NCBI GenBank assembly: GCA_039931265.1
Contig: JBDTSG010000147.1
Span: forward strand, 17,642 to 81,641
Direction of reading: 5' to 3'
Origin: Flavobacteriales bacterium
GTDB lineage: Bacteria; Bacteroidota; Bacteroidia; Flavobacteriales_F; PHOS-HE28
DNA: 64,000 bases
In this document: positions 1-64,000 of the stretch, piece by piece
Numbering within the stretch: position 1 is the first letter of the stretch
How the letters are laid out: each line of letters opens with the position of its first letter
Notes under the pieces: model-generated
Seen by the model: only the letters and a program-made list of their open reading frames with translations
What the model was told of the DNA's origin: nothing
Database searches by the model: none
Translations under genes and position numbers: made by a program

Positions 1-1157
1 AACCCGGGCAGCACCGCCACGCAATGGTCGTGCACGATGTTCACATGGAAGTACGCGCTGAGCTCCTTGATGTTCGCATCGCTATCGAAACTGATCGCGT
101 TCGGGCCGTCCTGCAGTGTGGTGGTGAACTCCGGCACCACGTTGTTGGTGCGCACGCTGCTCCATTCGCCTTCCAACCTGAAGGTCGCACTGACAGGCCC
201 GGTGATCCCGGTGGCTGCACTGCCGCTGGGATCGGTGGTGAACGTGTTGCCGTTCACGGTGAATTGAAGGTTGCGTACCGGTTGTACCGTTGGTGCGATG
301 TAGGGCTGCACTTCGTAAACCGTTGCGCTCACCGTTACATCGCTGCTGCTTTCCATGGGCGCACAGCGCGCTGCATCGTGGTCTTTGTCGTTATGATGCA
401 GGCCGCAGTGCATCACCCGGTCCTGCCTGTAAAGCAGTTCGCCCGAGTTCGCGTCCACAAGGCAGTCGTACTTGCCGGGTGCACCGTCCGGTTCCGTCGT
501 GATCACATGCGCCGTGAATACCAACTTGTGCTCTACACTGAAGCCGTCCGGAACACCAAGCAACGAGAGCCCTTGCTCCACCGAAACACTCTGCACGTTG
601 CTCAAGCCTCCGATCGCTGCGGCTTCCACCGCTCCGTTCCCGATCGCAGGCGTGGTGGACAGGTCAATGCCGCGCTCCATTTCCAAACCGAAAGAGATCA
701 CGTTGCCCTGCAGGTCCAGCTTCACCATAACGTGGCTGAAGATCACCGGCAGCCCTTGGTGCTTCTGGCTGAAATGCACGTAGGTGAGCTTCTCGGTAGG
801 CCGAACACCGGTCAACACCAGTTCATTCACCGGGAGGGCATAACCGCCGAGTTCCGTGCTGAGGAATTCCAGTGCACGCTCCTCAGGCGAATTGCCGGTG
901 GTTGCGATGGGCCGACCATACGCACGGTGCGGAAGTCCCGTGGCCTCGTTGAACTCGACCGCCCAAGCACCATGCTGCTGCTTGAACTGCTGCCATGCAG
1001 GCAAGGCCCGCAATTGCGCTTGCCGCGTAACGTCCGGAAGTCGCTTGGCATCGGTTATGAACGTGACCTCGCGCGGAACTGGTCCGCTGACGGGGTTGGT
1101 GGCCGTGGCCAGCAGCGAAGAACCGCCCAGAGCGGCCAGAAGGGTAATGAGACGCAT
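1..1157 (-). CDS. Secreted protein, N-terminal part (gene runs off the window start); FTP/PepSY-like propeptide region suggests an M4/M36-type zinc metalloprotease precursor
   Basis: Minus-strand ATG at 1157..1155 gives a classic signal peptide MRLITLLAALGGSSLLATA. A hand-translated ~80-aa segment (minus codons across ~1080..841) reads VPREVTFITDAKRLPDVTRQAQLRALPAWQQFKQQHGAWAVEFNEATGLPHRAYGRPIATTGNSPEERALEFLSTELGGY; the rest of the frame was not translated. The plus ORF 24..1175 in the track is the codon-aligned antisense frame. Confidence 0.55.
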   Translation of the reverse strand, partial: MRLITLLAALGGSSLLATATNPVSGPVPREVTFITDAKRLPDVTRQAQLRALPAWQQFKQQHGAWAVEFNEATGLPHRAYGRPIATTGNSPEERALEFLSTELGGYALPVNELVLTGVRPTEKLTYVHFSQKHQGLPVIFSHVMVKLDLQGNVISFGLEMERGIDLSTTPAIGNGAVEAAAIGGLSNVQSVSVEQGLSLLGVPDGFSVEHKLVFTAHVITTEPDGAPGKYDCLVDANSGELLYRQDRVMHCGLHHNDKDHDAARCAPMESSSDVTVSATVYEVQPYIAPTVQPVRNLQFTVNGNTFTTDPSGSAATGITGPVSATFRLEGEWSSVRTNNVVPEFTTTLQDGPNAISFDSDANIKELSAYFHVNIVHDHCVAVLPG

Positions 1158-1259
1158 GGAGCAACAGAGGTTTAAGGGTCCCGAAAGTGGTGAAAAGGGA
1201 CACACCAGACAGTGGACGACTTCGGGTTGGTCTTGGTGGCCCAACGGTTTTGCCCGGAT

Positions 1260-2021
1260 CTACAGGTCCACCACAAGGCCGTCGTAGGCCAGCAGCACCC
1301 CCGGCGGCAGTTCCACGGAAGTCTCGGCATGCTTACCAAGACCGTGGCTGAGGTGGGTGAAGTAGGTCCTCCCCGGCTTCACTTCTTCCACCAAGGCAAG
1401 TGCCTCGGCCAGGTTGAAATGGCTGATGTGCGGCTCCTTGCGCAGCGCGTTCAGAACCAATACGTCACACCCAACGATCTTCTCCTTCTCCTTCGGATCG
1501 ATCGACTTGGCATCGGTGATATAGACCAAGCCACCCATACGGAACCCGAGCACACGCATCCGCAAATGCATCACTTCAATAGGCTGCACAACAACCCCGG
1601 CAATATCCTGCGGATCCAAGCCGATCGGGTGAAGGGCCAGTTCAGGCGTGCCCGGGTACTTCTCCTTGGCGAAAGCATAGGCGAACATTCTTCGCACCGC
1701 TTCGCAGGTGTATTCGTCCGCGTAAAGGTGTACCGGCTGCTTTTGCAGGAAATTGAACGTCCGGAGTTCATCGATCCCCGCAATATGATCCATATGCGAA
1801 TGCGTCAGCAGCACCGCGTCGAGGTGCTCCACCCGCTCCCGCAGTATCTGCTGGCGCAGGTCGGGCCCGGCATCGATGAGAAGCCGTTTGCCATCCACCT
1901 CCACGATAGCAGAGGCCCGCAGCCGTTGATCGCGTGGATCGCTGCTGGTGCAAATAGCGCAGTGGCACCCGATCATGGGCACCCCGGAGCTGGTGCCCGT
2001 GCCGAGGAAGGTGATGCGCAT
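1260..2021 (-). CDS. MBL-fold metallo-hydrolase (PhnP/YhfI-like)
   Basis: MRITFLGTGTSSGVPMIGCHCAIC...LLTHSHMDHIAGIDEL with an HxHxDH motif. The internal ATG at 2021 is used; the track ORF extending to 2498 runs across the tRNA and is treated as a spurious 5' extension. Confidence 0.8.
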   Translation of the reverse strand: MRITFLGTGTSSGVPMIGCHCAICTSSDPRDQRLRASAIVEVDGKRLLIDAGPDLRQQILRERVEHLDAVLLTHSHMDHIAGIDELRTFNFLQKQPVHLYADEYTCEAVRRMFAYAFAKEKYPGTPELALHPIGLDPQDIAGVVVQPIEVMHLRMRVLGFRMGGLVYITDAKSIDPKEKEKIVGCDVLVLNALRKEPHISHFNLAEALALVEEVKPGRTYFTHLSHGLGKHAETSVELPPGVLLAYDGLVVDL

Positions 2022-2220
2022 GGCTGCAAAAGAACGAGGCCGCCCAGAAGGAACGGCCTTGAAAAGCGCAGAGGGGGGGATCGCCATATGAACGGCCATC
2101 CCAAAAGGGGGTGGCTTCAAGCAGCAGCACGCTACGCGTGCCGAGCTTTTACCGGCAGGATATGCTTGCGAGCAAGCTCGCGCACACGCCGCCGGTAAAA
2201 GCGCCGCTAACGCGGGTCGC

Positions 2221-2310
2221 TTGGCGGAGAGGGAGGGATTCGAACCCCCGGTGCCCTTGCGAGCACAGCAGTTTTCAAGACTGCCGCAATCGACCACTCT
2301 GCCACCTCTC
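2221..2310 (-). tRNA. tRNA-Ser (anticodon TGA)
   Basis: Reverse complement reads GGAGAGGTGGCAGAGTGGTCGATTGCGGCAGTCTTGAAAACTGC...GGGTTCGAATCCCTCCCTCTCCGCCA. It has a 7-bp acceptor stem, anticodon loop CTTGAAA, a long variable arm, a GTTCGAATC T-loop and a 3' CCA. Confidence 0.85.
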
Positions 2311-2455
2311 CATTTGGTGCTTGCAAAGCGCCGCGAAAGTAGATGCCCGATCAACGGCGTGGATGGTGCAAGGAACGGCGGTCGATCGGTGAGCTGCGGG
2401 GATATCTTTGAGGACCTTGCTCCAACACCATCCCCGATGCGTCGGGGCGTACCGC

Positions 2456-3898
2456 ATGCGCTACCTCCTGCCCTGCTTGCTCGCCGTACTGGCGCCACCT
2501 GCCTCTGCCGCCGTGGATGCCTTCGTGGAAACGAAGACCTTCTACACCAACGGACTGCAGCCGGTGGTAGGGATCCATTTCGCTTTCAACGGCGGCAGCG
2601 CCGTGCATCTGGCCAACGAGCGCGGTTTCATGCAGGCGCGCATCGAGGCGCTGACGATCATCCGCCGTCCGGCGGATGGTGCCATTCTCGACTTCCGTAA
2701 GACCGTGGTGCAAGGACCGGAGCGGCTCGATGAGCAGCGCACCGATTTCCTGCATACGGAGACATTCCAGCTCGATCCGGGCAACTACGATCTGTACTTC
2801 GAGCTGCGCGATCTGAACGGGGCCGATACCACCGTGGGCCGCTTCAGCCAACCCCTAGCCATTGCGGCGCCGGGCGCGGGCTTGTTTTTCAGCGATGTGT
2901 TGCTTGCCGAACGTTTCGACCCCGCGAGCGATGGCAGCGGCAATACACCGGTGCCGTACCTGGGTACCTACTACCCGCCTGATGTGGATGTGCTGAATTT
3001 CTACGCCGAGGTTTACGGAACCGACAAACTGTTCGGTACGGATTCGCTCTTCCTGCTCAGTTGGCAGTTGGAGATTTTCGAGGACAAGAAAGTGTTCGGC
3101 AACTATAGGGCAGTGAAGCGCGTGAAAGCCGCTACCACCGAACCCCTGATGGCACAATTCGATATCAGCGGATTGCCGAGCGGCAATTACCTGCTTGCCC
3201 TTGAAGTGCGGGGCCGTAGCGGTGATCTACAAGGGCGCAAGGAACTCTTCTTCCAACGCAACAACCCCATCGCTTACGACATGGAGAGCCTCGGAGGGGT
3301 GGCCATCGGGAACACCTTCGCCGATGCCATCACCGATGTGGACACACTATTGGAACACATCAACAGCATGCGCCCTATCGCCGAGGACTTGGAGCGCAAG
3401 ATCATCGACGACCGGCTGAAGGACCGCGATCGGGCCTTGATGCAGCGGTTCTTCTACAGCTTCTGGTTCAACCGCAATGGCTACGCACCGCAGCAGGCTT
3501 GGGAGAAGTACCGCAAGGAGGTGATCAAGGTGAACGCGCTTTACGGTTGCCGCAACAGACCCGGCTATACCACCGACCAGGGGATCATCAGGCTCAAGTA
3601 CGGCATGCCGAATTCGGTGGCGGACCAGCCCATGGACAACGACGGCTATCCCTACCAAGTGTGGCACTACTACCGCTGCGGCAACTACAACGATCGGCGC
3701 TTCATCTTTTACCAGCCCGAACGCGTAGGGAATTGCTACGAATTGCTCCACAGCGACATGCCCGGGGAGATCCAGAACAAGAACTGGAACCAGATACTCC
3801 ACGGCCGCAACACACAGGCCGGCGACGTTACCCGCCCTGCCGGGAACTCGACGATGCACGGTTCGCAGGTGGATGACCTGTTCAACCGTCCACGCTGA
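2456..3898 (+). CDS. GWxTD domain-containing secreted protein
   Basis: Signal peptide MRYLLPCLLAVLAPPASA and a C-terminal NRPGYTTDQGIIRLKYGMP...YQVWHYY segment matching the Bacteroidota GWxTD family pattern. The track start at 2408 is a TTG. Confidence 0.7.
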   Translation: MRYLLPCLLAVLAPPASAAVDAFVETKTFYTNGLQPVVGIHFAFNGGSAVHLANERGFMQARIEALTIIRRPADGAILDFRKTVVQGPERLDEQRTDFLHTETFQLDPGNYDLYFELRDLNGADTTVGRFSQPLAIAAPGAGLFFSDVLLAERFDPASDGSGNTPVPYLGTYYPPDVDVLNFYAEVYGTDKLFGTDSLFLLSWQLEIFEDKKVFGNYRAVKRVKAATTEPLMAQFDISGLPSGNYLLALEVRGRSGDLQGRKELFFQRNNPIAYDMESLGGVAIGNTFADAITDVDTLLEHINSMRPIAEDLERKIIDDRLKDRDRALMQRFFYSFWFNRNGYAPQQAWEKYRKEVIKVNALYGCRNRPGYTTDQGIIRLKYGMPNSVADQPMDNDGYPYQVWHYYRCGNYNDRRFIFYQPERVGNCYELLHSDMPGEIQNKNWNQILHGRNTQAGDVTRPAGNSTMHGSQVDDLFNRPR

Positions 3899-3936
3899 CA
3901 AGGGCGCATATTCGCACCTGCGTTGGCAGTACGGAT

Positions 3937-4995
3937 ATGGAAAGGGTCGCGGTGGTCATCCTCAATTGGAACGGCAAGCAATGGCTTGAACGGTTCCTTC
4001 CCGATGTGCTGCAACGCAGTGCGGGTGCCCGCGTGATCGTAGCGGACAACGGTAGCACCGATACTTCGCTGGAATGGTTGGCGGCCCATGCACCGCACGC
4101 GAAGACCATCGCCATGCCGACGAACCAAGGGTTCGCTGGCGGCTACAACACGGCGCTGGAGCAAGTGGAGTCGGAGTTCTTCATTCTGTTGAACAGCGAT
4201 GTGGAAGTGACGACCGGTTGGGTGGACGGGCTCTTGCGCTACATGGACGCGCATCCGGAAATGGCCGCCTGCCAACCCAAGATGTTGAGCCACGCCCGTC
4301 GCGATCGTTTCGAACATGCCGGCGCGGCAGGGGGCTTCATCGATCGCAACGGTTATCCGTTCTGCCGCGGGCGCATCTTCGAACTCACCGAACAGGACAG
4401 GGGGCAGTACGACGATGATCGCGAAGTGTTCTGGGCCACGGGCGCCTGCCTCATGATCCGCAGTGCCGCGTTCCGCGAAGCGGGCGGCTTCGATGCTTCG
4501 CTGTTCGCGCACATGGAAGAGATCGATCTGTGCTGGCGACTGCGCCGCACCGGTTGGCGTATCGGCTACACCAGTTCCAGTAGCGTGTATCACGTGGGCG
4601 GCGGAGCTCTTGGTTACGGAAGTCCGCGCAAGACGTACCTCAACTTCCGCAACAGCTTGATCGTCCTTGCCAAGAACCTGCGATCACGTGCGCTGATCGT
4701 GCGCATCGTCCGTCGCTTCTTCTTGGACAACATGGCTGCGCTGAAATTCCTGTTGGAAGGGCACGCCAGCCATGCGTGGATGGTAGGGCGCGCACATCGC
4801 CACTTCTGCTATCGCCTACCCGCGATCCTACGTGAACGCCGACGGCTGAAGGCCTTGGAACACGATACTGACCTTACTGGCCAGTATTTGCGCAGCGTGG
4901 CCTATGATCGCTTCATCCTCGGGTGGAAGAAGTTCAGCGAGCTGGACAGGCACGCCTTCGGCCTCACCCTGCCCTCTCCAAAGGGGAGGGTCTGA
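3937..4995 (+). CDS. Glycosyltransferase family 2
   Basis: VVILNWNGKQWLERFLPDVL...VIVADNGSTDTS...QGFAGGYN are GT2 motifs. The last ~11 codons (GLTLPSPKGRV*) are read from a palindromic repeat element. Confidence 0.85.
   Translation: MERVAVVILNWNGKQWLERFLPDVLQRSAGARVIVADNGSTDTSLEWLAAHAPHAKTIAMPTNQGFAGGYNTALEQVESEFFILLNSDVEVTTGWVDGLLRYMDAHPEMAACQPKMLSHARRDRFEHAGAAGGFIDRNGYPFCRGRIFELTEQDRGQYDDDREVFWATGACLMIRSAAFREAGGFDASLFAHMEEIDLCWRLRRTGWRIGYTSSSSVYHVGGGALGYGSPRKTYLNFRNSLIVLAKNLRSRALIVRIVRRFFLDNMAALKFLLEGHASHAWMVGRAHRHFCYRLPAILRERRRLKALEHDTDLTGQYLRSVAYDRFILGWKKFSELDRHAFGLTLPSPKGRV
4960..4992. repeat. Small GC-rich palindromic (REP-like) element: GGCCTCACCCTGCCCTCTCC-AAA-GGGGAGGG
   Basis: Inverted repeat CCCTCTCC/GGGGAGGG with a CCTCACCCTG flank. 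The same family recurs at 8947..8979 and, inverted, at 9023..9059. It lies at the convergent junction of the GT2 gene and aroQ. Confidence 0.5.
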
Positions 4996-5013
4996 ACAGA
5001 GGTGAGCAACGCA

Positions 5014-5442
5014 TCACTTGCTACCGATGCGCAACAGGTGATCGATGGCCAACCGATAGCCGTCAAGCCCGAGCCCGCTGATCACACCCTTGCTGACCGA
5101 ACCCGTAAGACTGTTGTGCCGGAACTCCTCGCGCGCGTGGATGTTGCTGATGTGCACTTCCACCACGGGAATGCTCAACGTGACCACCGTATCGCGCAGT
5201 GCTACGCTCGTGTGCGAGTAACCCGCTGCGTTCAACACAACGGCATCGAAGTGCTGCGGTGCCTGTTGAAGAGCTTCCACCAAGTCGCCCTCAATGTTCG
5301 ATTGCCGCAACTCGATGCTCGCCTGCGGAAATGCCTCGCGCAACTCAGGCAAGTAGCTATCGAAGGAAGTGCTGCCATAGATGTGCGGCTCGCGCGTGCC
5401 GAGCATGTTGAGGTTCGGACCGTTGAGGATGAGGATGCGCAT
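5014..5442 (-). CDS. aroQ: Type II 3-dehydroquinate dehydratase
   Basis: MRILILNGPNLNMLGTREPHIYG...HISNIHAREEFRH is a canonical type II DHQase. The ATG is at 5442; the upstream extension in the track is discarded. Confidence 0.9.
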   Translation of the reverse strand: MRILILNGPNLNMLGTREPHIYGSTSFDSYLPELREAFPQASIELRQSNIEGDLVEALQQAPQHFDAVVLNAAGYSHTSVALRDTVVTLSIPVVEVHISNIHAREEFRHNSLTGSVSKGVISGLGLDGYRLAIDHLLRIGSK

Positions 5443-5477
5443 GGGAGCGTGAAGTAAACTATCGGTGCGTTGACAAC

Positions 5478-5515
5478 GAGAGCGCCCCCCGAAGCATCGG
5501 GGGGGCGCTCTCGTT
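5478..5515. terminator. Perfect GC-rich hairpin (13-bp stem GAGAGCGCCCCCC / GGGGGGCGCTCTC)
   Basis: It sits 16 nt downstream of the stop of the minus-strand gene 5531..6124 and upstream of aroQ. There is no U-tract, so it may be a terminator or an RNA-stability element. Confidence 0.4.
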
Positions 5516-5530
5516 GCACACAGTATCGCC

Positions 5531-6124
5531 TCAACGTTTGCCTTGCACGGCAATGGGCGATCGTCGCCGCTCGATATCGGAGATTTCCTTTCGGTCCTTT
5601 CGTGTTCCTGCGCCTCCAGGGACGCTCCGCTCAACTGTCTTCTTCGGTTCCATGTCAGAAATCAAACGGAACACGGCAATTTTCTCCGGCTTGATCGCTG
5701 CCGTTTCCGGTGCGCGTTTGGTTGGATGGGTCACGAGCCTCACGTTGTCCACGTCAGGGCATTTGCGCTTCACATAGCTCCACTTCTTGCCCACATGTAT
5801 CGAACGCGTAACGCTTTCACCATTGGCATCAACCACGGTTACCCGATGCATACCAGCGTCGGCTATGAATACCTCACCGCCCAACCACGGATACGCGTGC
5901 CATATGATCCGGTAGGGTGCCACGCCACCTGAAACATCAAGCGCGATGGAACCGGGGAACGTGCGCATTTCCTGTGGTACCGAAACAGATCGCTCGGCGC
6001 CGCTGCAGTGGCAGGGACGCACTAGTGTAGCGTGCGCTTTTACGGTGCGGACATCGACAGTGAGGTTGCTTGCATCCGCAAGTGGCGCGAGCAACAACAA
6101 TGCGGGAATGAGGAGCGCTCTCAT
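5531..6124 (-). CDS. Hypothetical secreted protein with a single SprB-type repeat and a basic C-terminal tail
   Basis: Signal peptide MRALLIPALLLLAPLADA and DVSGGVAPYRIIW (GGxxPYxYxW, SprB/CHU repeat signature). The C-terminal half is K/R-rich and of low complexity. Confidence 0.5.
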   Translation of the reverse strand: MRALLIPALLLLAPLADASNLTVDVRTVKAHATLVRPCHCSGAERSVSVPQEMRTFPGSIALDVSGGVAPYRIIWHAYPWLGGEVFIADAGMHRVTVVDANGESVTRSIHVGKKWSYVKRKCPDVDNVRLVTHPTKRAPETAAIKPEKIAVFRLISDMEPKKTVERSVPGGAGTRKDRKEISDIERRRSPIAVQGKR

Positions 6125-6222
6125 GGTCGTTGGGTGTTCGTACAATTCGAATGTAGGCTCATCCTGTTCTATGCGCGCTACTTCGCGCGGATCCACCATT
6201 CTAGCCCGCAGCCGGTATGAAT

Positions 6223-8400
6223 TCACCGCTTGAGCAATGGGAGCGCATGGCGGGCGCCGTCAGTCGTCCACACCATCAGCAGGTACGCCCCGACAGGCCA
6301 CCGCGACAAGTCGAGGGTTCCACGATCGGCCCGGATCATCTCCACCTCCACCCGTTTTCCATCGCTACTGAACGCCTCGATGGATCGGATCGCACCTGGG
6401 TCCATCAAGCCGACGATCATGACACGATCATGCGTAGGGTTCGGCACCAACGAAAGCGTGGATCCGGGTGCAGTGTTCTCCACATCCGTCCCTTGAGTCG
6501 CCGTCACCACGGCATCATTCGTTCGCACCGCTGAATTGAAGTCGAAGAAAATATCCGCCGCGTTGCTCATCACCGTTCCCGGCTGAAGCGGTTGGGCAGG
6601 CTTGATCCGAAAGCTCACCAAACCATGGCTCAGTGCTTCATTCGTGCTGCTGTCCGGTAAGAGGATGTTGTTGAAGGTCCACTTCACCACGCGCTCAGGA
6701 AGGAACTGCACGCTGAACGCATGGCTTGCAAGGCCTTGCTCGAAGCTGGACATGTCCAGATCGGCATCGAGCGTATCCGTGATGGCAACGGTGAACGCGG
6801 TGTCGGTTCCGGTATTCTGGAATTGGATCACATAGTCGAGGTATTCGTCTTGGCCGATGTAGTACAGGTCATTGCTCCATCGGGTGCTGGTGCGCACCTC
6901 CTTCGCATTGGGATCGTAGCTACCGGTAACGGTAGTGCTCAGATCGGTGGTGTTGTTGACGAGGCTGCTTTCCGTGTTCGGCTGGAATGCGGACCACTGA
7001 TGCGTGACCACCGTACCGATCAAGCCCGGGTTCGGCGGAAGCTGCAGCTGCACACTGAAGCCCAATGATCCGAATGCCGTTGGCGCCGAAAGGCCGCTCC
7101 ATGTCACTACGTTGCCCACAACACCTGAGGGCGTGGGCACCGAGGAAACAAAAGCGAACTCCGGGTCGAACGTGAAGGTGGCATCCACTGCGCCGCTCTG
7201 CTGGCCGCTCAGGTTCCGCACCGTCAAGTATACGGTCTGTATGAACCCGGGTCGCGCGGCGGTTGCGAGCATCTGCACACCGAGATCCAGCGGTATCAAG
7301 CTGCTATCGGCCACATCCAGCACCGTTGCTCCGCCGTTGGTGATCACGAACGGAACAGGGTTGGCCGCTGGGCACAGTGGCAGCAGGTCCGCACCCGGCG
7401 CCTGATCCAAGGTGTAATTGCCCGGGCCCAAATTGGTGCCGTACGCGCCGTCAATGTTCGTGATCACATACTGCTGGTTGGGTAGAATGGTCAACACACG
7501 ATAGGGTATCCCCTCATCAGCGACATCCTGCACACAATCCTGATCGTGATCGAAGAAGAGGCTGCCACTGAGCGTTCCGCAGTTCCCTCCCAGATCCGGG
7601 ATAAGGATAGGAAGCGTTTCAGCGAAGCAGCCGTTCCCGCCGGGCCAAGTGCGGGAAGCAGTGTACATCCCCGGCAACAGACCGACCAAGGGGATCTGCA
7701 CGCCCCATCCGGTGATGTTCGAATTGACGATCAACACATTGTTGGGGTCGCGCACTTCAATGAGACATCCGAACAAGGAGTTCATGTCGCCATTGGTTTC
7801 CAGCACGAAGGAGCCATTGGCACCTCCGCAAGCACCTACGATCGATGTGGCTGCCATCGGTGTGGGTTCCGGCACGTGCATGGTGGTGCTGGCAGAACCC
7901 GGACACCCGTTGGCATCAGTGAAGGTTACCGTGGCCGTTTGGCCATTGCACCAGCCCTGTTGGAAGTCGGCGAGGTTCAACCCCATGGTCTGGGTTGGGG
8001 TATACGACCAACCGTACGGCACGGTGCCATTGATCGCCCATAGGCGCACGCTACCGTCACATCCGTTCGGACAAGCATGTGGGTCCACCAGATCAAGTTG
8101 CGCGGAAACGAACGGGTCGTTCAGGATCACCACATTCGTGGAAGCAGTTGCGCTCATGGCGTCCGTCACTTCCACCAGATAGGTACCCGCACTGAGGTCG
8201 GCGGCATAGGCGGTTCCTTGGCCAATGCCCGGCGTTGGCGTCCATACATATGTGTACGGTGGCACACCTCCCCATGCTTGAACTTCGGCTTGCCCTTTCG
8301 CATTGCCGCAGGCCTCGTTGCGCACATAGGTGACGTTGATGGTCAATACCGCTTGGGCCATGGCGGGCAATGCGATCAGAAGAAAGGAGAGACTTCGCAT
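6223..8400 (-). CDS. T9SS-sorted cell-surface protein (SprB repeats, DUF11-like conserved repeat domain, type A C-terminal sorting domain)
   Basis: Signal MRSLSFLLIALPAMAQA; GGVPPYTYVW repeat; the C terminus LSLVPNPTHDRVMIVGL...GKRVEVEM...GAYLLMVWTTDGARHALPLLKR matches the T9SS CTD pattern. Confidence 0.8.
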   Translation of the reverse strand: MRSLSFLLIALPAMAQAVLTINVTYVRNEACGNAKGQAEVQAWGGVPPYTYVWTPTPGIGQGTAYAADLSAGTYLVEVTDAMSATASTNVVILNDPFVSAQLDLVDPHACPNGCDGSVRLWAINGTVPYGWSYTPTQTMGLNLADFQQGWCNGQTATVTFTDANGCPGSASTTMHVPEPTPMAATSIVGACGGANGSFVLETNGDMNSLFGCLIEVRDPNNVLIVNSNITGWGVQIPLVGLLPGMYTASRTWPGGNGCFAETLPILIPDLGGNCGTLSGSLFFDHDQDCVQDVADEGIPYRVLTILPNQQYVITNIDGAYGTNLGPGNYTLDQAPGADLLPLCPAANPVPFVITNGGATVLDVADSSLIPLDLGVQMLATAARPGFIQTVYLTVRNLSGQQSGAVDATFTFDPEFAFVSSVPTPSGVVGNVVTWSGLSAPTAFGSLGFSVQLQLPPNPGLIGTVVTHQWSAFQPNTESSLVNNTTDLSTTVTGSYDPNAKEVRTSTRWSNDLYYIGQDEYLDYVIQFQNTGTDTAFTVAITDTLDADLDMSSFEQGLASHAFSVQFLPERVVKWTFNNILLPDSSTNEALSHGLVSFRIKPAQPLQPGTVMSNAADIFFDFNSAVRTNDAVVTATQGTDVENTAPGSTLSLVPNPTHDRVMIVGLMDPGAIRSIEAFSSDGKRVEVEMIRADRGTLDLSRWPVGAYLLMVWTTDGARHALPLLKR

Positions 8401-8610
8401 ATGCTCAACGTTTGATGAAGGTGGTGTTCAGGCTGCGCGCTGCTCAAAGCCGCACATGTACCGGTCGGCGCGGTGATGATGCTGAAGAATGTGGGGTTGC
8501 AGAGTTGCAAGGTAGACGGCCACCACACCGCATGGCTGCCTCCCGACCTCCTGCGTCCGCACACAACCTACTGTTCACTGATGGGTACTTTCGCCGCCCT
8601 TCCAGGATCA

Positions 8611-10008
8611 ATGGGTTCCACGCGCACAGCCGCCTTCCACACCTTGGGCTGCAAGCTCAACTTCGCCGAGACCAGCACGCTGGCCCGCTCGCTGGAGGAG
8701 GCAGGCTATGCCCGTGTGAAAGTCGAGGAGCGGCCCGATGTGTTCGTGCTGAACACCTGCAGTGTGACGGAGAATGCGGACAAGGAATGCCGGCAATGGG
8801 TGCGTCGTTTCCAACGCATCAACCCGGAGGCGTTCATTGCAGTGGTGGGTTGCTACGCGCAGTTGAAGCCGCAGGAGATCGCAGCTATCCCCGGTGTTGG
8901 ACTGGTGCTCGGCGCGAACGAGAAGTTCGATCTGGCAGAATATCTACCTCAACCCCAACCCCTCTCCCAAGGAGAGGGGAACAGTATAGGGACAACCTAT
9001 GATCCCGATCAGCGCTTTATGACCCTCTCCATGGGAGAGGGCAGGGTGAGGGCGGCCCCCATCAAGGACCTCAAGCACTTCGTCCCTTCCTGGAACAGCG
9101 GCGACCGCACGCGGACCTTCTTGAAAGTGCAGGATGGATGCGACTACTTCTGCTCGTTCTGCACGATCCCCTTAGCACGCGGTCGAAGCCGTAGCGCAAC
9201 GATCGCCGAAACAGTGGCCATCGCTGAGGGCATTGCGGCCTCGGGTGTGAAGGAGATCGTTCTCACGGGTGTGAACACCGGCGATTTCGGCCGGGCACAT
9301 GGGGAGTCCTTCCTTGAACTGGCCCAAGCCTTGGACCATGTGGAGGGTATCGAGCGCTTCCGCATCAGCAGTATCGAACCCAACCTCTGTAGCGACGCGG
9401 TTATCGACTTCGTTGCCGGAAGCCGCCGTTTCATGCCGCATTTCCACATGCCGTTGCAGAGCGGTAGCGACGTGATCCTGGAGCGCATGCGCCGCCGGTA
9501 CGATACCACCCTCTATGCCGATCGCGTTGCGCACATCAAACGTGTCATGCCACATGCATGCATCGGTGTTGATGTGATCACCGGTACACCGGGCGAGACC
9601 GACGAGGAGTTCCTGAAGACGCGCGGCTTCCTGCGTTCAATACCCGTGGACTACTTGCATGCGTTCACATACAGCGAACGAGCCAACACAACCGCGGTGC
9701 GCATGGACGACGCCGTGCCAATGGAAACGAGGCGTGAGCGCACCAAGCAATTGCGCATTCTCAGCAGCAAACTTCAACGCGCCCACTACGAGAGGCATCT
9801 CGATACCGCACGGCCGGTGCTGCTTGAAGCGGAAGAAGTGGATGGCATGATGCGCGGTTATACGGACAACTACATCCGTGTCGAACTGCCTTACGATCCA
9901 ACGCTCGTGAACTCCGTCCGCCCTGCCGTGCTGCAACGGATCAACGGCAATGGCCTTATGGATGCAGCAATTGCGATCGATCAGTTGATCGATCAAATGA
10001 CCTCCTGA
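8611..10008 (+). CDS. mtaB: tRNA threonylcarbamoyladenosine methylthiotransferase (MtaB/YqeV-like radical SAM MTTase)
   Basis: AFHTLGCKLNFAETSTLARSLEEAGY...VLNTCSVTENADKECRQWVRRFQRINPEAFIAVVGCYAQLKPQEIAAIPGV is near-colinear with B. subtilis YqeV/MtaB; a CxxxCxxC radical-SAM motif (CSFCTIP) is present. An alternative in-frame ATG lies at 8581. Confidence 0.8.
   Translation: MGSTRTAAFHTLGCKLNFAETSTLARSLEEAGYARVKVEERPDVFVLNTCSVTENADKECRQWVRRFQRINPEAFIAVVGCYAQLKPQEIAAIPGVGLVLGANEKFDLAEYLPQPQPLSQGEGNSIGTTYDPDQRFMTLSMGEGRVRAAPIKDLKHFVPSWNSGDRTRTFLKVQDGCDYFCSFCTIPLARGRSRSATIAETVAIAEGIAASGVKEIVLTGVNTGDFGRAHGESFLELAQALDHVEGIERFRISSIEPNLCSDAVIDFVAGSRRFMPHFHMPLQSGSDVILERMRRRYDTTLYADRVAHIKRVMPHACIGVDVITGTPGETDEEFLKTRGFLRSIPVDYLHAFTYSERANTTAVRMDDAVPMETRRERTKQLRILSSKLQRAHYERHLDTARPVLLEAEEVDGMMRGYTDNYIRVELPYDPTLVNSVRPAVLQRINGNGLMDAAIAIDQLIDQMTS
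8947..8979. repeat. Palindromic REP-like element (CCTCAACCCCAACCCCTCTCC-CAA-GGAGAGGGG) embedded in frame in mtaB
   Basis: A perfect 9-bp stem CCCCTCTCC/GGAGAGGGG is translated as PQPQPLSQGEG. It belongs to the same family as 4960..4992. Confidence 0.5.
9023..9059. repeat. Palindromic REP-like element, inverted orientation (CCCTCTCC-ATG-GGAGAGGG-CAGGGTGAGGGCGGCC) embedded in frame in mtaB
   Basis: Its reverse complement GGCCGCCCTCACCCTGCCCTCTCC-CAT-GGAGAGGGTC matches the 4960..4992 copy almost base for base. It is translated as TLSMGEGRVRAAP. Confidence 0.5.
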
Positions 10009-10020
10009 TCGATCACCGCC

Positions 10021-11325
10021 ATGTATCCTACCCTCTACCACGCGCTCTACGACGTCACCGGGATCGAGTGGTGCTTCCTCAAGTTCCTCAACAGCTTCGG
10101 CTTCTTCGTGGCGCTTGCGTTCATCGCTGCCAACCGGACACTGGTGTCGGAGATGAAGCGCCGCGAGGGCATCGGGCAATTGCGATCGAGCAAAGCAAAG
10201 ATCACGGTGGGCGCACGGCTCACCACCAGCGATCTGGTGAGCACGGGCATTTTCGGTTTCGTTGTCGGCTGGAAAGGCGCACCCGTGCTGCTCGACTCGT
10301 GCAGGGTAACGGAAGACGCTCCGAGCTTCCTGCTCAGCCTGCAAGGCAACTGGATCGCGGGCGTGTTGATCGCTGCCATCAGCATTGCGTACACATGGTG
10401 GCAGAGCCGAAAGAACACGGCGACCGAGCCCAAGCGTGAGGAAGTGGATGTGCATCCGTACCAGTTGGTGGGCCGCATCACCATCACCGCCGCGCTATGG
10501 GGCATGATCGGCGCCAAGGTGTTCCACTGGTTGGAGAACCCGGACGACTTCGTTCGCTTCGTTACCGCGCCCAGTGCCGAAGGCTTCATCACGGGACTCA
10601 CCATGTACGGTGGGCTCATCATCGCCGGCATCATGGTCATCCGGTTCTTCCGCAAGAACAACCTGGCGATCCTGCCCAGCATGGACTCGGCCGCTCCGGG
10701 GCTCATGCTCGCTTATGCCATCGGCCGTATCGGCTGCCAAGTGAGCGGCGATGGCGATTGGGGCATCGTGAACTCAGCTTACGTGAGCAATGGCAACGGC
10801 ACCGTGGCCGAAGCACAGGTTGCGGCAGTCAAAGACCGCATCGCGCTGAACGCGACATACTACGAGCGCCACTTCGGCTCGGTGGAGGCCGTGCCGATGG
10901 CCGCCTTCAAGGCACCGTCCTTCCTGCCTACTTGGATGGTGGCGTACAGCTACCCGAACAACGTGAACGGTGTGGGCGGCAACATGATCATGGGCGGTAC
11001 CTGCTTCGGTCCGAAGTATTGCACCTTCCTCGACCCGCCGGTCTACCCTACTCCGTTCTACGAGACGATCGTCTCATCGCTTCTCTTCATCGTACTGTGG
11101 GCAGTGCGCAAACGCATCGCCACGCCGGGTGTGCTCTTTTGCCTCTACCTCATGTTGAACGGCACCGAACGCTTCTTCATCGAGAAGATCCGCGTGAACG
11201 TTCAGGTGCTCGGCAGCATCACACAAGCGGAGATCATCGCCACGCTGCTCTTCCTGATCGGCCTTGGCGGTTGGATCTGGTTGAAGCGAAAACTGAAGCA
11301 TGGAGAACCTGCAAAGGCTAACTGA
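10021..11325 (+). CDS. lgt: Prolipoprotein diacylglyceryl transferase (long Bacteroidota form)
   Basis: GRIGCQVSGDGDWG corresponds to the Lgt GRxGNFxNGExxG signature; PTPFYETIVSSLLFIVLW...FCLYLMLNGTERFFIE corresponds to the HPxQLYE...RFxxEFxR block. It is a multi-TM protein. Confidence 0.7.
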   Translation: MYPTLYHALYDVTGIEWCFLKFLNSFGFFVALAFIAANRTLVSEMKRREGIGQLRSSKAKITVGARLTTSDLVSTGIFGFVVGWKGAPVLLDSCRVTEDAPSFLLSLQGNWIAGVLIAAISIAYTWWQSRKNTATEPKREEVDVHPYQLVGRITITAALWGMIGAKVFHWLENPDDFVRFVTAPSAEGFITGLTMYGGLIIAGIMVIRFFRKNNLAILPSMDSAAPGLMLAYAIGRIGCQVSGDGDWGIVNSAYVSNGNGTVAEAQVAAVKDRIALNATYYERHFGSVEAVPMAAFKAPSFLPTWMVAYSYPNNVNGVGGNMIMGGTCFGPKYCTFLDPPVYPTPFYETIVSSLLFIVLWAVRKRIATPGVLFCLYLMLNGTERFFIEKIRVNVQVLGSITQAEIIATLLFLIGLGGWIWLKRKLKHGEPAKAN

Positions 11326-12094
11326 ACAAGTAGCGACACTGAGCCGTGAGGTGGCGGTGTTCATACGCACCGAGGCGCTGCGCTTCACCGAGGCCAGTGT
11401 GGAAAGCAAGAGCCTCAACAACCTTGTCAGTTACGTGGACAAAGGCGCGGAGCAGCGGCTCGTCGATGGCTTGCTGAAGCTCCTGCCTGAAGCTGGCGTG
11501 ATCGCCGAGGAGGGCACAGGTGCACGCAAGTCGGAGCTGAACTGGATCATCGATCCGTTGGATGGCACCACCAACTTCGTACACGGTGTGCCGTGCTATT
11601 GCATCAGCGTGGGACTTCACGATGGCGAACGGATGCTCGTCGGGGTCGTACATGAGATCACGCGCGACGAGTGCTTCACCGCGTGGCACGGTGGCGGCGC
11701 CTTCCTCAATGAAAAGCCGATCCGTGTGAGCCAACGCGGCAAGTTGATCGAGAGCCTGCTAGCCACCGGATTCCCCTACGACGATTTCGGACGCGAAGCC
11801 GAATACATGCAACTGTTGCGCGAGCTGATGCACGGCTCCCGTGGGATCCGCAGGCTGGGCAGCGCAGCAGCCGACTTGGCCTATGTGGCTTGCGGCCGGT
11901 TCGAGGCTTTCTACGAGTACGGCCTCAACACATGGGATGTAGCAGCCGGCGCTTTGCTGGTGCAGGAAGCCGGTGGACAGGTCACGGACTTCAGGGGCCA
12001 TACCGAGTGGTTGTTCGGGGAGGAGATCGTGGCCAGCAACGGCGCCATCCACGCGGAGTTGATCGGGCCGATCGGCAAGTTCTTCACCAAATGA
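11300..12094 (+). CDS. Inositol monophosphatase family protein (SuhB-like)
   Basis: IIDPLDGTTNFVHGVPCYCISVGL and WDVAAGALLVQEAGG are IMPase motifs. Confidence 0.85.
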   Translation: MENLQRLTEQVATLSREVAVFIRTEALRFTEASVESKSLNNLVSYVDKGAEQRLVDGLLKLLPEAGVIAEEGTGARKSELNWIIDPLDGTTNFVHGVPCYCISVGLHDGERMLVGVVHEITRDECFTAWHGGGAFLNEKPIRVSQRGKLIESLLATGFPYDDFGREAEYMQLLRELMHGSRGIRRLGSAAADLAYVACGRFEAFYEYGLNTWDVAAGALLVQEAGGQVTDFRGHTEWLFGEEIVASNGAIHAELIGPIGKFFTK

Positions 12095-12101
12095 ACATGC
12101 G

Positions 12102-12428
12102 ATGATCATCGGTGTCGCAGGCCCGTACTCCGCCCCTATAGCTGTGCAGCGCCAAGCCAATTTGGATGCGATGAACGCCGCTGCCGCGCGGCTGCTGGAA
12201 ATGGGTCACGTTCCCGTTATCGGTATGAACGCCGCACTGCCCGTATTGGAACAGGCCAACGTCGCCGATCGGTATGCGGCCATAATGGCCATCTCGCTTG
12301 CCGTCATCGGTGCGTGCGATGCACTGCTGCTGATCGGGGAAAGTCCCGGCGCGAACAAGGAGCGCGACCTCATCGCGGCGTACGGAAAGCCCGTGTACAC
12401 AAGGATCGAAGACGTACCGGCAGCATGA
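12102..12428 (+). CDS. DUF4406-like small protein (nucleoside 2-deoxyribosyltransferase-like fold)
   Basis: MIIGVAGPYS...CDALLLIGESPGANKERDL resembles the DUF4406 pattern. It overlaps the following GNAT gene by 4 nt. Confidence 0.45.
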   Translation: MIIGVAGPYSAPIAVQRQANLDAMNAAAARLLEMGHVPVIGMNAALPVLEQANVADRYAAIMAISLAVIGACDALLLIGESPGANKERDLIAAYGKPVYTRIEDVPAA

Positions 12429-12922
12429 TCATCACTGCAACGGAACGGCTCACCCTGCGCACGCTGGACGATCGCGATGCTGGGAACATCTTCTTGATCA
12501 ACAACGATCCGGAGGTCTTGAAGCACGTCCACGACGTTCCGTTCAAGGACGTTGAGGCGGCGCGCGCTTGGATCGCGAACATCGATCTCGCGCTACCGCT
12601 CGGCATCGGGCGCTGGGCCATTGAAACGAAGGAAGGCACGTGGATCGGTCGTTGCAGCTTGCGCCGTTACGCCGATGGTGAAGTGTTGATGGGTTACCGC
12701 CTGCTGCACGAACATTGGGGCAAGGGCTTCGCCAGCGAGGCCGCACGCGCGATGCTCGACCTCGCCTTCAACACGCACGGGCTTCCGTACGTGGCTTCCA
12801 AAGTGGCAGCGGATAACAAGGCCAGCCAACGCGTAATGGAAAAGAACGGCGGGCGGTTCTGGAAGAAAGGGTCTGCGGAGAATTTCGCGGAGGCGCTGGT
12901 CTACCGCTTCGATAGGCGCTGA
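12425..12922 (+). CDS. GNAT family N-acetyltransferase (RimJ/RimL-like)
   Basis: MIITATERLTLRTL...GYRLLHEHWGKGFASEAARAMLDLAF is a GNAT core; the ATG at 12425 (ATGA overlap with the upstream stop) is used. Confidence 0.8.
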   Translation: MIITATERLTLRTLDDRDAGNIFLINNDPEVLKHVHDVPFKDVEAARAWIANIDLALPLGIGRWAIETKEGTWIGRCSLRRYADGEVLMGYRLLHEHWGKGFASEAARAMLDLAFNTHGLPYVASKVAADNKASQRVMEKNGGRFWKKGSAENFAEALVYRFDRR

Positions 12923-12941
12923 GCAACCACTTTACTTCCCT

Positions 12942-14060
12942 TCACTTCGCGGAATACGTGATCCTATAGATCATGCCTGCACTGTCATCGCTCACCAGCA
13001 AGCTGCCATCGCGCAACTCAAGCACGTCCACCGGGCGGCCCGAAGCTTTGTTGCCCTTCAGCCAACCTTCCGCGAAGACCTCTTGACCCCACGCACCATT
13101 GGCGTCCTGCCGCGCGACTTTCACCCGGTAGCCGATAGGTGTGCTGCGGTTCCAACTGCCGTGCTCCGCAATGAAAATGGCGTTGCGGTAGGACTCCGGG
13201 AACATGGTACCACGATAGAACTTCATGCCCAGCGGTGCAACGTGCGGGCCGAGCTTCACCACGGGTGGCGTGAAGTCTGCGCAGTTCCTGTCCTTTCCGA
13301 ATTCCGGATCGGGGATCTCGCCTTGGTGGCAGAAAGGGAATCCGAAATGCTCGCCACGCTTTGTCAGTGTGTTCAGTTCGCAGAAGGGAACGTCCTCGCC
13401 CATCATGTCGCGGCCGTTGTCGGTGAACCAGAACTGCCCGTTGCGCGGGTCCCAATCGAAACCCACTGAGTTGCGCACACCATTGGCCTCGATGCGCAGA
13501 TCGGTGCCGTCGAGCTTCATGCTGGTTATGGAAGCGTAGATGCTGTCCTCGCTCAGGCAGATGTTGCACGGCGCTCCAACCGGCACGTACAACCGGTCGT
13601 CCGGTCCGATGGCGATGTACTTCCAGCCGTGGTGTTTCTCGGAAGGGAACCTATCGTAGACCACTATGGGTTGCGGCGGTGTGGCCAGGTTCTCCTCGAT
13701 CGCATCGAATCGAATGACCCGGCTCACCTCGGCCACGTAAAGCGATCCGTTCTTGAAGGCCACTCCATTGGGCATGACCAAACCTTGCGCAACGATGTAT
13801 TTGGTTTCAGGCTTCCCATCCCCGTCGGCATCGGTGAGCGCATAAACGTTCTTGTCGCGCGTGCTCACGAACAGGGTGCCCTTCTCACCAAGGCACAGTT
13901 CACGCGCACCATCCACGTTCTCCGCGTACATCTCGATCTTGAAACCATCGGGCAGCACGATATCCTCCAAGCGCGGATCGCCCCCCAGAAGCGCGGGCTG
14001 ACAGACCCCGGCTGTGAGGAAAGCCGGCAACAGGATGTAGAAGAGCAAGCGAGTGATCAT
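12942..14060 (-). CDS. PQQ-dependent soluble sugar (aldose/sorbosone) dehydrogenase, YliI/GSDH family
   Basis: Signal MITRLLFYILLPAFLTAGVC; GSDH beta-propeller motifs (GFxxE, PNGVAF...LYVAE, GRDMMGEDVP...ELN). Confidence 0.85.
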   Translation of the reverse strand: MITRLLFYILLPAFLTAGVCQPALLGGDPRLEDIVLPDGFKIEMYAENVDGARELCLGEKGTLFVSTRDKNVYALTDADGDGKPETKYIVAQGLVMPNGVAFKNGSLYVAEVSRVIRFDAIEENLATPPQPIVVYDRFPSEKHHGWKYIAIGPDDRLYVPVGAPCNICLSEDSIYASITSMKLDGTDLRIEANGVRNSVGFDWDPRNGQFWFTDNGRDMMGEDVPFCELNTLTKRGEHFGFPFCHQGEIPDPEFGKDRNCADFTPPVVKLGPHVAPLGMKFYRGTMFPESYRNAIFIAEHGSWNRSTPIGYRVKVARQDANGAWGQEVFAEGWLKGNKASGRPVDVLELRDGSLLVSDDSAGMIYRITYSAK

Positions 14061-14140
14061 GGCGCTAAGGAAAGAGGCGCAAGGTCGCGAAAGAAGAAGG
14101 CGGCCCATGGCCGCCTTCTCCGATGATCGGTTGAAGGCCT

Positions 14141-14743
14141 TCAGCCCTTTTCAATATGGAGCTTATCGAGCGCGCTGCCGCGCAATTTCCCGCTGCTCGC
14201 AAAGAACCACTTGATCAAACCATAGTGGTTGCCGCGTTGCAGGCCCGTGTGGTGGGCGCCCAGGTTCTTCACCTTACCGGTGCTCAGCTTCTGCAATGAA
14301 CGCGTAACGAAGGCTTCGACTTCCGGCGCCTTCAGGGCGGGTTCGTTCTTGCGTGCCCACGCTTTCACATGATCCATGATCTCCGCCTTCGGCAAGAGCC
14401 TGTCGGAGGTAGTGATCGAGGAGATCACTGCATTGTCCCACTGGTTGAGCGCTGGACCCTCCCCCGGTTTCTTCTTCCGGCGACCGGGACGTCCTTTGCG
14501 CTTCCGCTCGGGGGCTTCAACACCGGGCGGCAGCGGGTTCTTACGCGGACGGCCGGGACCACGTTTCGGGATGCCGAGCCGCTTCATCCGTGCGGCCTCT
14601 TCTTTCTCCGCCGCTGACCGGATCCTGCGCAATTCCTTGATAGCCATGCGCAGCTTGTTCATCTGGAAGCCGAGCACACGCCGCTCGCTTCGGTAACGGC
14701 GCAGCAGTTCGTCCGCTTCGCTCAATTTCATCTTGTTCGCCAT
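14141..14743 (-). CDS. AT-hook-containing putative DNA-binding protein
   Basis: MANKMKLSEADELL... is coiled-coil-like, followed by PKRGPGRPRK and KRKGRPGRRKKKPG (AT-hook GRP cores). The track start is a TTG; the ATG at 14743 is used. Confidence 0.55.
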   Translation of the reverse strand: MANKMKLSEADELLRRYRSERRVLGFQMNKLRMAIKELRRIRSAAEKEEAARMKRLGIPKRGPGRPRKNPLPPGVEAPERKRKGRPGRRKKKPGEGPALNQWDNAVISSITTSDRLLPKAEIMDHVKAWARKNEPALKAPEVEAFVTRSLQKLSTGKVKNLGAHHTGLQRGNHYGLIKWFFASSGKLRGSALDKLHIEKG

Positions 14744-14881
14744 CTGGAGCAATTGATCTTTAGGTAGTTGATATCGAAGGCTGTATCCAGCAGCCGGAGC
14801 GCTCGAAAAGTAGGAAGTTCATTTATGTCCGGCTACCTGCGCCAAGAACCGTGGCCGGAACGGATCACCGCATCTTGCCGA

Positions 14882-15937
14882 TCAACGCACCGCGATCACT
14901 GGACCGGACGCCCGGGGCACGATCGCGCCTATGGCCTTGGACGGCAACCGATGCCGTTCGAGCAATTCCACGATCATTCCCGAATGGCCGGGATCCACGG
15001 CCATCAGCAAGCCCCCGCTCGTTTCCGGATCCGCTAGGACGAACATCCTTTCCATCGTCCCCGCGCCCACGATCCTGTGCCCGTAGCTCTTCCAATTGCG
15101 CAACGCGCCGTCCGGGTAACAACCCTGTGCTACAAGGTTCCGCGCGTATTCATGCACCGGCACTGCGGTGTAGTCCAACTCAGCGTTCAACCCGGATCCG
15201 TTGCACATCTCCAGCAAGTGACCGAGCAGTCCGAATCCCGTTACATCCGTTAGCGCATGCACCTGCGGCAGTCGGCCCAATTCCATGCCGATGGTGTTCA
15301 GGTGCGCCATTGCATCGCGCATCAACTCGGCTTGCTCCTGTGCAAGTATGCCGCGCTTCTGCGCAGTACTGAGGATTCCGACACCCAGCGGCTTGGTGAG
15401 GAACAAGATGTCGCCCGCTTGCGCCGTGTCGTTGCGTTTGATGAAGCGCTTGTCCACTTCACCGGTTACGGCCAGGCCGAAGAATGGCTCGGGGGCATCG
15501 ATGCTATGACCACCAGCCAAGGGAATACCCGCATCGTGGCAGGCGCGTCGGCCTCCCTCCACCACTTGTTGAGCGAGCTCGGGCCCGAGCTTATCGATCG
15601 GCCAGCCGAGAATGGCGACGGCCAGCAAAGGCTTTCCGCCCATGGCGTACACATCGCTGAGCGCATTGGTAGCCGCGATCCGCCCGAAGTCGTACGCATC
15701 ATCCACAATGGGCGAGAAGAAATCGGTGGTGCTGATCATGCAACGGCCATCGGCCAGCTCGTACACCGCTGCATCGTCGCGGCTACCATAACCAACAAGC
15801 AACTTCGGGTCGGGCAAGGTGCCCAACGCGCTTTTCAGGATCACTTCCAGTTGCGCTGGCGCGATCTTGCAACCACAGCCGGCGCCGTGGCTGTATTGCG
15901 TCAATCGGACCGGTTCAGGCTTGGTGGGGGTCTCCAT
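14882..15937 (-). CDS. selD: Selenide, water dikinase (selenophosphate synthetase), Cys-type
   Basis: RLTQYSHGAGCGCKIAPAQLEVIL...GRIAATNALSDVYAMGGKP...AGGHSIDAPEP is near-colinear with E. coli SelD; the active site has Cys rather than Sec (no in-frame TGA). Confidence 0.9.
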   Translation of the reverse strand: METPTKPEPVRLTQYSHGAGCGCKIAPAQLEVILKSALGTLPDPKLLVGYGSRDDAAVYELADGRCMISTTDFFSPIVDDAYDFGRIAATNALSDVYAMGGKPLLAVAILGWPIDKLGPELAQQVVEGGRRACHDAGIPLAGGHSIDAPEPFFGLAVTGEVDKRFIKRNDTAQAGDILFLTKPLGVGILSTAQKRGILAQEQAELMRDAMAHLNTIGMELGRLPQVHALTDVTGFGLLGHLLEMCNGSGLNAELDYTAVPVHEYARNLVAQGCYPDGALRNWKSYGHRIVGAGTMERMFVLADPETSGGLLMAVDPGHSGMIVELLERHRLPSKAIGAIVPRASGPVIAVR

Positions 15938-16946
15938 CGTATGCGATCAGGCGTTGCGCCAAGCCACGAAGATCGCTGGCCACAGCTGGCAGCCGCGTTA
16001 TGCGTGAAGGATGACGTTGGGCGGTACCGTGCTGATAGCTCTTGTCGTAATAGCTAAGGGTGATAACAGCCACTGTGTACAGGTCATCCGCGTCAAGCGC
16101 TTCCAATGCTCTTTTGCAGTGCTGGGGTCCGAGCCGTTTATGAATGCGCTTGGTCGCCTCAGCCAGTTCCTCCTTAGGATACTTGCCATAGTCCTCAACC
16201 AGGCGGGCGGCGCGTTCTTCAATGGACATTTCGGCGAAGAACATCCGGGCTTCCCGCATTTGCGCGAAGAACGCGTCGTGGATCTTCGCCCTGCCGATCA
16301 TCATGCTCTCGTCTTCCACCCAAACGGGGCGCTTGACATCCACCGACCGCAGCGCCTGCCACAACAGGTTCTCGAAATGCTCGGTGGTGGGTTGTGGCAA
16401 TTCGCCGATGGCTCCGAAGCTCGATCCCTTGTGGTGCGCCAGTGCTTCCAGATCCACCACCTGCTGGCCAAAGGTCCGCAAGTGCTTCAACGTTTCCGTT
16501 TTGCCCGTGCCCGTGTATCCGCCAAGCACCCGCAGGTCGAACGGGTTGTTCATCTCCGCCTGCACATGGTTCCGGAAGCCTTTGTAACCGCGCTTCAACG
16601 TTGAGACTTCCGCAAAGCCCGCCTTGTCGAGCAACCATGCAACGCTGCCGCTGCGCTCACCACCACGCCAGCAATGCACACGGATGCATCCGTGGGGCGC
16701 GATCGTCCGGGCCTGCTCCACGATCCACGCCATCTTGGGCCCAACGATGCGCAGCCCTTCCAACACTGCGGCATCGCGACCTGTCTGCTTGTACAGCGTG
16801 CCCACGATCGCACGCTCTTCGTCTGTGAACAACGGCAGACTTGTCGCACCGGGGATATGTCCGCGCGAGAATTCCCCCGGTGAACGCACGTCGATGATGG
16901 GTTCATCCAACGCGAGGAAGTCGACGATGGACAGGGCGCGCAGCAT
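15915..16946 (-). CDS. mnmH: tRNA 2-selenouridine synthase (rhodanese + P-loop)
   Basis: N-terminal rhodanese domain (CWRGGERSG) and a GGYTGTGKT Walker A motif. It overlaps the selD start by 23 nt in a classic selD-ybbB/selU arrangement. Confidence 0.9.
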   Translation of the reverse strand: MLRALSIVDFLALDEPIIDVRSPGEFSRGHIPGATSLPLFTDEERAIVGTLYKQTGRDAAVLEGLRIVGPKMAWIVEQARTIAPHGCIRVHCWRGGERSGSVAWLLDKAGFAEVSTLKRGYKGFRNHVQAEMNNPFDLRVLGGYTGTGKTETLKHLRTFGQQVVDLEALAHHKGSSFGAIGELPQPTTEHFENLLWQALRSVDVKRPVWVEDESMMIGRAKIHDAFFAQMREARMFFAEMSIEERAARLVEDYGKYPKEELAEATKRIHKRLGPQHCKRALEALDADDLYTVAVITLSYYDKSYQHGTAQRHPSRITRLPAVASDLRGLAQRLIAYDGDPHQA

Positions 16947-17018
16947 GCGCCGAATTTAGAGGGCCGACACCCCGCCGATAGATGGCACGAAGAACAAACC
17001 TCACGGCCGAAGACCCTT

Positions 17019-18086
17019 TCAGCGGAACAGATCCAATTGCCCTTGCTCCGGTCGCCGGAACAAAGCGGTGTTCAAATCGGGCATGTGCCTTCCTGCAAAG
17101 ACACGGCGGTAGGTGACCTTGAACAGTTGCCGCACGGTGTTGGCGAACTCCCCTTCGCCGCGCATACGCCTGCCGAAGTTCGAGTCGTTCATGGCGCCGC
17201 CGTGCATTTCGCTCACCTGGGCGATCACCTTGGCCGCGCGATCGGGGAAATGCTCGTGTACCCAATTGTCGAACACCGGTTTCACCGCACCGTTGGTGCG
17301 CACCACCGTGTAACCGGCATGCACCGCCCCGGCATCGGCGGCGGCCTGCATCAACGTTGGGATCTCCGCCTCGTTCAGGGCCGGTATGATGGGTGCGATC
17401 ATCGCCATGGTGGGCACACCGGCTTTGCTCAGCGCTTCGATCGTCTTCACACGACCCGCCCCCGTGCTGGTGCGCGGCTCCATCACGCGGCGTAGGTCCT
17501 CGTTCAGGGTGGTCAAACTGATGGCAACGCTGGCGAGGCCCATGGATGCCAGTTCAGCGATCAGGTCCAGATCGCGCAGGATCAATGCGTTCTTGGTGAT
17601 CATGGCAACGGGTTGACGGAATTCCAGTAGCACCTCCAGCATCCGCCGCGTGATCCCCTCCTTCCGTTCCACCGGTTGGTAGCAATCCGTGTTGCCCGAG
17701 AGCATGATCGGTTCCGGCAGCCACTTCTTGTTCATCAGCGCTGCACGGAGCAGATCCGGCGCGTTGCGCTTCACAATAATGACGCGCTCGAAGTCCAGAC
17801 CCGCGCTATAGCCCCAGTACTCATGCGTGGGCCGCGCGTAACAATAGGCGCAGCCATGCTCGCATCCTTGGTAGGGGTTCATGCTCCAACCGAAGGACAG
17901 GTCAGGCGAGGTCACCTTGTTCACGATGGTCTTCGGGTTCTCCACCACGTAACGCGTGCGGCGGTCTTCCTCCTCCACCTCGTCGATGCCTTCCCAATGC
18001 ACAACGCCGTAGCTGTGTTTCAGGAAGCGGTTGGCCACCTGCGTTGCAGCACCACGGCCTTTGATGGGTTTTCCGTCGATCGGCAT
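17019..18086 (-). CDS. PA0069-family radical SAM protein (SPL/photolyase-like)
   Basis: MNPYQGCEHGCAYCYARP carries a CxxxCxxC motif; the family matches over its length. The ATG at 18086 (MPIDGKPIKGRG) is used. Confidence 0.85.
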   Translation of the reverse strand: MPIDGKPIKGRGAATQVANRFLKHSYGVVHWEGIDEVEEEDRRTRYVVENPKTIVNKVTSPDLSFGWSMNPYQGCEHGCAYCYARPTHEYWGYSAGLDFERVIIVKRNAPDLLRAALMNKKWLPEPIMLSGNTDCYQPVERKEGITRRMLEVLLEFRQPVAMITKNALILRDLDLIAELASMGLASVAISLTTLNEDLRRVMEPRTSTGAGRVKTIEALSKAGVPTMAMIAPIIPALNEAEIPTLMQAAADAGAVHAGYTVVRTNGAVKPVFDNWVHEHFPDRAAKVIAQVSEMHGGAMNDSNFGRRMRGEGEFANTVRQLFKVTYRRVFAGRHMPDLNTALFRRPEQGQLDLFR

Positions 18087-18359
18087 GCGAATAATATATG
18101 CTCGATCAGCGGGGAGCACCTGCGAATTCCGATGAAAGGAAGACAGGCCTGCTGAAGTACAGGTTTGGTGCTGTCCGCTGGAACAGCCCATCCCTCCCCG
18201 GCTGCTCACTCAAGGAAAGCACCGTTCACTCGGAGTTGCTGTTCGAACTGCGTTCTTCAACATGACCGACCAGCAGCGCGATGTCTTCATGATGAAGGTG
18301 TGCAGGGATGGCGACCCCGATCGGGCCAAGGCCTTCAGCAGCAACGACCCCGCAGCGAA

Positions 18360-18455
18360 CTACGCCGTCTGCTTCACACTCTTCTTCGCCGCGATCGCCT
18401 TCTCCACCTCCGCAATGGCCCGCTTCGTCTTCAGCAACGAATCCGGAGTAACGCT
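18360..18455. repeat. Degenerate (~90% identical) duplicate of the 3'-terminal ~95 bp of ppsA (copy at 18760..18857)
   Basis: In the ppsA frame it reads ...VKSVTPDSLLKTKRAIAEVEKAIAAKKSVKQTA*, against the genuine ppsA C terminus ...SVTPDSLLKTKRAIAEVEKTIAVKKSVKVEA*. The CTA (TAG) stop is retained at 18360..18362. Confidence 0.7.
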
Positions 18456-18457
18456 CT

Positions 18458-18748
18458 TCACTTATTCCCAAAGCGCGTCCACAACCAACTCAGCGCAGCG
18501 CCCCAAAGAGCGCTGTTCAACAGAAGGAGGAAAACGCCCTCCCCCAAGCTCAAAGTGGCGTCTTCAAAAGGAATGAGAATGATCGGGAACCAGGTCACAT
18601 TGGCGATTGCACGAAATATTGCATTCGGCGGGTCAGCGAAGGCCTCCAACTCATACTCGTCTATTCCGACGGAGAGGAAGTAGAATCCAAGCGCTAGTGA
18701 AACGAGAAAGTGGGTAGCGCTTAACCAGAACGTACGTCTCGCGCTCAT
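18458..18748 (-). CDS. Small hydrophobic (2-3 TM) protein of unknown function in a lower-GC insert
   Basis: MSARRTFWLSATHFLVSLALGFYFLSVG...FLLLLNSALWGAALSWLWTRF. The gene lies between ppsA and its duplicated 3' end. Local GC is about 50%, against about 63% for the window. Confidence 0.45.
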   Translation of the reverse strand: MSARRTFWLSATHFLVSLALGFYFLSVGIDEYELEAFADPPNAIFRAIANVTWFPIILIPFEDATLSLGEGVFLLLLNSALWGAALSWLWTRFGNK

Positions 18749-18761
18749 GGCCACAAAGCAA

Positions 18762-21218
18762 CTACGCCTCCACCTTCACACTCTTCTTCACCGCGATCGT
18801 CTTCTCCACCTCCGCAATAGCCCGCTTCGTCTTCAACAACGAATCCGGTGTAACGCTGATGGAATCGATCCCCAGTTCCACCAGGAACTGCGCAAAGTCC
18901 GGAAAGTCAGAAGGCCCTTGGCCGCAGATGCCCACTTTGGTTCCGGTACGTTTCGCGGTTTCGATCAGCAGCTTCAGCATGGCTTTTACGGCCGGGTTGC
19001 GCTCGTCGTAGAGGTGGCTGACCAGTGCGCTGTCGCGGTCCAGGCCAAGGGTGAGCTGGGTGAGGTCGTTGCTGCCGATGGAGAAGCCGTCGATGTGTTT
19101 GGCGAACTCTTCGGCGAGGATGATGTTGCTGGGGATCTCGGCCATGAGGTAGAGTTCCAGACCTTCCTTGCCGCGCTTCAGGCCGTATTCGTCCATCACG
19201 CCTTTCACCTTTTGCAGTTCTTCCACGGTGCGGCAGAAGGGCACCATGACGACCACGTTCTTCAAGCCCATCTTCTCGCGCACACGGCGGATGGCCTTGC
19301 ACTCGAGGCCGAAGGCTTCCTTGTACACCTCGCTGTAGTAGCGGCTCGCGCCGCGCCAGCCGATCATCGGGTTCTCCTCGGTGGGCTCGAAATGTTCGCC
19401 GCCCAGCAGGTTCTTGTACTCGTTGCTCTTGAAGTCGCTGAAGCGCACGATCACCTTGTTCGGGTAGAAGGCCGCGGCGATTTTCGCGATGCCGTAGCTG
19501 AGCTTTTTTACGAAGAAGGTCTCCTCGTCTTCGTAGCCGTTGATCAGGTAGCTGATCTTGCCGCTGAGGGCCACATCGCCGAGCTCCTTGTGTTGCAGCA
19601 GCGCGAGCGGGTGCGCTTGGATGTAGTTGTTGATGATGAACTCTTCGCGCGCCAGGCCGACACCGGCGTTCGGCAATCCGGAGAATTTGAAAGCGAGATC
19701 CGGACTTGCGACGTTGAGCATGATCGGCGTCTTCGTCTCCGGCATGTCGGCGAGCAGCGTTTCCTCTTTGCTGAAGGGAATGATACCGTGGTAGATGATG
19801 CCGACGTCGCCTTCGCAGCAACTGGCGGTCACTTCCATGCCGGTATCGAGCAGGTCGGTGGCGTTGCCGCAACCCACGATGGCGGGCACGCCCATTTCGC
19901 GCGCGACGATCGCCGCGTGGCAGGTACGTCCGCCTTTGTTGGTGATGATGGCGCTGGCCTTCTTCATGATCGGCTCCCAATCCGGGTCGGTCATGTCGGT
20001 AACGAGCACGTCGCCCGCTTGGAAATCCTTGCCGTCGCCGCCACCGCCACGACCGTCGAGGCTGTATAGGATGCGCACTTTTCCGCTGCCGATGCGATCA
20101 CCGATGGCGATGCCACGCGTGACTTCTTTCACCACGGCGGGCTTGTCGATCTTGTATTCCACAACACGATCCGTGGCCTTGCGGCTGTGGATCGTTTCGG
20201 GCCGCGCCTGCACGATGAAGAGCTGCTTGGTGAGTCCGTCGATGGCCCACTCCACATCCATCGGGCACCAGTGGCCTTTCTTGTCGCTGTAGTATTTCTC
20301 GATGGCCGCCACACTGCGCGCGATCTCCAACGCCTGATCATCGCTGATGCAGAAACGGTTGCGCTGCGCACGTTCCATGGGGATCACGGACACAGGCTTT
20401 CCGGGCTCGCCACCATAAACCATTTTGCGGTCCTTGTTGCCGAGCTTCTTCTCGATGATGCTACTGAAGCCTTCGGCCAATGTGGGCTTGAAGACGAGGA
20501 ACTCGTCCGGACTCACGGCACCTTGCACCACCATTTCCCCAAGGCCATAACTGCCGTTGATCAGCACCACGTCCTTGAAACCGCTTTCCGTATCGAGGCT
20601 GAACGCCACGCCGCTGCTGCCCACATCGGAGCGCACCATCTTCTGGATACCCACGCTGAGACCCACTTGGAAGTGGTCGTAGCCCAGGCTTTCGCGGTAA
20701 ACGATTGCGCGATCGGTAAAGAGCGAGGCGAAGCAGTTACGCACCGCACTGATCAGGTCCTGGTGGCCGCGGATATTGAGGAAGGTTTCCTGCTGCCCTG
20801 CGAAGGATGCATCGGGAAGATCTTCCGCAGTGGCTGATGAACGCACGGCCACGTCGGTTGCTTCCTGGCCATACTTCTGGCTCATTTCATCGTAGCGCTG
20901 AAGGATCCCTTTCCAGATCTCTTCCGGGAACTTGCCGTTCTTGATCAGCGTTCGAACCGCCAAACCGGTGCGACGGATGTTCTCCACGTCATCCACGTCC
21001 AAGCCCGCCACGATGTCGCGGATCTTCTGGTCGAGCACATTGTGCGCAATGAAAGCCTCGTAGCTCGCCACGGTGACGACGAATCCGCCGGGCACTTCCA
21101 CACCGAGCTTCCCCAGGTGCTGGATCATCTCCCCGAGGCTGGCGTTCTTGCCGCCCACCGTGGGGATGTCGCTCAATTCAACTTCGTGGAGCCATTTGAG
21201 GTAGGGAGCGGTGGGCAT
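18762..21218 (-). CDS. ppsA: Phosphoenolpyruvate synthase (pyruvate, water dikinase)
   Basis: MPTAPYLKWLHEVELSDIPTVGGKNASLGEMIQHL aligns with the E. coli PpsA N terminus; the PEP-utilising and PPDK-type domains continue to 830 aa. The track start at 21254 is a TTG. Confidence 0.9.
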   Translation of the reverse strand: MPTAPYLKWLHEVELSDIPTVGGKNASLGEMIQHLGKLGVEVPGGFVVTVASYEAFIAHNVLDQKIRDIVAGLDVDDVENIRRTGLAVRTLIKNGKFPEEIWKGILQRYDEMSQKYGQEATDVAVRSSATAEDLPDASFAGQQETFLNIRGHQDLISAVRNCFASLFTDRAIVYRESLGYDHFQVGLSVGIQKMVRSDVGSSGVAFSLDTESGFKDVVLINGSYGLGEMVVQGAVSPDEFLVFKPTLAEGFSSIIEKKLGNKDRKMVYGGEPGKPVSVIPMERAQRNRFCISDDQALEIARSVAAIEKYYSDKKGHWCPMDVEWAIDGLTKQLFIVQARPETIHSRKATDRVVEYKIDKPAVVKEVTRGIAIGDRIGSGKVRILYSLDGRGGGGDGKDFQAGDVLVTDMTDPDWEPIMKKASAIITNKGGRTCHAAIVAREMGVPAIVGCGNATDLLDTGMEVTASCCEGDVGIIYHGIIPFSKEETLLADMPETKTPIMLNVASPDLAFKFSGLPNAGVGLAREEFIINNYIQAHPLALLQHKELGDVALSGKISYLINGYEDEETFFVKKLSYGIAKIAAAFYPNKVIVRFSDFKSNEYKNLLGGEHFEPTEENPMIGWRGASRYYSEVYKEAFGLECKAIRRVREKMGLKNVVVMVPFCRTVEELQKVKGVMDEYGLKRGKEGLELYLMAEIPSNIILAEEFAKHIDGFSIGSNDLTQLTLGLDRDSALVSHLYDERNPAVKAMLKLLIETAKRTGTKVGICGQGPSDFPDFAQFLVELGIDSISVTPDSLLKTKRAIAEVEKTIAVKKSVKVEA

Positions 21219-21357
21219 GGGTAAGATGGATATGGGAATATGACGCGCGTTCAACGGAAGGTCATGGCGAAGGTTAGCAACCGACCCGGAATTGCACCCT
21301 AACGCTCCCCGAACGTCGTGGTTGTGTGAAGAAGCAACGCTCCTAACCCAGCGCCGA

Positions 21358-22794
21358 TCAGCGCTGGATCACAAGGACCTTGCTGATCGTGGTCGAGTTG
21401 TGCGCATCGAGCAACGCCAACACATAGGTCCCTGCGGCCAAGTCGGACAAGTCGAAGGTGGGCCCTGCTTGGGGCGAAAGGATCCTGAGCACGCGACCTG
21501 TTCCGTCCACGATGCGGATCGCCCGGATGTTGCCCTCCCCTATCAGTGCGTTGCAGATGGTGATGCCCCCTGTGCTGGGGTTCGGGAAAAACAAGGGTCC
21601 TACCGTCCCTGGGGGGGCATTCGCCAACGCAGTGGACAGGTTGCAGTTGACATACTGCAGGTAATTGTTCAACCCGAAGTTGCAGGTTTTGCCAGCCAAG
21701 TACATACCGTCGCGTACGTAATCGCAGGCCGACCCGGGCATGTCCGGGTTGTTGACCACGCCAAGGAAACCGCTGCTCTGCCGAGCAATGTAGATGCGGC
21801 CATCAGGCCCCAATTGCACGGAACCGAAGGGTTCGGTGATCGCACCCGTGTCCAAGACGATGCGGGAATTGGCGATGGTAGCCGAGTCGCTACTGCTCAG
21901 GTCGAACTGGTACAGCAGGTTGACATCGTTCCCGGTGAAGTTGAAGGCCTTCCATGTGGAGCCGTACAACTTCGATCCGTCGGGCGAGAAGGACACACCG
22001 AAGTCGCCGCGGCCATAAGGTAGCTGCAGTGGGTTGCTGACAATTCCCGTAAAAGGGTCGAAATCGAAAAGGGCGAGAAGATTCGTGGCATCGTTCACAC
22101 CCTCACCATTGGCGGTCATGGCAAGCCGGTCGCCGGCGAGGTTGAATTTCATCTCGCCACGCGCGTTCATGTTCGAGTTGCATGTGGCGAAAGACGGTCC
22201 CACAGCTGAAACCACGGGGTTCGGCGATAGGCCTGTGCTGGTGAGCAGGTATGCAAGGAAGCTGTTCGATGGGTACTCATGCGCCAGTACCCACACATCG
22301 GTGCCGTTGCCGTGGCGCGCAACAGTGACCGTTTCGGTGATGGTCGCCGTGGTAAGGATATTGGCCGCCGAAGCCACATCGCCCATGCCATTGTCGAGGG
22401 CCATGTCGACGATGTGGTACATCAGCGAAAGCGTGCCCTGCGCCTGGATCATGGTGGTGAGGATGCAGAAAAGGGAATCGGAGAGCGGCTGCCGCACGAT
22501 GAGCACTTGGCTCAACGTACCGCCGCTGTTCGTGATCGTACCGAATGGCATGGCCTGATGCGCGCGGTTCCACACCGTTTCACCGTTCGTGTAGAAAAGG
22601 AGCCCGCTGATGGCGTTGCTGATCGTTGCACACCCTTCGAAGCCATCGTTCTGTCCATCGTCCAAGGCCAACGCATCGCATTCCTGGAATCGCAGGCCGG
22701 CGTGGTTGCCGAATTGCCAAACGTTGCCTTCAACCTGCGCATATGCTGGCAGGACGAAGGTTCCGATGAGAAGAGGGAGCAAGGCTTTGATCAT
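21358..22794 (-). CDS. T9SS-sorted secreted protein (beta-propeller-like, type A C-terminal sorting domain)
   Basis: Signal MIKALLPLLIGTFVLPAYAQ; C terminus FFPNPSTGGITI...GRVLRI...GTYVLALL...KVLVIQR. Confidence 0.75.
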   Translation of the reverse strand: MIKALLPLLIGTFVLPAYAQVEGNVWQFGNHAGLRFQECDALALDDGQNDGFEGCATISNAISGLLFYTNGETVWNRAHQAMPFGTITNSGGTLSQVLIVRQPLSDSLFCILTTMIQAQGTLSLMYHIVDMALDNGMGDVASAANILTTATITETVTVARHGNGTDVWVLAHEYPSNSFLAYLLTSTGLSPNPVVSAVGPSFATCNSNMNARGEMKFNLAGDRLAMTANGEGVNDATNLLALFDFDPFTGIVSNPLQLPYGRGDFGVSFSPDGSKLYGSTWKAFNFTGNDVNLLYQFDLSSSDSATIANSRIVLDTGAITEPFGSVQLGPDGRIYIARQSSGFLGVVNNPDMPGSACDYVRDGMYLAGKTCNFGLNNYLQYVNCNLSTALANAPPGTVGPLFFPNPSTGGITICNALIGEGNIRAIRIVDGTGRVLRILSPQAGPTFDLSDLAAGTYVLALLDAHNSTTISKVLVIQR

Positions 22795-22916
22795 GTGTTC
22801 GGGCGAGTGAAAGTAGGGGGCCGTTCACTTCACCAGCCGTTCCCCGATTCCTTGAACCAGTTCAATGCACGGCGCGGGAGGGCGATGAACATTTGCCCCG
22901 TGAAACAACAACAACC

Positions 22917-23498
22917 ATGAGCACCACCACCGCAACGGCCGCCAATACGGCCACCACAAACCTCACCAAATGGACCATCGATCCCGCGCATAGCGAGATC
23001 CAGTTCAAGGTGAAGCACCTGATGATCACCACGGTAACCGGCAGCTTCCAGAAGTTCGAAGCCGAGATCACCGCGCCCGGCGACGATCTGAGCAAAGCCC
23101 GCGTGGATTTCCGTGCCGAAGCCGCAAGCATTACAACTGGCAGCGAGCAGCGCGATGGCCACCTGAAGAGCGGCGACTTCTTCGATATCGCGAACCACCC
23201 GCACATCACTTTCACCAGCACAAAGGCCGAGGATGTGGACCACGACGGTAGTTGGACGTTGCGCGGCGACCTCACCATCAACGGTATCACCAAGCCGATC
23301 ACCTTGGATGTGGAGTTCGGTGGCGTGATGAAGGATCCTTGGGGCAACACCAAAGCAGGTGTTTCCATACACGGCAAACTGGACCGTAAGCAGTGGGGCC
23401 TTTCATGGAACGCTGCGCTGGAAGCAGGTGGCATGTTGTTGAGCGACGAGGTGCGCATTGCCTGCGAAGTGCAGTTGGTGCAACAGGGCGCGGTGTAA
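22917..23498 (+). CDS. YceI family periplasmic protein
   Basis: TKWTIDPAHSEIQFKVKHLMITTVTGSF...DGHLKSGDFFD are YceI motifs. An alternative ATG lies at 22893. Confidence 0.8.
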   Translation: MSTTTATAANTATTNLTKWTIDPAHSEIQFKVKHLMITTVTGSFQKFEAEITAPGDDLSKARVDFRAEAASITTGSEQRDGHLKSGDFFDIANHPHITFTSTKAEDVDHDGSWTLRGDLTINGITKPITLDVEFGGVMKDPWGNTKAGVSIHGKLDRKQWGLSWNAALEAGGMLLSDEVRIACEVQLVQQGAV

Positions 23499-23766
23499 GG
23501 GACCGGCGCCAAGGGCGAACGGCGATGGGGAGCGGCGATGCCGCTGTCCGTCGCCGTTGCCGTTCATGCCACATTCAGTGGGGAAAGCCCTACTTGTGCG
23601 ACTTCCTCCGAGGGCAACGGTGCATTGATCCATCGGCGTTCGACGTGGGCAGCCGGGGAAAGGGTGCCAGGAACCGAAGTTGGAAACAACGGCCTGATAC
23701 TGTTGGCCGGAGACATTGTGCAGCGTTCCATCCACTTACCTTGTCTTGCCCACAAACCCCACGCCC

Positions 23767-25371
23767 ATGAAACACGCTACCGTTCTTCTTGCCTTGCTGT
23801 CGAGCAGCTTGCTCCAGGCCCAAGTGCCCGGTGTGGAATGGATGCGCACGGCCGGTGAATTCAGTCAGTTCGGCAAGCACTTGAGCGCCGTTGGTATGAA
23901 CGGATACATATACACTGCGGCGCGGGCCATGAACCCCGATTACGGCAACGGCTTCGTGGTGGCCGATGAGGGCATTGTTCTGGCCCGCTACGACAGCACC
24001 GGCACTATCGACTGGTGCCAGGGCATCAGCACATCACCGGTCGAATTCGAGGATGTGACGAGCATTGCCGTAACGAGCACCGGCGGTGTCTGGGTGCTGG
24101 GCCAGTTCACTTCCACCACCCTCACCGTTGGGGGTACGGTGCTCACCAACATGGGCAGTTCCTCTTCCTTTCTTGCCCGCTATAGTGTCCTGGGTGCGGT
24201 TGAGGAGGTGCACAGTTGGGGGGGAACCGGCAGCAGCATCACCAATGCAAGCGACCTGTGCATCGACGGGATGGACCGCGTGCATGTGACCGGCGCCACC
24301 GATGCAACGTCGATCACGGTCGATGGTGTTACAATGACCAACAGTGGGACCGGGCTTCAACTGTACACATTGGCCTTCGATGCGAACGGCACCGCGCTCT
24401 GGGGTGTCATGAGCGCTTCACCCGGCGGGACGGCTAGCGGGCGGGCCATAAGTGTGGATGCATCACTGAGAACGTACATAGCCGGGGTGGCGTCCACCGA
24501 TCTGGTGATCAACGGCACCACTTTGCCCGTGGGCAACCAGGACAAGGCCGTGCTGCTCACTTTCGATAACGTCGGTGCGCTCACCCACATGGAGGTGATG
24601 GCCGATTGTGTGCCCGTGGACATGGCCGTTGACGATGCCGGCCACGCCTACGTCTGCGGCTTCGTTGTGAACTCGGCCGTCTTTGGGAACGATACGCTGG
24701 TGCCTTCGGTGCTCGACGGTTTCGTGGCGGCCTTTCCCGGTAATGGGACGTGCGACTGGGTGGTGGGCGTGAGCGGCGCGCAGGACAACGAGATCTGCTA
24801 CAGCGTGGCGTTGGACAACTCTCACACACACTTGATCTCAAGCGGCATCTTCACCTTCGATGCATGGTTCGGTCCGCTGCATGTGCAGAGCGGGATGGTA
24901 CCCAGCGATGGCTTCATCATGCACCTGGACACGGCCGGGGCGGTGAACTGGGTGAAGGACATGACCGACAATGGACCGACGCTGTACGCGCAAGCGTTGT
25001 ACGATGCGAACGACCGCATCCACACGAGCGGTCTCACGCAGAGCACGCAGATCTACCTCGATGAGATCGTGGGTATCACCGCTCCCACCATAGGGTTCCT
25101 GGCGCGTTTCGATGGCTTGGTGATGGCCGTTCCCCAAGCAGAAGAGCAGCAAGACGCGCTCGTATACCCCAACCCAAACAACGGGATCTTCACGCTCGAC
25201 CTCCCACGGGATGCGCGTGCGATCATCATTGCGGATGCGCGAGGGCGTGAGCTACAACGCATGGCCGTGCGATCATCGCGTTCGTCTTTCCTCGTTGCAA
25301 CGAGCGGCGTGTACTTCGTGAGTGTGGTTTCCGATAGCGGTCGCACGGTACAACGCATCGTGGTTGACTGA
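23767..25371 (+). CDS. T9SS-sorted secreted protein with SBBP-like beta-propeller repeats
   Basis: Signal MKHATVLLALLSSSLLQAQ; C terminus ALVYPNPNNGIFTLDL...GRELQRM...GVYFVSVVSDSGRTVQRIVVD. Confidence 0.75.
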   Translation: MKHATVLLALLSSSLLQAQVPGVEWMRTAGEFSQFGKHLSAVGMNGYIYTAARAMNPDYGNGFVVADEGIVLARYDSTGTIDWCQGISTSPVEFEDVTSIAVTSTGGVWVLGQFTSTTLTVGGTVLTNMGSSSSFLARYSVLGAVEEVHSWGGTGSSITNASDLCIDGMDRVHVTGATDATSITVDGVTMTNSGTGLQLYTLAFDANGTALWGVMSASPGGTASGRAISVDASLRTYIAGVASTDLVINGTTLPVGNQDKAVLLTFDNVGALTHMEVMADCVPVDMAVDDAGHAYVCGFVVNSAVFGNDTLVPSVLDGFVAAFPGNGTCDWVVGVSGAQDNEICYSVALDNSHTHLISSGIFTFDAWFGPLHVQSGMVPSDGFIMHLDTAGAVNWVKDMTDNGPTLYAQALYDANDRIHTSGLTQSTQIYLDEIVGITAPTIGFLARFDGLVMAVPQAEEQQDALVYPNPNNGIFTLDLPRDARAIIIADARGRELQRMAVRSSRSSFLVATSGVYFVSVVSDSGRTVQRIVVD

Positions 25372-25402
25372 TAGCGAACGCCATGGAGCGATATTCGCCA
25401 CC

Positions 25403-25861
25403 GTGCGCATCATCGAATACGAGCCGCGGTACCGATCCGAATTCAAGCGCATCAACGTCGCATGGATAGCGAAGCGCTTCGAGGTGGAGGATGTGGACCT
25501 CGAGGTACTCGATCGGCCTGAGGAGAAGATCCTGGCGCTCGGCGGGAGGATCCTGCTGGCGTTGGAGGGCGATGAAGTAGCGGGCACTTGCGCTTTGCTC
25601 AACGCCGCGCCCGGTGTTTACCAGTTGGCGAAGATGGCCGTGGACGAGCCCTTCCGTGGTGCGGGCATCGGCCGTGCACTTTGTGAGGCCGGTGTAGAAA
25701 TAGCCCGGCAGTTAGGCGCGACCAAAGTCATGCTCTATTCCAACACGAAGGGATCCGCAGCGGCCGTGCAGTTGTATCGGAAACTCGGTTTCCGGGAGCT
25801 GCCACTACCAACACAGGCCTACCTCCGTGCCGACATCTATATGGAGTTGATGCTGCATTGA
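25403..25861 (+). CDS. GNAT family N-acetyltransferase
   Basis: ...YQLAKMAVDEPFRGAGIGRALCEAGVEIARQLG...LYRKLGF is a GNAT core. The start is uncertain: GTG at 25403 (MRIIEYEP) or the ATG at 25322, which would overlap the upstream gene by 50 nt. Confidence 0.6.
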   Translation: MRIIEYEPRYRSEFKRINVAWIAKRFEVEDVDLEVLDRPEEKILALGGRILLALEGDEVAGTCALLNAAPGVYQLAKMAVDEPFRGAGIGRALCEAGVEIARQLGATKVMLYSNTKGSAAAVQLYRKLGFRELPLPTQAYLRADIYMELMLH

Positions 25862-25965
25862 GGCGATCGGCTACCGAACCGTTCATCACACGAGCAACTG
25901 CGGCGCACTCGATCCTTCGTGCGCGCAACAAGGGGCTCGACCTTTCCATCCCCTAGTTGCATCCC

Positions 25966-28374
25966 ATGCTGAAGAATTTCCTCCTGACGAGCCTGCGCAA
26001 TCTCGCACGCAACAAGCTCTACACATTGATCAATCTGTTGGGGTTGGCCACGGGCATCGCGTGCTTCGTGCTGATAGGCCTGTACGTCGACTACCAGCGC
26101 GGCTTCGACCGCTTCGTGCCGAATGCTGAACGCGTCTACCGCGTGGTCGGCCAGATCGAAATGGAAGGCCAGGGCGAGCACAGCAGCAGCATGGTCTTCG
26201 GCCTCGGCCCTACCCTGCTGCATGATCATCCCGAACTTGTGGAGCGCCAATGCCGTTGGTTCGATTTCCAGGACCCGCAGCACTCCCTCAAGGTCGGGGA
26301 CAGCCTGAGCACCAACAAACTCTTCACCGAGGCTGGCCTCTATCTGGTGGACAGCACCGTGTTCGAAATGTTCAACTACCCGCTGCTCGTGGGCGATCCG
26401 AAGAGCGCGCTCGCCAAGCCCGGTAGTATCGTGCTGAGCCAACAGCTCGCCAAGAAGTACTTCGGCGATGCAGATCCCATGGGGCAGATGATGAAGTGGG
26501 ATGGATCCATGGACGTGCAAGTGACAGGGATCCTCGGCGACATTCCGCGCAACTCGCACATCTCGTTCGAAGGCTTGGTATCCATCGGCACGATCCTGCA
26601 GTTCTGGAAGAACATCGAAACGCGTAATTGGGTATGGAACCCCTGCTGGACTTACGTGCGGTTGAAGGACGGCATCAGTGCAGCGGAAGTGAACAGGGTC
26701 TTCCCGGACTTCATCCAGAAATACTATCCCGACTTCCTCAGGGACCAGATCGGGCATCAACTGCAACCGCTCGCGGACATCCACCTTACAAGCAAGCTGG
26801 ATTTCGAAATGCACCAGAACGGCGACGCCGGCAGCGTGAACATCCTCTGGGGCATCGGGTTCTTCATCTTGATCCTGGCCTGTGTCAACTTCATGAATCT
26901 CGCAACAGCGCGCAGCGCTTATCGTGCGCGTGAGGTGGGCGTGCGCAAGGCCGCGGGTGCGGCGCGCGGCCAGCTGATCGGGCAGTTTCTTTTGGAGAGC
27001 GTGCTCATGAGCGTGATCGCGGCGGTGATCGCTCTCGTCTTCATCAAGCTCTTGATGCCTGCGTTCAACTCGTTGGCCGGTGAAGTGATCACCCTGCCCT
27101 CCATGTTGGTCCCGGCCGTTCTGGGGATCGCCGTGGTGGTCGGCTTGCTCAGCGGTATTTATCCGGCCTTCTTCCTGTCGTCGTTCCAGCCTGCCGTGGT
27201 GCTGAAAGCCAATACCATGGGCAGCGCACGCGGGCAATCGCTGCGGAAGGCATTGGTCGTCGTGCAGTTCGCGATCGCATTGGTCTTCATGATCGGCACC
27301 GTGTTCGTGAAACGGCAGTACGACCACTTACGCAGTGTGGATCTCGGCTTCACCAAAGAGCAGGTGATCCTGATCCCCGTGCGCGCACCGATGGCCGATG
27401 TATATCTGGCCGTCTTCCCCGAACTGAAGAAGATCAGCGGCGTGAAGGCCGTGTCCTGGTCCAACGATATCATCGGAAAGAAGCACAACACGCACGAGTT
27501 CAACTGGGGCGACATGGAGCAGGGCAAGTGGACCTACCTGCCAGCGCTGTACGTGGATCCCGAGTTCCAGCAAGCCATGGACATCAAGCTACTGGCCGGC
27601 CGCTGGTTCTCCCGGGACTTCCCCGGCGACGACTCGCTCGGCGTGATCGTTAACGAAACATTCGCGCGGCAAACGCATCCGGACGATCCTTCGAAGGCTT
27701 TGGGCGATCGCATGGATACCCCGCACGGCGAAGAGCGCGTGATCGGTGTGGCGAAGGACTTCTCCTTCGACCCGCTCTTCAAAGCCGTGCAACCTTTCGT
27801 GTTCGATATGGCCAACCGCGACGAAGTGACACAATGGCTCCGCTACATATACATCCGTACGGATGCAGGCGATCCCGCACCCGTGATAACAGCGGCGCGC
27901 AAGGAGTGGAATGCGCGCACGACGGAATTCCCCTTCGAGTACCAGTTTTTGGATGAGCAACTCGACAGCCAGTACAAGGCGCAGGGAACTTTGGCGCAGC
28001 TCGTCGGGATCTTCTCGTTGCTCGCGGTCTTCATCGCCTGCCTCGGCCTGTTCGCATTGGCATCGTGGACCGCAGAGAAGCGGACGCGGGAGATCGGCAT
28101 ACGGAAAGTCATGGGCGCCGATACCCTGCGCATCACTTACCTCGTTACGCGCGACTTTCTCCTGCTCGTCTTCATCGGTGCGCTGGTTGCCGTTCCGCTG
28201 GCTTGGTTCGGGGTTGGCCGTTGGCTGGAGAACTTCGCGTTCCGCACCACGATAGAACCCTTGGTGTTCGTCGGAGCAGCGCTCGTGGTGTTGCTCATCG
28301 CCACCTTCACCGTCAGCTTCCGCGCGATACGTGCTGCCCAAACGGATCCCGTACGCGCTTTACGCCACGAATGA
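25966..28374 (+). CDS. ABC transporter permease, FtsX/MacB family
   Basis: MLKNFLLTSLRNLARNKLYTLINLLGLATGIAC... has two FtsX 4-TM domains with large periplasmic loops. No ATPase gene is adjacent. Confidence 0.85.
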   Translation: MLKNFLLTSLRNLARNKLYTLINLLGLATGIACFVLIGLYVDYQRGFDRFVPNAERVYRVVGQIEMEGQGEHSSSMVFGLGPTLLHDHPELVERQCRWFDFQDPQHSLKVGDSLSTNKLFTEAGLYLVDSTVFEMFNYPLLVGDPKSALAKPGSIVLSQQLAKKYFGDADPMGQMMKWDGSMDVQVTGILGDIPRNSHISFEGLVSIGTILQFWKNIETRNWVWNPCWTYVRLKDGISAAEVNRVFPDFIQKYYPDFLRDQIGHQLQPLADIHLTSKLDFEMHQNGDAGSVNILWGIGFFILILACVNFMNLATARSAYRAREVGVRKAAGAARGQLIGQFLLESVLMSVIAAVIALVFIKLLMPAFNSLAGEVITLPSMLVPAVLGIAVVVGLLSGIYPAFFLSSFQPAVVLKANTMGSARGQSLRKALVVVQFAIALVFMIGTVFVKRQYDHLRSVDLGFTKEQVILIPVRAPMADVYLAVFPELKKISGVKAVSWSNDIIGKKHNTHEFNWGDMEQGKWTYLPALYVDPEFQQAMDIKLLAGRWFSRDFPGDDSLGVIVNETFARQTHPDDPSKALGDRMDTPHGEERVIGVAKDFSFDPLFKAVQPFVFDMANRDEVTQWLRYIYIRTDAGDPAPVITAARKEWNARTTEFPFEYQFLDEQLDSQYKAQGTLAQLVGIFSLLAVFIACLGLFALASWTAEKRTREIGIRKVMGADTLRITYLVTRDFLLLVFIGALVAVPLAWFGVGRWLENFAFRTTIEPLVFVGAALVVLLIATFTVSFRAIRAAQTDPVRALRHE

Positions 28375-28384
28375 CCGAACGCAC

Positions 28385-28891
28385 ATGGACAGGAGACACT
28401 TCATTGCCGCTGCCAGCCTCGGACTTCCGTTGATCGGAACCGTATTGCATGCGCAGGATGTCGCGAAACCTCCGAAGCCGCCAAAGCTTCCCGATGATCT
28501 GGTGAAGGAGTTCGTACGCGTGGGCCACAACGATCTTCCCGCTGTGCAACGCATGTTAAAGGAACAACCGGGATTGCTGAACGCTTGTTGGGACCTAGGC
28601 GGTGGTGATTTCGAAACAGCCTTGGAAGGTGCAGGCCACGTGGGCGACCGGGACATTGCGGAATACCTGATCGGACAGGGAGCGCGCGCGAACATCTTCG
28701 TGCTGACCATGTTGGGCCATACCCTGGAAGTGAAAGCCCTACTCGCGGCTTTCCCTTCGCTGCTTCGATCGAAGGGGCCGCATGGGCTTACGCTGTTGCA
28801 TCACGCGCAACGCGGTGGACCCCAAGCAGCCGAATTGTTGCAGCACATTTCGGGGCTCGGCCTTACGGAAACCAAGATGGCCCTTCCGTAG
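28385..28891 (+). CDS. Ankyrin-repeat protein with a twin-arginine (Tat) signal
   Basis: MDRRHFIAAASLGLPLIGT is a Tat-type leader; HVGDRDIAEYLIGQGARANI...LTLLHHAQRGG are ankyrin repeats. Confidence 0.65.
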   Translation: MDRRHFIAAASLGLPLIGTVLHAQDVAKPPKPPKLPDDLVKEFVRVGHNDLPAVQRMLKEQPGLLNACWDLGGGDFETALEGAGHVGDRDIAEYLIGQGARANIFVLTMLGHTLEVKALLAAFPSLLRSKGPHGLTLLHHAQRGGPQAAELLQHISGLGLTETKMALP

Positions 28892-28894
28892 ACC

Positions 28895-30595
28895 TCAGTA
28901 GCCACCGGCTCGATCATCGCCGCGCGGATCCGCGCCACCTTCCAACCGACCGTCGGGCAGTACAAGTATCGCATCCACACGTCCGAACGGTTCCCGCGCT
29001 TTGAACACATGCCCCATGCGCGTCAGCAGCACACTGTCCGATGCGGCGATCGCCCCGGATTCCACTTGGATGGAGTCCGGCAACCACTGATGATGGAAGC
29101 GCGGCGTAGCGACCGCTTCTTGCATCGTCATACCGTGATCCAACACATCCAGAACAACTTGGAATACGGAAGTGATGATCGTTGAGCCGCCGGGCGTGCC
29201 GACGACCATGAGCAGTTTGTCATCGCGCGTGATGATCGTCGGGGTCATGGAGGACAGCATGCGTTTGCCGGGTGCAATGGCGTTCGCCTCTCCCCCGATC
29301 AGGCCGTATTGGTTCTGCACGCCCGGGGCCGCGCTGAAGTCGTCCATCTCGTTGTTCAGGATAAAACCCGCACCACCCACCACCGTCTTGCAGCCGTAGC
29401 TGTCGTTGAGCGTAGTGGTGCAGGAAACGGCATTCCCCAGTGCATCCACAATAGAGAAGTGGGTAGTGTGCTCCGACTCTCTGGGAGCGCCCGCGTGGAT
29501 CATCGAACTAGGTGTGGCACGCTCAGGGTCAACATCGGTCATGCGGTCAAGCACGTAAAGGCTATCGACAAGCCCGGCAACAGGCACGGCTACTGATCCG
29601 GGATCGCCCAAGTGCGTTGCACGATCCGCATAAACACGGCGTTCGGCTTCAACCATCCGGTGAACGGTGGGGGCCTTCCGCGGCCCGGCTTGTCCCACGT
29701 CCATCGGCTCCATGGCTTCAAGCAATTGCAGGAGCGCGATGCCACCGCTCGACGGCGGCCCCATGCTGTGGATCGAGCAGCCGCGATAACTACCACGCAC
29801 TTCCGGTCGCCAGACGGCACGATAATCGGCCAGGTCTCGAGCAGTGACCAGCCCACCGCCACGTTCCATCTCGGCAATGATCAGTGCAGCGGTCTCGCCT
29901 GCATAAAACCCGTCTTGCCCATGATCACGGATCCGGGTCAGTGTCAATGCCAACTCCGGAAGTCGCAGCGTGTCGCCGGATCTCCATGGCTCTCGGCCGA
30001 CATACGCGTTGGGGCGCGTGTTCACCCGGCGCATGTCATCGGCGGCCTCGTTCAATCCTTCCGCTTCCAAGGCTGTAAGTGGGAAGCCGTTGCGTGCAAG
30101 ATCGATGGCCGGCTGGATCAACCGTTGCATGGGCATGGAACCCAAGCTGTCCAGTGCCGCGAACATTCCCGCTACAGCGCCGGGCACACCGGCTGCGCGA
30201 TGGCCCAGTAAACTCAGGTTGGTGATCACCTGTCCGTTCGCATCCAGGTACATGTCACGCGTTGCGGCAGCCGGTGCGGTTTCCCGAAAGTCAAGGGTGT
30301 GCACCGTACCATCCGCCATGCGGATAACCATGAATCCACCGCCACCGATGTTCCCTGCTTCGGGATGAACAACAGCTAATGCATGATGCACCGCAACAGC
30401 CGCATCGATCGCGTTGCCACCATCCCGCAGCACCTGCACCCCAACGGCAGTTGCCAAGGGATGTGCGCAAACCACCATGCCATGTTGGGTGTTCGGTCCA
30501 TGATCACTTACCCGTGGTACCTCCGCACCGGAGCCGGGATCGCAACCGAGCAGTAGTAGCAGCAAGAACGGGATGGTTGGGATGGGGAAGTCCAT
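28895..30595 (-). CDS. ggt: Gamma-glutamyltransferase
   Basis: TTHFSIVDALGNAVSCTTTLNDSYG contains the catalytic Thr region; GxxGGxxI is present. The lipoprotein-type signal MDFPIPTIPFLLLLLLGC is used as the start. Confidence 0.9.
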   Translation of the reverse strand: MDFPIPTIPFLLLLLLGCDPGSGAEVPRVSDHGPNTQHGMVVCAHPLATAVGVQVLRDGGNAIDAAVAVHHALAVVHPEAGNIGGGGFMVIRMADGTVHTLDFRETAPAAATRDMYLDANGQVITNLSLLGHRAAGVPGAVAGMFAALDSLGSMPMQRLIQPAIDLARNGFPLTALEAEGLNEAADDMRRVNTRPNAYVGREPWRSGDTLRLPELALTLTRIRDHGQDGFYAGETAALIIAEMERGGGLVTARDLADYRAVWRPEVRGSYRGCSIHSMGPPSSGGIALLQLLEAMEPMDVGQAGPRKAPTVHRMVEAERRVYADRATHLGDPGSVAVPVAGLVDSLYVLDRMTDVDPERATPSSMIHAGAPRESEHTTHFSIVDALGNAVSCTTTLNDSYGCKTVVGGAGFILNNEMDDFSAAPGVQNQYGLIGGEANAIAPGKRMLSSMTPTIITRDDKLLMVVGTPGGSTIITSVFQVVLDVLDHGMTMQEAVATPRFHHQWLPDSIQVESGAIAASDSVLLTRMGHVFKAREPFGRVDAILVLPDGRLEGGADPRGDDRAGGY

Positions 30596-30717
30596 GAACA
30601 AGGTTCGATAGTTGCACGGAACGCAGCGCCGCAGCGAAGTTCCGGTGGATCACGGACGCGCCGACGAACATGCTACCGGACCGACGCCCGGGGTGCCATT
30701 ACCTTGTCGGCTCCTCG

Positions 30718-32703
30718 ATGGCCCGATCCCTTCGCCTTGTCCTCTTGCTGGCCGCCGCGCTCCGCTTGGCGCATGTTGCAGGCCAGGATGCGTCGCTTGT
30801 CCCCGATCTGATCGTGCAATTGTCGGGCGCCACCAATGACACTTTGCGCGCGGATGCATTGGCGCGCATCTGCTTCAATTTGATCCGCTCCAACCCAGAC
30901 AGCGCGCGACTTGTCGGTGACCAAGCAATGGCATTGGCTAAAAGGGTCAACAACAGGCGAGCGCTCGCCGACGCGCACAACAACCTCGGTTGGCTGGCAA
31001 CGGAGCAGGGACAATTCCCACGGGCGGACTCCTTGCTGAACACAGCTCTTGGGCTCTTCAAGAAGATCGGCAAGCCGGAATACACCTCGGTAGCACTTTC
31101 CAACCTCGGCTGGCTTGCGGAGAAGAAGGGCGACAGCGTGGGTTCCTTGAAACGCTTCCAAGAGGCATTGCGCGAAAGCGAAGCCGCGCACGATAGCGCA
31201 ACCACAGCGATCCTCCTCTACTCCTTGGGGGTGGGTTATCGCAAGATCAAGGAATACCCCAAAGCCCTGGATTACCTGCAGGGTGCGCTCGATATCGAGC
31301 GCACCATCGGCCGGAAGAGCAAAGAAGGCAACTGCCTTGTGGCGCTGGCCAATACCTACCGGGAACAAGGCGACACCTCGCAAGCCCTGATCAACTACAC
31401 GGAGGCCACGCGCATCTATCTCTTGAGGCAAGATCACGGCGGTGCGGGTCTGGTGCAGGAGAACATCGGCGACCTGTATGCCGATACCGACCCGCAGCGT
31501 GCGTTGGACCGCTACGCGATCGCATTCGCCCATTATGACTCCATCAATAGTGCTTCGGACAAGGCTTATGTGCTGAAGAGCATTGGTGCCGTGCAGACCA
31601 CGCTGCTGCACTTCGACGAAGCGGGTGAAAGTCTTACAACAGGACGGGCGTTGGCCATTGCAGTTGGGTCCAACGAACTGGTGATGGACTATGAACAAGC
31701 ATTGGCGCAGTTGGCGAGCGCCCAAGGCGATGCGATCGGCACCTTGCACCATTACGAACGCTACTTGGCGCTGAAGGACAGTCTGCAAGGAGCCGACACA
31801 CAGCGTGAACTCGCCCGTTTGCGAACGGAATTCGAAACGGAGCGCGCCGAAAAGGACAACGCGTTGCTACGGGCGGCGAACAACGAAAAAGCCGAACGTC
31901 TTCGGCGCAGGGACATACAACTGTACGGGAGCATTGCGCTCGGTGCGCTCGCAATGGTCGCTGCCGCCCTCTTCTGGCGCAACTACCGGCAAAAGCACAA
32001 GCACGCCGACGTGCTTGAAGGCTTGAACGAACAATTGGAGAACAGCAATGCGGAGATCACCGAGATCAATGGGCTGCTGGAAATGAAGGTGCTGCGCGGA
32101 CAGATGAACCCGCACTTCATTTACAACTGCTTGAACAGTGCGGCGCGGATGACCCAAGCAGGACACAGCACCGAGGCGTTGTTCTACCTCCAAGGCTTTG
32201 CACGGCTCCTGCGCATGGTGCTCGATCATAGCGTGAAGGACCGCATCACCATCACCGAAGAACTCGACTTCCTGCGGCAATACCTGAAGCTGGAAGCGTA
32301 CCGCCTGGATGGATTGAAGTATGAAGTGGATGCCGATCGCGCATTGCTCGACGATGACGTGGAACTGCCCGCGCTGATCGTGCAACCCTTCGTCGAGAAT
32401 GCCCTATGGCACGGGCTCGGCGGGAAACAAGGTGATAGGTCGGTATCGGTGCGTTTTGCGCAACAGAGCGGATCGTTGATCTGCACCATTACCGACAATG
32501 GCACCGGGCGCACCAAGTCCACCGCCGCACCCAAGGCGGATCCCCAGCACAAGTCGCTCGGTATGCAGCTAACGAACGAACGGTTACGACTGCTCGCGCG
32601 CCGGATCGGGCAGAACGGATCCTTCGTTGTCGAAGATCTGCAGGACGCCAGCGGTGCCGCCGTCGGGACCCGCGTAACGCTGCAACTGCCCATGGAACCT
32701 TGA
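30718..32703 (+). CDS. Sensor histidine kinase, TPR repeats + LytS/YehU-type His_kinase + HATPase
   Basis: N-terminal TPR repeats, a TM segment, then MNPHFIYNCLNSAARM (His_kinase family signature) and a GHKL ATPase domain. Confidence 0.8.
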   Translation: MARSLRLVLLLAAALRLAHVAGQDASLVPDLIVQLSGATNDTLRADALARICFNLIRSNPDSARLVGDQAMALAKRVNNRRALADAHNNLGWLATEQGQFPRADSLLNTALGLFKKIGKPEYTSVALSNLGWLAEKKGDSVGSLKRFQEALRESEAAHDSATTAILLYSLGVGYRKIKEYPKALDYLQGALDIERTIGRKSKEGNCLVALANTYREQGDTSQALINYTEATRIYLLRQDHGGAGLVQENIGDLYADTDPQRALDRYAIAFAHYDSINSASDKAYVLKSIGAVQTTLLHFDEAGESLTTGRALAIAVGSNELVMDYEQALAQLASAQGDAIGTLHHYERYLALKDSLQGADTQRELARLRTEFETERAEKDNALLRAANNEKAERLRRRDIQLYGSIALGALAMVAAALFWRNYRQKHKHADVLEGLNEQLENSNAEITEINGLLEMKVLRGQMNPHFIYNCLNSAARMTQAGHSTEALFYLQGFARLLRMVLDHSVKDRITITEELDFLRQYLKLEAYRLDGLKYEVDADRALLDDDVELPALIVQPFVENALWHGLGGKQGDRSVSVRFAQQSGSLICTITDNGTGRTKSTAAPKADPQHKSLGMQLTNERLRLLARRIGQNGSFVVEDLQDASGAAVGTRVTLQLPMEP

Positions 32704-32742
32704 GGCCCGGCTAACTTGCCGCCTAACGAGGGAAGGGAAAAC

Positions 32743-33483
32743 ATGATCAAGGCGCTTGTGGTGGATGATGATGCAGGCAATCGGCAGTACTTGCGCGCGT
32801 TGCTGGGCAGCATCGCACCCCAGGCGGAGGTGGTCGGCGAGGCCAGCAACATCTCGGACGCGCGCACGGCGATCCTTGCCCATGGCCCCGACTTGGTTTT
32901 CCTTGATGTGGAAATGCCGGGCGGCAGCGGCTTCGATCTCCTGAAGCAATTCGGAACATGGCCTTTCGAGGTGATCTTCACTACGGCTTACTCGCGTTAT
33001 GCGATCCAGGCCATCCGCTTCAGCGCATTGGACTACTTGCTCAAACCCGTGCAGCCTGACGAATTGAAAAGCGCGCTGGACAGGTTCCGTGCGCAACATC
33101 CCGACGCCGCCTCGCGCAGCGAAGTGCAACAACAGTTCATCAGCAACATCGCTCATGGCGATGAGCAAGCGTTGAAATTGACGCTCTCCACTGGCGACCG
33201 CAGCTACTTCGTGCCACCCATGGATGTGATGCACTGCAGCGCAGACGACAACTATACCGAGTTGCACTTAACGGACGGCCGACGCTTCGTGAGCGCCCGC
33301 ACACTGAAGGAATACGAAGAGATGCTGGAGCCGTGGGGCTTCCTCAGGGTACACCGCTCCTCGTTGGTGAACCGTTCTGCCGTGTCGCATTTGGACGATA
33401 CCCACCTGGTGCTGAAGAGCGGGACCCGCGTGGAAGTGAGCCGCCGCAAGCGCGAGGAAGTGATACGGGCGTTGGCCTCTTGA
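32743..33483 (+). CDS. LytTR-family response regulator
   Basis: MIKALVVDDDAGNRQYL...DLVFLDVEMPGGSGFDL is a REC domain; the C-terminal LytTR DNA-binding domain has ...LRVHRSSLVN. Confidence 0.85.
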   Translation: MIKALVVDDDAGNRQYLRALLGSIAPQAEVVGEASNISDARTAILAHGPDLVFLDVEMPGGSGFDLLKQFGTWPFEVIFTTAYSRYAIQAIRFSALDYLLKPVQPDELKSALDRFRAQHPDAASRSEVQQQFISNIAHGDEQALKLTLSTGDRSYFVPPMDVMHCSADDNYTELHLTDGRRFVSARTLKEYEEMLEPWGFLRVHRSSLVNRSAVSHLDDTHLVLKSGTRVEVSRRKREEVIRALAS

Positions 33484-33571
33484 GCCGCTCCCTCAGCGGA
33501 ACAACCGCTTGCTCATGCGCCCTTCCGGACGCGTGCTCAACCGCACACTTTTCGGTCACGAACCGAAAACC

Positions 33572-36034
33572 ATGCGCACCAGAGCCCACCTTTCCGACCT
33601 CGCGATCCCTGCTGCTATCCTGTCGCTTCTGGCATTGGGCTTGACAGCGTCCGCGACTTCCGTGCGTGTTGGTTTCATGGAGAACAAGGGGCAGATACAC
33701 GATCAGTTCCGCAAGCCGAACGCGGCTGTGTCGTTCCTCTTGAGCGCTCCCGGCATGAACGTTCAGTTGCGCAGGGATGGGTTCTCGTACGATACGTATG
33801 TAGTGATGGACAGTGAAATGGTGACAGAGTTGGACAGTGAGAAAGCGTTGGATAGTGCAATGGATATGAAGGGAAGGGGGGCGATGGATGTGAACGTGGT
33901 CGCGACCACCTTCGCCTTCCACCGCATCGACATCCGGTTCGTGGATGGGGATCCGAACGCGGAGATCATAAGGGGCGGTCGCAGCGAGGACTACACGAAC
34001 TACTACACCGATGTGACCGGTGAGGCGGGCGCGACGTTGGTCCGTTCCTACTCTACCATAACGTACAGCAACGTATGGCCGAACATCGATGTGCGCTTCA
34101 ACAGCGGCGAGAAAGGCTTCAAGTACGATGTGGTCGTGCGGCCCGGTGGCGATGTGAACGACGCTCGGTTCGCCGTGGAAGGCGCACTGGTGAGCAAGGG
34201 TTTGGACGGGCGGCTTGTGTTCAGTTGGGGCAGCGGAACAATGGAAGAAGTGATCCCGGAGAGCTGGCTGGAACTGGATGGGAAGCGCGAACAAGCAGCG
34301 GTCAGCTACCGCATCAACGGTGCAGCGCAGTTCGGCTTCAATTCTCTTCCCCAAGGCAAGAGCACCTTGGTGATCGACCCCTATCCCGATCTGTATTGGG
34401 CTACTTACTATGGTGGCAACTTGGCGGATACGTTCAGTGGAGTTGCCATGGACGGCGGTGGTTCAGCGTATGCAAGTGGGAGTACGAAGTCCGCGGCCAG
34501 TATCGCCACTGCCGGATCCTTCGATGCGGTGTTCACCGGTAGCGAGAACGCCATGCTGGTGAAGATGAGCCCGAACGGCGCGCGCGCCTGGGCCACCTAC
34601 TTCGGCGGGACCGGTTACACCGCAGCGAACGCATGCGCGTACTCTGGAGGTGCGCTCTGGATCGGTGGGCGCACCGATTCCCCAACCGGGATAGCTACCG
34701 CAGGTGCCTTCCAAGCCACTCGGGATCCATTCTCGGCGGACGCCTTCCTGGCCAAATTCAACACGGCCGGTGTGCGACTTTACGCCACCTACTTCGGCGG
34801 CCGGGCCGCAGACGCCATCACCGATATCGCTATCGATGCAGGCGGCTGGCTCGCGGTGGTCGGCTATACCGATTCGGACAATGTGATCGCGACCATCGGT
34901 AGTGCGGACGCCTCCTACGGGGGGAACACGGACGGTTTCGTTTCGCGGTTCACACCGGCCGGCTCGCGTGTGTGGGGGTGCTACATCGGTGGCCCTTCCA
35001 CTGACCGTGTTTCGGGTGTCACCATCGTGGGCACCACTGCGCTCGCCGTTTGCGGATCCACCAGCAGTTCCACCGGGCTTGCTTCAGTGGGTGCGTGGGA
35101 TGCCTCTTTATCAGGTACCAACGATGCCTTCCTTGCCTCGTACTCATTGGGCGGTCCGCTATCCTGGAGCACCTACTTCGGTGGATCCGGTGCCGAGACC
35201 GGCTATGACTGTGCGTGGAACGGCAGCGCGGCCATCGCCATTTGTGGGCATACCAACTCATCGACAGCCATCGCCACGGCAGGCGCACAACAAACAGCCT
35301 TCGGTGGAGGAGTGGACGCTTTCCTTGCCTCGTTCAGCACTTCAGCAGGCAGCCGCATCTGGGCCACTTACGCAGGAGGTTCCTGCTGGGACGACCTTAC
35401 GGCCATCTCTTACAACGGCTTTGGTCAATGGGTAGTGGGCGGGGCCACGTGCTCGGACCTGGGCATGGCCACTCCGGGTGCGTACGATACCGTGCATGAC
35501 TGGTACGATCTGTTCCTCACTGGTTACGATGTCACCGGTGCGCGGCTCTGGGCCACGTACATGGGTTGCAGCGTGCCCGAATACACCAACGATATAGTGG
35601 CCGGCGGCAACGTGGCCTACGTGGTGGGGGAAACCATCGCCCCTGGCACGTTCGCCACGGCAGGTGCGCACCAAAGCGCTTACGGTGGTGGATTGAGCGA
35701 TGGTCTCATAGCGCGGTTGAATCTCACCCCCCCGGCCGCTCAAATGAGCCCCGATGAAGGTCGCGATCATTCCGCCGGTGGACTCGATGCACGGATCGAC
35801 AACGACAGGATAGTGCTACGCATGATGGATGCTGATGGCAACGCGACCACTGGTCAGGCGCGCGCCATGCTCACTATCTACGATGGAAGCGGCCGCACGG
35901 TGCTGATGCGACCCTGGCCCGAGAACACGCTGGACATGCAGCTACCGATCAATGGTATCAGCGCCGGGCCTTTGATGGCGGTGATCGCCCATGAGGATGG
36001 ATTGTACCACACCGCTCGCATCGTGATCCCTTGA
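33572..36034 (+). CDS. T9SS-sorted secreted protein with SBBP beta-propeller repeats
   Basis: Signal MRTRAHLSDLAIPAAILSLLALGLTASA; repeated ...WATYFGG... SBBP-type units; a C-terminal sorting-like domain ends ...LYHTARIVIP. Confidence 0.7.
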   Translation: MRTRAHLSDLAIPAAILSLLALGLTASATSVRVGFMENKGQIHDQFRKPNAAVSFLLSAPGMNVQLRRDGFSYDTYVVMDSEMVTELDSEKALDSAMDMKGRGAMDVNVVATTFAFHRIDIRFVDGDPNAEIIRGGRSEDYTNYYTDVTGEAGATLVRSYSTITYSNVWPNIDVRFNSGEKGFKYDVVVRPGGDVNDARFAVEGALVSKGLDGRLVFSWGSGTMEEVIPESWLELDGKREQAAVSYRINGAAQFGFNSLPQGKSTLVIDPYPDLYWATYYGGNLADTFSGVAMDGGGSAYASGSTKSAASIATAGSFDAVFTGSENAMLVKMSPNGARAWATYFGGTGYTAANACAYSGGALWIGGRTDSPTGIATAGAFQATRDPFSADAFLAKFNTAGVRLYATYFGGRAADAITDIAIDAGGWLAVVGYTDSDNVIATIGSADASYGGNTDGFVSRFTPAGSRVWGCYIGGPSTDRVSGVTIVGTTALAVCGSTSSSTGLASVGAWDASLSGTNDAFLASYSLGGPLSWSTYFGGSGAETGYDCAWNGSAAIAICGHTNSSTAIATAGAQQTAFGGGVDAFLASFSTSAGSRIWATYAGGSCWDDLTAISYNGFGQWVVGGATCSDLGMATPGAYDTVHDWYDLFLTGYDVTGARLWATYMGCSVPEYTNDIVAGGNVAYVVGETIAPGTFATAGAHQSAYGGGLSDGLIARLNLTPPAAQMSPDEGRDHSAGGLDARIDNDRIVLRMMDADGNATTGQARAMLTIYDGSGRTVLMRPWPENTLDMQLPINGISAGPLMAVIAHEDGLYHTARIVIP

Positions 36035-36124
36035 ACCGCTCCCTCAGCGCCGCGACCGCTCGCTCGGAGTTCCTTCCGCACGAGCGGTGGCGGCGTTTGC
36101 TTCGACACGATAACGATGCAACCA

Positions 36125-37732
36125 ATGAAAACACTTCTCCTCCCCTTCGCATTCGTGACTTCCAGCGCGCTGGCTCAATGGAGTACCGATCCCGCTGCAC
36201 CGCTGCAGGTGTGTGGTACGGCAGGAGCGCCTTCCGCGCCGAGCGTATTCTCCGATGGCTCCGGTGGCTGGTTCGCCTTCTGGACGGACAAACGCACCGA
36301 CCAGACCAACCGCGAAATCTATGGCCAGCATTTGGACCCCGACGGCATGGCGCTTTGGCCGAACGATGGAAAGCTGATACACAATGAACCCGGATCAAGC
36401 ATTGAGGAGATCGCTGCTGCGCGATTGGACAATGGCAATGTGATGATCGCGTACCTATTCCGCCCGGCGGTCTTCCAAGACACGCTGAGAGCCCTTGCGA
36501 TCGACGCCAACGGCGATCCGGTGTGGTCCGCACCGACGCACATCACACAGTGCGGCTCACCGATCCTCGGCCTTGGCGATCTGCGCGTGATGAGCACTGC
36601 TGGGGGTGCCTACGTTGCTTGGTACGACACCTACTTCGGGGGGAGCAACGGTATCAACGTTACACGGGTGACCAGCGCGGGCGATCTGCCCTGGGGTGTG
36701 GACGGCTATGCCATCCCAAGCGCGGCCTACGGACCGTATGAGTTGCTCAACGACCACGCCACTGGCGCGGTGGTGCAGTGGCGCACCGGCAACGGATCGG
36801 GTGCCCACCTGATGGCAATGCGGGTTGATAGCACAGGTGCGAACGTTTGGGCCGCCAACGTGCAGACCAGCGTGGGCAGCGGTGGTCTGAATTATGCCTT
36901 CCACTCCACGGTGGACGGACTTGGCGCTCATTTGACCGCCTTTGTGGACTTACCGCACCACATCGTGATGGCCCGTGTGGACACTACCGGCGCGCTCACG
37001 TACTCACCTTCGCCCGTTAGTGTTTGCACCTTCGCCAGCGATCAGGACCAGCCCATGGTGGTGGTGAGCGAGGGCTACACCTTTGTTGCTTGGACCGACA
37101 ACCGCCCACCTGCGAACTATAGGGACTTATATCTGCAGAAGCTGGATGCCGACGGTCTACCACAATGGGACCCCGATGGTGTGGCCGCCATCCAATTGAA
37201 CACGTACATACCCACTCCCGGACTTGTCTTATCCGATAGCGGTGCGGTGATCGCCACCATCGACGCGAACGTTGCAGGCTATTCCGCCATGCGTATGCGC
37301 GCGGATGGCACCGCCGCCTGGCCAGCGCCTGTGCAATTCTGCACACCCGCGTTCAATCCGTTCTACACCTCGCAAACACAACATGCCGATGGAGAAGGTG
37401 GTGTGGTGAGCTTCTGGCTCTCCAGCGGCATTGCGATCCACGCCGCGCGCATCCATCGGAACGGATCGCTCAACAACGATGTGGGCATCGATGAACATGC
37501 TTCCTCGACCAGCATTGCCGCTTATCCGAACCCAGCGAACGATCTGATCACCTTCACCTTGCCCGCCAACGAGCGGGCCACGCGGATCGAACTGATCAAC
37601 ATGACCGGCGCCATCGTTGCACATCACAGTAGAACAGGCACGATCAATATCCATGCGCTCCATGCCGGCAGCTACACCGCGCGCATCCGTACGGCGCATG
37701 GTGTGTACTTCTCCCGCTTCATCAAACTTTGA
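36125..37732 (+). CDS. T9SS-sorted secreted protein
   Basis: Signal MKTLLLPFAFVTSSALAQ; C terminus IAAYPNPANDLITFTL...ATRIELINMTGAIV...GSYTARIRTAHGVYFSRFIKL. Confidence 0.7.
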   Translation: MKTLLLPFAFVTSSALAQWSTDPAAPLQVCGTAGAPSAPSVFSDGSGGWFAFWTDKRTDQTNREIYGQHLDPDGMALWPNDGKLIHNEPGSSIEEIAAARLDNGNVMIAYLFRPAVFQDTLRALAIDANGDPVWSAPTHITQCGSPILGLGDLRVMSTAGGAYVAWYDTYFGGSNGINVTRVTSAGDLPWGVDGYAIPSAAYGPYELLNDHATGAVVQWRTGNGSGAHLMAMRVDSTGANVWAANVQTSVGSGGLNYAFHSTVDGLGAHLTAFVDLPHHIVMARVDTTGALTYSPSPVSVCTFASDQDQPMVVVSEGYTFVAWTDNRPPANYRDLYLQKLDADGLPQWDPDGVAAIQLNTYIPTPGLVLSDSGAVIATIDANVAGYSAMRMRADGTAAWPAPVQFCTPAFNPFYTSQTQHADGEGGVVSFWLSSGIAIHAARIHRNGSLNNDVGIDEHASSTSIAAYPNPANDLITFTLPANERATRIELINMTGAIVAHHSRTGTINIHALHAGSYTARIRTAHGVYFSRFIKL

Positions 37733-37851
37733 ACGACAACGCGCATCGTTCCATCATCAGGTTGACCACCGAGGTCCTGAAGAGGGCGACCGATGGGCCC
37801 AACGTTCCAAGGGCATCATCGTTCACTAACAGCCGTGTGTACCTACGGCCG

Positions 37852-38502
37852 CTACTGCCAAGCGTCCTGCTTCCTGAACGGTGATCGTTCCATCCAACGC
37901 ACGTTGCGCCATAGGCCGAAGAGCAATGCGTACGCGAACCATGCGGTGATCGTGCCGATCAGGGCTCCAGCAACAACATCTTCCGTGAAATGTTGGCTGA
38001 TCCATACCCTGCTACCGGCCAGTAGCACGGCAACAACGGCCAGCACGATGGACCAGCCACGCTGGTCGATGAGCAGAGCCACCGACAGACAGAGACCGAA
38101 AGCAGCAGCGCTATGGCCGCTGGGAAAACTGAAATGCTGCATCAACTCCGTTCCCTCGGGTATGCGCAGGCCGGGCATCTGTTCCAAGAAGTACCCGGGG
38201 CGATGGGCTGCGAAAACACTGCGTTTCAATGTTTGTACTGCCAAGGAACCGAGCAGCGATGCTCCTCCGACCAACAGCATGCTCCTCCAACTGCGCCACA
38301 AGAGAGCCAATGCGATCACGCCGGTGAGGTAGCCATCAGCGATATGCGTCCCGTACACGAAGATGGGGTCGGCCCACTGCGGCAAGGAGGCGTTGATGCG
38401 CTGGTGCAATTCCAATTGGGTGTTTCCCAGCATGAGCCCGACCGCAACCCCGCACCACGCCAACAGCACGATCATGAAGGGCAGCAACGCGCGGTTCGCC
38501 AT
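37852..38502 (-). CDS. PAP2 family phosphatase (membrane)
   Basis: KRSVFAAHRP...PSGHSAAAF...SRVWISQHFTEDVVAG is the PAP2 KxxxxxxRP / PSGH / SRxxxxxHxxxD signature. Confidence 0.8.
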   Translation of the reverse strand: MANRALLPFMIVLLAWCGVAVGLMLGNTQLELHQRINASLPQWADPIFVYGTHIADGYLTGVIALALLWRSWRSMLLVGGASLLGSLAVQTLKRSVFAAHRPGYFLEQMPGLRIPEGTELMQHFSFPSGHSAAAFGLCLSVALLIDQRGWSIVLAVVAVLLAGSRVWISQHFTEDVVAGALIGTITAWFAYALLFGLWRNVRWMERSPFRKQDAWQ

Positions 38503-38850
38503 GCGCTAAATGTAGAAGGACGATCCAACAGCAAAGAGTGCAGAAGTGATCGGCCCTTTACTGCGATCGTGGTATTGAGCAGGTGTGCACACCGCTTGAC
38601 TTTCGCACCCGTCATCGGGCATCCATCCGGTGATCAACACCCGAATACCATGGCTACCATCGGCAAGAGATTCGCTGAGCGCACGCAGGATAAGCAGATG
38701 AACAAGATGTTGGACGCCGGCACGAAAGCGGTCCTCTCCGCAGTGCTCACCGAGCCGCGCTGCACCGGGCTCAACGCCTACCTGCGGGCCAGGGGCAGGA
38801 CCGGTTCCAAATAGACGTGGGCCACGCTCCCTGCTCGGGGAAAGTTCCGA

Positions 38851-41800
38851 TCAGGGCAGTTGCTCCTGGCGTGTTGTCGTAGGAACGCTTCCGCCAACGT
38901 TCACCAGGATCGGATCGCGATCGTTGTTCACACCGATGTACTTGGTGACGCCATCGAGGTTGATGTCCGTGACCATGTAGCCCGGTGTGGTGTTCGTGGG
39001 TACACTGCCACCGATGTTCACCAGGATCGGATCGCGATCGTTGTTGGTGCCGATGTACTTCAACATGTTGTCGCGCACCACGTTGCCGCTCCATTGTGCC
39101 CATTTGCCATTGGGAAGTTGTGTGCGGGCCTGCGTGCCATAGGTGGCGGTGGTGGTCAGCGTGAAGTCAATGCTCTTCTCGTCCTTGTTCAACAGGGTGC
39201 TCGTGCCGATCATCACCCCGAAGTGGTTGCGGTGGCGAACAGCGATGAAGTAGTTGTCGCTGGCAACGTTGAAGAGCATCCGAGGGTAACCATCGGTGCC
39301 TATGATATCCCCGTCGCGTTGCAACAAGGCGCTCCGCGTTGCAAGCACCTGCGCACTGTTGTTCTTGTTGCGCAGTTCAACCAGCACCCAATCCACGATC
39401 GCGTTCTGGCCGGTTACAGCAAGCATTCCCGGCGATACCGTCTCCCCTCCTCCACCTCCGGCATGCGTAAAGCCGAGGCCCGTGAAGGGTTCGGTCGACG
39501 GAATGAACCCTTGCGCGCGAAGGTCATCGCGCATCAATCCGGTGTTCGTGTCGAAGGCACCCTGCAATACCGTCCGCAGTTTCACACTCGGTGAACAATC
39601 CTGCCAACGTGCCAGATAAGCGCCCGCTACGATGGTGCGCGTCGGAACGCTCGGCCGTTCCCAGCGCACCGTCATATGATCGCTTCCTGTTCCCTCCTTC
39701 TGCAGAAACTCGAAGTAGTAGTACACGCCTGCTTGCAACTGTATGCCTGCGCTGCGCTGGGTTGGGTACTTGGCGTACTCGGTATCGTTCGTCCAGCCCG
39801 CAACACTGGCGATCTGCTGCTTCAATTCAGGCTTGGCATTGAGGCTCAGATACAGAACGGAAGCCTCATTGCTCGTAACCGTGAAATAGAACAGTCCCGT
39901 CTCCGGCGCTATGATGTAGCCACGCATGCGTGTGCCGGTATTGTCGCCCCAGTTGGTCGGTCCCTGGATGCTCGTTGGGAATGAAGATCCGTTCGGGCTG
40001 TTCGGATAGTTGGCGTTGCTCGTAAGGTCGCTCACCGCTACACCGGAACCGATACCCGTCCAGAATTCGCGCAGTATGCTGCCAGCTGCACCAACGCACT
40101 GGGGTGGGTCCAAAGAGATGACACTGATAACGCGCGACGCATGCCCGACCAAGCCTTCATTGTCCGTTACGGTGAGGGTTACCACATGATCGCCAGCGCT
40201 GGTGAAAGTCTTGCTTGGCGACGGTCCGGTGCTCATTGTACCATCCCCGAAATCCCAGGCATAGCTCGCTATGGTCCCGTTGTCAGTGCTTGATGATCCA
40301 CTGAAATTAACCGGGAGCGGCGCTTGCCCGGAGCTTACGTTGGCGACGATCACCGCCACGGGCGGGGTATTGGCGCAACGCGGTTGCAGGTCATGCGTAA
40401 CGGTCGTGCTCAATCCCTTTGAATCAGTAACCGTGTATTTCACCTCGTACCAATAGTCGTCGATCGCGCAACCGACACCACTGATCACGGTGTTCGTTGT
40501 GGCGGTGTAGACGGGACTTTCGGGGTGCGTGTGGTTGTTGTGGTGGAAGATCGTTTGCCACTGGTGCGTCAATGGCAGGGAGTTGGGTTCAAGGTCGATT
40601 GCCGTTCCAGCACAGGCGTAGGTCGTATCCACACCCACCGGGTAGTGATGTCCATCCGGAAAGCTCGTAATGCTCACCAAGGGTGGCGTGTTGTTCACGC
40701 TGACGATCAGCGTTGCCGTGTTGAAGGCACTGCTCGGGTCGAGCACCGTTAACGTGACGTTGTATGTGATCGGGTTGCCGTTGAGCGGTGTGTACGTGTG
40801 CAGTGGGTTGGGCAACGAACTGTTCGGTGTGCCATCACCGAAGTTCCAACTGTAAGTGAGGGCTGCGTTCTCCGGATCGGTACTGTTGCTGCCTGTGAAC
40901 TGCACCGTGAGCGGGCCAGGCCCGTACTGCACGTTCTGTTGCGCAACAGCGGCTGGGGGCAAATTGGTCACCCCGATGGGGGCGATCTTCCGAATGGTGT
41001 AGGTATCGTAGCGTATGTACCAAAGCGCGTGGTCGGGGCCCTCTGTAATGAATACCACCGGCCCTAGAATGTCACCGAAGCTGGCCACGCTCACCGGACC
41101 ATTGTCCGCATTGAACGTGAACCGGCGGATCCACGCACCAGCGTAGTCGGCGTTGAAGTACACGTTCTGGTAACCGAGCGGCCAACCAATACCCGTAAGC
41201 CATGTACCGCCAACGGACGCGCTGCCGCCGAACCGGGGCCCCGTTACCGGGCTACCGGGCATATCGATGTCGAAGGTCACTGCAGTATTACCACTGAACC
41301 CTGCACAACGGCTGCGGTTCGCATGCGCCCAGTCGATCTTCGGTCGGCTGTGGAACCAGTGCGGCACCTCCAGCGGCACTTGCACCGCCGCATTGCACGG
41401 ATTCGGATGGCCGTTCAGGGGCATTTGCGTTTCCTGTTTGAGCAGGTCCTTGAAGTTGAAGTACTGCTGCGTGCATCCTCCGGTACCGAACAGCGGGTTC
41501 GGCATGTCGGGATTCGCAGTGGGTACGGTGTCGAACGCCAAATGGCTTTCCATTCCCTCGTACAAAGGCCACCCGAAATTCTGGCCGGGGTCGGTACAAA
41601 CGTTCAGTTCCTCCCAATCATCAGAACCGACATCACCGATGTAGAAAGCCCCGGGGTTCCCATCGGCCGGGTTGGCGCTGCCGCTACCGGGGCGGCGTGT
41701 CATACGGTACGGATTGCGCAGGCCCGAGGCCCAGACCCGGCTCTTGGGCGCACGCGGTTGCAACGGATCATAGTACGGGTTGCTCGGAACGCCATCGCCC

Positions 41801-42564
41801 GTGTTCGGGTCGATCCTCAGAAGTTTTCCGTTGTAGCAATTGAGCAGTTGGCTCCTGAACGAACCGATGTTCTCGTTCGGGCGGATGATGCTGTCGTTGA
41901 GCGCTTGGCTCCAGTAGGTCTCACTCGCACTACCAAAGTCATTGGAGCTGTAGCTCCCTCCGTCACCAACGGTGGCCATCAAGGTGCCGTCGGCGCCGAA
42001 AACCAGTTGGCCGGTGCTGTGACTTTCGTGCAGTAAGGGCACTCCTGTCTTCTTGGTTTCACCCAATAGGACCACTCGGCTGTTGTCATCCACCGTATTG
42101 AAGTTGGGACCGATCGCGGTGTACCGCGTGATCCGCATGATCGTCGCTGAGAAGTAGTCGTTCACGAAAATGCTGTAGTTGTCAGTGCCATAGTTCAGGA
42201 GGTGGTGGCGATCAACAGCGTACAAAGCGTAGATGCGTCCATTGCTAAGGAAGTTGGGATCGAGCGTAAAGCCCAGAAAACCATGATCACGCCATTCACC
42301 CACTTCGGTATTGATGTCCAGGAGCGGCGGGTTCAATTTCACACCGTTCTCCACGATCCACACGATGCCGGCTTTCTCCCATACGTACATCCGGCCGTTG
42401 GCATCGAACGTGAACCCCACCGGTGCGTTGAACCCGCCCATCACCAACGCATCGGTGAAACCTGACGGAACGGACTGCGAACTGACCTTGGTCGATGAGA
42501 ATGCGAACAGCATTAGGGCGATCACCCACGCCGAGAAGGGGTCAGAGTTGATGGTCCGGTTCAT
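38851..42564 (-). CDS. Large secreted multidomain protein A (GSDH-like beta-propeller + PKD repeats + PA14 + unassigned C-terminal module)
   Basis: Signal MNRTINSDPFSAWVIALMLFAFS. SVPSGFTDALVMGGFNAPVGFTFDANGRMYVWEKAG is GSDH-like. PKD-like repeats follow (...DPENAALTYSWNFGDGT...). The PA14-like block is GYIIAPETGLFYFTV...YYYFEFLQKEG. The C terminus carries two NNDRDPILVN(I/V)GGSVPT repeats. Confidence 0.8.
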   Translation of the reverse strand: MNRTINSDPFSAWVIALMLFAFSSTKVSSQSVPSGFTDALVMGGFNAPVGFTFDANGRMYVWEKAGIVWIVENGVKLNPPLLDINTEVGEWRDHGFLGFTLDPNFLSNGRIYALYAVDRHHLLNYGTDNYSIFVNDYFSATIMRITRYTAIGPNFNTVDDNSRVVLLGETKKTGVPLLHESHSTGQLVFGADGTLMATVGDGGSYSSNDFGSASETYWSQALNDSIIRPNENIGSFRSQLLNCYNGKLLRIDPNTGDGVPSNPYYDPLQPRAPKSRVWASGLRNPYRMTRRPGSGSANPADGNPGAFYIGDVGSDDWEELNVCTDPGQNFGWPLYEGMESHLAFDTVPTANPDMPNPLFGTGGCTQQYFNFKDLLKQETQMPLNGHPNPCNAAVQVPLEVPHWFHSRPKIDWAHANRSRCAGFSGNTAVTFDIDMPGSPVTGPRFGGSASVGGTWLTGIGWPLGYQNVYFNADYAGAWIRRFTFNADNGPVSVASFGDILGPVVFITEGPDHALWYIRYDTYTIRKIAPIGVTNLPPAAVAQQNVQYGPGPLTVQFTGSNSTDPENAALTYSWNFGDGTPNSSLPNPLHTYTPLNGNPITYNVTLTVLDPSSAFNTATLIVSVNNTPPLVSITSFPDGHHYPVGVDTTYACAGTAIDLEPNSLPLTHQWQTIFHHNNHTHPESPVYTATTNTVISGVGCAIDDYWYEVKYTVTDSKGLSTTVTHDLQPRCANTPPVAVIVANVSSGQAPLPVNFSGSSSTDNGTIASYAWDFGDGTMSTGPSPSKTFTSAGDHVVTLTVTDNEGLVGHASRVISVISLDPPQCVGAAGSILREFWTGIGSGVAVSDLTSNANYPNSPNGSSFPTSIQGPTNWGDNTGTRMRGYIIAPETGLFYFTVTSNEASVLYLSLNAKPELKQQIASVAGWTNDTEYAKYPTQRSAGIQLQAGVYYYFEFLQKEGTGSDHMTVRWERPSVPTRTIVAGAYLARWQDCSPSVKLRTVLQGAFDTNTGLMRDDLRAQGFIPSTEPFTGLGFTHAGGGGGETVSPGMLAVTGQNAIVDWVLVELRNKNNSAQVLATRSALLQRDGDIIGTDGYPRMLFNVASDNYFIAVRHRNHFGVMIGTSTLLNKDEKSIDFTLTTTATYGTQARTQLPNGKWAQWSGNVVRDNMLKYIGTNNDRDPILVNIGGSVPTNTTPGYMVTDINLDGVTKYIGVNNDRDPILVNVGGSVPTTTRQEQLP
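39023..39663. repeat. 641-bp tract 100% identical to 42920..43560 (paralog gene-conversion block)
   Basis: A hand comparison of both copies shows no mismatches across the tract, while the flanks diverge immediately (~85% identity). Confidence 0.8.
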
Positions 42565-42747
42565 TCGAAGGTCAATGTTGAAGATCGGGCGAGGCAAGCT
42601 ATCCGGTGTTTCAATACGGGTCAAGGTGCCACCAGAACGATCCCATGGGCGCGGAACGGACCTCCCTTGACATGTCCTCACCGGCAGCACGCCGCACTTC
42701 GTGAAGGGAACCCTGGGGCCATGGCAGCGCGAGGCCTGAGGCTTCCA

Positions 42748-45700
42748 TCACGGCAGTTGCTCCTGCTTTGTCGCTGTCGGCAGGGATCCACCCAAGTTCA
42801 CCAGGATCAGGTCGCGATCGTTGTTCGTGCCGATGTACTTGGTCGATCCGTCAAGGTTTATGTCCGTCTGCTGGTAACCCTGGGCCGTGTTGGTGGGAAC
42901 AAGCCCGCCGATACCCACGAGGATCGGATCGCGATCGTTGTTGGTGCCGATGTACTTCAACATGTTGTCGCGCACCACGTTGCCGCTCCATTGTGCCCAT
43001 TTGCCATTGGGAAGTTGTGTGCGGGCCTGCGTGCCATAGGTGGCGGTGGTGGTCAGCGTGAAGTCAATGCTCTTCTCGTCCTTGTTCAACAGGGTGCTCG
43101 TGCCGATCATCACCCCGAAGTGGTTGCGGTGGCGAACAGCGATGAAGTAGTTGTCGCTGGCAACGTTGAAGAGCATCCGAGGGTAACCATCGGTGCCTAT
43201 GATATCCCCGTCGCGTTGCAACAAGGCGCTCCGCGTTGCAAGCACCTGCGCACTGTTGTTCTTGTTGCGCAGTTCAACCAGCACCCAATCCACGATCGCG
43301 TTCTGGCCGGTTACAGCAAGCATTCCCGGCGATACCGTCTCCCCTCCTCCACCTCCGGCATGCGTAAAGCCGAGGCCCGTGAAGGGTTCGGTCGACGGAA
43401 TGAACCCTTGCGCGCGAAGGTCATCGCGCATCAATCCGGTGTTCGTGTCGAAGGCACCCTGCAATACCGTCCGCAGTTTCACACTCGGTGAACAATCCTG
43501 CCAACGTGCCAGATAAGCGCCCGCTACGATGGTGCGCGTCGGAACGCTCGGCCGTTCCCAACGCACTGCCATGTGATCGCCGCCACCGCCTTCCTTCTGC
43601 AAGAACTCGAAGTAGTAGTACACACCCGCCTGCAACTGGACCCCTGCGCTCCTTTGCGTCCCGTACTTGGTGTATTCCGTTTCGTTCGTCCAACCCGGTA
43701 CGCTGGCGATCTGTTGCTTCAATTCAGGCTTGGCGTTCAGACTTAAATACAGGATCGAGGCATCATCGCTGGTCACGGTGAAGTAGTAGAGCCCGGTTTC
43801 AGGAGCGATGATGTAGCCGCGCATTCGGGTACCGTAGTTGTCGCCCCAGTTGGTCGGTCCTTGAATGCTCGTTGGGAACGAAGATCCATTGGGGCTGTTC
43901 GGGTAGTTCGCGTTGCTCGTAAGGTCGCTCACCGCTACACCGGAACCGATACCCGTCCAGTATTCACGCAGTATGCTGCCCGCTGCGCCAACGCATTGGG
44001 GTGGATCGAACGTGATCACGCTGATCATGCGCGATGCGTGACCGACCAGACCATCGTTATCCGTGACCGTAAGGGTTACTACATGATCACCCGTGCTGGT
44101 GAACGTTTTGCTCGGCGCTGATGAAGTACTTGTGGTGCCATCGCCGAAATCCCAGGCGTAGCTCACGATCGTACCATTGTCCACACTGGTACCGCCATTG
44201 AAGTTCACCGCCAACGGACCTTGGCCTGCGCTTACGTTGCTGACGATCACTGCCGTGGGCGCAATGCTGCTGCAACGCGGCTGCAGATCATACACAACGG
44301 TCGTGCTCAGCCCTTGAACATCGGTTACCGTGTACTTCACCTCGTACCAGTAATCATCGGTGTAGCAACCGAGACCGCTGATCACGGTGCTCGTCGTCAC
44401 TGCGGTAACGGGGCTCTCGGGGTGAACGTGGTTGTTGTGGTGGAAGATCGTTTGCCACTGATGCGTCAATGGCAAGGAGTTGGGCTCAGGATCAGTTGCT
44501 GTTCCAGCACAGGCGTAGATCGTATCCACCCCGAGCGGATAGAAGTGCCCGTCCGGGAAACTCGTTATGCTCACCACAGGCGGCGTATTGTTCACGCTGA
44601 CGATCAGCGTTGCCGTGTTGAAAGCGCTGCTCGGGTCGAGCACCGTTAACGTGACGTTATATGAGATCGGGTTGCCGTTGAGCGGTGTGAAGGTGTGCTG
44701 TGGGTTGGGTAGCGAACTGTTCGTTGTGCCATCACCGAAGTTCCAGATGTAGGTAAGCGCGGCGTTCTCCGGATCGGTGCTGTTGCTGCCGGTGAACTGC
44801 ACCGTGAGCGGGCCGGGCCCGTACTGCACGTTCTGCTGTGCCACAGCGGCCGGGGGCAGATTCGTGACCCCGATGGGCATCACCTTCCTAATGGCACCGG
44901 TATCGTAACGCACATACCACAAACCACCGTCAGGACCTTCCTTCACGAAGACAACTGCGCCCATGCTCGAACCGAAGTTGGCCACGTTCACTGGTTTGTT
45001 GTCTGCATTGAACGTGAACCGTTTGATCCAAGCGCCCGGGTAGTCGGCATTGAAATATGTGTTCTGGTACCCGATCGGCCAACCGATGCCCGTAAGCCAT
45101 GTGCCACCAACCGAGGCATTCCCGCCGAAGCGTGGCCCCGGCACCGGACTTCCAACAGCATCGAGATCAAAGGTCACTGCCGTGTTGCCGCTGAAACCGC
45201 CACAACGGCTGCGGTTGCCATGTTGCCAATCGATCGCGGGGCGGCTATGGAACCAATGCGGCACGTTCACGGGTACCTGTACCGCGGCATCGCAAGGGTT
45301 CGGGTGACCGTTGAGGTGTACCGGTGTGTCCTGCTTCAAGAGATCCTGGAAGTTGAAGTACTGCTGCGCGCATGATCCTGTGCCATAAAGCGGGTTCGGC
45401 ATATCCAAGTTGGGCGTGAGCGCGGCCGCGTAGCTCGTGTTGTTCTCCAATCCTTCGAAGATGGGCCAGCCGAAATTCTGGCCGGGGTCGGTGCTCACTT
45501 GCAGGTCTTCCCATGTACCCCAGCCCACATCACCGATATAGAATACGCCCGGGTTGCCATCCGCCGGGTTGGTACTGCCGCTACCGGGTCGGCGTGTCAT
45601 GCGGAACGGGTTCCTCAACCCCATTGCCCAAACACGGCTTTTCGGTGCACGTGGCTGAAGCGGGTCGTAGTAAGGATTGCTCGGTACGCCATTGCCCGTG

Positions 45701-46470
45701 TTCGGATCCAAGCGGAGCAACTTCCCGTTGTGGCAATTGAGCAACTGGCTACGCATGGCGCCCACGTTCTCAGCGGGGCGGATGATGCTGTCGGTCAGGG
45801 CTTGTGAGAAATAGGTCGCACCGTCATTTCCCACATCCGTTGCGTTGTAGCTGGCACCATCACCAACGGTTGCCATCAAGGTTCCATCCGCACCGAAAAC
45901 CAACTGGCCCGTGCTGTGACTTTCGTGAAGCAAAGGCACACCCGTCTTCCTCGTCTCACCGAGCAGCACGAAGCGGCTGCTGTAGTCCACCGTATTGAAG
46001 TTGGGACCGATGGCCGTGTACCTCGTAATGCGCATGATGGTCGCGGCGTAGTACTGGTTGGTGCCCGCATTGTAGATACCGGTGCCAGTGCCGTAATTCA
46101 TCAAATGGTGCCGGTCCACCGTGTACAGCATGTACATACGCCCGTTCGTCAGAAAATCCGGATCGAGGGTGAACCCCAGGAAACCGTGGTCGCGCCAATC
46201 ACCTACTTCCTCGCTGATGTCCAACAGCGCAGGACTGAGTTTCACGCCGTTCTGCACGATCCACACCCTGCCCGCCTTCTCCCATACATACATGCGGCCG
46301 TTAGCATCGAACGTGAACCCCACCGGTGCAGTGAACCCGTTCATCACCAACGCGTCGTTGAAGCCCGACGGAACGGTTTGTGCGCAAGTGCTTGGGCCGT
46401 TCAGCACCATACCGACCAGCAATAAGAACGCACCGGAAAAGCGCAGATCAAGCACAATGGACTTCTTCAT
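42748..46470 (-). CDS. Large secreted multidomain protein B (tandem paralog of A)
   Basis: Signal MKKSIVLDLRFSGAFLLLVGMVLN. It has the same GSDH-like / PKD / PA14 / C-terminal architecture as A. About 200 C-terminal residues are identical to A, and the last ~50 diverge. Confidence 0.8.
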   Translation of the reverse strand: MKKSIVLDLRFSGAFLLLVGMVLNGPSTCAQTVPSGFNDALVMNGFTAPVGFTFDANGRMYVWEKAGRVWIVQNGVKLSPALLDISEEVGDWRDHGFLGFTLDPDFLTNGRMYMLYTVDRHHLMNYGTGTGIYNAGTNQYYAATIMRITRYTAIGPNFNTVDYSSRFVLLGETRKTGVPLLHESHSTGQLVFGADGTLMATVGDGASYNATDVGNDGATYFSQALTDSIIRPAENVGAMRSQLLNCHNGKLLRLDPNTGNGVPSNPYYDPLQPRAPKSRVWAMGLRNPFRMTRRPGSGSTNPADGNPGVFYIGDVGWGTWEDLQVSTDPGQNFGWPIFEGLENNTSYAAALTPNLDMPNPLYGTGSCAQQYFNFQDLLKQDTPVHLNGHPNPCDAAVQVPVNVPHWFHSRPAIDWQHGNRSRCGGFSGNTAVTFDLDAVGSPVPGPRFGGNASVGGTWLTGIGWPIGYQNTYFNADYPGAWIKRFTFNADNKPVNVANFGSSMGAVVFVKEGPDGGLWYVRYDTGAIRKVMPIGVTNLPPAAVAQQNVQYGPGPLTVQFTGSNSTDPENAALTYIWNFGDGTTNSSLPNPQHTFTPLNGNPISYNVTLTVLDPSSAFNTATLIVSVNNTPPVVSITSFPDGHFYPLGVDTIYACAGTATDPEPNSLPLTHQWQTIFHHNNHVHPESPVTAVTTSTVISGLGCYTDDYWYEVKYTVTDVQGLSTTVVYDLQPRCSSIAPTAVIVSNVSAGQGPLAVNFNGGTSVDNGTIVSYAWDFGDGTTSTSSAPSKTFTSTGDHVVTLTVTDNDGLVGHASRMISVITFDPPQCVGAAGSILREYWTGIGSGVAVSDLTSNANYPNSPNGSSFPTSIQGPTNWGDNYGTRMRGYIIAPETGLYYFTVTSDDASILYLSLNAKPELKQQIASVPGWTNETEYTKYGTQRSAGVQLQAGVYYYFEFLQKEGGGGDHMAVRWERPSVPTRTIVAGAYLARWQDCSPSVKLRTVLQGAFDTNTGLMRDDLRAQGFIPSTEPFTGLGFTHAGGGGGETVSPGMLAVTGQNAIVDWVLVELRNKNNSAQVLATRSALLQRDGDIIGTDGYPRMLFNVASDNYFIAVRHRNHFGVMIGTSTLLNKDEKSIDFTLTTTATYGTQARTQLPNGKWAQWSGNVVRDNMLKYIGTNNDRDPILVGIGGLVPTNTAQGYQQTDINLDGSTKYIGTNNDRDLILVNLGGSLPTATKQEQLP
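42920..43560. repeat. 641-bp tract 100% identical to 39023..39663
   Basis: See the paired feature at 39023..39663. Confidence 0.8.
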
Positions 46471-46557
46471 TCGTCTATGGATTTGACGGATTGAGCGTGG
46501 CAAACTATCGGGTTCGTCTACCCCAAGTCAAGTAACACCGATCATACATTGGCTGCC

Positions 46558-46833
46558 ATGGAACTGCTCCATCTGGACCTATGGATCACGGGACTGGTGC
46601 AGGGCGTCCGGTACCGGCAGACCGCGGTGGAACGAGCCACGGCGCTGGGTTTGAAGGGTTACGCGAAAAACCTGCCCGACGGCAGCGTGCGCATCGAGGC
46701 CGAGGGCAAAGAGGAAGCCTTGGATGCTTTCGTTGCGTGGTGCCGAACAGGCCCGTCGTTAGCCCGCGTGGATCAGGTGAAGAGCGCGATCGGGAAATGG
46801 GTGGGCTACACCACGTTCGAGACCCGACGGTAG
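46558..46833 (+). CDS. acyP: Acylphosphatase
   Basis: ITGLVQGVRYRQTAVERATALGLKGYAKNLPDGSVRIEAEG carries the acylphosphatase VxGxVQGVxFR signature. The track start at 46549 is a TTG. Confidence 0.8.
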   Translation: MELLHLDLWITGLVQGVRYRQTAVERATALGLKGYAKNLPDGSVRIEAEGKEEALDAFVAWCRTGPSLARVDQVKSAIGKWVGYTTFETRR

Positions 46834-46947
46834 GTTTCTTCACTCAAACGCTGTTGCCTTGAAGTCCGAGGCTTTCAGACCGACGGAGGGAGACCTTGCT
46901 TTTCAATGACTGCCGCTGGTTGTCGTCGCCGATACATTCGCGGCCGT

Positions 46948-48054
46948 ATGGCAAAAACAACATCTATCATAGTGCTCGCCGCGTTGCTCGCTGCCTGCGG
47001 GGGACCACCGCATCCCCAGGAGATCGCGGCTGTTCCCGAACCGGACAGCGTACCAAAGGACACGCTCATCCTTCCGGGCGAGACCCACTTCAAGACGTTG
47101 AAGCAATTGACCTTCGGCGGGGACAATGCCGAGGCCTATTGGAGTTTCGCCGGTGACAAACTCACGTTCCAGGTCACCAATCCGGCTTGGGGGGATAGCT
47201 GCGACCAGATCAGGTTCTTCAACCCGTTCACCGACGACCTGACAACCGGAGCGCCGGCCAAGATCAGCAGCCGCAACGGCCGCAACACGTGCAGCTACTT
47301 CCTGCCCGGCGATAGCCTTGTGCTTTTCGCCAGTACGCAATTGGCAGGGCCCGAATGCCCACCAGTACCCGAGCGGAAACCCGGTGGCAAGTACACGTGG
47401 CCGTTGTACGAAAGCATGGACATTTTCGTGAGCGACCTGAAAGGCAAGATCCGCAAGCAACTGACCAAAACCAAGGGCTACGATGCGGAAGGCACGGTTT
47501 CACCGAAAGGTGATCGCATCGTGTTCACCAGTGTGCGCAATGGCGACATCGATCTGTACACGATGAACATCGACGGTAGCGATGTGAAACAAGTGACCAA
47601 CACCTTGGGATACGACGGTGGTGCGTTCTTCAGTCCGGATGGCACCAAGCTGCTGTGGCGCGCAAGCCGCCCCACCAAACCCGAAGACGTGAAGGACTAC
47701 AAAGACCTTCTGGCCGCGGGCCTCGTTCAACCAACGCAGATGGAACTCTTCGTTGCCAATGCCGACGGCACCGATGCAATGCAGATCACCTCGCTCGGCA
47801 AAGCGAATTGGGCACCCTATTGGCACCCCGATGGCAAGCACATCATCTTCGCCAGCAACCACATGACCGAACGCGGTTTCCCTTTCAGTCTGTTCATGAT
47901 CAACACCGATGGCAGTGGGCTGGAGCGACTCACCGCGAGCGACACCTTCGATGCCTTCCCCGTGTTCAGCGCGGATGGCCGCTACCTCGTTTTCAGCAGC
48001 AACCGTGGTGGCAAAGACCACGAGACGAACCTGTTCATTGCCGAGTGGCAATGA
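46948..48054 (+). CDS. TolB-like / PD40 beta-propeller lipoprotein
   Basis: Lipoprotein signal MAKTTSIIVLAALLAACGG; repeated FSPDG...(L/I)xF PD40 units. Confidence 0.75.
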   Translation: MAKTTSIIVLAALLAACGGPPHPQEIAAVPEPDSVPKDTLILPGETHFKTLKQLTFGGDNAEAYWSFAGDKLTFQVTNPAWGDSCDQIRFFNPFTDDLTTGAPAKISSRNGRNTCSYFLPGDSLVLFASTQLAGPECPPVPERKPGGKYTWPLYESMDIFVSDLKGKIRKQLTKTKGYDAEGTVSPKGDRIVFTSVRNGDIDLYTMNIDGSDVKQVTNTLGYDGGAFFSPDGTKLLWRASRPTKPEDVKDYKDLLAAGLVQPTQMELFVANADGTDAMQITSLGKANWAPYWHPDGKHIIFASNHMTERGFPFSLFMINTDGSGLERLTASDTFDAFPVFSADGRYLVFSSNRGGKDHETNLFIAEWQ

Positions 48055-48111
48055 TGGTGATGGCCGCATCGCAGCCATCTTCGCGCCCCCGAACGATCGG
48101 GACCTTGAAGC

Positions 48112-48450
48112 GTGCCGAACCAGGCTGACCGTACTTGGACACAGCGCCTCGCAGAACGTTGGGGTGTTTCGCCGCAACGCGTGCTGGTGATACTGCTCGT
48201 GTTCGCGCTCACCGGGTTTACGGTCATGTTCCTCAAACGTCCTCTTGTCTCATTGTTCACCGAGGACGGGGCGCAACCCATCCTGTTCACGGTCATCTAT
48301 TACGTACTCATCCTCCCGTTCTACAATCTGTTGCTCTTGGCTTATGGGGCGGTGTTCGGGCAGTTCCGCTTCTTCTGGGAGTTCGAGAAGAAGTTCTTCC
48401 GAAGAATGTTCGGCAGGACTTCTTCGGCGAGTCGCGGGGGTGCCAAGTAG
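48112..48450 (+). CDS. Small membrane protein of unknown function
   Basis: Two predicted TM segments (VLVILLVFALTGFTVMFL; ILFTVIYYVLILPFYNLLLLAYGAVFG). Confidence 0.5.
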   Translation: MPNQADRTWTQRLAERWGVSPQRVLVILLVFALTGFTVMFLKRPLVSLFTEDGAQPILFTVIYYVLILPFYNLLLLAYGAVFGQFRFFWEFEKKFFRRMFGRTSSASRGGAK

Positions 48451-48461
48451 CTCGGCGCGCA

Positions 48462-48908
48462 TCAGCCGCCGAGCGCCTTCGACACCCTGTTCGATTCCCT
48501 GACAGGGCTTTGCTTCAACCGGCAATCCCACACGGTGATGACGCGCCAGCCAAGCTCGTGTAACGCCTTCACCTTCTCCGCATCGCGCTCAACGTTCCGA
48601 TCCAGCTTCCTGCGCCACCAGTTCTTGTTCGCCTTTGGTCGTTGCGGCTGGCAATGCGGGCACTGGTGCCAGAAGCAACCGTGCACGAACACTGCGACCT
48701 TTCTTCCAACGAAGGCGATATCGGGTTTGCCGGGAACCTTTGCGTAATGCAACCTGTAACCGCGTATGCCCGCTGCGCCCAATGCGCCGCGCATTGCTTT
48801 TTCCGGACCGGTGTTCTTGTTGCGTATGCGGCTCATCACCGCGCTCACCCGTGGGTCGGTAGGCACTGGGGCGCGACCGTCGCGGAGATAGATGCGCGCT
48901 ACGGGCAT
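48462..48908 (-). CDS. vsr: Very-short-patch repair endonuclease
   Basis: ...DIAFVGRKVAVFVHGCFWHQCPHC...WWRRKLDRNVERDAE...LGWRVITVWDC is near-colinear with E. coli Vsr (FTHGCFWH, NVERD, GWRVLIVWEC). Confidence 0.85.
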   Translation of the reverse strand: MPVARIYLRDGRAPVPTDPRVSAVMSRIRNKNTGPEKAMRGALGAAGIRGYRLHYAKVPGKPDIAFVGRKVAVFVHGCFWHQCPHCQPQRPKANKNWWRRKLDRNVERDAEKVKALHELGWRVITVWDCRLKQSPVRESNRVSKALGG

Positions 48909-48918
48909 CACCGAACGA

Positions 48919-50058
48919 TCACGCCGTAACCAGCTGGAAGATCCGCTTCAGTGCGGCAACGGTGTGTTCCACTTCTTGCTTCGTGTTGAAGCGCCCGAAG
49001 GAGAAGCGGATGTTCGCACCCGTCTGGTCGGGATACAACGCAGCCATTACGTGGCTGCCCTTGTTGCTGCCGCTGCTGCACGCACTGCCGCCACTGGTGG
49101 CAATGCCTTCGATGTCCAAGTTGTAGAGCAGCATTTCGCTCTTACCATCGTCGGGGAAGTTGACGCTGAGCACCGTGTACAAGCTGTCGGGTCCACTGTC
49201 GCCATTGAAGCTGACCCCGGGGATCTCAGCCGACAAGCGCTGCTTCATGTACGCCTTCAGATCACCGATCATGTGCTGGTGTTCATCCATGTCGCGATAG
49301 GCGATCTCCATGGCCTTGGCCAGACCGACAATGCCGCCAAGATTCTCGGTGCCTGCGCGCATGTTGCGCTCTTGGCTACCACCCAGGATCATCGGTTTCA
49401 GCGTCGCGCCATTGCGCATGTACAGGAAGCCGATGCCTTTCGGACCATGGAACTTGTGCGCGCTTGCGCTCAGGAAGTCGATGGGTAACTGAGCGAGATC
49501 GAAACGATAATGTGCCATGGTCTGCACGGTGTCGCTGTGGAACAACGCACCGTGCTTTCTACACAAACCGCCGATGGCATCGAGATCGATACGCGTGCCC
49601 AGTTCGTTGTTGGCGTGCATCAAACTGACCAGCACGTTCTTGTGTGAGCTGAGCAATTCCTCAAAATGGGCCATATCGGGCCGGCCATGTGCGTCCAGTT
49701 TCACCCAATGCACCTGCGCTTGGCCCAGCTTACCGACTTCATGCGCCGTGAGTTCAACAGCATGATGCTCCACTGGGGAGGTAATGATGTGCTTCACGCC
49801 GAGATCGCGCACGGCGCAATGCAGTACCATGTTGTCGGCCTCCGTACCACCGCTGGTGAAGACAAGTTCACCAGCTGTGCAGTTGAGCAACCCGGCTACC
49901 TGCCGTCTCGCCTTTTCAATGGCAGCGCGCGTCTGTCTTCCGAAGGAGTGGATGCTGCTCGGGTTGCCGTAATGCTCCGAGAGGTAAGGAACCATGGCCT
50001 CAAAGACCTTCGGGTCCAACTGTGTGGTGGCGGCGTTGTCGAAGTAGATGCGGAGCAT
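48919..50058 (-). CDS. Cysteine desulfurase (class V aminotransferase, IscS/NifS family)
   Basis: MLRIYFDNAATTQLDPKV...SGGTEADN...SASAHKFHGPKGIGFLY contains the PLP lysine motif. Confidence 0.9.
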   Translation of the reverse strand: MLRIYFDNAATTQLDPKVFEAMVPYLSEHYGNPSSIHSFGRQTRAAIEKARRQVAGLLNCTAGELVFTSGGTEADNMVLHCAVRDLGVKHIITSPVEHHAVELTAHEVGKLGQAQVHWVKLDAHGRPDMAHFEELLSSHKNVLVSLMHANNELGTRIDLDAIGGLCRKHGALFHSDTVQTMAHYRFDLAQLPIDFLSASAHKFHGPKGIGFLYMRNGATLKPMILGGSQERNMRAGTENLGGIVGLAKAMEIAYRDMDEHQHMIGDLKAYMKQRLSAEIPGVSFNGDSGPDSLYTVLSVNFPDDGKSEMLLYNLDIEGIATSGGSACSSGSNKGSHVMAALYPDQTGANIRFSFGRFNTKQEVEHTVAALKRIFQLVTA

Positions 50059-50231
50059 AGCGCAAAGATGATGTGGAGGGCATTCTCCCCCACAACCGTA
50101 TCAACCCGTGTTATGGGATCCCAGCGCCCTCGCTCCGCCAACACCCCTCCCCTCACATCCCGACTTGTCCCGCCAATGCCCCTACGGGCGCACGGCTACT
50201 TTTGGCGCTCCGATCCCAACCCGACAGGGTC

Positions 50232-51320
50232 ATGACAACAGCGACAAAAGTGAAAATCCACAACTACAGCGCAGGCCCTTGCATCCTGCCGCGCGAGGTG
50301 ATGGAACAGGCCGCGCAAGCGGTTCTCGATTTCGAAGGCAGTGGCCTCGGCATACTGGAGATCAGCCACCGCAGCAAGCCGTTCGAGGCAGTGATGGCAA
50401 AAGCGCAAGCGCTTGTGAAGGAACTCCTCGGGGCACCTGACGGCTACCAAGTGGTGTTCCTTGGCGGAGGTGCCAGCATGGGCTTCCACATGGTGCCGCA
50501 GAACTACATGAAGATCGGTGGCAAGGCGGCATATGCGAACACAGGCGAGTGGGCCAGCCGCGCGATCAAGGAGAGCAAACTGGCCGGTGAAACGATCGTT
50601 GTGGCCAGCAGTGAGGACAAGAACTTCAGTTACATCCCCAAAGGCTTCAGTATTCCCAGCGACGCCGACTACTTCCACTTCACCAGCAACAACACCATTT
50701 TCGGAACGCAGTTCAAGCAATTCCCGAAGAGCCCTGTGCCGGTGGTATGCGATATGAGCAGCGACATCTTCAGTCGCCCGGTGAACGTGGCCGACTTCGC
50801 CCTGATCTATGCCGGCGCGCAGAAGAACATGGGACCTGCCGGTGCCACGGTGTACCTCTTCGACCCGGACCGGTTGGGCAAGACAGGCCGGAAGCTGAGC
50901 CCGATGATGGACCTTAAGAACCACGCGGACAAGGAGAGCATGTACAATACCCCTCCTGTCTTCGCCGTGTACGTGAGCATGCTCACCATGGAGTGGATGA
51001 AGCGCGTGGGCGGTGTGGCCGCGATCGAGAAGCGCAATACGGCGAAAGCGGAATTGCTGTACGGTGCGATCGATCGCTTGCCAGCGTTCAAGGGCACTAC
51101 CGCTGTTGAGGACCGCAGCCACATGAACCCCACGTTCGTTCTGGCCGATGCCAAATCGGAACCAACCTTCGACGCGATGTGGAAGGAAGCAGGGATCAGC
51201 GGCATACGCGGCCACCGCAGCGTGGGTGGCTACCGCGCAAGCATGTACAATGCCCTGCCGATCGAAAGTGTGCAGGCACTTGTTGATGTGATGGAGGAAT
51301 TCGCAAAGAACAACGGATGA
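50232..51320 (+). CDS. serC: Phosphoserine aminotransferase
   Basis: KIHNYSAGPCILPREVMEQA...ISHRSKPFEAVM...GGGASMGF are SerC motifs. The 159-nt upstream part of the track ORF is treated as leader. Confidence 0.9.
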   Translation: MTTATKVKIHNYSAGPCILPREVMEQAAQAVLDFEGSGLGILEISHRSKPFEAVMAKAQALVKELLGAPDGYQVVFLGGGASMGFHMVPQNYMKIGGKAAYANTGEWASRAIKESKLAGETIVVASSEDKNFSYIPKGFSIPSDADYFHFTSNNTIFGTQFKQFPKSPVPVVCDMSSDIFSRPVNVADFALIYAGAQKNMGPAGATVYLFDPDRLGKTGRKLSPMMDLKNHADKESMYNTPPVFAVYVSMLTMEWMKRVGGVAAIEKRNTAKAELLYGAIDRLPAFKGTTAVEDRSHMNPTFVLADAKSEPTFDAMWKEAGISGIRGHRSVGGYRASMYNALPIESVQALVDVMEEFAKNNG

Positions 51321-52294
51321 GCAAACGTGTACACGCCAACGACGGGATCTCGTCGAACGGCAAGCAAGCCCTCACGGATGCCGGCTTTAAGGTCACTGCG
51401 GACTTCATACCCCAGGACAAGCTGGCCGAGTACATCAACAAGGAGCATGTTGAAGTGCTCTTGGTGCGCAGTGCCACCAAAGTCCGGAAGGATCTCATCG
51501 ATGCTTGCCCCGGCCTGAAACTGGTCGGACGGGGTGGTGTCGGCATGGACAACATCGATCGCGAATACGCGACCAACCGACGTATCACGGTGTTCAACAC
51601 ACCCGCCAGCAGCAGCATCAGCGTTGCCGAATTGGTGATGGCACATCTTTTCGCGCTCATGCGCGGGTTGCATGAGAGCAACCGCCACATGCCAGCGCGC
51701 GGCCAAGGTGAATTCAAGGAACTGAAGAAGATCTACGAGAAAGGCCAGGAGTTGCGCGGCAAAACGTTGGGGATCATCGGCTTCGGGCGTATCGGCCAAT
51801 GGACGGCGCGCTATGCTTTGGGAGCAGGCATGAAGGTGATCTACTCCGATCATCACGCCACGGCGGAAGCGATCGAAATGGAAGTTGGCGGGCAGACGTT
51901 GCGTGTGCCCGTGAAGATGGTACCGATGGCCGAGTTGCTCGCGAAAGCCGATGCCATCAGCCTGCACGTGCCTGCCCAAAAGGATGGTGCACCGGTTCTC
52001 GGTCGTGGAGAATTGGCCCTTGTGAAGCAGGGTGCCGTTCTTGTGAACACGGCGCGCGGGGGGAGCGTGGACGAAGACGCCCTGCTCGATGCCCTGAAGA
52101 GCGGCCGATTGCGCGGCGCGGCGCTCGATGTCTTCGTGAACGAGCCTACCCCGCGCGCGGATGTGCTGGGGCATGCGCACATCAGCCTTACCCCGCACAT
52201 CGGTGCTGCCACAGCCGAAGCACAAGGCCGCATCGGCAACGAACTGGCCGACATCATCATTGAGCATTACGCCCAACAGAGCGTGGATGCCTGA
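51317..52294 (+). CDS. serA: D-3-phosphoglycerate dehydrogenase (D-2-hydroxyacid dehydrogenase family)
   Basis: GIIGFGRIGQWTARYALGAGMKV is an NAD-binding motif; ...ARGGSVDEDAL... is the catalytic region. There is an ATGA overlap with the serC stop. Confidence 0.85.
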   Translation: MSKRVHANDGISSNGKQALTDAGFKVTADFIPQDKLAEYINKEHVEVLLVRSATKVRKDLIDACPGLKLVGRGGVGMDNIDREYATNRRITVFNTPASSSISVAELVMAHLFALMRGLHESNRHMPARGQGEFKELKKIYEKGQELRGKTLGIIGFGRIGQWTARYALGAGMKVIYSDHHATAEAIEMEVGGQTLRVPVKMVPMAELLAKADAISLHVPAQKDGAPVLGRGELALVKQGAVLVNTARGGSVDEDALLDALKSGRLRGAALDVFVNEPTPRADVLGHAHISLTPHIGAATAEAQGRIGNELADIIIEHYAQQSVDA

Positions 52295-52300
52295 AGGAGA

Positions 52301-53518
52301 ATGAAGATCCGTCCGTTCCGTGCGTGGCGGCCTGCACCCGATAAGGCCCACCTTGTTGCGAGCCGCAGTTATGTGGAATACGCACCGGAAGACCTGACAG
52401 CCAAGCTCAGGAGCAACCCGTACAGTTTCCTCCACATCGTGCACCCGGATCTGGGGCGCGACATGCACCTTACCCAAGCCGAGCGTTTTCGGCGGGTGCG
52501 CAAAAAATTCGAATCGTTCTGTGCGGACAGGATACTGAAACAGGACGCCTTGCCCAGCCTGTACATCTATCAACAGGATCAGGACGACCACAGCTCGCGC
52601 GGGATCATTTGCGCGGTGAGCGTGCAGGACTATCGCGACGGCCGTATCAAGGTGCACGAGCAAACGCTAACGGCACGCGAAACACTTTTCGAGAAGTACC
52701 TCGGCACCACCGGGATCAACGCCGAACCCGTGCTGCTCACCAGTACCGACATGCCTTTGCTGGAAGCCACCATGGACCGTGTTACCCTAACGCGACCGGA
52801 GTTGGACCTGAGCACGACCGATCGGGTACGGCATCGGTTATGGGCGATCAATGATGTTGCGCACATGGAGGAGATATCGGCGTGCTTCTCCCAACTCGAT
52901 GCCCTGTACATAGCCGATGGCCACCACCGCAGCGCAAGCAGCGCACGCTTGGCCGAGAGCACGAACGCAACCAACAACGACCCGAAGGCTTGGTGCCTCG
53001 CGTTCATTGTTCCGCGCGCACACCTCCACATCTGGAACTTCGATCGCGCCGTGACAAGTCTCAACGGAATGGACACCGCTGAATTCCTGTCGGAGCTGTC
53101 CAAAGTCGGCAGCCTCTCGCCCTTGGAGAACGTACCGACCGATCAACCTGCCCAAGGCCATGTGTTCGTTTGCACACGCCAAGGCTGGTACGAATTGCAG
53201 ATGCCCTCCCCACCGGTCTGGGCAACGCCTGCTGACGCGTTGGACCCCGCCCTACTGAACACCTGTGTGCTTGCGCCGGTGCTCGGTATCCAGGACCTGC
53301 GCACCGATCCGCACATCCGTTTCATTCCCGGCACGCAAGGCCCTGCCGAATTGGAACGCATGGTGAAAAGCGGTGAGGCTGCCGCTGCCTTCCACCTGCG
53401 CCCGATCAGCTTCGAGGAATTGAAGGCCGTTGCGGACAGCAATGGCACGATGCCGCCCAAGAGCACTTACATCGAACCGAAGATGCGTAGCGGCTTGACG
53501 ATCTACCCGTTAGAGTAA
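52301..53518 (+). CDS. DUF1015 domain-containing protein
   Basis: MKIRPFRAWRPAPDKAHLVASRSYVEYAPEDL... is a typical DUF1015 N terminus. It lies immediately downstream of serC-serA. Confidence 0.8.
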   Translation: MKIRPFRAWRPAPDKAHLVASRSYVEYAPEDLTAKLRSNPYSFLHIVHPDLGRDMHLTQAERFRRVRKKFESFCADRILKQDALPSLYIYQQDQDDHSSRGIICAVSVQDYRDGRIKVHEQTLTARETLFEKYLGTTGINAEPVLLTSTDMPLLEATMDRVTLTRPELDLSTTDRVRHRLWAINDVAHMEEISACFSQLDALYIADGHHRSASSARLAESTNATNNDPKAWCLAFIVPRAHLHIWNFDRAVTSLNGMDTAEFLSELSKVGSLSPLENVPTDQPAQGHVFVCTRQGWYELQMPSPPVWATPADALDPALLNTCVLAPVLGIQDLRTDPHIRFIPGTQGPAELERMVKSGEAAAAFHLRPISFEELKAVADSNGTMPPKSTYIEPKMRSGLTIYPLE

Positions 53519-53587
53519 TGTGGCCATGTGGTGATGTGAAAATGAAAACGGCTGAGTGCATCTGAGATCACATCTCCACATTTCCAA

Positions 53588-54253
53588 ATGGACTCTCTTG
53601 AAGATCGCTACCACCGGCTGAAGACGGTGCTGCCCCCGCAGGTAAAACTGATCGCGGTGAGCAAGACCCGTACAGTGGAAGAGATCAGGGCGCTCTATGA
53701 TCTTGGGCAGCGCGCCTTCGGGGAAAACTACCCGCAGGAACTGAAGGAGAAGCAACCGCAGCTTCCCGGTGATATTGAATGGCACTTCATTGGTCACCTT
53801 CAAACCAACAAGGTGAAGGTGATCGCCCCCTTCGTCCATTTGGTGCACAGCGCCGACAGCGAAAGGCTCTTGGACGAACTGGACAAACGTGCCAACACTG
53901 CTGGAAGGCGGATCAACGTCTTGATACAGGTGCATGTGGCGCAGGAGGAAACCAAACATGGTTTCACACCGGATGAGCTTCGCCGGGCTGCTCCTGAATG
54001 GGGCGGCAGGTGGCCGAACCTTTCTGTGCAAGGCATCATGGCCATGGCTTCCTTGACGAATGACCGCATGTTGATCGATGGTGAATTCAAAGCTGCTTCC
54101 GGACTTTTTGACGACCTGAAAGCAGTGGCCGTCTTCCCCGCCGAAAGCTTCACGCACCTTAGCATGGGCATGAGCGGGGACATGGATCTTGCCATGGCGC
54201 GCGGCAGCACGATGGTGCGCGTGGGGACAGCCCTTTTCGGCGAGCGCCACTGA
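53588..54253 (+). CDS. yggS: YggS-family PLP-binding (pyridoxal phosphate homeostasis) protein
   Basis: LIAVSKTRTVEEIRALYDLGQRAFGENYPQEL is the YggS/PROSC signature. Confidence 0.85.
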   Translation: MDSLEDRYHRLKTVLPPQVKLIAVSKTRTVEEIRALYDLGQRAFGENYPQELKEKQPQLPGDIEWHFIGHLQTNKVKVIAPFVHLVHSADSERLLDELDKRANTAGRRINVLIQVHVAQEETKHGFTPDELRRAAPEWGGRWPNLSVQGIMAMASLTNDRMLIDGEFKAASGLFDDLKAVAVFPAESFTHLSMGMSGDMDLAMARGSTMVRVGTALFGERH

Positions 54254-54329
54254 CCCGTCGGACGCGAGGCAACGCATCGCACATCGCCCCGTCTTGTCTG
54301 CGTACTTTCACGCCCAAGCCCGAACGACC

Positions 54330-55349
54330 ATGATCAGAGTCCTACTCTTCTCAGCCCTCTCCTGCGCCGCTCTTCTGGCTTCCGGCCAGCGTAATATCGA
54401 GGTGGGCGTTGCCGGTGGCGTCACCCATTACTACGGCGACTTGGGCAACTGGGATGGCCCGATCCAGTGGAACAGCGCTCGGCCGGGCATGACCGTCACC
54501 GTCCGCGATTTCTTCAACAACCCCAAGCGTTACGTTACCCGGGCCTTGACGATGGAAGGACGCTTGAGCTGGTTGAGGATCGGTTATGACGAAACAGAAG
54601 CAACGGGCGGAAAGAGCGGCAACGAACTGAGCAACTTCAAACGAGGTCTCAACTTCCGCACGGACCTTTTCGGGGCCAGCGCGCACTTGGTGCTGAACGC
54701 CTACCGGGAGCCTTACCAACCGCTCTTCCAACAGCGCTTCTTCGCCTACTTCTATTTGGGTGCCGGCGTTTATTACGGCCGGCCGAAGGCGGATCTTTTC
54801 CGTGGTGAGGCGAACCTCGGAAACGCCTATTACCACTGGGAAGACGGCACCCTGCGCGATCGGGAGCAGTATACCGAAGGGTCGGAGAACGCGAACGTCG
54901 TGGAGCGCGATGGTACCTATGAAACGGACCTCTACGATTGGCACACGGAGGGTGGCTGGGGGAATGCCGAAGGCGCCAACACGCAGAAGACATCTCCTTG
55001 GCATTTCGGTATGCCCTTGGGCTTCGGACTGCGCTACATGGTGAACAAGCAGATGAGCATCGGTGCCGAGTTCTCGTACATCTACTTCATCAGCGATAAA
55101 CTCGACGACGTGAGCGATCGCTACTCCACCTACGAGGAGATCGGCGAGGCCTTCCCCACCGACAGCACGCAACAGTTCATGGCGCGTTACATCAGCGACC
55201 CCAGCAGCTATGGCAGCGATGGCACCATGGGCGAGCGCACGAGCCGTCGTGGCAATCCTGGGCTACCTGATTACTTCAGCTACCTGATGGTTGAAGTGAG
55301 CTACAAGTTCAAACGCCGCCCGGCACGCCGGATCTTCGTTCATCTCTGA
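54330..55349 (+). CDS. Putative outer-membrane beta-barrel protein (DUF6089-like)
   Basis: Signal MIRVLLFSALSCAALLASGQ and an aromatic-rich alternating pattern. The call is weak. Confidence 0.5.
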   Translation: MIRVLLFSALSCAALLASGQRNIEVGVAGGVTHYYGDLGNWDGPIQWNSARPGMTVTVRDFFNNPKRYVTRALTMEGRLSWLRIGYDETEATGGKSGNELSNFKRGLNFRTDLFGASAHLVLNAYREPYQPLFQQRFFAYFYLGAGVYYGRPKADLFRGEANLGNAYYHWEDGTLRDREQYTEGSENANVVERDGTYETDLYDWHTEGGWGNAEGANTQKTSPWHFGMPLGFGLRYMVNKQMSIGAEFSYIYFISDKLDDVSDRYSTYEEIGEAFPTDSTQQFMARYISDPSSYGSDGTMGERTSRRGNPGLPDYFSYLMVEVSYKFKRRPARRIFVHL

Positions 55350-55366
55350 GCGAACTCGCGTTCTTG

Positions 55367-55398
55367 GAAAGGCCCGACATCGGGCCTTTCTGCTTTTG
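55367..55398 (+). terminator. Rho-independent terminator
   Basis: GAAAGGCCCG-ACAT-CGGGCCTTTC stem-loop followed by TGCTTTTG, 18 nt after the stop at 55349. Confidence 0.6.
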
Positions 55399-55439
55399 CC
55401 ACGGTCCTATTTTCGCGGCTCCTTCAACAGTCAAGACCA

Positions 55440-55850
55440 ATGAGCATGGACCCTCTTTTCGCCCAACTCCTTTCCGATGACGATGCGAAAGTGCTTGACG
55501 CTATCGAAAAGGTGGACCAGCGTGGCGATGCCATGGCCATCGTACCGCTCTTACACGCTTTGACCAAGGCAAACGAGATAACGACGCAACAGCGCATCAC
55601 CACCATGCTTTTCGCGGTGAAGGCAAAGGGGGCCAAAGAACAATTGCTGGCCGCGCTGGACATTCCGGAATTGCGCGCGGTGCGTCGAACCGTGCTTTCG
55701 TGTTTCTGGAACGCAGGCATCGACATGCGCGACCATCTCGACATCATCACCGGCATCGCCATCTCCGGGGATCTTGCTGAGGCCTTCGAGTGTTTCACCA
55801 TTCTACAGGAACAAGACGTTTGGCCGGAGAAACGGCGCGCACAGCGCTGA
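55440..55850 (+). CDS. Hypothetical protein (HEAT-like helical repeats)
   Basis: MSMDPLFAQLLSDDDAKVLDAIEKV... The protein-like reading continues in another frame to 55948 (see findings). Confidence 0.5.
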   Translation: MSMDPLFAQLLSDDDAKVLDAIEKVDQRGDAMAIVPLLHALTKANEITTQQRITTMLFAVKAKGAKEQLLAALDIPELRAVRRTVLSCFWNAGIDMRDHLDIITGIAISGDLAEAFECFTILQEQDVWPEKRRAQR

Positions 55851-55949
55851 TCCGCTTCCGCAATGCGGCCGCAAGCCAGGATGATCGGGTGAAAACCTCG
55901 CTTCTCAGCGATATGGCCGCTGAACTGGAAAGCCGTCTCGGCAAGTAGA

Positions 55950-56900
55950 TCAGCTGCGCAAGTACGCTTCCACGTTGCGTTGGATCCGCGCGGAGATATC
56001 CGTGGTATCCGCAGGAACGAAAGGCGCGCCGGTGATCCTGTCGTGCAGTTCGATGTAGCGGTCCGTAACGCTTTGCACGAAAGCATCGTCCATGTTCGGC
56101 ACCTGCTGGCCTTCCTTCCCCATGAAGCCACCAGCGATCAGCCACTGCCGCACGAACTCTTTGCTCAGCTGCTTCTGTGCCTCACCGCGTTGCTGGCGCT
56201 CTTCGTAACCTTCCAAGTGGAAGTAGCGCGAACTGTCCGGAGTGTGGATCTCATCGATGAGGATGATCTCGCCGACGTCCGTCTTCCCGAACTCATACTT
56301 GGTATCCACCAGGATCAACCCTCGCTTGCGCGCGATCTCGGTACCCCGGGCAAAGAGTGCGAGCGCATAGCGCTCCATTGTTGCCCATTCCACATCGGTG
56401 CAAAGGCCGCACTCAAGGATCCCGGCCGGAGTAATGTCCGCGTCATGTCCTTCATCGGCCTTGGTGCTGGGCGTGATGATCGGTTGCGGAAAACGATCGC
56501 TCTCCTTCAAGCCATCCGGCATCGAAGCACCGCACAGCATGCGGTGCCCCTCGTTGTACTGTCGCCATGCATGGCCGCTGAGATATCCGCGCACTACCAT
56601 CTCAACCTTCACCGGAGCGCAGGCTTGTCCCACGATCACCTGCGGGTCCGGCATGGCCACCGCCCAATTCGGCGCAACACCGCGCGTAGCCTGTAGCATG
56701 CTCCAACTCACTTGGCTCAACACTTGTCCCTTGTGCGGGATGCCACGCGGCAGGATCACATCGAAAGCGCTGATGCGATCGCTCGCCACCATCACCATAC
56801 GGCCGTCGGCCAAACGGTACACATCACGCACTTTGCCACGGTAAACATCCGTGACTTTCGGAAGGCGCAGGTCACTGCGCATCAATGTCGTATTGCTCAT
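55950..56900 (-). CDS. purC: Phosphoribosylaminoimidazole-succinocarboxamide synthase (long form)
   Basis: [32 protein letters not shown] is the SAICAR synthetase signature. Confidence 0.9.
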
Positions 56901-57862
56901 CGCGGGCTTTCGCGTTCGCGTTCCTCGTCACGTTCCCTGAAAGCCTGCACAACCCGCGTTACCAGCTCGTGGCGGATGATGTCCTTCTCGTCCAACTCGA
57001 TCACCGCGATGCCCTCCACATTGCGCAGCATCTCGACGGCAGGGACCAGCCCACTTGGCTGGTTGCGTGGCAGATCGATCTGGGTAACATCGCCGGTGAT
57101 CACGAATTTGGCACTGCGCCCCATCCGGGTCAGGAACATCTTCACCTGCGGGAGCGTTGCGTTCTGCGCTTCATCCAAGATCACGAAAGCATTGTCCAAG
57201 GTGCGCCCGCGCATGAAGGCGAGCGGTGCGATCTGGATGATGCCATTGTCGATGTTCTCGGCCAGCTTCTGCACGGGGATCATGTCGCGCAGCGCATCGT
57301 AGAGCGGCTGCAGGTATGGATCCAGCTTGTCTTTCAGATCGCCCGGAAGGAACCCCAGGTTCTCCCCTGCTTCCACCGCTGGGCGTGTAAGTATGATCCG
57401 CCGCACCTTCCGGTCCTTCAAAGCCTTCACAGCAAGCGCAACAGCGGTATATGTCTTCCCGCTCCCCGCTGGGCCGACCGCGAAGACCATGTCGTTCGTC
57501 GTTACCGCCTCCACCAAGCGTTGCTGCCCAGCCGTGCGAGCTTTGATCCGCAAGCCTTGGTTGCCGTGCACCAGTGTGCCCGGTTCATCGTTCTCCACCG
57601 CGCCACGGTCACCATTGCCCATGATATCGTCCAGCACCTTACGCGGCAGGTCGTTGAAGCGTTCCACATGCTTCACCAGTTCGTCGAAGCGCTCGCCGAA
57701 CCGGTTCATCTCATCCTCGTCGCCTTTCACCATCAAGGTATCGCCGCGCGCGATCAGGACGAGCTTCGGGAAAAGCCCTTTGATGATGCGCAGGTTGCTG
57801 TCGTTGGCGCCAAGGACAGCCATCGGGTCGGCGCCTTCAATGATGATCGTGCGTTCGCTCAA
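56897..57862 (-). CDS. phoH: PhoH-family ATPase
   Basis: [16 protein letters not shown] (Walker A) ... ILDEAQNAT... A TTG start at 57862 ([13 protein letters not shown]...) gives the canonical ~321-aa PhoH; the track's 505-aa version adds junk 5' sequence. There is a 4-nt overlap with purC. Confidence 0.75.
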
Positions 57863-58096
57863 GGAGATCGTGTTGCTGCGGCCGAAGGTATTCGGCGCTT
57901 GGTTCTCCGTTGTTGTCCTGACCTGATGTCGAAAAGGATGGCGTTCCCCGCATCGCGCCTTGGCGCCAAGGACGCGCGGCGAACCTTCATTGATTTTCAA
58001 CCGATGCGCTTGAACAACTCTTCCACTCACGGGTGTGGGTGACAATAGTTTCGTCCTCCCTTCGCAAGGCCCCCGACCATATCGGGACTCTGAAGC

Positions 58097-58894
58097 ATGC
58101 CCATCATCACCCTCACCACCGATATGGGCCTGAAGGACCACTACGTGGGCGCGGTGAAAGGCGCGATCCTGACGCAATGCCCGGAAGCGACGATCGTGGA
58201 TATCAGCCACCACGTGGCCACCTTCGACAACACACAAGCTGCTTTCGTGCTGCGCAACGCCTATCCGGAATTCCCACGCGGTACCATCCACATCATTGGT
58301 GTGAACCCTGAAGCGGATGGCCGAACACCGCACTTGGTGGTACGGCACGACGGCCACTACTTCGTAGGTGCCGACAATGGCATCTTCAGCCTGCTCTTCG
58401 ATGGCAAACCGCATGAAGTGTTCGAGTTAACGATGAAGCTGGATGCCGATCACCTCGCCTTTCCGGTGAAAAACGTGTTCGTGAAGGCCGCGTGCCACAT
58501 TGCGCGCGGCGGAACACCCGAAGTGATCGGGCGCCGCACAGTGGAACTACGGGAACAGGTCGGCTTCCGCCCGGCATTGGACGAGAAGAGCATCCGTGGA
58601 AGCGTGCTTTATGTCGACGCATACGGCAATGTGGTCACCAACATCACGAAGGGCCTCTTCGAGGAGCAGCGCAAGCGGCGCAACTTCACCATCACCTGCG
58701 CCAAGCATGGCAACGATATCAGCACGCTGCACGAGACGTACAGCGACGTGCCGGAAGGCGAGCGTGTGGCTTTTTTCGGCGACACGGGTTATCTCGAGAT
58801 AGCGGTGAACAAAGGGGTGGACGGAACTGGCGGCGGGGCTTCGCGCCTTTTCGGTCTGCGGGTGCGTGACAGCGTCCGCATCGAATTCAATTGA
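58097..58894 (+). CDS. SAM hydroxide adenosyltransferase (DUF62 / fluorinase-chlorinase fold)
   Basis: MPIITLTTDMGLKDHYVGAVKGAIL...IVDISHHV...LYVDAYGNVVTNI. Confidence 0.85.
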   Translation: MPIITLTTDMGLKDHYVGAVKGAILTQCPEATIVDISHHVATFDNTQAAFVLRNAYPEFPRGTIHIIGVNPEADGRTPHLVVRHDGHYFVGADNGIFSLLFDGKPHEVFELTMKLDADHLAFPVKNVFVKAACHIARGGTPEVIGRRTVELREQVGFRPALDEKSIRGSVLYVDAYGNVVTNITKGLFEEQRKRRNFTITCAKHGNDISTLHETYSDVPEGERVAFFGDTGYLEIAVNKGVDGTGGGASRLFGLRVRDSVRIEFN

Positions 58895-58900
58895 ACCAAG

Positions 58901-59197
58901 ATGGTGGTGCGCGTGGTGAAAATGACCTTCCGCCCGGAAGAGTGCGACCGCTTCCTTGAACTGTTCGATGGCTGGCGCCACCGCATCCGCGCGTTCCCGG
59001 GTTGCCGTTACCTGGAACTTTTGGGTGAGCAGGGAAACAGCGGGGTTTTCATGACCTACAGCGAATGGGACGATCCCTCCGACCTTGAGAACTACCGTCT
59101 TTCCGCGGTGTTCGCCGAAGTCTGGCCCACGGTGAAAGGCATGTTCGCCGCACCCGCCGAAGCGTGGACCGCGGACCGTTTACACCGCATGCCGTGA
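58901..59197 (+). CDS. ABM-domain (antibiotic biosynthesis monooxygenase-like) protein
   Basis: About 98 aa with a ferredoxin-like pattern, MVVRVVKMTF...FMTYSEWDDPSDLENY. Confidence 0.55.
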   Translation: MVVRVVKMTFRPEECDRFLELFDGWRHRIRAFPGCRYLELLGEQGNSGVFMTYSEWDDPSDLENYRLSAVFAEVWPTVKGMFAAPAEAWTADRLHRMP

Positions 59198-59215
59198 ACG
59201 CCATCTTTGTGGGGC

Positions 59216-60091
59216 ATGACGCGCAACCTCCTTCTCGCCTTTTTCGCCCTGCCTCTCTTGTCCATTGCACAAGGCACGGCCAACGATCATTACCTCAACG
59301 CACAAGCGGCCTATTCATCGGGCAATTGGACCACGGCGCATGCGCTTGCCGATAGCGCCATCGCGGCCGACGCCACGTTCGCCAAAGCTTGGAAGCTGCG
59401 TGGCGATTGCAAGCAAAAACTGAAGGACCCGAAGGCCTCGCTGGAAGATTATTCGCAGGCCATCAAGCTGGACAAGTCCGATGCTCGCGCGTACGTGAGC
59501 CGAAGTGCTGCGCGTATCACCTTGGGCAACCACAACGGGGCGCTGGGCGACTTGGACAAGGCCATAGAACTTACCCCGGATGATGCGGACATCCTGTACA
59601 ACCGTGCTTGCGCCAAGTACATGGGCGGGGATAACAATGGTGCTCTGCGCGATGCACAGCGGGCCATGAAACTGAACGAGGGGATGGCCGATGCGCTCTT
59701 CCTCAGTGGCGTTATCAAGGGTGAAGAACAGCGCACCGAGGAAGGCTTGCTGGAAGTGGAGGCAGCCTTAAAAATGAAGCAGGACATCCCCGGTGGAGCG
59801 ATGGCATTGGCCCTCCTGTACTACGACCAAGGGGAATGGGATCAGGCCATAGCACGACTGGACGATGTGATCGCCAGGGCTGACACGGGAGCTGCCGAAG
59901 CTCACTACTACCGCGGCGACTGCTACTACAACCTGAAGAACAAGGAAAAGGCTTGCGAGGATTGGACCATAAGCGCTTCGCTGGGTGACAAGGAGGCCAA
60001 GTTCATCCAGAAGAACTACTGCCTCACGGACGAGGAGAAAATCCCGAAGAAGCCGAAGAAAGGAAGGAAGAAGAGCGTGATCGAGTTCTGA
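59216..60091 (+). CDS. Tetratricopeptide-repeat protein, secreted
   Basis: Signal MTRNLLLAFFALPLLSIAQG; repeated AxxxxGxxyxxxGxxxxAxxDxxxAI TPR units. The track start at 59207 is a TTG. Confidence 0.75.
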   Translation: MTRNLLLAFFALPLLSIAQGTANDHYLNAQAAYSSGNWTTAHALADSAIAADATFAKAWKLRGDCKQKLKDPKASLEDYSQAIKLDKSDARAYVSRSAARITLGNHNGALGDLDKAIELTPDDADILYNRACAKYMGGDNNGALRDAQRAMKLNEGMADALFLSGVIKGEEQRTEEGLLEVEAALKMKQDIPGGAMALALLYYDQGEWDQAIARLDDVIARADTGAAEAHYYRGDCYYNLKNKEKACEDWTISASLGDKEAKFIQKNYCLTDEEKIPKKPKKGRKKSVIEF

Positions 60092-60137
60092 TCACCTCTT
60101 CATGCTGCTCAGAAGGAAAAGGTGACATTCTAAACGC

Positions 60138-60576
60138 ATGCGTAGTGCTCGATGCATCCTTTCCATTCTGAGCTGTGTAATTGCCTCCTGCTCCGAAACA
60201 AGGTTGTCTGACGGAGTAAAACTTGCGGATAGCCTGTACTTCTTCGGCGGGGACAATCAAGAGGGGATCATCTACCAATGGAAAGCCGAATCAGTCGGGC
60301 AGTTCAGGTACACCATTAGTAGTTGGCGATGTCTTGCTGTGTTCCGCGCGTGGGAAGTACCTCTTTGTTGCAAGCCGACTGGACCCTATCGAGGCTGTGG
60401 AATATTGGCTGATCGACACTGAACAAGACCGGACGGCCTACTACGCTGAGGGACTTAGCAGCATGGAAAGGGACTCCATCTTGCGGAAAGGGGTAATTGG
60501 TCCGTTGACACCCCCTGATACAGGATCATACTTGACCGATCTACCTCCTGCGAGGCACACTTGGGTGGCACAATGA
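60138..60576 (+). pseudogene. Putative lipoprotein gene interrupted by a frameshift, in a lower-GC (~50%) islet
   Basis: Frame 0 ORF 60138..60422 begins MRSARCILSILSCVIASC (lipobox-like) and is protein-like up to ...AESVGQFRYT. Frame +1 ORF 60223..60576 is protein-like from ...LVVGDVLLCSARGKYLFVASRLDPIEAVEYW. The frame switch lies near 60305..60325. Confidence 0.4.
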
Positions 60577-60589
60577 CCTAGAATGGGCC

Positions 60590-61924
60590 TCACGTTTTGT
60601 GGCCTCCATTCTCACCTAGCGTGATCCCCACCAACTCATGCTCCCTCGCCTCGGTAATCTCGACCTCGGCAAAATCCCCGATGCGCAAGTGCCCGGCGGA
60701 GGTTGGGATCAGCACGTCGTTATCGACCTCCGGTGAGTCATGCTCTGTGCGGGCATGATAGAAGCCGCTCTCAGCCTTGTCAACGAGCACGCGGAGGGTC
60801 CTGCCCACCTTGGCTTGGTTCAGTTCGAAGCTGATGCCGCCCTGTAACTCCATCATCTCGTTGGCGCGCTGCTGTTTCACTTCGAAGGGCACATCATCCT
60901 CGAAGGTGTGTGCATGGGTGTCCTCCTCATGGCTGTACGTGAAGCAGCCAAGACGATCGAAGCGCATGCGCTCGATCCAGCGCAGCCCGTCCTCGTGATC
61001 CTCCTGCGTTTCCCCCGGAAAACCGGCAATCAGCGTTGTGCGGATGGCGATGCCCGGAACGCGATCGCGGATGTCACTGACAAGTTTCTCCGTCTTCTCC
61101 TGGGTGATGCCACGGCGCATGCGCGTGAGCATTCGGGTGCTACCGTGCTGCAAGGGCATGTCGAGGTAGTTGCAGATGTTCTTGCGGTCGCGTATCACAT
61201 CGAGCACTTCCATGGGGAAACCGCTGGGGAAAGCATAGTGCAGACGGATCCAGTCGACGCCCTCCACGTCGCTGAGACGCTCGAGCAGTTCGCTCAGGTT
61301 GCGCTTCTTGTAGATATCGAGGCCGTAGTACGTGAGGTCCTGCGCTATGAGGATGAGTTCCTTGGTGCCGCCGGCAGCGAGATTCCGGGCGTTGGTCACC
61401 AACTGCTCCATTGGCGTGCTTACGTGCTTGCCACGCATGAGCGGTATGGCACAGAAGGAGCATTTGCGATCGCAGCCCTCGCTGATCTTGAAGTAGGCGT
61501 AGTGGACCGGGGTCGTGAGCAGCCGCTCCCCCACCAGTTCATGCTTGTAGTCGGCTTTCAGGGTCTTGAGCAACCGTGGCAGATCGCGCGTGCCGAACCA
61601 TGCGTCCACCTGCGGGATCTCGGCTTTCAGCTCCGCACCGTAGCGCTGGCTGAGGCAGCCGGTTACATATACCTTCTCCACCAAGCCCTGATCCTTCGCT
61701 TTAGCGTAGCTGAGGATGGTGTCGATGCTCTCCTGCTTGGCGTTGTCGATGAAGCCGCAGGTGTTGATGACGACCACGTTGTGCTCGCCGCTCTCGCTCT
61801 CGTGGTCAACACTGATGCCGTTGGCCTTCAACTGCGCCATCATCACCTCGCTGTCGAAGGTGTTCTTGGAGCAGCCCAGGGTGACGACATTGACCTTGGT
61901 GGGCTTGAGGGTTTTGGCTTTCAT
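60590..61924 (-). CDS. rimO: Ribosomal protein S12 methylthiotransferase
   Basis: KVNVVTLGCSKNTFDSEVM...VINTCGF...EGCDRKCSFCAIP...TRAM domain. The ATG at 61924 (MKAKTLKP) is used; the track ORF is 5'-extended. Confidence 0.9.
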   Translation of the reverse strand: MKAKTLKPTKVNVVTLGCSKNTFDSEVMMAQLKANGISVDHESESGEHNVVVINTCGFIDNAKQESIDTILSYAKAKDQGLVEKVYVTGCLSQRYGAELKAEIPQVDAWFGTRDLPRLLKTLKADYKHELVGERLLTTPVHYAYFKISEGCDRKCSFCAIPLMRGKHVSTPMEQLVTNARNLAAGGTKELILIAQDLTYYGLDIYKKRNLSELLERLSDVEGVDWIRLHYAFPSGFPMEVLDVIRDRKNICNYLDMPLQHGSTRMLTRMRRGITQEKTEKLVSDIRDRVPGIAIRTTLIAGFPGETQEDHEDGLRWIERMRFDRLGCFTYSHEEDTHAHTFEDDVPFEVKQQRANEMMELQGGISFELNQAKVGRTLRVLVDKAESGFYHARTEHDSPEVDNDVLIPTSAGHLRIGDFAEVEITEAREHELVGITLGENGGHKT

Positions 61925-61997
61925 GAAGGGCCGCAAAGGAAAGCAACCCGGCCGTCCGTAACCCTTTTGGCAAAGGTCCGTTCCAACGGCCGCTCCA

Positions 61998-62480
61998 ATG
62001 AACCAGAATCTCATCCAATATGAAGGTCGCCTCAGCTCCGAGATCCGCGTCCAGCTCATCGACCTGCTGAACGTGGTTTCGCTGGCCAACATGGGCAAGC
62101 GAACCGACCTGAAGAAGCTCTGCGGCATCGCCTTGGAGCTATTGGACAATGCCCAACGCTACTGCAGCTCGGGCGGGGTGAACTTCGAATGGCGCATCGA
62201 CGGGACCCAACTGGTTGTGAGCATTACGAACAATGCCGTGCGCGAGGATGCCGAACGCTTGGTGCAGACGGTGAACGATATCAACAATATGAGCGCTGAG
62301 CAGGTGACCGAAGCTTTCAGGGCTCAACTCACCAACGAGGAATTCGGTGCTAAGGGAGGTGCGGGACTGGGTATGCTGCAGATCGCCAAGAAGACCGGCA
62401 GCCGCTTGCTGGCAACTGCTGAACCCGCTTCGGCCAATGAGTACTTGTGCACCAGCCAAGTAGCTGCCAACCTCGCCTGA
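61998..62480 (+). CDS. SiaB-like GHKL-fold putative kinase (DUF6272-like)
   Basis: ...ELLDNAQRYCSSGG...GAKGGAGLGMLQIAKKTGS resembles the anti-sigma-factor/SiaB-type ATPase N and G boxes; it is paired with a DUF1987 gene. Confidence 0.5.
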   Translation: MNQNLIQYEGRLSSEIRVQLIDLLNVVSLANMGKRTDLKKLCGIALELLDNAQRYCSSGGVNFEWRIDGTQLVVSITNNAVREDAERLVQTVNDINNMSAEQVTEAFRAQLTNEEFGAKGGAGLGMLQIAKKTGSRLLATAEPASANEYLCTSQVAANLA

Positions 62481-62490
62481 ACCTGCCCCA

Positions 62491-62895
62491 ATGCAAGCCC
62501 TGATAATCCCCGCCTCCAGCAACACGCCCGGCATTTGGTTCGAACCCGGCAGTGCAACCTTCGAACTAACGGGCAATTCCATTCCGGAGAATGCCAGCGA
62601 GTTCTACCAGCCTGTGATGGGTTGGCTGGCAAACCACCTGCATCTGCTGGATGGTGAACAGATCCTGCGCATCAAGCTCTCCTACTTCAACAGCACTTCG
62701 CTGAAAGCATTGTACATGATGCTGAAGCTGGTGAAGGATGCGAACGCCATGGGCAGCAACATGCGCGTAGAGTGGCACATTGAAGAGGACGATGAACTCC
62801 TGATGGAGACCCAGGCCATGTTGAGCGAAATGCTCGGCATGCCCATGGAGGTGATCGCCTGCGGTGATCGTGGCGCGAAGCGCGAAGCGATCTGA
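62491..62895 (+). CDS. DUF1987 (SiaC-like) protein
   Basis: MQALIIPASSNTPGIWFEPGSATFELTGNSIPENASEFYQPVMGWL is a typical DUF1987 N terminus. Confidence 0.6.
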   Translation: MQALIIPASSNTPGIWFEPGSATFELTGNSIPENASEFYQPVMGWLANHLHLLDGEQILRIKLSYFNSTSLKALYMMLKLVKDANAMGSNMRVEWHIEEDDELLMETQAMLSEMLGMPMEVIACGDRGAKREAI

Positions 62896-62904
62896 GCGAA
62901 CAAG

Positions 62905-63864
62905 CTACTGCTTGAACAGCGCCTCCGTGAAGGCGTGTTTGTCGAACACTTGCAGGTGATCGATACCCTCCCCAACGCCCAGATACTTGATGGGCACTTG
63001 GAACTGTTCACTGATACCGATCGCTACGCCTCCTTTAGCGGTACCGTCGAGTTTTGTCAGTACGAGTCCTGTTACCTGTGTGGCGGCCGTGAAGGCCTTG
63101 GCCTGCTCGAAGGCGTTCTGCCCGGTTGAGGCATCCAGGACCAACAACACCTCGTGCGGCGCGTCCCGGATCACCTTCTGCATCACGTTGCGCACTTTGG
63201 TGAGTTCGGCCATCAAGTTCACCTTGTTGTGCAAGCGACCCGCCGTATCAATGATGACCACATTGGTGCCCTTCGCTTTGGCGCTCTCCACGCTGTCGAA
63301 CGCGACAGCCGCTGGATCGGCACCCATGCCTTGCTGCACGATGGGCACGCCCACACGCTCGCTCCAGATGCGCAACTGATCCACGGCAGCAGCACGGAAG
63401 GTATCGGCGGCGCCGAGCAGCACACTTTGCCCAGCCTTCTTGTACGCGTTGGCCAGCTTACCGATGGTGGTGGTCTTCCCAACGCCGTTCACCCCCACCA
63501 CCATGATCACATGCGGCACATCGCTCTGGGGAAGAGCGAAACCCGGACCCTCCGGATCCCGCATCAATCCGGCGATCTCCTCCCGTAGCAACCCGTTCAG
63601 CTGATCCGTGCCCACGTATTTGTCGCGCGCCACCCTTTCCTGGATCCGCTTGATGATGCGCAACGTGGTATCCACTCCGACGTCGCTCTGCACAAGTATG
63701 CTTTCCAATTCATCGAGCACGTCATCGTCAACAGTGCTCTTGCCCGCAACGGCCAGCTTCAGCTTGGCGAAAAAGCCCGTACGTGACCGTTCCAGCCCTT
63801 GGTCCAAGTCCTTTTTCTCCGCCTCTGTGGCAGGTGCTTTCTTGAACAGACCGAACAATGCCAT
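62905..63864 (-). CDS. ftsY: Signal recognition particle receptor
   Basis: MVVGVNGVGKTTTIGKLA...DTAGRLHNK...LTKLDGTAKGG are SRP GTPase motifs. Confidence 0.9.
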   Translation of the reverse strand: MALFGLFKKAPATEAEKKDLDQGLERSRTGFFAKLKLAVAGKSTVDDDVLDELESILVQSDVGVDTTLRIIKRIQERVARDKYVGTDQLNGLLREEIAGLMRDPEGPGFALPQSDVPHVIMVVGVNGVGKTTTIGKLANAYKKAGQSVLLGAADTFRAAAVDQLRIWSERVGVPIVQQGMGADPAAVAFDSVESAKAKGTNVVIIDTAGRLHNKVNLMAELTKVRNVMQKVIRDAPHEVLLVLDASTGQNAFEQAKAFTAATQVTGLVLTKLDGTAKGGVAIGISEQFQVPIKYLGVGEGIDHLQVFDKHAFTEALFKQ

Positions 63865-63926
63865 GGCCTAATGCGCGAAAAGGCCTCCGCAGTGGAAAGC
63901 CTTTTCACAAATGGGGTTGTTGAAGA

Positions 63927-64000
63927 TCACTTCTTCGCGATGGCCTTGTCGACCTCTTCGCTGGCCATGATCTGCTCGTGGAACATGTAACCGCCGGTTT
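63927..64000 (-). CDS. 3' end of a small gene running off the window (possibly DUF4295-like ribosomal-cluster protein)
   Basis: The minus frame reads ...TGGYMFHEQIMASEEVDKAIAKK*. Coordinates are approximate (±2 nt). Confidence 0.3.
   Translation of the reverse strand, partial: TGGYMFHEQIMASEEVDKAIAKK

Follow-up and report, generated by a model that had tools for sequence, protein, structure and literature searches.

The closest described systems are the BoxC/PIT/TM "intrastrand triplex motif" repeats of E. coli and other bacteria (Hoyne & Maher 2000, 2002; Holder et al. 2015, PMC4666352). The published TM pattern, CCCTCNCCC-N3-6-GGGNGAGGG-N3-GGGNGAGGG (Holder et al. 2015, PMC4666352), is reported in its exact form from Proteobacteria. 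In E. coli K-12, TM copies are always intergenic; E. coli pairs always join subtypes A and B, palindromic pairs are partly deleted, and small local changes affect TM loci in 39% of comparisons versus <1% for controls (PMC4666352). The stable triplex form is assigned to the G-rich strand, the C-rich form requiring acid pH, while PIT elements in E. coli showed no promoter, terminator or other in vivo activity and the E. coli members of the family have no link to transposases (PMC4666352). Repeats of other kinds are known from within genes. Rickettsia palindromic elements (RPEs) are palindromic repeats carried in frame in functional genes (Ogata et al. 2000, summarized in PMC10969869 and PMC3733652), and more than half of the intragenic inserts of GTAG/CGTC REPs are dimers encoding 20 to 30 aa (Di Nocera et al. 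2013, PMC3733652). Intragenic REPs include some in tRNA modification genes, and in two Xanthomonas species roughly the same recB site is taken up by different REPs (PMC3733652).

The 64,000-nucleotide stretch of DNA analyzed here (the window) carries three BoxC/PIT/TM units, two of them as a pair inside a gene for a tRNA-modifying enzyme, mtaB. We consider it highly probable that this 105-bp element is an inverted pair of BoxC/PIT/TM repeats that was inserted into a tolerant linker of mtaB and was then unstable there. Elements of this kind are already known, and it is the in-frame location and the behavior at recurrent sites that are unusual. The features concerned are:

8611 to 10008, + strand: mtaB coding sequence, the host gene (465 aa; tRNA ms2t6A37 methylthiotransferase), an open reading frame with start and stop checked.
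8947 to 9051, no strand assigned: the whole element as read from the sequence, an inverted, tails-outward pair of BoxC/PIT/TM units with their spacer, 105 bp.
8947 to 8979, - strand: left unit, with Y CCCCTCTCC (8979 to 8971), loop TTG, R GGAGAGGGG (8967 to 8959), loop 2 TTG and third block GGGTTGAGG (8955 to 8947).
8959 to 8979: hairpin 1, CCCCTCTCC-CAA-GGAGAGGGG, with CCTCAACCC-CAA directly before it at 8947 to 8958.
8980 to 9022, no strand assigned: 43-nt spacer between the two units, read from the sequence.
9023 to 9052, + strand: right unit, with Y CCCTCTCC (9023 to 9030), loop ATG, R GGAGAGGG (9034 to 9041), loop 2 CA and third block GGGTGAGGG (9044 to 9052).
9023 to 9041: hairpin 2, CCCTCTCC-ATG-GGAGAGGG, followed by CA-GGGTGAGGG at 9042 to 9052.
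4960 to 4992, - strand: third, single unit, GGCCTCACCCTGCCCTCTCCAAAGGGGAGGGTC, 33 nt, lying after the last sense codon of a glycosyltransferase gene and directly before its TGA.
3937 to 4995, + strand: glycosyltransferase-family-2-like open reading frame, its C terminus extended by the third unit (syntenic genes in relatives L083, L085 and L086 carry PF00535).
5014 to 5442, - strand: aroQ-like (type II dehydroquinase) gene, convergent with the glycosyltransferase gene (PF01220 in syntenic loci).

The host lineage is an uncultured, high-GC member of the Flavobacteriales. Its mtaB product scores 383.4 bits against TIGR01579, passing the equivalog cutoff of 357.05, contains both the PF00919 (UPF0004) and PF04055 (Radical_SAM) domains, and is 100% identical to an NCBI protein named MtaB (MAG Flavobacteri...). 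B. subtilis can do without MtaB/YqeV, and the description of mtaB as an "essential-type gene" in an earlier, sequence-only reading of this DNA was therefore overstated. The element sits in the linker that joins the MTTase N-terminal domain to the radical-SAM core. In an AlphaFold model of the protein (mean pLDDT, 67.9), which is usable solely for saying that the insert region is of low confidence, pLDDT is <50 over residues 103 to 163, and in a HMMER alignment to MiaB (7MJV) the insert segment falls in a gapped, low-confidence stretch. The linker around the element is flexible and under low constraint. Anchor residues on its two sides are 84 aa apart, compared to a constant 61 to 62 aa in ~58 more distant Flavobacteriales; this excess of 22 to 23 aa agrees with the earlier estimate of a linker ~21 aa longer than that of B. 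subtilis YqeV.

The element occupies exactly 35 codons of mtaB, P113 to R147, with the translation PQPQPLSQGEGNSIGTTYDPDQRFMTLSMGEGRVR, and the intact frame suggests that the insert is translated as 35 extra residues. Two inverted, GC-rich hairpin copies around a 43-bp spacer, all within the MtaB frame, had been described from the sequence alone, and the sequence is as described; the start at 8947 was also right, but the extent of 8947 to 9059 and ~38 aa was too long, as positions 9053 to 9059 are ordinary flank outside the element. The left copy is a true reverse complement of a unit, tail included, pairs at 9/9 Watson-Crick positions, and hardly differs from the consensus derived without bias for the family, CCTC(A/T)CCCC-NAA-CCCCTCTCC-NAA-GGAGAGGGG-AAC. 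The spacer has a GC content of 0.44 versus 0.59 in the remainder of mtaB. Reading frames are open through the entire element only in +0 and -0, and a single unit is stop-free in five of six frames. The window has three instances of the hairpin pattern with up to one mismatch, where shuffles predict 0.00, and two of the arm-plus-tail pattern, where 0.03 are expected. In the predicted mRNA fold, the left and right units pair with each other as one long imperfect hairpin (-56.6 kcal/mol; z = -4.0), and none of 200 shuffles folds as well as the 105-bp element. The two local hairpins alone reach only -32.5 kcal/mol. The earlier expectation of RNA folding thus held up, with a single left-right hairpin predicted in place of the weaker local pair.

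Membership in the family was tested with the rule Y-loop-R-loop-R', in which Y and R pair by Watson-Crick rules, R' lies antiparallel to R, stems are at least 8 in length, and the only triads allowed in the purine motif are G.G-C, A.A-T and T.A-T. All three window units follow this rule, with 9/9 allowed triads in the right unit, 8/9 in the left and 8/8 in the third, which has one Watson-Crick mismatch. In the right unit, R (GGGAGAGGG) and the third block (GGGTGAGGG) are both identical to those of E. coli TMECO #1 (PMC4666352), and Y (CCCTCTCC(A)) agrees with the published block at 8/9 positions. Loop 1, at 3 nt, is within the published N3-6. Loop 2 has the published length of 3 nt only in the left unit; in the right and third units it is 2 nt (CA), and because of the 2-nt loop the window units are a close variant of the TMECO regular expression without matching it exactly. 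The linker between tail and hairpin ranges from 2 to 5 nt in a set of viral contigs. Covariation links the third block to the purine block: of 158 variant hairpin strands, 35 are perfect, whereas permutations gave a mean of 3.1 and a maximum of 9, and the unit of L085 shows a compensatory, even three-way, change. As a non-circular three-block covariation, this may be taken as indirect evidence of constraint on the third strand. Direct BLAST against E. coli genomes returned only two weak matches of 32 to 35 nt, without annotation, and no Rfam family matched the element at or above its gathering threshold. The nearest, whalefall-1, was set aside at 19.7 bits (threshold, 37) since it lies far under threshold and was not reproduced on canonical copies; matches of canonical copies to miRNA-precursor models are those of generic long hairpins. 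A pyrimidine-motif triplex on the C-rich strand was dropped because most tails have a central A and the stable form is that of the G-rich strand (PMC4666352). An intrinsic terminator was likewise rejected, with a T-run after only 14 of 134 units and no terminator activity in the literature.

Like E. coli BoxC/PIT/TMECO, the window units have a three-block design with nearly identical blocks (CCCTCTCC/GGGAGAGGG/GGGTGAGGG) and triads that are all allowed in the purine motif. They also belong to a dispersed, apparently multicopy and mostly extragenic set, in which inverted pairs mix two loop-2 subtypes (TTG with CA in the window, TT with CA in 12 of 15 metagenomic pairs), and their host locus is unusually variable among relatives, as E. 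coli loci are. In contrast to the always intergenic copies of E. coli, none of the three window units is clear of coding sequence: two lie inside a conserved enzyme gene and are read in frame, and one forms a C-terminal extension. Their loops are shorter (loop 2 of 2 nt on the right unit; loop 1 of 3 nt), and their host is an uncultured Flavobacteriales, compared to Proteobacteria for the published exact pattern. Tails point outward in the window and metagenomic pairs but in just one of five E. coli pairs, as we read the coordinates of Table 1 in PMC4666352. The window family is also found on IMG/VR viral contigs, whereas no connection to phages was observed for the E. coli elements.

Other families share fewer traits with the element. 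Like RPEs, as these are summarized, it is a palindromic repeat that is in frame, tolerated at a surface or linker position and adds tens of residues. RPEs, however, are ~150 bp long, have a conserved peptide and no third block, are CGTC-tagged (RPE-4/6) and come from an obligate intracellular alphaproteobacterium; the window unit is found in three reading frames, with differing peptides, and lacks the CGTC tag, the only sequence feature compared with RPEs. With intragenic REPs it shares a dimeric insert in a tRNA modification gene, and a CGTC-type REP is present in this very linker in sister lineages, but the consensus of 131 to 134 oriented units shows the tail CCTC(A/T)CCC, a third block in place of the tetranucleotide head, and neither GTAG nor CGTC. 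REPINs (Bertels & Rainey) are likewise inverted doublets of ~100 bp that form a long hairpin and are reported to persist vertically at orthologous sites; unlike them, the window family has no GTAG head, spacers that are not conserved between genomes, and no RAYT found in a crude screen of the window and unit-bearing loci. Bacterial MITEs such as Correia and ERIC (PMC10969869) are also short and non-coding with inverted ends, and can fuse in frame with host open reading frames. The inverted ends of the present element, however, are complete units that stand alone and also occur singly, no related autonomous IS is known, and the target-site duplication expected of a MITE was not seen. The label "REP-like" or MITE initially attached to the element is consequently replaced by BoxC/PIT/TM, since the GTAG/CGTC head and a target-site duplication are lacking and no transposase is known for it.

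The third unit shows what is inserted. It lengthens the C terminus of the glycosyltransferase by 11 residues, GLTLPSPKGRV, whereas in three relatives (L083, L085 and L086) the protein ends ...AF* without it, giving a clean filled/empty contrast of 33 nt. No target-site duplication was seen at this stop codon beyond, at most, an ambiguous TC dinucleotide. In the window lineage, a single unit goes in as a discrete module of ~33 nt, and the insertion at the stop codon delimits the mobile module.

Outside the window, the exact unit is present on five viral contigs, and in the viral set 131 of 157 hairpins have a one-sided tail, with up to five hairpins in one locus. A tails-outward pair of the same architecture occurs on 15 metagenomic contigs at lengths of 94 to 113 bp, with no target-site duplication at any of these 15 pairs nor in the window. 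Units are depleted from open reading frames (5 to 14%, versus 25 to 61% for random positions). The window units belong canonically to a family that is dispersed, lies mostly outside genes and is represented in many unrelated genomes. That the repeat is dispersed, with further copies in the window and elsewhere, bears out the sequence-only reading, but the genomes of the clade are not repeat-rich: six of seven strict matches in 1.32 Mb of examined DNA fall inside the mtaB linker. In 444 kb of clade DNA the window unit is the sole recurrent GC hairpin, and all six perfect copies lie in the mtaB linker; the 64-kb window has its three units, and only two copies outside mtaB were found in ~450 kb of the clade. 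One relative has a copy in kdpA, where the locus ends inside the unit and kdpA homologues are mostly fragments, so that an in-frame insertion there is only suggested. Given how rare the unit is in clade genomes, simple random insertion plus tolerance does not readily account for a target of 50 bp that has been occupied again and again. Sites at which the repeats recur are the interdomain linker of MtaB (more than two-thirds of the clade), an ABC-ATPase/permease junction and the ilvB/ilvN junction. Pairs of the family persist at orthologous intercistronic sites, where their spacers drift roughly neutrally.

Comparison of the 120 closest MtaB proteins showed a short, baseline linker in 38 and an expanded one in 82. 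The expanded linkers contain TM units in all three frames, a CGTC-type REP (type-2 hairpin, in sister lineages), or other hairpins or pairs; the occupants are unrelated in sequence and 24 to 65 aa long. Linkers may be empty, hold a single unit, a pair or a triple, or contain another repeat instead, and the same DNA unit in three frames gives different peptides while its nucleotides are conserved. Between L084 (empty) and L085 (filled), 4-fold sites are 0.76 identical, yet the linkers have no homology. The right-hand unit is common to L082, L081, L001 and L083 at the same codons, as a single unit in L082, L001 and L083 and as part of the whole pair, in frame, in L081, an independent assembly from another sample. 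Relative to L081, the right unit matches at 30 of 31 positions and the spacer at 28 of 43 (65%, ungapped), compared to an identity of 0.49 at the 4-fold sites of these genes. Such sites are saturated among the compared mtaB genes (identity, 0.42 to 0.51), and the units are nearly identical. In the tree, the window adjoins a single-unit relative and the other pair-bearing gene (P0003) falls in a sister clade; this neighbor-joining tree conflicts with the linker states, and its 4-fold sites are saturated. A pair may have been reduced to a single unit, a single unit may have become a pair, or recombination may have taken place. The mtaB linker is a recurrent sink for several kinds of repeat in this group of Flavobacteriales. 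Alignment of orthologs, the check proposed earlier, thus finds the segment absent in 38 of the 120 closest MtaBs and differently filled in others, and upholds the view that the element is not an old part of the protein, with relatives' sites empty or differently filled and units in three frames. The proposal that it landed without breaking the frame is right as to the in-frame linker site, but the shared unit or pair in L082, L081, L001 and L083 speaks against a single private landing.

Several other explanations could be offered for this pattern. The structure might be a selected, cis-acting part of mtaB, either a DNA structure that acts locally or an mRNA hairpin that makes the ribosome pause as it passes from the Fe-S N-terminal domain to the radical-SAM core. 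The strong enrichment at this site, in both the 1.32-Mb and the 444-kb samples, would fit such a role, as would some hairpin-derived expansion in 82 of 120 close homologues, unit nucleotides that are conserved though frames differ and 4-fold sites are saturated, the compensatory change in L085, and the persistence of same-family pairs at intercistronic sites whose spacers drift. We nevertheless judge it decidedly improbable, since 38 of 120 close and ~58 more distant homologues have no insert, the occupants are unrelated and of very different lengths, the unit also lies in unrelated contexts, and PIT elements showed no in vivo activity in E. coli (PMC4666352). Vertical inheritance of an ancient MtaB segment conserved as a peptide would account for the related peptides that relatives have at the same place, but it is hardly compatible with a widespread baseline linker or with conserved nucleotides read in three frames as differing peptides; an error in assembly of the MAG is countered by the same in-frame pair in the independent assembly L081. 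Ancient peptide or artifact, we give this reading almost no credence.

The remaining alternatives concern how the pair arose. A classical REP/REPIN doublet mobilized by a RAYT (Y1 HUH transposase) would also be an inverted, mostly extragenic doublet of ~100 bp with a long hairpin and no visible target-site duplication. It would be long-lived at orthologous sites, as is reported for REPINs, and a genuine CGTC-tagged REP does occupy the same linker in sister lineages. Against it, 131 oriented units lack a GTAG or CGTC head, their conserved flank being the third (triplex) block, and E. coli members of the family are without a transposase link (PMC4666352). No HUH/Y1 (RAYT/IS200-like) gene was found in the window or in unit-bearing loci; the motif screen was crude and, with single-copy genes to be sought in mere fragments of genomes, uninformative. 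A RAYT-mobilized origin is in our view very unlikely. Local manufacture of the pair, in which a prior single unit underwent template switching or inverted duplication with no imported repeat DNA, could explain why the left unit is the precise reverse complement of an L082-type single unit, loop (CAA/TTG) and tail included, and why the closest relative has a single unit only. We find it less credible still, given that single-unit relatives contain nothing corresponding to the 43-nt spacer (GC, 0.44), that the same tails-outward pair with TT/CA end asymmetry lies on 15 unrelated contigs, and that L081 shares the whole pair.

Under the preferred explanation, an inserted and subsequently unstable BoxC/PIT/TM pair, each unit of ~30 nt, with its pyrimidine block, complementary purine block and G-rich third block, would form a hairpin. 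As single-stranded DNA, this hairpin could take up the third block as a purine-motif intrastrand triplex, and the two units together may form a long hairpin or cruciform of ~30 bp. We infer that repeats enter by a process that is independent of transposases or not yet identified. Their survival would be due to a linker that tolerates extra residues and to a unit that is stop-free in five of six frames. The structure-prone DNA would in turn make the site unstable through slippage or repair, and this instability could be the source of the indels, changes of frame, reductions from pair to single unit and replacements that relatives show. The mRNA would form only the hairpin or hairpins, at which the ribosome might, for example, pause between the two domains. 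We also entertain, as an unlikely extension, that the repeats are selected for triplex or hairpin formation in vivo, or targeted to certain DNA contexts, and are not tolerated junk. The three-way covariation of blocks, near-perfect conservation where neutral sites are saturated, and recurrence at few orthologous sites might point in this direction.

BoxC/PIT/TM repeats can thus reside inside a conserved enzyme gene and be read through in any of three frames, and one interdomain linker can serve as a long-term sink for both BoxC/PIT/TM repeats and REPs. For annotation, this means that "PLSLGEGxGVR"-type stretches in proteins are translated repeats. Because the mtaB linker is flanked by conserved coding sequence, it offers exact junctions and a clock in the form of 4-fold sites, and its many independent states make insertion, decay and structure-induced instability measurable by comparative genomics. 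If the repeats are indeed selected or targeted, site-specific insertion or retention of BoxC/PIT elements would have a natural reporter in the mtaB linker, one that codes for protein.

Within the MtaB linker, between the MTTase N-terminal domain and the radical-SAM core, the element is an inverted pair of ~30-nt units, each with a pyrimidine block, loop 1, a purine block, loop 2 and a G-rich third block (the tail). A third unit stands alone elsewhere in the window.

8611-10008: mtaB coding sequence (TIGR01579: 383 bits; cutoff 357)
8947-8979: left unit, CCTCAACCC-CAA-CCCCTCTCC-CAA-GGAGAGGGG, by sequence inspection
between the units: spacer, 43 nt
9023-9052: right unit, CCCTCTCC-ATG-GGAGAGGG-CA-GGGTGAGGG, by sequence inspection
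4960-4992, minus strand: third unit, placed after the final sense codon of a glycosyltransferase gene and ahead of its TGA

The element proper (8947-9051) corresponds exactly to codons P113-R147 of mtaB, whose product matches, with 100% identity, a protein that NCBI lists for a Flavobacteriales bacterium MAG. The repeats are exactly as the sequence-only reading described them: the hairpin pattern (≤1 mismatch) has three matches across the 64 kb of the window where 0.00 are expected, and the arm-plus-tail pattern two where 0.03 are expected. Loop and tail included, the left unit is the reverse complement of the unit type in the closest relative, L082 (L numbers denote fetched loci and P numbers MtaB homologues), and the two units therefore form a genuine inverted pair with tails outward. 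The RNA folding that had been anticipated is predicted as one long imperfect hairpin in which the left unit pairs with the right (-56.6 kcal/mol; z = -4.0; 0 of 200 shuffles equally good), with the two local hairpins by themselves at -32.5 kcal/mol; folded as DNA, the element has z = -3.65. In the AlphaFold model of MtaB, pLDDT is <50 across residues 103-163, and the HMMER alignment to MiaB 7MJV is gapped and low-confidence in the linker. No Rfam family fits the units; the right unit (9021-9053) has a weak hit to whalefall-1 RNA at 19.7 bits, below the gathering score of 37, and canonical copies do not repeat it.

Searching the literature for the arm sequences pointed to Holder et al. 2015 (PMC4666352), and by sequence the unit belongs to the G/C-rich intrastrand triplex motif described there, named first BoxC, then PIT (Hoyne and Maher) and then TM/TMECO. 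The right unit has the same purine and third blocks as TMECO #1 and allowed triads at 9/9 positions, the left unit at 8/9 and the third unit at 8/8 with one Watson-Crick mismatch. Its loops are shorter (loop 2 is 2 nt) than in the published TMECO pattern, CCCTCNCCC-N3-6-GGGNGAGGG-N3-GGGNGAGGG (PMC4666352), which makes it a close variant. That a palindromic repeat lies in frame at P113-R147 stands, and the name REP does not: a classical REP was rejected because the unit has neither a GTAG nor a CGTC head. TM has 3,610 copies in 262 proteobacterial genomes; all 23 in E. coli K-12 are intergenic, and five loci there are inverted pairs, always combining two subtypes (PMC4666352). In vitro, the G-rich strand adopts a stable purine-motif triplex, not demonstrated in vivo, and RNA does not form such triplexes; PIT elements lack promoter and terminator activity and are a block to DNA polymerase in vitro (PMC4666352). 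Compared with control loci, TM loci show far more strain variation, including small deletions and pairs that are partly lost, and the E. coli study found no link to phages, plasmids or transposons (PMC4666352).

In one relative (L085 10353-10383), a canonical T-A.A triad is changed to C-G.G, with all three blocks altered together. Across all fetched loci (~340), we picked out variant pyrimidine/purine hairpins on Watson-Crick pairing alone, which keeps the test non-circular, and asked whether the downstream block fits the triad rule for its own hairpin's purine block. Perfect fits were found on 35 of 158 strands (e.g., GGGGAGGG with GGGTGGGG and GGAGAAGG with GGATGAGG), against a mean of 3.1 and a maximum of 9 in 1,000 permutations of purine blocks among variant classes, and 3 in a composition control. 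This excess gives indirect support to a third block constrained jointly with the hairpin across variant families.

Measured between the conserved anchors G.NEKF and GCDYFCSFC, the linker spans 61-62 residues in ~58 Flavobacteriales of other families and is expanded only in the high-GC clade nearest the window (62-84 residues; 84 in the window). The segment is absent from some orthologs: 38 of the 120 closest MtaB cluster representatives keep a baseline linker and 82 are expanded (24-65 residues). Judged by peptide signature, ~27 of the expanded linkers carry window-type units, ~19 a second type of hairpin ('CHAGLDPAS') and ~24 a third, with 12 left unclassified. On a linker-free tree, four nearly identical genes have four different linker states, including an ancestral-looking empty one (P0018). 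Their DNA has common sharp boundaries, GGGCACAT(C/T)G and ATCAAGGACGTC, around cassettes of 50-71 nt that are unrelated to one another; at four-fold degenerate sites, an empty locus (L084) and a filled one (L085) have 76% identity. The reading frame of the unit also varies among relatives (PLSLGEGTGVR in L082, SSPLERGTRGEA in L086, and others), so what recurs is the nucleotide sequence and not the peptide. By these alignments the element is an insert and no ancient portion of MtaB, in keeping with the sequence-only reading. One linker (P0035, ...HTPLHTRGGLQGAHSPLPTGDGLQGAHSHLPAGEGRGGVHYSP) apparently has three tandem unit-derived segments.

The framing of a single landing in an essential gene did not hold up. 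L082, 88% identical in amino acids outside the linker, carries a single unit at the codons that hold the right unit in the window; decayed single units are there in L001 and L083, and L081 has the whole pair plus an extra 24 nt. Relative to these genes, the window's mtaB is essentially saturated at four-fold sites (identity 0.42-0.51), yet its right unit agrees with that of L081 in 30 of 31 positions, and the 43-nt spacers, ungapped, agree in 28 of 43, which most simply suggests a pair already present in the ancestor that the window shares with L081. Since then the units have been retained or renewed to a degree well above what neutral drift would give. A neighbor-joining tree places the window beside single-unit L082.

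The second linker type, with consensus CGTC-ATCCCGGA-CTTG-ATCCGGGAT, is by sequence a CGTC-tagged REP as defined by Di Nocera et al. 2013. In sister-lineage linkers it reads ATGCCGGG-CTTGA-CCCGGCAT, peptide CHAGLDPAS (L087 2149-2173, L008, P0006-9, P0015, P0025, P0086, P0087, P0093 and others), and its family (consensus CGTCATCCCGGACTTGATCCGGGATCCAG) is present on 119 viral contigs. P0043, P0016, P0068 and P0014 have seemingly in-frame inverted pairs of it (...SGLEPGS...RVKPGVT...). The third type, GACCGGC...GCCGGTCATCGCG, peptide DRRLSSAEAGHRE (L002, L005, L012, L020; ~24/120 homologues), has its 3' half CCCGGCATCGCG in common with the second, in another frame, and may be a rearranged derivative of it. 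At a second sub-site, directly 5' of RTRTFLKVQDGC, CCCGCC...GGCGGG-type hairpins (L004, L007, L012, L014, L015, L017) encode ~10 extra residues (DPASGDPSAGQ-like) in 5/120 homologues.

Further copies of the motif were found, as anticipated, as the third unit, an apparent copy in kdpA, and on viral and metagenomic contigs. The third unit lengthens the glycosyltransferase by 11 residues, GLTLPSPKGRV; in L083, L085 and L086 the protein ends ...AF* and the unit is absent. This filled/empty contrast delimits a discrete 33-nt module, GGCCTCACCCTGCCCTCTCCAAAGGGGAGGGTC, and shows insertion of single units in the window's lineage. The kdpA copy, apparently in frame (...KAMAPGAGAHCSPLLGR...), lies at L086 21335-21353 in a related closed genome (CP064979.1) and is only partly seen, the fetched locus stopping within the unit; homologues read ...KAMxxxTTxxLGNFW... 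at that point, and the gene call is a 583-aa product. In relatives, the glycosyltransferase/aroQ spacer (L085 1482-1528, L086 9409-9474) is built of CCATGTG(R)CCATG(K)G repeats in a tandem-like array; these are unrelated to the unit, as are other perfect GC-rich hairpins of the window with 10-11-bp stems (14095-14119, 31282-31305, 55367-55390; e.g., AGAAGGCGGCC-CAT-GGCCGCCTTCT), which may be terminators.

On viral contigs of 40-45% GC, the exact unit forms GC-rich islands between genes. With a bare-hairpin query, 131 of 157 matches had the tail on exactly one side, and the consensus, CCTC(A/T)CCCC-NAA-CCCCTCTCC-NAA-GGAGAGGGG, is practically the window's left unit. Units are depleted within long ORFs (5-14% vs 25-61% for random positions). 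The IMG/VR contigs (L088-L092, L227 onward), viral by classification, commonly carry the family (≤5 hairpins per locus) and may include misclassified chromosomal fragments or prophage flanks. Strict tails-outward pairs occur on 15 metagenomic contigs (94-113 bp, spacers AT-rich and non-conserved), 12 of them with the window's loop-2 end asymmetry (TT vs CA). Several pairs occupy matching intercistronic positions in related genomes, either 12-20 bp downstream of an ABC-ATPase gene or between ilvB-/ilvN-like genes.

L095 7251-7360, L096 1109-1221, L098 1011-1116, L105 1644-1748: recurrent intercistronic pairs
L100 1252-1347, L102 2262-2355, L107 11195-11290: recurrent intercistronic pairs, further group

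In these pairs the spacers diverge at roughly the rate of four-fold sites and the units are perfect, a conservation biased by a search that demanded perfect units.

Direct support covers a known repeat family, discrete unit insertion, a linker freely varying in length, an intact frame and a strong predicted hairpin. The 35 element residues would be translated and tolerated in the MtaB linker, and with no stop codon in five of the unit's six frames, in-frame survival would be easy. Structure-prone DNA would also destabilize the linker site, in line with the findings on TM loci of E. coli, and this would account for the cassette-like turnover, frame changes and pair/single differences. Simple random insertion plus tolerance does not fit how rare the unit is: across 444 kb of DNA from the clade, it is the only recurrent GC hairpin, and 6/6 perfect copies lie in the mtaB linker. 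Candidate explanations are targeting of the linker, retention of repeats in it against loss from other places, and recombination that moves linker alleles. A crude motif screen of the window and unit-bearing loci found no Y1/HUH transposases, and no target-site duplications were seen at the 15 metagenomic pairs, the window or the glycosyltransferase stop.

In-frame palindromic repeats are already known, as is the BoxC/PIT/TM family itself. Rickettsia RPEs are likewise in frame, as are intragenic REP dimers (20-30 aa; Di Nocera et al. 2013, PMC3733652), some of which lie in tRNA-modification genes and some at one recB site in two species (PMC3733652). What is new is a BoxC/PIT/TM-type pair read through within a conserved enzyme, of which we found no report in the searchable literature. 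Also new, as judged from the compared sequences, is that one linker serves as a recurrent sink for BoxC/PIT/TM motifs and REPs across a whole clade.

Follow-up and report, generated by a model that had tools for sequence, protein, structure and literature searches.

The 64,000-nucleotide stretch of DNA analyzed here (the window) encodes a complete PEP synthase gene, ppsA, followed downstream by a spacer with one small open reading frame (ORF), a second copy of the ppsA 3' end, and a radical-SAM gene (Table 1). All PpsA Pfam domains lie in one intact ORF (PPDK_N, 5.8e-117; PEP-utilizers, 1.4e-26; PEP-utilizers_C, 8.2e-67). The protein shares 80-90% amino acid identity with PpsA from Flavobacteriales MAGs, with the alignment beginning at residue 13 of the TTG-start ORF; an exact match was absent from the protein collection. 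The radical-SAM gene, whose true start is probably near 18100, is placed differently in relatives, where it is located 5' of ppsA in divergent orientation. Its product is 79% identical at the amino acid level to that of L001 2124-3218, which sits on the opposite side of ppsA, and its placement in L083 is that of L001.

Table 1. Features of the ppsA 3' region in the window and layout of the corresponding loci in other lineages
Locus	Feature	Position	Strand	Description
Window	Radical-SAM gene	17019..18209	-	Pfam Radical_SAM; adjoins the remnant
Window	Stretch 3' of the remnant, up to the start of the radical-SAM gene	18100..18357	-	GC 0.597; unlike the spacer
Window	Distal repeat copy, putative displaced ppsA 3' remnant	18358..18455	-	32 codons, TAG 18362..18360, plus 2 nt
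Window	Possible 33-codon ORF across the remnant	18360..18461	-	GTG AAG AGC...; read from the sequence
Window	Small membrane ORF (cargo)	18458..18754	-	98 aa from GTG 18754, or 96 aa from ATG 18748
Window	Proximal repeat copy, working ppsA 3' end	18760..18857	-	Last 32 codons, TAG 18764..18762, plus 2 nt
Window	ppsA (PEP synthase), complete	18762..21218	-	818 aa from ATG 21218; first listed in-frame start TTG 21254
L083/84/85	ppsA	5525-7975		
L083/84/85	Small ORF	8001-8309		
L083/84/85	119-nt repeat	7852-7970 and 8338-8456		87% identity
L092 (NCBI GCA_046595075.1)	Cassette			ppsA end, then 103-aa family member, then 225-nt remnant
L093/94	Cassette			149-aa lipoprotein-like ORF, then remnant
L095/96	Cassettes			WG-repeat gene, remnant 1, 166-aa gene, remnant 2
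L098-100	Cassettes			Cargo, remnant 1, 269-aa gene, remnant 2
L102	Cassette			Oppositely oriented 117-aa membrane ORF, then remnant

The initial annotation had described a direct repeat of the ppsA 3' end at roughly 90% identity, and this description holds: the 98-nt copies differ by 9 mismatches (91% identity; blastn E = 4e-34), are spaced 402 nt apart, and have no second repeat like them anywhere in the 64 kb. The translations given for both tails were reproduced, ...SVTPDSLLKTKRAIAEVEKTIAVKKSVKVEA for the true end of ppsA and ...SVTPDSLLKTKRAIAEVEKAIAAKKSVKQTA for the distal copy, which keeps its stop. The proximal tail, ending in VKVEA*, is 1 nucleotide off the VKAEA* tail of the close relative L081/82, and the distal copy is 4 nucleotides off that outgroup tail. 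Every change in the 19 conserved codons of the remnant is synonymous. Moreover, the sequence GACGGCGTAGTTCG, made up of the end of the remnant and its 14-nt flank, is also found behind the working ppsA of a near relative, L092. The repeat contains no inverted repeat, the remnant showed no terminator-like site, and a promoter and terminator scan gave no result above chance. We infer that the proximal copy arrived together with the cargo and that the distal copy is the earlier resident 3' end.

The insert between the copies measures 304 bp. As originally stated, its single ORF begins 8-14 nt past the ppsA stop (GTG at 8 nt, ATG at 14 nt); its end lies 2 nt short of the remnant, and it is probably transcribed by read-through from ppsA. 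The reported drop in GC content across the insert was confirmed in direction, although its size had been overstated: the spacer is 53.0% GC versus 59.2% across the window and 59.4% within ppsA, rather than ~50% versus ~63%. For the ORF itself, GC is 0.532 and GC3 is 0.636 versus 0.80. By itself, the lack of stops in one frame of the spacer is not significant (517 of 5000 shuffles); we credit the ORF because full-length homologues exist. These surfaced only through an exhaustive phmmer search of 1.84 billion proteins, which returned P0001 and P0002 (E = 6e-5 and 1.7e-4); a word-indexed protein search and back-translated scans gave no match. A third homologue, the 103-aa ORF of L092, was recognized by its position and by BLASTP (1.5e-4).

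The cargo protein has three hydrophobic segments, which a low-confidence AF2 model (pLDDT 64.5) folds as three helices, and it has no Pfam match. Its relatives are alignable end to end, are about 100 aa long, and share three hydrophobic helices and the motifs HF, FP, and NSxLxG. This is a previously unrecognized three-helix family without any Pfam entry. It is also rare, with three members besides the window ORF, of which two (P0002 and the L092 member) lie behind ppsA. P0001 (in L086) is not at ppsA, and no flanking repeats were found around it.

Two simpler accounts of the repeat were rejected. The locus is not a plain 402-bp tandem duplication, because the spacer resembles neither the DNA past the remnant nor ppsA upstream of the repeat; local alignment of the spacer with 18100..18357 scored no higher than shuffled sequence. 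Nor does the remnant belong to a real gene on the other strand. The plus-strand ORFs at 18165-18683 and 18262-18576 are antisense to remnant and cargo, the latter ORF has no Pfam match, and a 440-aa antisense ORF overlies ppsA as well, so these plus-strand ORFs are artifacts of the kind usual for high-GC DNA.

On the coding strand, the GTG of the possible 33-codon remnant ORF overlaps the cargo stop as GTGA. Translation of this ORF is speculative, but it bears on whether remnants are kept for a function, being either translated into a 33-43-aa peptide identical to the C-terminal helix of PpsA or used by the cassette transcript as an RNA element or 3'-end element. We consider this improbable. 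Most remnants are open to the native stop and many are called as genes; that of L083 likewise begins with an in-frame GTG and is called as a 43-aa gene, and dN/dS values are low (see below). However, descent from functional alleles explains the low dN/dS equally well, and the gene-call search is biased because only remnants called as ORFs could be retrieved. Furthermore, older remnants decay, as seen in the frameshifts and 20-nt insertion of the second remnants of L095 and L098, and the window remnant lacks a recognizable terminator-like site. A functional remnant would fit any insertion mechanism.

The order ppsA, cargo, ppsA 3' remnant recurs in six further Flavobacteriales-like lineages, represented by metagenomes and one NCBI assembly (Table 1). 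The earlier proposal of an insertion signature, in which an incoming substitute 3' end displaces the resident one, is supported. Cargo genes vary among lineages and, besides the WG repeat (WG_beta_rep), none has a Pfam match; at every locus their GC and GC3 fall below those of ppsA. In all seven lineages, the window included, each cargo unit consists of one gene, and two loci (L095/96 and L098-100) carry two remnants in series. The left boundaries of remnants range from about -98 to about -250 nt among lineages, yet nine of nine remnants retain at least the final ~98 nt, and that of the window, the shortest, starts exactly at this block. In each cassette, recognizable ppsA homology begins 0-40 nt past the cargo stop. 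Remnant tails are specific to their lineage. The second remnants of L095 and L098 nevertheless have in common a derived 20-nt insertion, indicating that some remnants persist across lineages. Two additional candidates, L097 and L101, were set aside, their ppsA genes being broken by frameshifts.

An assembly artifact, in which two strain alleles of the ppsA end were joined serially, would account for the allele-like divergence of the copies and for the absence of the exact window proteins from collections. It is scarcely credible given that the L083/84/85 locus was assembled with the same layout at 99.9% identity from three samples (one ENA, two JGI), and that the layout recurs in several more independent assemblies.

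The cassette is polymorphic in its presence among relatives, a comparison that the initial annotation had called for. The closest relatives, L081/82 and L005, have bare ppsA ends, as do L001-L004, L006, and L033, and no remnant was detected within 6 kb of ppsA in the eight closest species representatives or at any more distant PpsA locus. The relatives thus do not uniformly carry the same arrangement at equal GC.

Comparison of the paired tails indicates where they came from. At five loci, the remnant and the resident copy differ with dN/dS values of 0.195, 0.125, 0.135, 0.106, and 0.127 (the window's own value is based on 27 codons), as against 0-0.07 among functional copies, and the remnant branch of L083 carries 7 synonymous versus 1 non-synonymous changes. 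Because the divergence is mainly synonymous, the tails represent two different, once-functional alleles and not a duplicate decaying in place. An origin of the two ends in different alleles had been offered earlier as one explanation of their divergence; this pattern, together with the remnant tail and 14-nt flank behind L092 ppsA, supports it. L092 also differs from the window in an informative way: the PpsA C-termini of the two are 97% identical, whereas their small ORFs are just 25% identical, a contrast that points to cassette exchange.

The L092 remnant is itself a mosaic. The 132 nt upstream of its core are 80% identical to the resident copy, with mostly synonymous differences, and are followed by 78 nt at 100% identity and then by an unrelated tail. 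This 132-nt part lies at much the same distance (80-83% identity) from every known resident allele and so indicates a foreign allele. Outside L092, the longest identical runs are 18-22 nt and fall in differing places, with no identity block at a fixed position, and sliding identity along ppsA between the window and L082 revealed no clear break marking a left crossover.

These data make it very improbable that the repeat stems from an ancient in-place duplication that was inherited vertically, subjected to gene conversion to ppsA, and lost repeatedly by repeat-mediated deletion. Such a history would accommodate the homologous small ORFs sharing a position in three lineages, the lineage-specific remnant tails, and the 20-nt insertion common to two of the second remnants. 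It is at odds with the disparity between PpsA C-termini and small ORFs in the window and L092, with the unrelated cargo of other lineages, with a spacer unlike the flanking DNA, and with the foreign allele to which the 132-nt part of L092 points. In addition, synonymous change dominates the remnant branches, unlike the outcome expected of neutral decay.

We turn to insertion, and consider it very probable that the window cassette arose by recombination at a recurrent hotspot, with a substitute 3' end supplied by another allele. Small gene cassettes would then have landed repeatedly at the 3' end of ppsA within this Flavobacteriales-like clade. Donor DNA of a related lineage, comprising a ppsA 3' end and a small membrane-protein gene, would have recombined into the window ppsA; the incoming tail would complete the gene, and the resident tail would be displaced downstream as the 98-nt remnant, still attached to its old downstream DNA. 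This could occur through a Campbell-type single crossover of a unit of cargo plus ppsA fragment, dependent on RecA-type recombination, or equivalently through a double crossover in which the remnant is a portable right-hand homology arm. As both arms come from one gene, conserved downstream synteny is not needed, and DNA between two ppsA-homologous arms could move into any ppsA-bearing relative regardless of that synteny. Recombination between the repeats would remove the cassette precisely. Neither a donor sequence nor a free intermediate was seen, and the crossover type, like the mechanism as a whole, is thus read from the end products.

The principal alternative is that a tyrosine or serine recombinase integrates the DNA site-specifically, its gene lying elsewhere in the genome or once on a larger island since deleted, with an att core in the conserved SVTPDSLLKTKRAIAEVEK-coding block. 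In essence, this extends the initial interpretation to mini-cassettes mobilized in trans. The topology is the same as that of e14 integrated at icd, where icdC is left as a pseudogene (PMC13626634), the target is restricted to one gene in one clade, the final ~98 nt are retained in all nine remnants and delimit that of the window, the 78-nt block identical in both L092 copies resembles an att identity segment, and the arrays look like tandem accretion at tRNA genes. However, no integrase, transposase, or resolvase Pfam domain was detected in the 23 proteins tested across window positions 2408-33483 (within ~15 kb of the repeat), and the precomputed Pfam annotations around the other loci, which cover parts of each genome, contained no recombinase domain. 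Up to 250 nt of ppsA homology with variable left ends lies upstream of any plausible core, where an att site needs none, and a fixed-position identity block is missing outside L092. We regard site-specific integration as rather unlikely. Its decayed-island version, with a single leftover cargo gene, had been the initial interpretation and is not supported: one-gene cargo is native in seven lineages with an integrase near none of them, and the same near-total deletion would be required independently in each of the seven.

Between the two routes, we lean modestly toward homologous recombination over a dedicated recombinase. Copies derived from two functional alleles and a mosaic around an identity block, both found here, are what homologous insertion leaves behind. 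Several considerations weigh on the other side. Integrase-mediated and homologous insertion produce the same end topology, which counts against telling the routes apart, and restriction to ppsA and one clade is equally predicted by a dedicated trans-acting recombinase. Homology arms of just 98 nt with ~90% identity make poor substrates for RecA. Moreover, under pure homologous recombination the 0-40-nt junction between cargo and remnant needs later deletional trimming or an inherited junction.

Known systems offer partial parallels. In e14, the insert supplies a substitute 3' end for icd while the displaced end stays as the icdC pseudogene (PMC13626634), and excision joins both ends into a chimeric, functional gene (PMC13626634; Hill et al. 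1989 cited there). The window has the same hallmarks, a direct repeat of the 3' end around an insert and a target gene that stays complete thanks to a substitute end; as with e14 and phage 21 at icd in E. coli K-12, the target is a metabolic gene whose displaced end persists beyond the insert as a short C-terminal pseudogene. However, e14 spans 15 kb, encodes an integrase, and uses a defined att site, whereas the 304-bp insert at ppsA holds a single gene and has no integrase nearby. Unlike in e14, the duplicated ppsA segment varies from 98 to 250 nt by lineage and single-gene arrays occur. Islands at tRNA and tmRNA genes and at protein-gene 3' ends (SGI1 at trmE) likewise make repeated use of a conserved gene end, leave partial target copies at insertion borders, and are present or absent between close relatives. 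The likeness to tRNA and tmRNA genes drawn in the initial annotation is one of topology, and a shared mechanism is conjectural. Such islands, as stated for SGI1, are integrase-driven and multi-gene; the ppsA units comprise one gene each, with no recombinase found. We found no ppsA attachment site in the literature.

Integrons and the recombinase-associated orphan-immunity arrays (rAID-1) of Bacteroidales similarly hold compact, mostly co-oriented, lower-GC genes, separated by repeats, 3' of a fixed gene, and they have cargo of small secreted or membrane proteins in common with the ppsA arrays. rAID-1 loci are defined by three features: a XerD-like recombinase gene at the 5' end, a minimum of two low-GC genes in the same orientation, and immunity-gene homology (10.1101/471110). 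The ppsA arrays have lower cargo GC but no recombinase and no cargo tied to immunity genes; because only the WG repeat matched Pfam, the cargo cannot be assigned to an immunity family. Upstream of every array lies ppsA, not IntI with attI or a XerD-like recombinase. The repeat is the anchor's own coding 3' end, without an inverted repeat, in place of an attC-like palindrome, and one cargo gene (that of L102) is on the opposite strand.

Recombination-driven exchange provides a third comparison. Related phenomena include homology-facilitated illegitimate recombination, minimal mobile elements and replacement flexible islands that lie between conserved genes on either side, and the displaced orphan C-terminal modules of Rhs/CDI toxin loci. 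Foreign genes enter there by way of homology to a conserved gene, as is proposed for ppsA; a 3' piece of that gene is left downstream and alleles are mosaic, again as at ppsA. The ppsA case is set apart in that both homology arms come from one gene with a duplicated tail, and that ppsA is a housekeeping enzyme gene and not a polymorphic toxin gene. Merodiploids generated by transformation are a further point of comparison (PMC3784515).

We tentatively speculate, while considering it doubtful, that a mobile platform without a recombinase operates here through the duplicated ppsA tail, as a RecA-driven analogue of the integron served by a strong housekeeping promoter. Every relative has the sequences that flank a gene placed between ppsA and a fragment of its 3' end, and such a gene could therefore spread across species through plain homologous recombination, whatever the synteny nearby; on such a platform, cassettes would stack as arrays and excise precisely.

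If insertion by homologous recombination is correct, a piece of a conserved housekeeping gene acts as a portable homology arm, letting single accessory genes cross species without an integrase or transposase. Flexible-genome turnover would then have a simple route that standard mobile-element finders miss, because those seek recombinases, inverted repeats, or tRNA targets. Under the more conservative interpretation of a recombinase acting in trans, ppsA would join the protein-gene attachment sites, with single-gene units accreting there. The ppsA 3' end is a concrete hotspot in an environmental Flavobacteriales clade, where small membrane or secreted proteins, one of them of a new three-helix family, are exchanged rapidly.

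A 98-nt direct repeat (9 mismatches, spacing 402 nt; E = 4e-34 in a self-BLAST of the window) brackets a small ORF directly behind ppsA (see table). The copy at ppsA covers the gene's final 32 codons with the stop, plus 2 nt. The distal copy, here called the remnant, specifies the same peptide apart from four amino acid replacements, all in the variable tail, and retains its stop; its conserved 19 codons are altered at synonymous sites only. No extra copies of the repeat or spacer occur in the 64-kb window. These data confirm the duplicated ppsA 3' end around a lower-GC ORF described in the initial annotation, and the GC contrast is real but weaker than the 50 versus 63% given there (spacer, 53.0%; window, 59.2%). 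GC3 is 0.64 in the small ORF versus 0.80 in ppsA.

The small ORF has two possible starts, a GTG 8 nt and an ATG 14 nt past the ppsA stop, and its end lies 2 nt short of the remnant. A spacer-long open frame alone is not significant (~10% of shuffles have one), and word-based searches for relatives gave no match. Exhaustive phmmer against 1.84 billion proteins detected two relatives matching over the full length, of 102 aa (E 1.7e-4) and 109 aa (6e-5), which share with the ORF the same three hydrophobic segments and HF, FP and NSxLxG motifs; its AlphaFold model shows three helices at modest confidence. We take the ORF to be a genuine gene, belonging to a rare and unnamed small-membrane-protein family. 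The gene for one relative (P0002) follows ppsA directly in three independent metagenome assemblies (L083, L084 and L085). The other (P0001; Logan assemblies, L086-L091) comes from a low-GC organism, where a MopE-like and an Rce1-like gene flank it and neither ppsA nor any flanking repeat is present, so the family has no intrinsic link to ppsA. A GTG overlapping the cargo stop TGA (GTGA, window 18458-18461) opens a 33-codon frame over the remnant, and the L083 remnant has an in-frame GTG at its start, made by a GCG-to-GTG change; these starts may reflect coincidence or translational coupling.

Comparison with ppsA loci from other assemblies, mostly metagenomes, shows that the window case is not isolated: across the clade, the ppsA 3' end serves as a landing pad for cassettes, of which we could find no earlier description. 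In L083/84/85 the P0002 gene is followed by a second ppsA 3' end (119 nt, 87% identity), with weaker homology out to ~148 nt across a 4-nt indel. Searches with both remnant peptides as queries yielded 22 short ORFs corresponding to C-terminal fragments of PpsA, many of them joined to unrelated N-termini, and further loci were taken from the contexts of matches (see table). The closest relatives of occupied genomes are bare at the ppsA end: cargo and remnant are both absent from L081/82, whose PpsA is 96.6% identical to the window's, and from L005, whose ppsA is 88% identical in nucleotides to that of L083; the end is likewise bare in L001-L004, L006 and L033. At every locus compared, cargo GC and GC3 are below those of ppsA. 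The cargo stop lies 0-40 nt from the first recognizable ppsA homology, and the DNA beyond the last remnant differs in each lineage. The phenomenon was seen in one clade only, and the earlier suggestion of a decayed island found no support. Two candidate loci (L097, L101) were rejected because frameshifts, probably from assembly or sequencing, split ppsA into several frames; such pieces contaminate any protein-level remnant search.

Features of the window and arrangements at other ppsA loci
Locus	Feature	Coordinates	Strand	Basis
Window	ppsA (PEP synthase), intact	18762..21218	minus	Pfam domains
Window	Repeat copy at ppsA end	18760-18857		
Window	Small ORF in 304-nt spacer	18458..18754	minus	ORF reading
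Window	Repeat copy, distal (remnant)	18358-18455		
Window	Radical-SAM gene	17019-18209	as ppsA	
Window	selD-like and rhodanese-domain genes	14882-16946		AIRS domains (selD-like)
Window	GNAT acetyltransferase	25322-25861		
Window	Tandem paralogues, 1279 and 1251 aa	38851-42690; 42748-46503	minus	
L001; L083	Radical-SAM gene	2124-3218; 4331-5452	divergent from ppsA	
L081	AAA_21 ATPase and 199-aa protein	721-2481	convergent with ppsA	
L092 (NCBI GCA_046595075.1)	ppsA, 103-aa small-ORF-family member, 225-nt remnant			
L092	Insertion in functional PpsA tail	448-520		
L093/94	ppsA, uncalled 149-aa lipoprotein-like ORF, remnant			
L095/96	ppsA, WG-repeat gene, remnant 1, 166-aa membrane gene, decayed remnant 2			
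L095	Distal remnant	5734-5953		
L098-100	ppsA, cargo, remnant 1, 269-aa secreted protein, remnant 2			
L098	Distal remnant	1183-1449		
L098	AAA_21/199-aa pair	4236-5995		
L102	ppsA, 117-aa membrane ORF, remnant		ORF opposite	
L102	GAD-like / T6SS_Tdi1_C gene	3981-4568	opposite	
L097; L101	Rejected cassette candidates	3531-6171; 2854-5219		

The region downstream of ppsA is a general flexible hotspot. The radical-SAM gene that lies beyond the remnant in the window is immediately upstream of ppsA in L001 and L083, and the GNAT gene adjoining it in L083 is also displaced in the window; a local rearrangement has therefore taken place, one of its ends lying in the ppsA 3' region. The window's selD-like and rhodanese-domain genes share a 23-nt overlap; L004, L006 and L101 also have this pair downstream of ppsA (in L101 the rhodanese counterpart carries Pfam AAA_SelU), so the order ppsA ... 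selU-selD may be the older one. L081, a sister species with a bare site, has a lower-GC pair just after ppsA that includes an AAA_21 ATPase, a putative AbiEii toxin family by Pfam description; in L098, a homologous pair (81% nt) is found on the far side of the cassette array and of a HipA_2/DUF3037 pair. An immunity-type gene ~1.5 kb past the L102 remnant is the sole hint of interbacterial-defence genes in the neighbourhood. Elsewhere in the window, the tandem paralogues are 78-84% identical in nucleotides, with a 3.9-kb period.

Every remnant has a tail type specific to its host clade, so the cassettes do not carry one universal arm. Nei-Gojobori dN/dS between remnant and resident is 0.195 in the window (27 codons), 0.125 in L083, 0.135 in L092, 0.106 in L093 and 0.127 for remnant 1 of L095; among functional ppsA ends it is 0-0.07. 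Neutral drift after in-place duplication would give a ratio near 0.5. On the L083 remnant branch, 7 synonymous changes accompany 1 non-synonymous change (outgroup L005). The dN/dS values imply that roughly nine-tenths of the divergence predates displacement, when both copies would have been working ppsA ends in different lineages, and that displacement was comparatively recent. The mainly synonymous divergence thus upholds the original proposal that the insertion brought a substitute 3' end from another allele. The end of the window remnant, with its flank (GACGGCGTAGTTCG), is found again behind the functional ppsA of L092, a near relative, and the window's working tail, VKVEA*, is 1 nt from the VKAEA* of L081/82; the remnant is therefore probably the former resident end, the working end having arrived with the cargo. 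Between the window and L092, PpsA C-termini are 97% identical and the small ORFs only 25%, which fits cassette exchange rather than vertical descent. The functional L092 tail itself has a ~30-nt insertion that makes a new stop (…WKKEAASIKARVG*), with the old stop and flank (GACGGCGTAGTTCGG) persisting just downstream. The distal remnants of L095 and L098 have in common a derived 20-nt insertion (CCGCAGAGCGGAACAGGTCC) in the GICGQG-coding part behind unrelated cargo genes, so remnants can outlive cargo turnover.

The topology is that of an insertion duplicating a homologous segment, which site-specific integration and a Campbell-type homologous crossover yield equally. The 304-bp insert counts against an element-borne integrase, and recombinase domains were found in none of the 23 proteins tested in window 2408-33483 nor in the annotated flanks of other ppsA loci, leaving the integrase of the initial annotation unsupported. 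A recombinase acting in trans, with its core in the conserved SVTPDSLLKTKRAIAEVEK-coding block, is a serious rival. The ppsA homology kept by remnants ranges from 98 to about 250 nt, which speaks against a fixed att boundary but leaves room for a core within the last ~98 nt that all remnants share. The L092 copies are moreover mosaic: the 132 nt preceding the core show 80% identity, with mostly synonymous differences and about equal distance from all known resident alleles, followed by a 78-nt block of perfect identity and then unrelated tails. Together, the lack of a nearby recombinase, the variable remnant length and this mosaic lead us to favour homologous recombination, as judged from sequence.

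Under homologous recombination, the remnant would be a right-hand homology arm travelling with the cargo, and a donor [ppsA - cargo - remnant] could place cargo into any relative having ppsA. Pairing of the arm with the working end of an occupied locus would build an array, pairing with an existing remnant would replace the cassette, and recombination between repeats would remove it precisely. Such a portable arm would explain why the phenomenon is restricted to ppsA and does not depend on downstream synteny, how cargo can lie in either orientation (L102), and why decay is stronger in distal remnants and in the 5' portions of remnants. It does not account for the tight cargo-stop/remnant junctions, the clade restriction or the cargo's first entry.

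In our literature search, ppsA did not turn up as an attachment site. Among textbook systems, the E. coli icd locus comes closest: e14 gives icd a substitute 3' end, and the original one persists as icdC (PMC13626634). The ppsA pad likewise has a substitute 3' end and a leftover one but, unlike e14, lacks an integrase and shows single-gene inserts, variable duplicated length and arrays. Integron and Bacteroidales rAID-1 arrays (10.1101/471110) also consist of compact, low-GC single-gene units behind a fixed gene, with repeated spacers common to all; however, the recombinase and attC-like repeats that define them are missing at ppsA. What makes the cassette pad noteworthy is that its mechanism may need no dedicated recombinase.

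Follow-up and report, generated by a model that had tools for sequence, protein, structure and literature searches.

Probable recurrent gene conversion confined to the core of two old tandem paralogs in a Flavobacteriales MAG

Two adjacent genes, A and B, in a 64-kb stretch of DNA (the window) most probably undergo recurrent gene conversion by homologous recombination; we put the probability of this reading, in which ancient tandem paralogs are converted in their core only, at roughly 85%. The window comes from a 171,749-bp contig of a MAG, and the two proteins are MEO8069499.1 and MEO8069500.1. The coordinates originally given for the genes, and their length of about 1240 aa each, are correct, with both on the minus strand:

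42564..38851, minus strand: gene A, the downstream paralog, 1237 aa (open reading frame and translation, Pfam)
46470..42748, minus strand: gene B, the upstream paralog, 1240 aa (open reading frame and translation, Pfam)
42565..42747, minus strand: 183-bp spacer from the stop of B to the start of A
40966..42564, minus strand: A-type apparent signal peptide and GSDH-like propeller; no conversion detected, ~25% mismatches to B
44863..46470, minus strand: B-type N-terminal apparent signal peptide and GSDH-like propeller (mismatch map, region-wise tree, triplet sites)
37852..38502, minus strand: PAP2 phosphatase gene downstream of A, a synteny anchor common to the loci L001, L002, L064 and L065
46906..48054, plus strand: PD40/Tricorn-like gene upstream of B, the second synteny anchor

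According to Pfam, gene B encodes a GSDH-like beta-propeller, a PKD/Big_9 domain, a PKD domain, a PA14/GLEYA domain, a C-terminal beta-sandwich and a two-repeat tail, in that order, and gene A has the same architecture. Judged by eye, both proteins have apparent N-terminal signal peptides, and both products are apparently large multidomain secreted proteins. The Por_Secre_tail domain (PF18962 / TIGR04183-type; T9SS cargo) is absent from A and B in Pfam and NCBIfam, the latter giving no informative match for either protein. The neighbouring gene at 36116-37732 does carry this domain. A scan for promoters and terminators returned nothing above shuffled expectation. The C-terminal beta-sandwich module ends many other Flavobacteriales proteins, as found in a search with the 270-aa tract plus tail; it is annotated as 'hemagglutinin protein', is uncharacterised, and is common to many secreted Flavobacteriales proteins.

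The two genes share one long identical segment, followed in each by a diverged tail:

39023..39663, minus strand: identical tract, A copy (gene nt 2902-3542, aa 968-1181); exact match, dS = 0
42920..43560, minus strand: identical tract, B copy (gene nt 2911-3551); exact match
38851..39022, minus strand: A tail, the last 56 aa and the stop, with the second NNDRDPILV repeat
42748..42919, minus strand: B tail, with the B-type motifs GGL.PTNT and LPTAT common to L003B and L009

The original observation of a 641-bp tract without mismatch was borne out when both copies were compared: 641/641 positions match at an offset of 3897, and the match cannot be extended by one base on either side. No other exact run between A and B is as long (the runner-up measures 51 nt), and a run of this length is expected by chance with a probability of ~1e-72 at ~76% background identity. 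In the pairwise alignment and the mismatch map, substitutions are not uniform, and the tract appears as a patch of identity flanked on both sides by diverged sequence. It has sharp, in-frame edges, and neither open reading frame is broken. The tract takes in the final ~18 aa of PA14 together with the beta-sandwich module and the first NNDRDPIL motif. Identity across the C-terminal module is thus as described, but the tract begins inside PA14 and not at the module border; likewise, the extreme C-terminus is diverged, but the NNDRDPILV repeats are not all outside the tract as had been proposed, given that the first motif lies within it. A search for a third paralog, run within the 64-kb window, found no further copy of the tract.

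Outside the tract the genes are more diverged than the ~85% identity first estimated. Nucleotide identity is 80% overall with the tract included; the part upstream of the tract stands at 76.3% and the downstream part at 72.6%. By the Nei-Gojobori method, dS upstream of the tract is 1.20 with a dN/dS of 0.10, while the tract has zero synonymous differences over ~153 synonymous sites, against a dS of ~1.2 outside; homogenisation has therefore hit synonymous and non-synonymous sites alike. Since the synonymous sites are identical too, protein-level selection cannot explain the identity of the tract. A constraint at the nucleotide level that keeps both copies identical without recombination (an RNA or a regulatory element within the tract, or extreme codon selection) has, in our view, a negligible chance of being right: the same segment compared with orthologues shows a dS of 1.3-1.5 and a nucleotide identity of 70-78%, GC3 is unremarkable, and nothing specific speaks for such a constraint beyond a weak hairpin, the 10-nt palindrome GATCGCGATC, at the 3′ boundary of the tract. 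The dS analysis thus led us to reject selection on protein or nucleotide sequence as the cause. A hairpin-break mechanism starting from the boundary palindrome was also rejected, as the palindrome is too short. Across the tracts GC and GC3 stay flat, giving no sign of GC-biased conversion.

The phylogeny of the genes depends on the region examined. In a propeller tree (aa 45-530), A groups with L003A and L009A in an A-type clade (bootstrap 100%), which is marked by the signature YSIF[VI]NDYFSATIM and is sister to a B-type clade of B, L010B, L003B, L001, L002 and L004 (bootstrap 96-100%). In a tree of aa 531-700, by contrast, A and B are sisters (bootstrap 100%), and in a tree of the tract they are again sisters, placed next to the L003 B-type orthologue within the B-type clade. 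Both L003 and the JBATMK01 MAG have the tandem order B-then-A as well, and the window's layout of B 3′ end, spacer and A 5′ end recurs in L003 and L009. On these comparisons the A/B duplication is old and predates several species, and B is the orthologue of the gene that is single-copy in related genomes. In segments of the core, A and B are thus closer to each other than to their orthologues, although synteny and the propeller tree put the duplication before speciation. Paralog pairs from more distant genomes, L064 and L031, served as negative controls: their identity is a uniform 65-69%, with no identity block.

A tandem head-to-tail layout is the very substrate of unequal crossover, and a recent partial duplication or a single such crossover might be held to have made the shared block without any conversion. 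We regard this as extremely improbable, because the A-type and B-type lineages and their tandem order are older than several species, and because one crossover would leave divergence on one side only; with diverged flanks on both sides in the mismatch map, the single crossover was rejected. Instead, the zero dS, the sharp edges and the incongruent phylogeny support the recent intrachromosomal gene conversion that had been proposed from the window.

The tract is accompanied by two older ones, each found in both genes at the same offset of 3897:

40684..40965, minus strand: older tract, A copy, at the start of PKD1 (gene nt 1600-1881); ~91% identical to B
44581..44862, minus strand: older tract, B copy, partner of 40684..40965
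39940..40075, minus strand: intermediate-age tract, A copy (gene nt 2490-2625); ~95% identical to B, with the 51-nt exact run
43837..43972, minus strand: intermediate-age tract, B copy (gene nt 2499-2634)

The older tract has a dS of 0.44-0.63. Triplet sites were counted among A, B and L003. In the propeller, sites grouping B with L003 (A apart) outnumber those grouping A with B (L003 apart) by 211 to 112. With the sites that group A with B given first, the counts are 40:13:9 in the older tract (chi-square versus propeller, p = 4e-9), 21:4:3 in the intermediate-age tract and 139:0:0 in the 641-bp tract, so that the grouping flips to A with B in all three, in agreement with the mismatch map. 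Two older, partly decayed tracts indicate that conversion has recurred; there have been at least three events, the 641-bp one last. Neither distance ratios nor trees allow the donor of the last event to be inferred, as earlier conversions blur the direction.

A search for conversion tracts in relatives led to a sister-species MAG (GCA_049289815.1, a MEGAHIT k127 short-read assembly), in which paralogs share exact 127-mers at the limits of the core. The final 127 nt of L009 and L010 match exactly, and so do the initial 127 nt of L009 and L065, beyond which these two are 69% identical. Compared between the two species, the shared 127-mer has an identity of only 76-87%. The contigs of this MAG end at de Bruijn junctions, one at gene nt 1609 and the other 4 nt past the 3′ end of the window's tract. 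Breaks at these matching positions point to a convertible core (PKD-PKD-PA14-beta-sandwich) with equal outer limits in the two species documented; what the sister MAG yields of that core is the exact 127-mers at its two limits. No full-length A-type gene of another species was found in the databases searched, and it is the contig junctions that suggest whole-core concerted evolution in the sister species. Outside the core, the A tail is 72.7% identical to the B tail and 86.6% identical (nt) to the sister-species A-type tail. The propellers and the A-type tail are paralog-specific, while the B-type tail has shared motifs only. Continued divergence of the propellers and of the extreme C-terminus, as first proposed, thus holds both here and in the sister species.

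Further searches for relatives of A were negative within their scope. Two metagenome scans with A-type degenerate motifs gave 0 matches and then 13, with family members making up 2/13 and A-type genes 0/13; the search with tract plus tail (270 aa) gave no close A-type fragment; and look-ups of the exact proteins A, B and P0001 on other contigs had nothing on record.

Because the source is a MAG, and no second assembly of the source species was present in the databases searched, it has to be considered that the two copies truly differ and that de Bruijn graph collapse, in which one repeat edge is walked twice, bubble removal, or short-read polishing of contigs built from long reads made the 641-bp identity. 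Short-read contigs usually end at an exact repeat of this length, and in the sister MAG they do; pairing or long reads must then have carried the window contig across it, and either can force one consensus onto both copies. Nevertheless, we consider such an artefact unlikely. Collapse or cross-polishing requires near-identical copies, and reads at the 73-76% identity of the flanks would not cross-map; at most, these processes may have raised an identity of ~97-99% to 100%. Sharp in-frame boundaries and two intact reading frames are likewise at odds with an artefact, paralogs of the independently assembled sister species are identical over 127 nt or more at homologous limits, and the gradation in divergence among the older tracts shows that A/B do undergo conversion.

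The identity could also have come from outside the pair, if a third family member elsewhere or foreign DNA had overwritten both copies independently. The presence of the beta-sandwich module at the C-termini of many Flavobacteriales proteins leaves room for such a donor, as does a view of the genome confined to 64 kb. This alternative is nonetheless very unlikely, since it requires two events with identical end points versus one for A-B conversion. Moreover, given that the tract begins inside PA14, the donor would have to belong to the specific family of A and B; in the tree the tract has the L003 B-type orthologue as its sister, which fits resident sequence; the window holds no third copy; and the database has no further protein >90% identical to either A or B, both 90% clusters being single-member.

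Under recurrent conversion between A and B, the paralogs would swap sequence through interlocus gene conversion, a non-reciprocal form of homologous recombination, probably by way of RecA-type strand invasion, with gaps or breaks repaired on the other paralog as template. Exchange would be restricted to gene nt ~1600-3546, comprising PKD1, an insert, PKD2, PA14 and the C-terminal beta-sandwich, with the propellers and, at least in the A type, the last ~56 residues escaping it. The 641-bp tract would be the newest event, laid over a mosaic of older, partly decayed tracts. The fixed limits might be due to selection against erasing the specialised ends, or to diverged flanks blocking heteroduplex extension. 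Direct repeats of 641 bp lying 3.9 kb apart would also be expected to favour deletion, leaving a B head-A tail chimera, or amplification of the 3897-bp unit.

Comparable segmental patterns are known. The Helicobacter pylori outer-membrane paralogs babA/babB and homA/homB are described as having same-strain 3′ segments that cluster, through concerted evolution by intragenomic recombination, and 5′ segments that diverge (PMC2795765, citing Pride & Blaser 2002). Like those paralogs, A and B are exported multidomain proteins with paralog-specific heads and a homogenised downstream part; unlike them, they have an extra protected C-terminal tail and an uncultured environmental Flavobacteriales host, and they are adjacent whereas the H. 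pylori loci are dispersed. In H. pylori, conversion also brings adhesin or antigenic variation within hosts by swapping alleles, while no variation function is evident in A/B. The suggestion that the pair serves variation of a surface protein family thus found no support, as conversion at A/B homogenises. Cassette-type antigenic variation (pilE/pilS, vlsE, msp2) was rejected as well: A and B are full-length reading frames that begin with apparent signal peptides and evolve under purifying selection (dN/dS of 0.10), and the window has no copies besides these two.

A second, possible likeness is to long-lasting recurrent concerted evolution (PMC6053082), in which synteny-conserved paralogs are homogenised repeatedly in more than one species and where, as here, synteny separates conversion from lineage-specific duplication. 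Those cases mostly involve whole core housekeeping or pathway genes over hundreds of millions of years, whereas A/B involve an internal core only, over the span of two sister species. Finally, M. tuberculosis PE_PGRS and other repetitive gene pairs are reported to undergo gene conversion (PMC1762029, PMC13061034, PMC12046097). These pairs resemble A/B in paralog conversion and in a resolution dependent on long-read assemblies, but they are GC-rich repetitive antigen genes of a clonal pathogen, whereas A/B are without low-complexity repeats and are far more diverged (~76%) outside the tracts.

Taken together, our results describe a clear instance of gene conversion of a kind usual in bacteria, and they reveal no new mechanism. 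They have practical consequences: an overall identity of 80% hides a dS of ~1.2, and conversion tracts therefore mislead paralog dating; identical tracts such as these fragment short-read MAG assemblies; and 641-bp direct repeats should drive copy-number change. The case is a natural bacterial example of segmental concerted evolution, in which old paralogs can specialise in some of their domains while conversion holds the rest identical, and it indicates that conversion limits can persist across species. More tentatively, and with the odds against it, the ~1.9-kb core may be kept in concert across speciation while the catalytic-type propeller head and the 56-residue tail are actively protected, at boundaries conserved within a few nucleotides. 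If so, selection would favour two proteins with a common scaffold or anchoring body, differing in the C-terminal 'address' that belongs to a widespread, uncharacterised Flavobacteriales module and in the specificity of the head.

Genes A and B, two tandem paralogs, are arranged as follows:

Gene A, 42564..38851, minus strand, 1237 aa
Gene B, 46470..42748, minus strand, 1240 aa, upstream of A
A-B spacer, 183 bp

They are the MAG proteins MEO8069499.1 and MEO8069500.1, from a contig of 171,749 bp labelled 'Flavobacteriales bacterium' by NCBI, and the flanking PAP2 and PD40 genes agree with the synteny of orthologous loci. Pairwise alignment bore out the original observation of a perfect 641-bp tract: positions 39023-39663 and 42920-43560 (offset 3897) are identical at 641/641 positions, with a mismatch directly beyond each end, so that the run is maximal. 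The next-longest exact run between the two loci is ≤51 nt (MAFFT alignment), and the chance of a 641-bp run is ~1e-72, given ~76% background identity. No third or inverted copy of the tract is present in the window. The ~85% identity first proposed for the genes was too high; the overall value, tract included, is 80%, with 76.3% on the upstream side and 72.6% on the downstream side. A 10-nt palindrome (GATCGCGATC) lies at the tract's 3' boundary, within the first NNDRDPIL motif (39025-39039, 42922-42936), and the tract's first 38 nt are 89-92% identical to the second NNDRDPILV repeat, 117 nt off.

Outside the tract, dS between A and B is ~1.2 with dN/dS ~0.10; hence, the two genes are old and constrained. 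Inside it there are no synonymous differences over 641 bp (~153 synonymous sites), which places the 95% upper bound on dS below ~0.02 (Poisson, zero differences), or <2% of the flank divergence. The same segment differs from its orthologues at dS 1.3-1.5, and selection as the cause of the identity is thereby ruled out.

The mismatch map, windowed dS, region trees and triplet-site counts all show the genes to be mosaics, with tracts of unequal age. The counts, taken over A, B and the B-type gene of the related locus L003, are listed below by nucleotide of gene A, in the order A and B alike : B and L003B alike : A and L003B alike.

Triplet-site counts along gene A
133-1599, propeller, 112:211:113, unconverted
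1600-1881, older tract, 40:13:9, ~9% diverged, p = 4e-9 versus propeller
2490-2625, intermediate tract, 21:4:3, ~5% diverged
2626-2901, 18:30:22, without conversion signal
2902-3542, 641-bp tract, 139:0:0, most recent event
3543-3711, tail, 14:16:18, no grouping favoured

This makes the 641-bp tract the most recent of at least three events. As controls, family paralogs paired within more distant genomes (L064, L031) show an even 65-69% identity, and an identity block is absent from them. The A/B pattern is the one typical of interlocus gene conversion.

The tandem goes back to an old duplication and is conserved. A single copy is present in the closest relatives (L001, L002, L004, L039), L003 has a complete B-like gene and, after it, the beginning of an A-like one, and the sister-species MAG GCA_049289815.1 (JBATMK01) has both types, spread over three contigs (L009, L010, L065). 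In NJ trees of aa 45-530, an A-type clade (A, L003A, L009A; 100%), whose three genes have the signature YSIF[VI]NDYFSATIM in common, is sister to a B-type clade (96-100%) made up of B and all single-copy orthologues.

Both proteins begin with what looks, by eye, like a signal peptide, followed by a GSDH/PQQ-sugar-dehydrogenase-like beta-propeller (Pfam, aa ~46-360, reaching ~530), two PKD domains with a Big_9-like stretch, and PA14/GLEYA (~870-985). The C-terminal region of ~250 aa has no matches in Pfam, NCBIfam or PDB sequences. In an AlphaFold2 model of aa 988-1237, a beta-sandwich (model residues 1-175) is predicted with confidence and the tail with low confidence; fold searches with it brought up nothing but generic Ig/transthyretin-like sandwiches and a weak likeness to the type II X-dockerin. 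This module (38851-39600, 42748-43500; proteins P0121-P0360) consists of the sandwich and two KYIG.NNDRDPILV repeats, ending in a conserved EQLP. It is found at the C-termini of many otherwise unlike Flavobacteriales proteins, part of them labelled 'hemagglutinin protein', with PKD, PA14, choice-of-anchor J, S8 peptidase, MAM and other types among them, and may act, as a domain so far uncharacterised, in sorting or anchoring.

The source is a MAG, in which graph simplification or polishing could have made a near-identity perfect. Neither could have produced identity where the sequences were ~75% similar, and in the sister MAG, as assembled, this gene pair does carry real identical tracts. The sister locus lies in three contigs (L009 1-2138, L010 5219-6911, L065 1-295) with end overlaps of exactly k = 127 nt, the assembly k read from the contig names (k127_*). 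L010, with a B-like 5' part, and L009, with an A-like 5' part, end at a homologous position; their final 127 nt are identical and the stretch just before is only 58% identical (29/50 positions). L009 starts with a B-like 3' end and L065 with an A-like 3' end, then PAP2; their initial 127 nt are exactly alike, with 69% identity beyond. Contig ends of this kind are what de Bruijn junctions leave where the graph enters and exits a repeat common to the paralogs. Between species the 127-mer reaches only 76-87% identity, so simple ultra-conservation does not account for it. The sister repeat begins at gene nt 1609, the start of the older tract, and ends at ...GATCCGATCCTGGTG, 4 nt past the tract end ...GATCCGATCCT; as these junctions match the limits seen in A and B, the two species agree in the outer limits of the convertible core (~nt 1600-3546). 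The A tail shares 86.6% identity with the sister A-type tail and 72.7% with the B tail, while the B tail is 72.1% identical to its sister orthologue and 72.7% to A, with only motifs common to it and the sister. The propellers remain specific to each paralog, and so, clearly, does the A-type tail. The three-contig split illustrates how short-read MAGs are fragmented by paralog conversion tracts, and that contig ends can be used to map them.

Going by established knowledge of bacterial recombination, conversion would proceed by RecA-type strand invasion, then gap or break repair templated by the paralog, and earlier tracts would furnish the identity required by later events. The limits are probably conserved either because selection keeps specialised ends from being erased, or because mismatches restrict heteroduplex extension. 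As 641-bp direct repeats, the two tract copies are predicted to favour deletions or amplifications of the 3897-bp unit.

Other features were seen in the window and at homologous loci. Copies of a 98-nt direct repeat (91% identical) lie at 18358-18455, a stray fragment ~400 bp downstream of an 830-aa ORF (18762-21254, minus strand; PEP-synthase-like as read from sequence), and at 18760-18857, the 3' end of that ORF. A 53-nt direct repeat (75% identical; 33479-33531, 36030-36082) marks the starts of two adjacent plus-strand genes, for a DUF7948 protein (33509-36034) and a GH43-like protein with Por_Secre_tail (36116-37732), and may be a common 5' region or leader. At 46504-46905, ~400 bp without a Pfam-recognisable ORF remain where L001 and L002 have radical-SAM and acylphosphatase genes between PD40 and the B-type gene; the acylphosphatase is also seen in L003, and L064 has a second family copy across it. 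Arrays of ~131-bp tandem repeats, 86-94% identical, lie downstream of the orthologous gene, a few kb away (L001 18918-19578, L039 18921-19580, L004 18994-19429), that of L001 between a TrAA12/GSDH-like gene and an AIRS gene and overlapping two 44-aa ORF calls. Pontibacter loci L022 (13810-15415), L027 (13830-14783) and L028 (13883-15707) have ~450-540 bp tandem repeats, 94-99.6% identical, coding for PA14-like segments, immediately downstream of distant homologues; they may be independent instances of repeat homogenisation or of recent amplification.

Among bacterial paralogs, gene conversion and concerted evolution are already well documented for tuf, mtrA and others (PMC6053082), for H. pylori babA/babB and homA/homB, with 3' segments homogenised and 5' segments diverging (PMC2795765), and for M. 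tuberculosis PE_PGRS pairs (PMC1762029). A/B is a further case, with a clear domain-restricted pattern and with limits conserved between two species.
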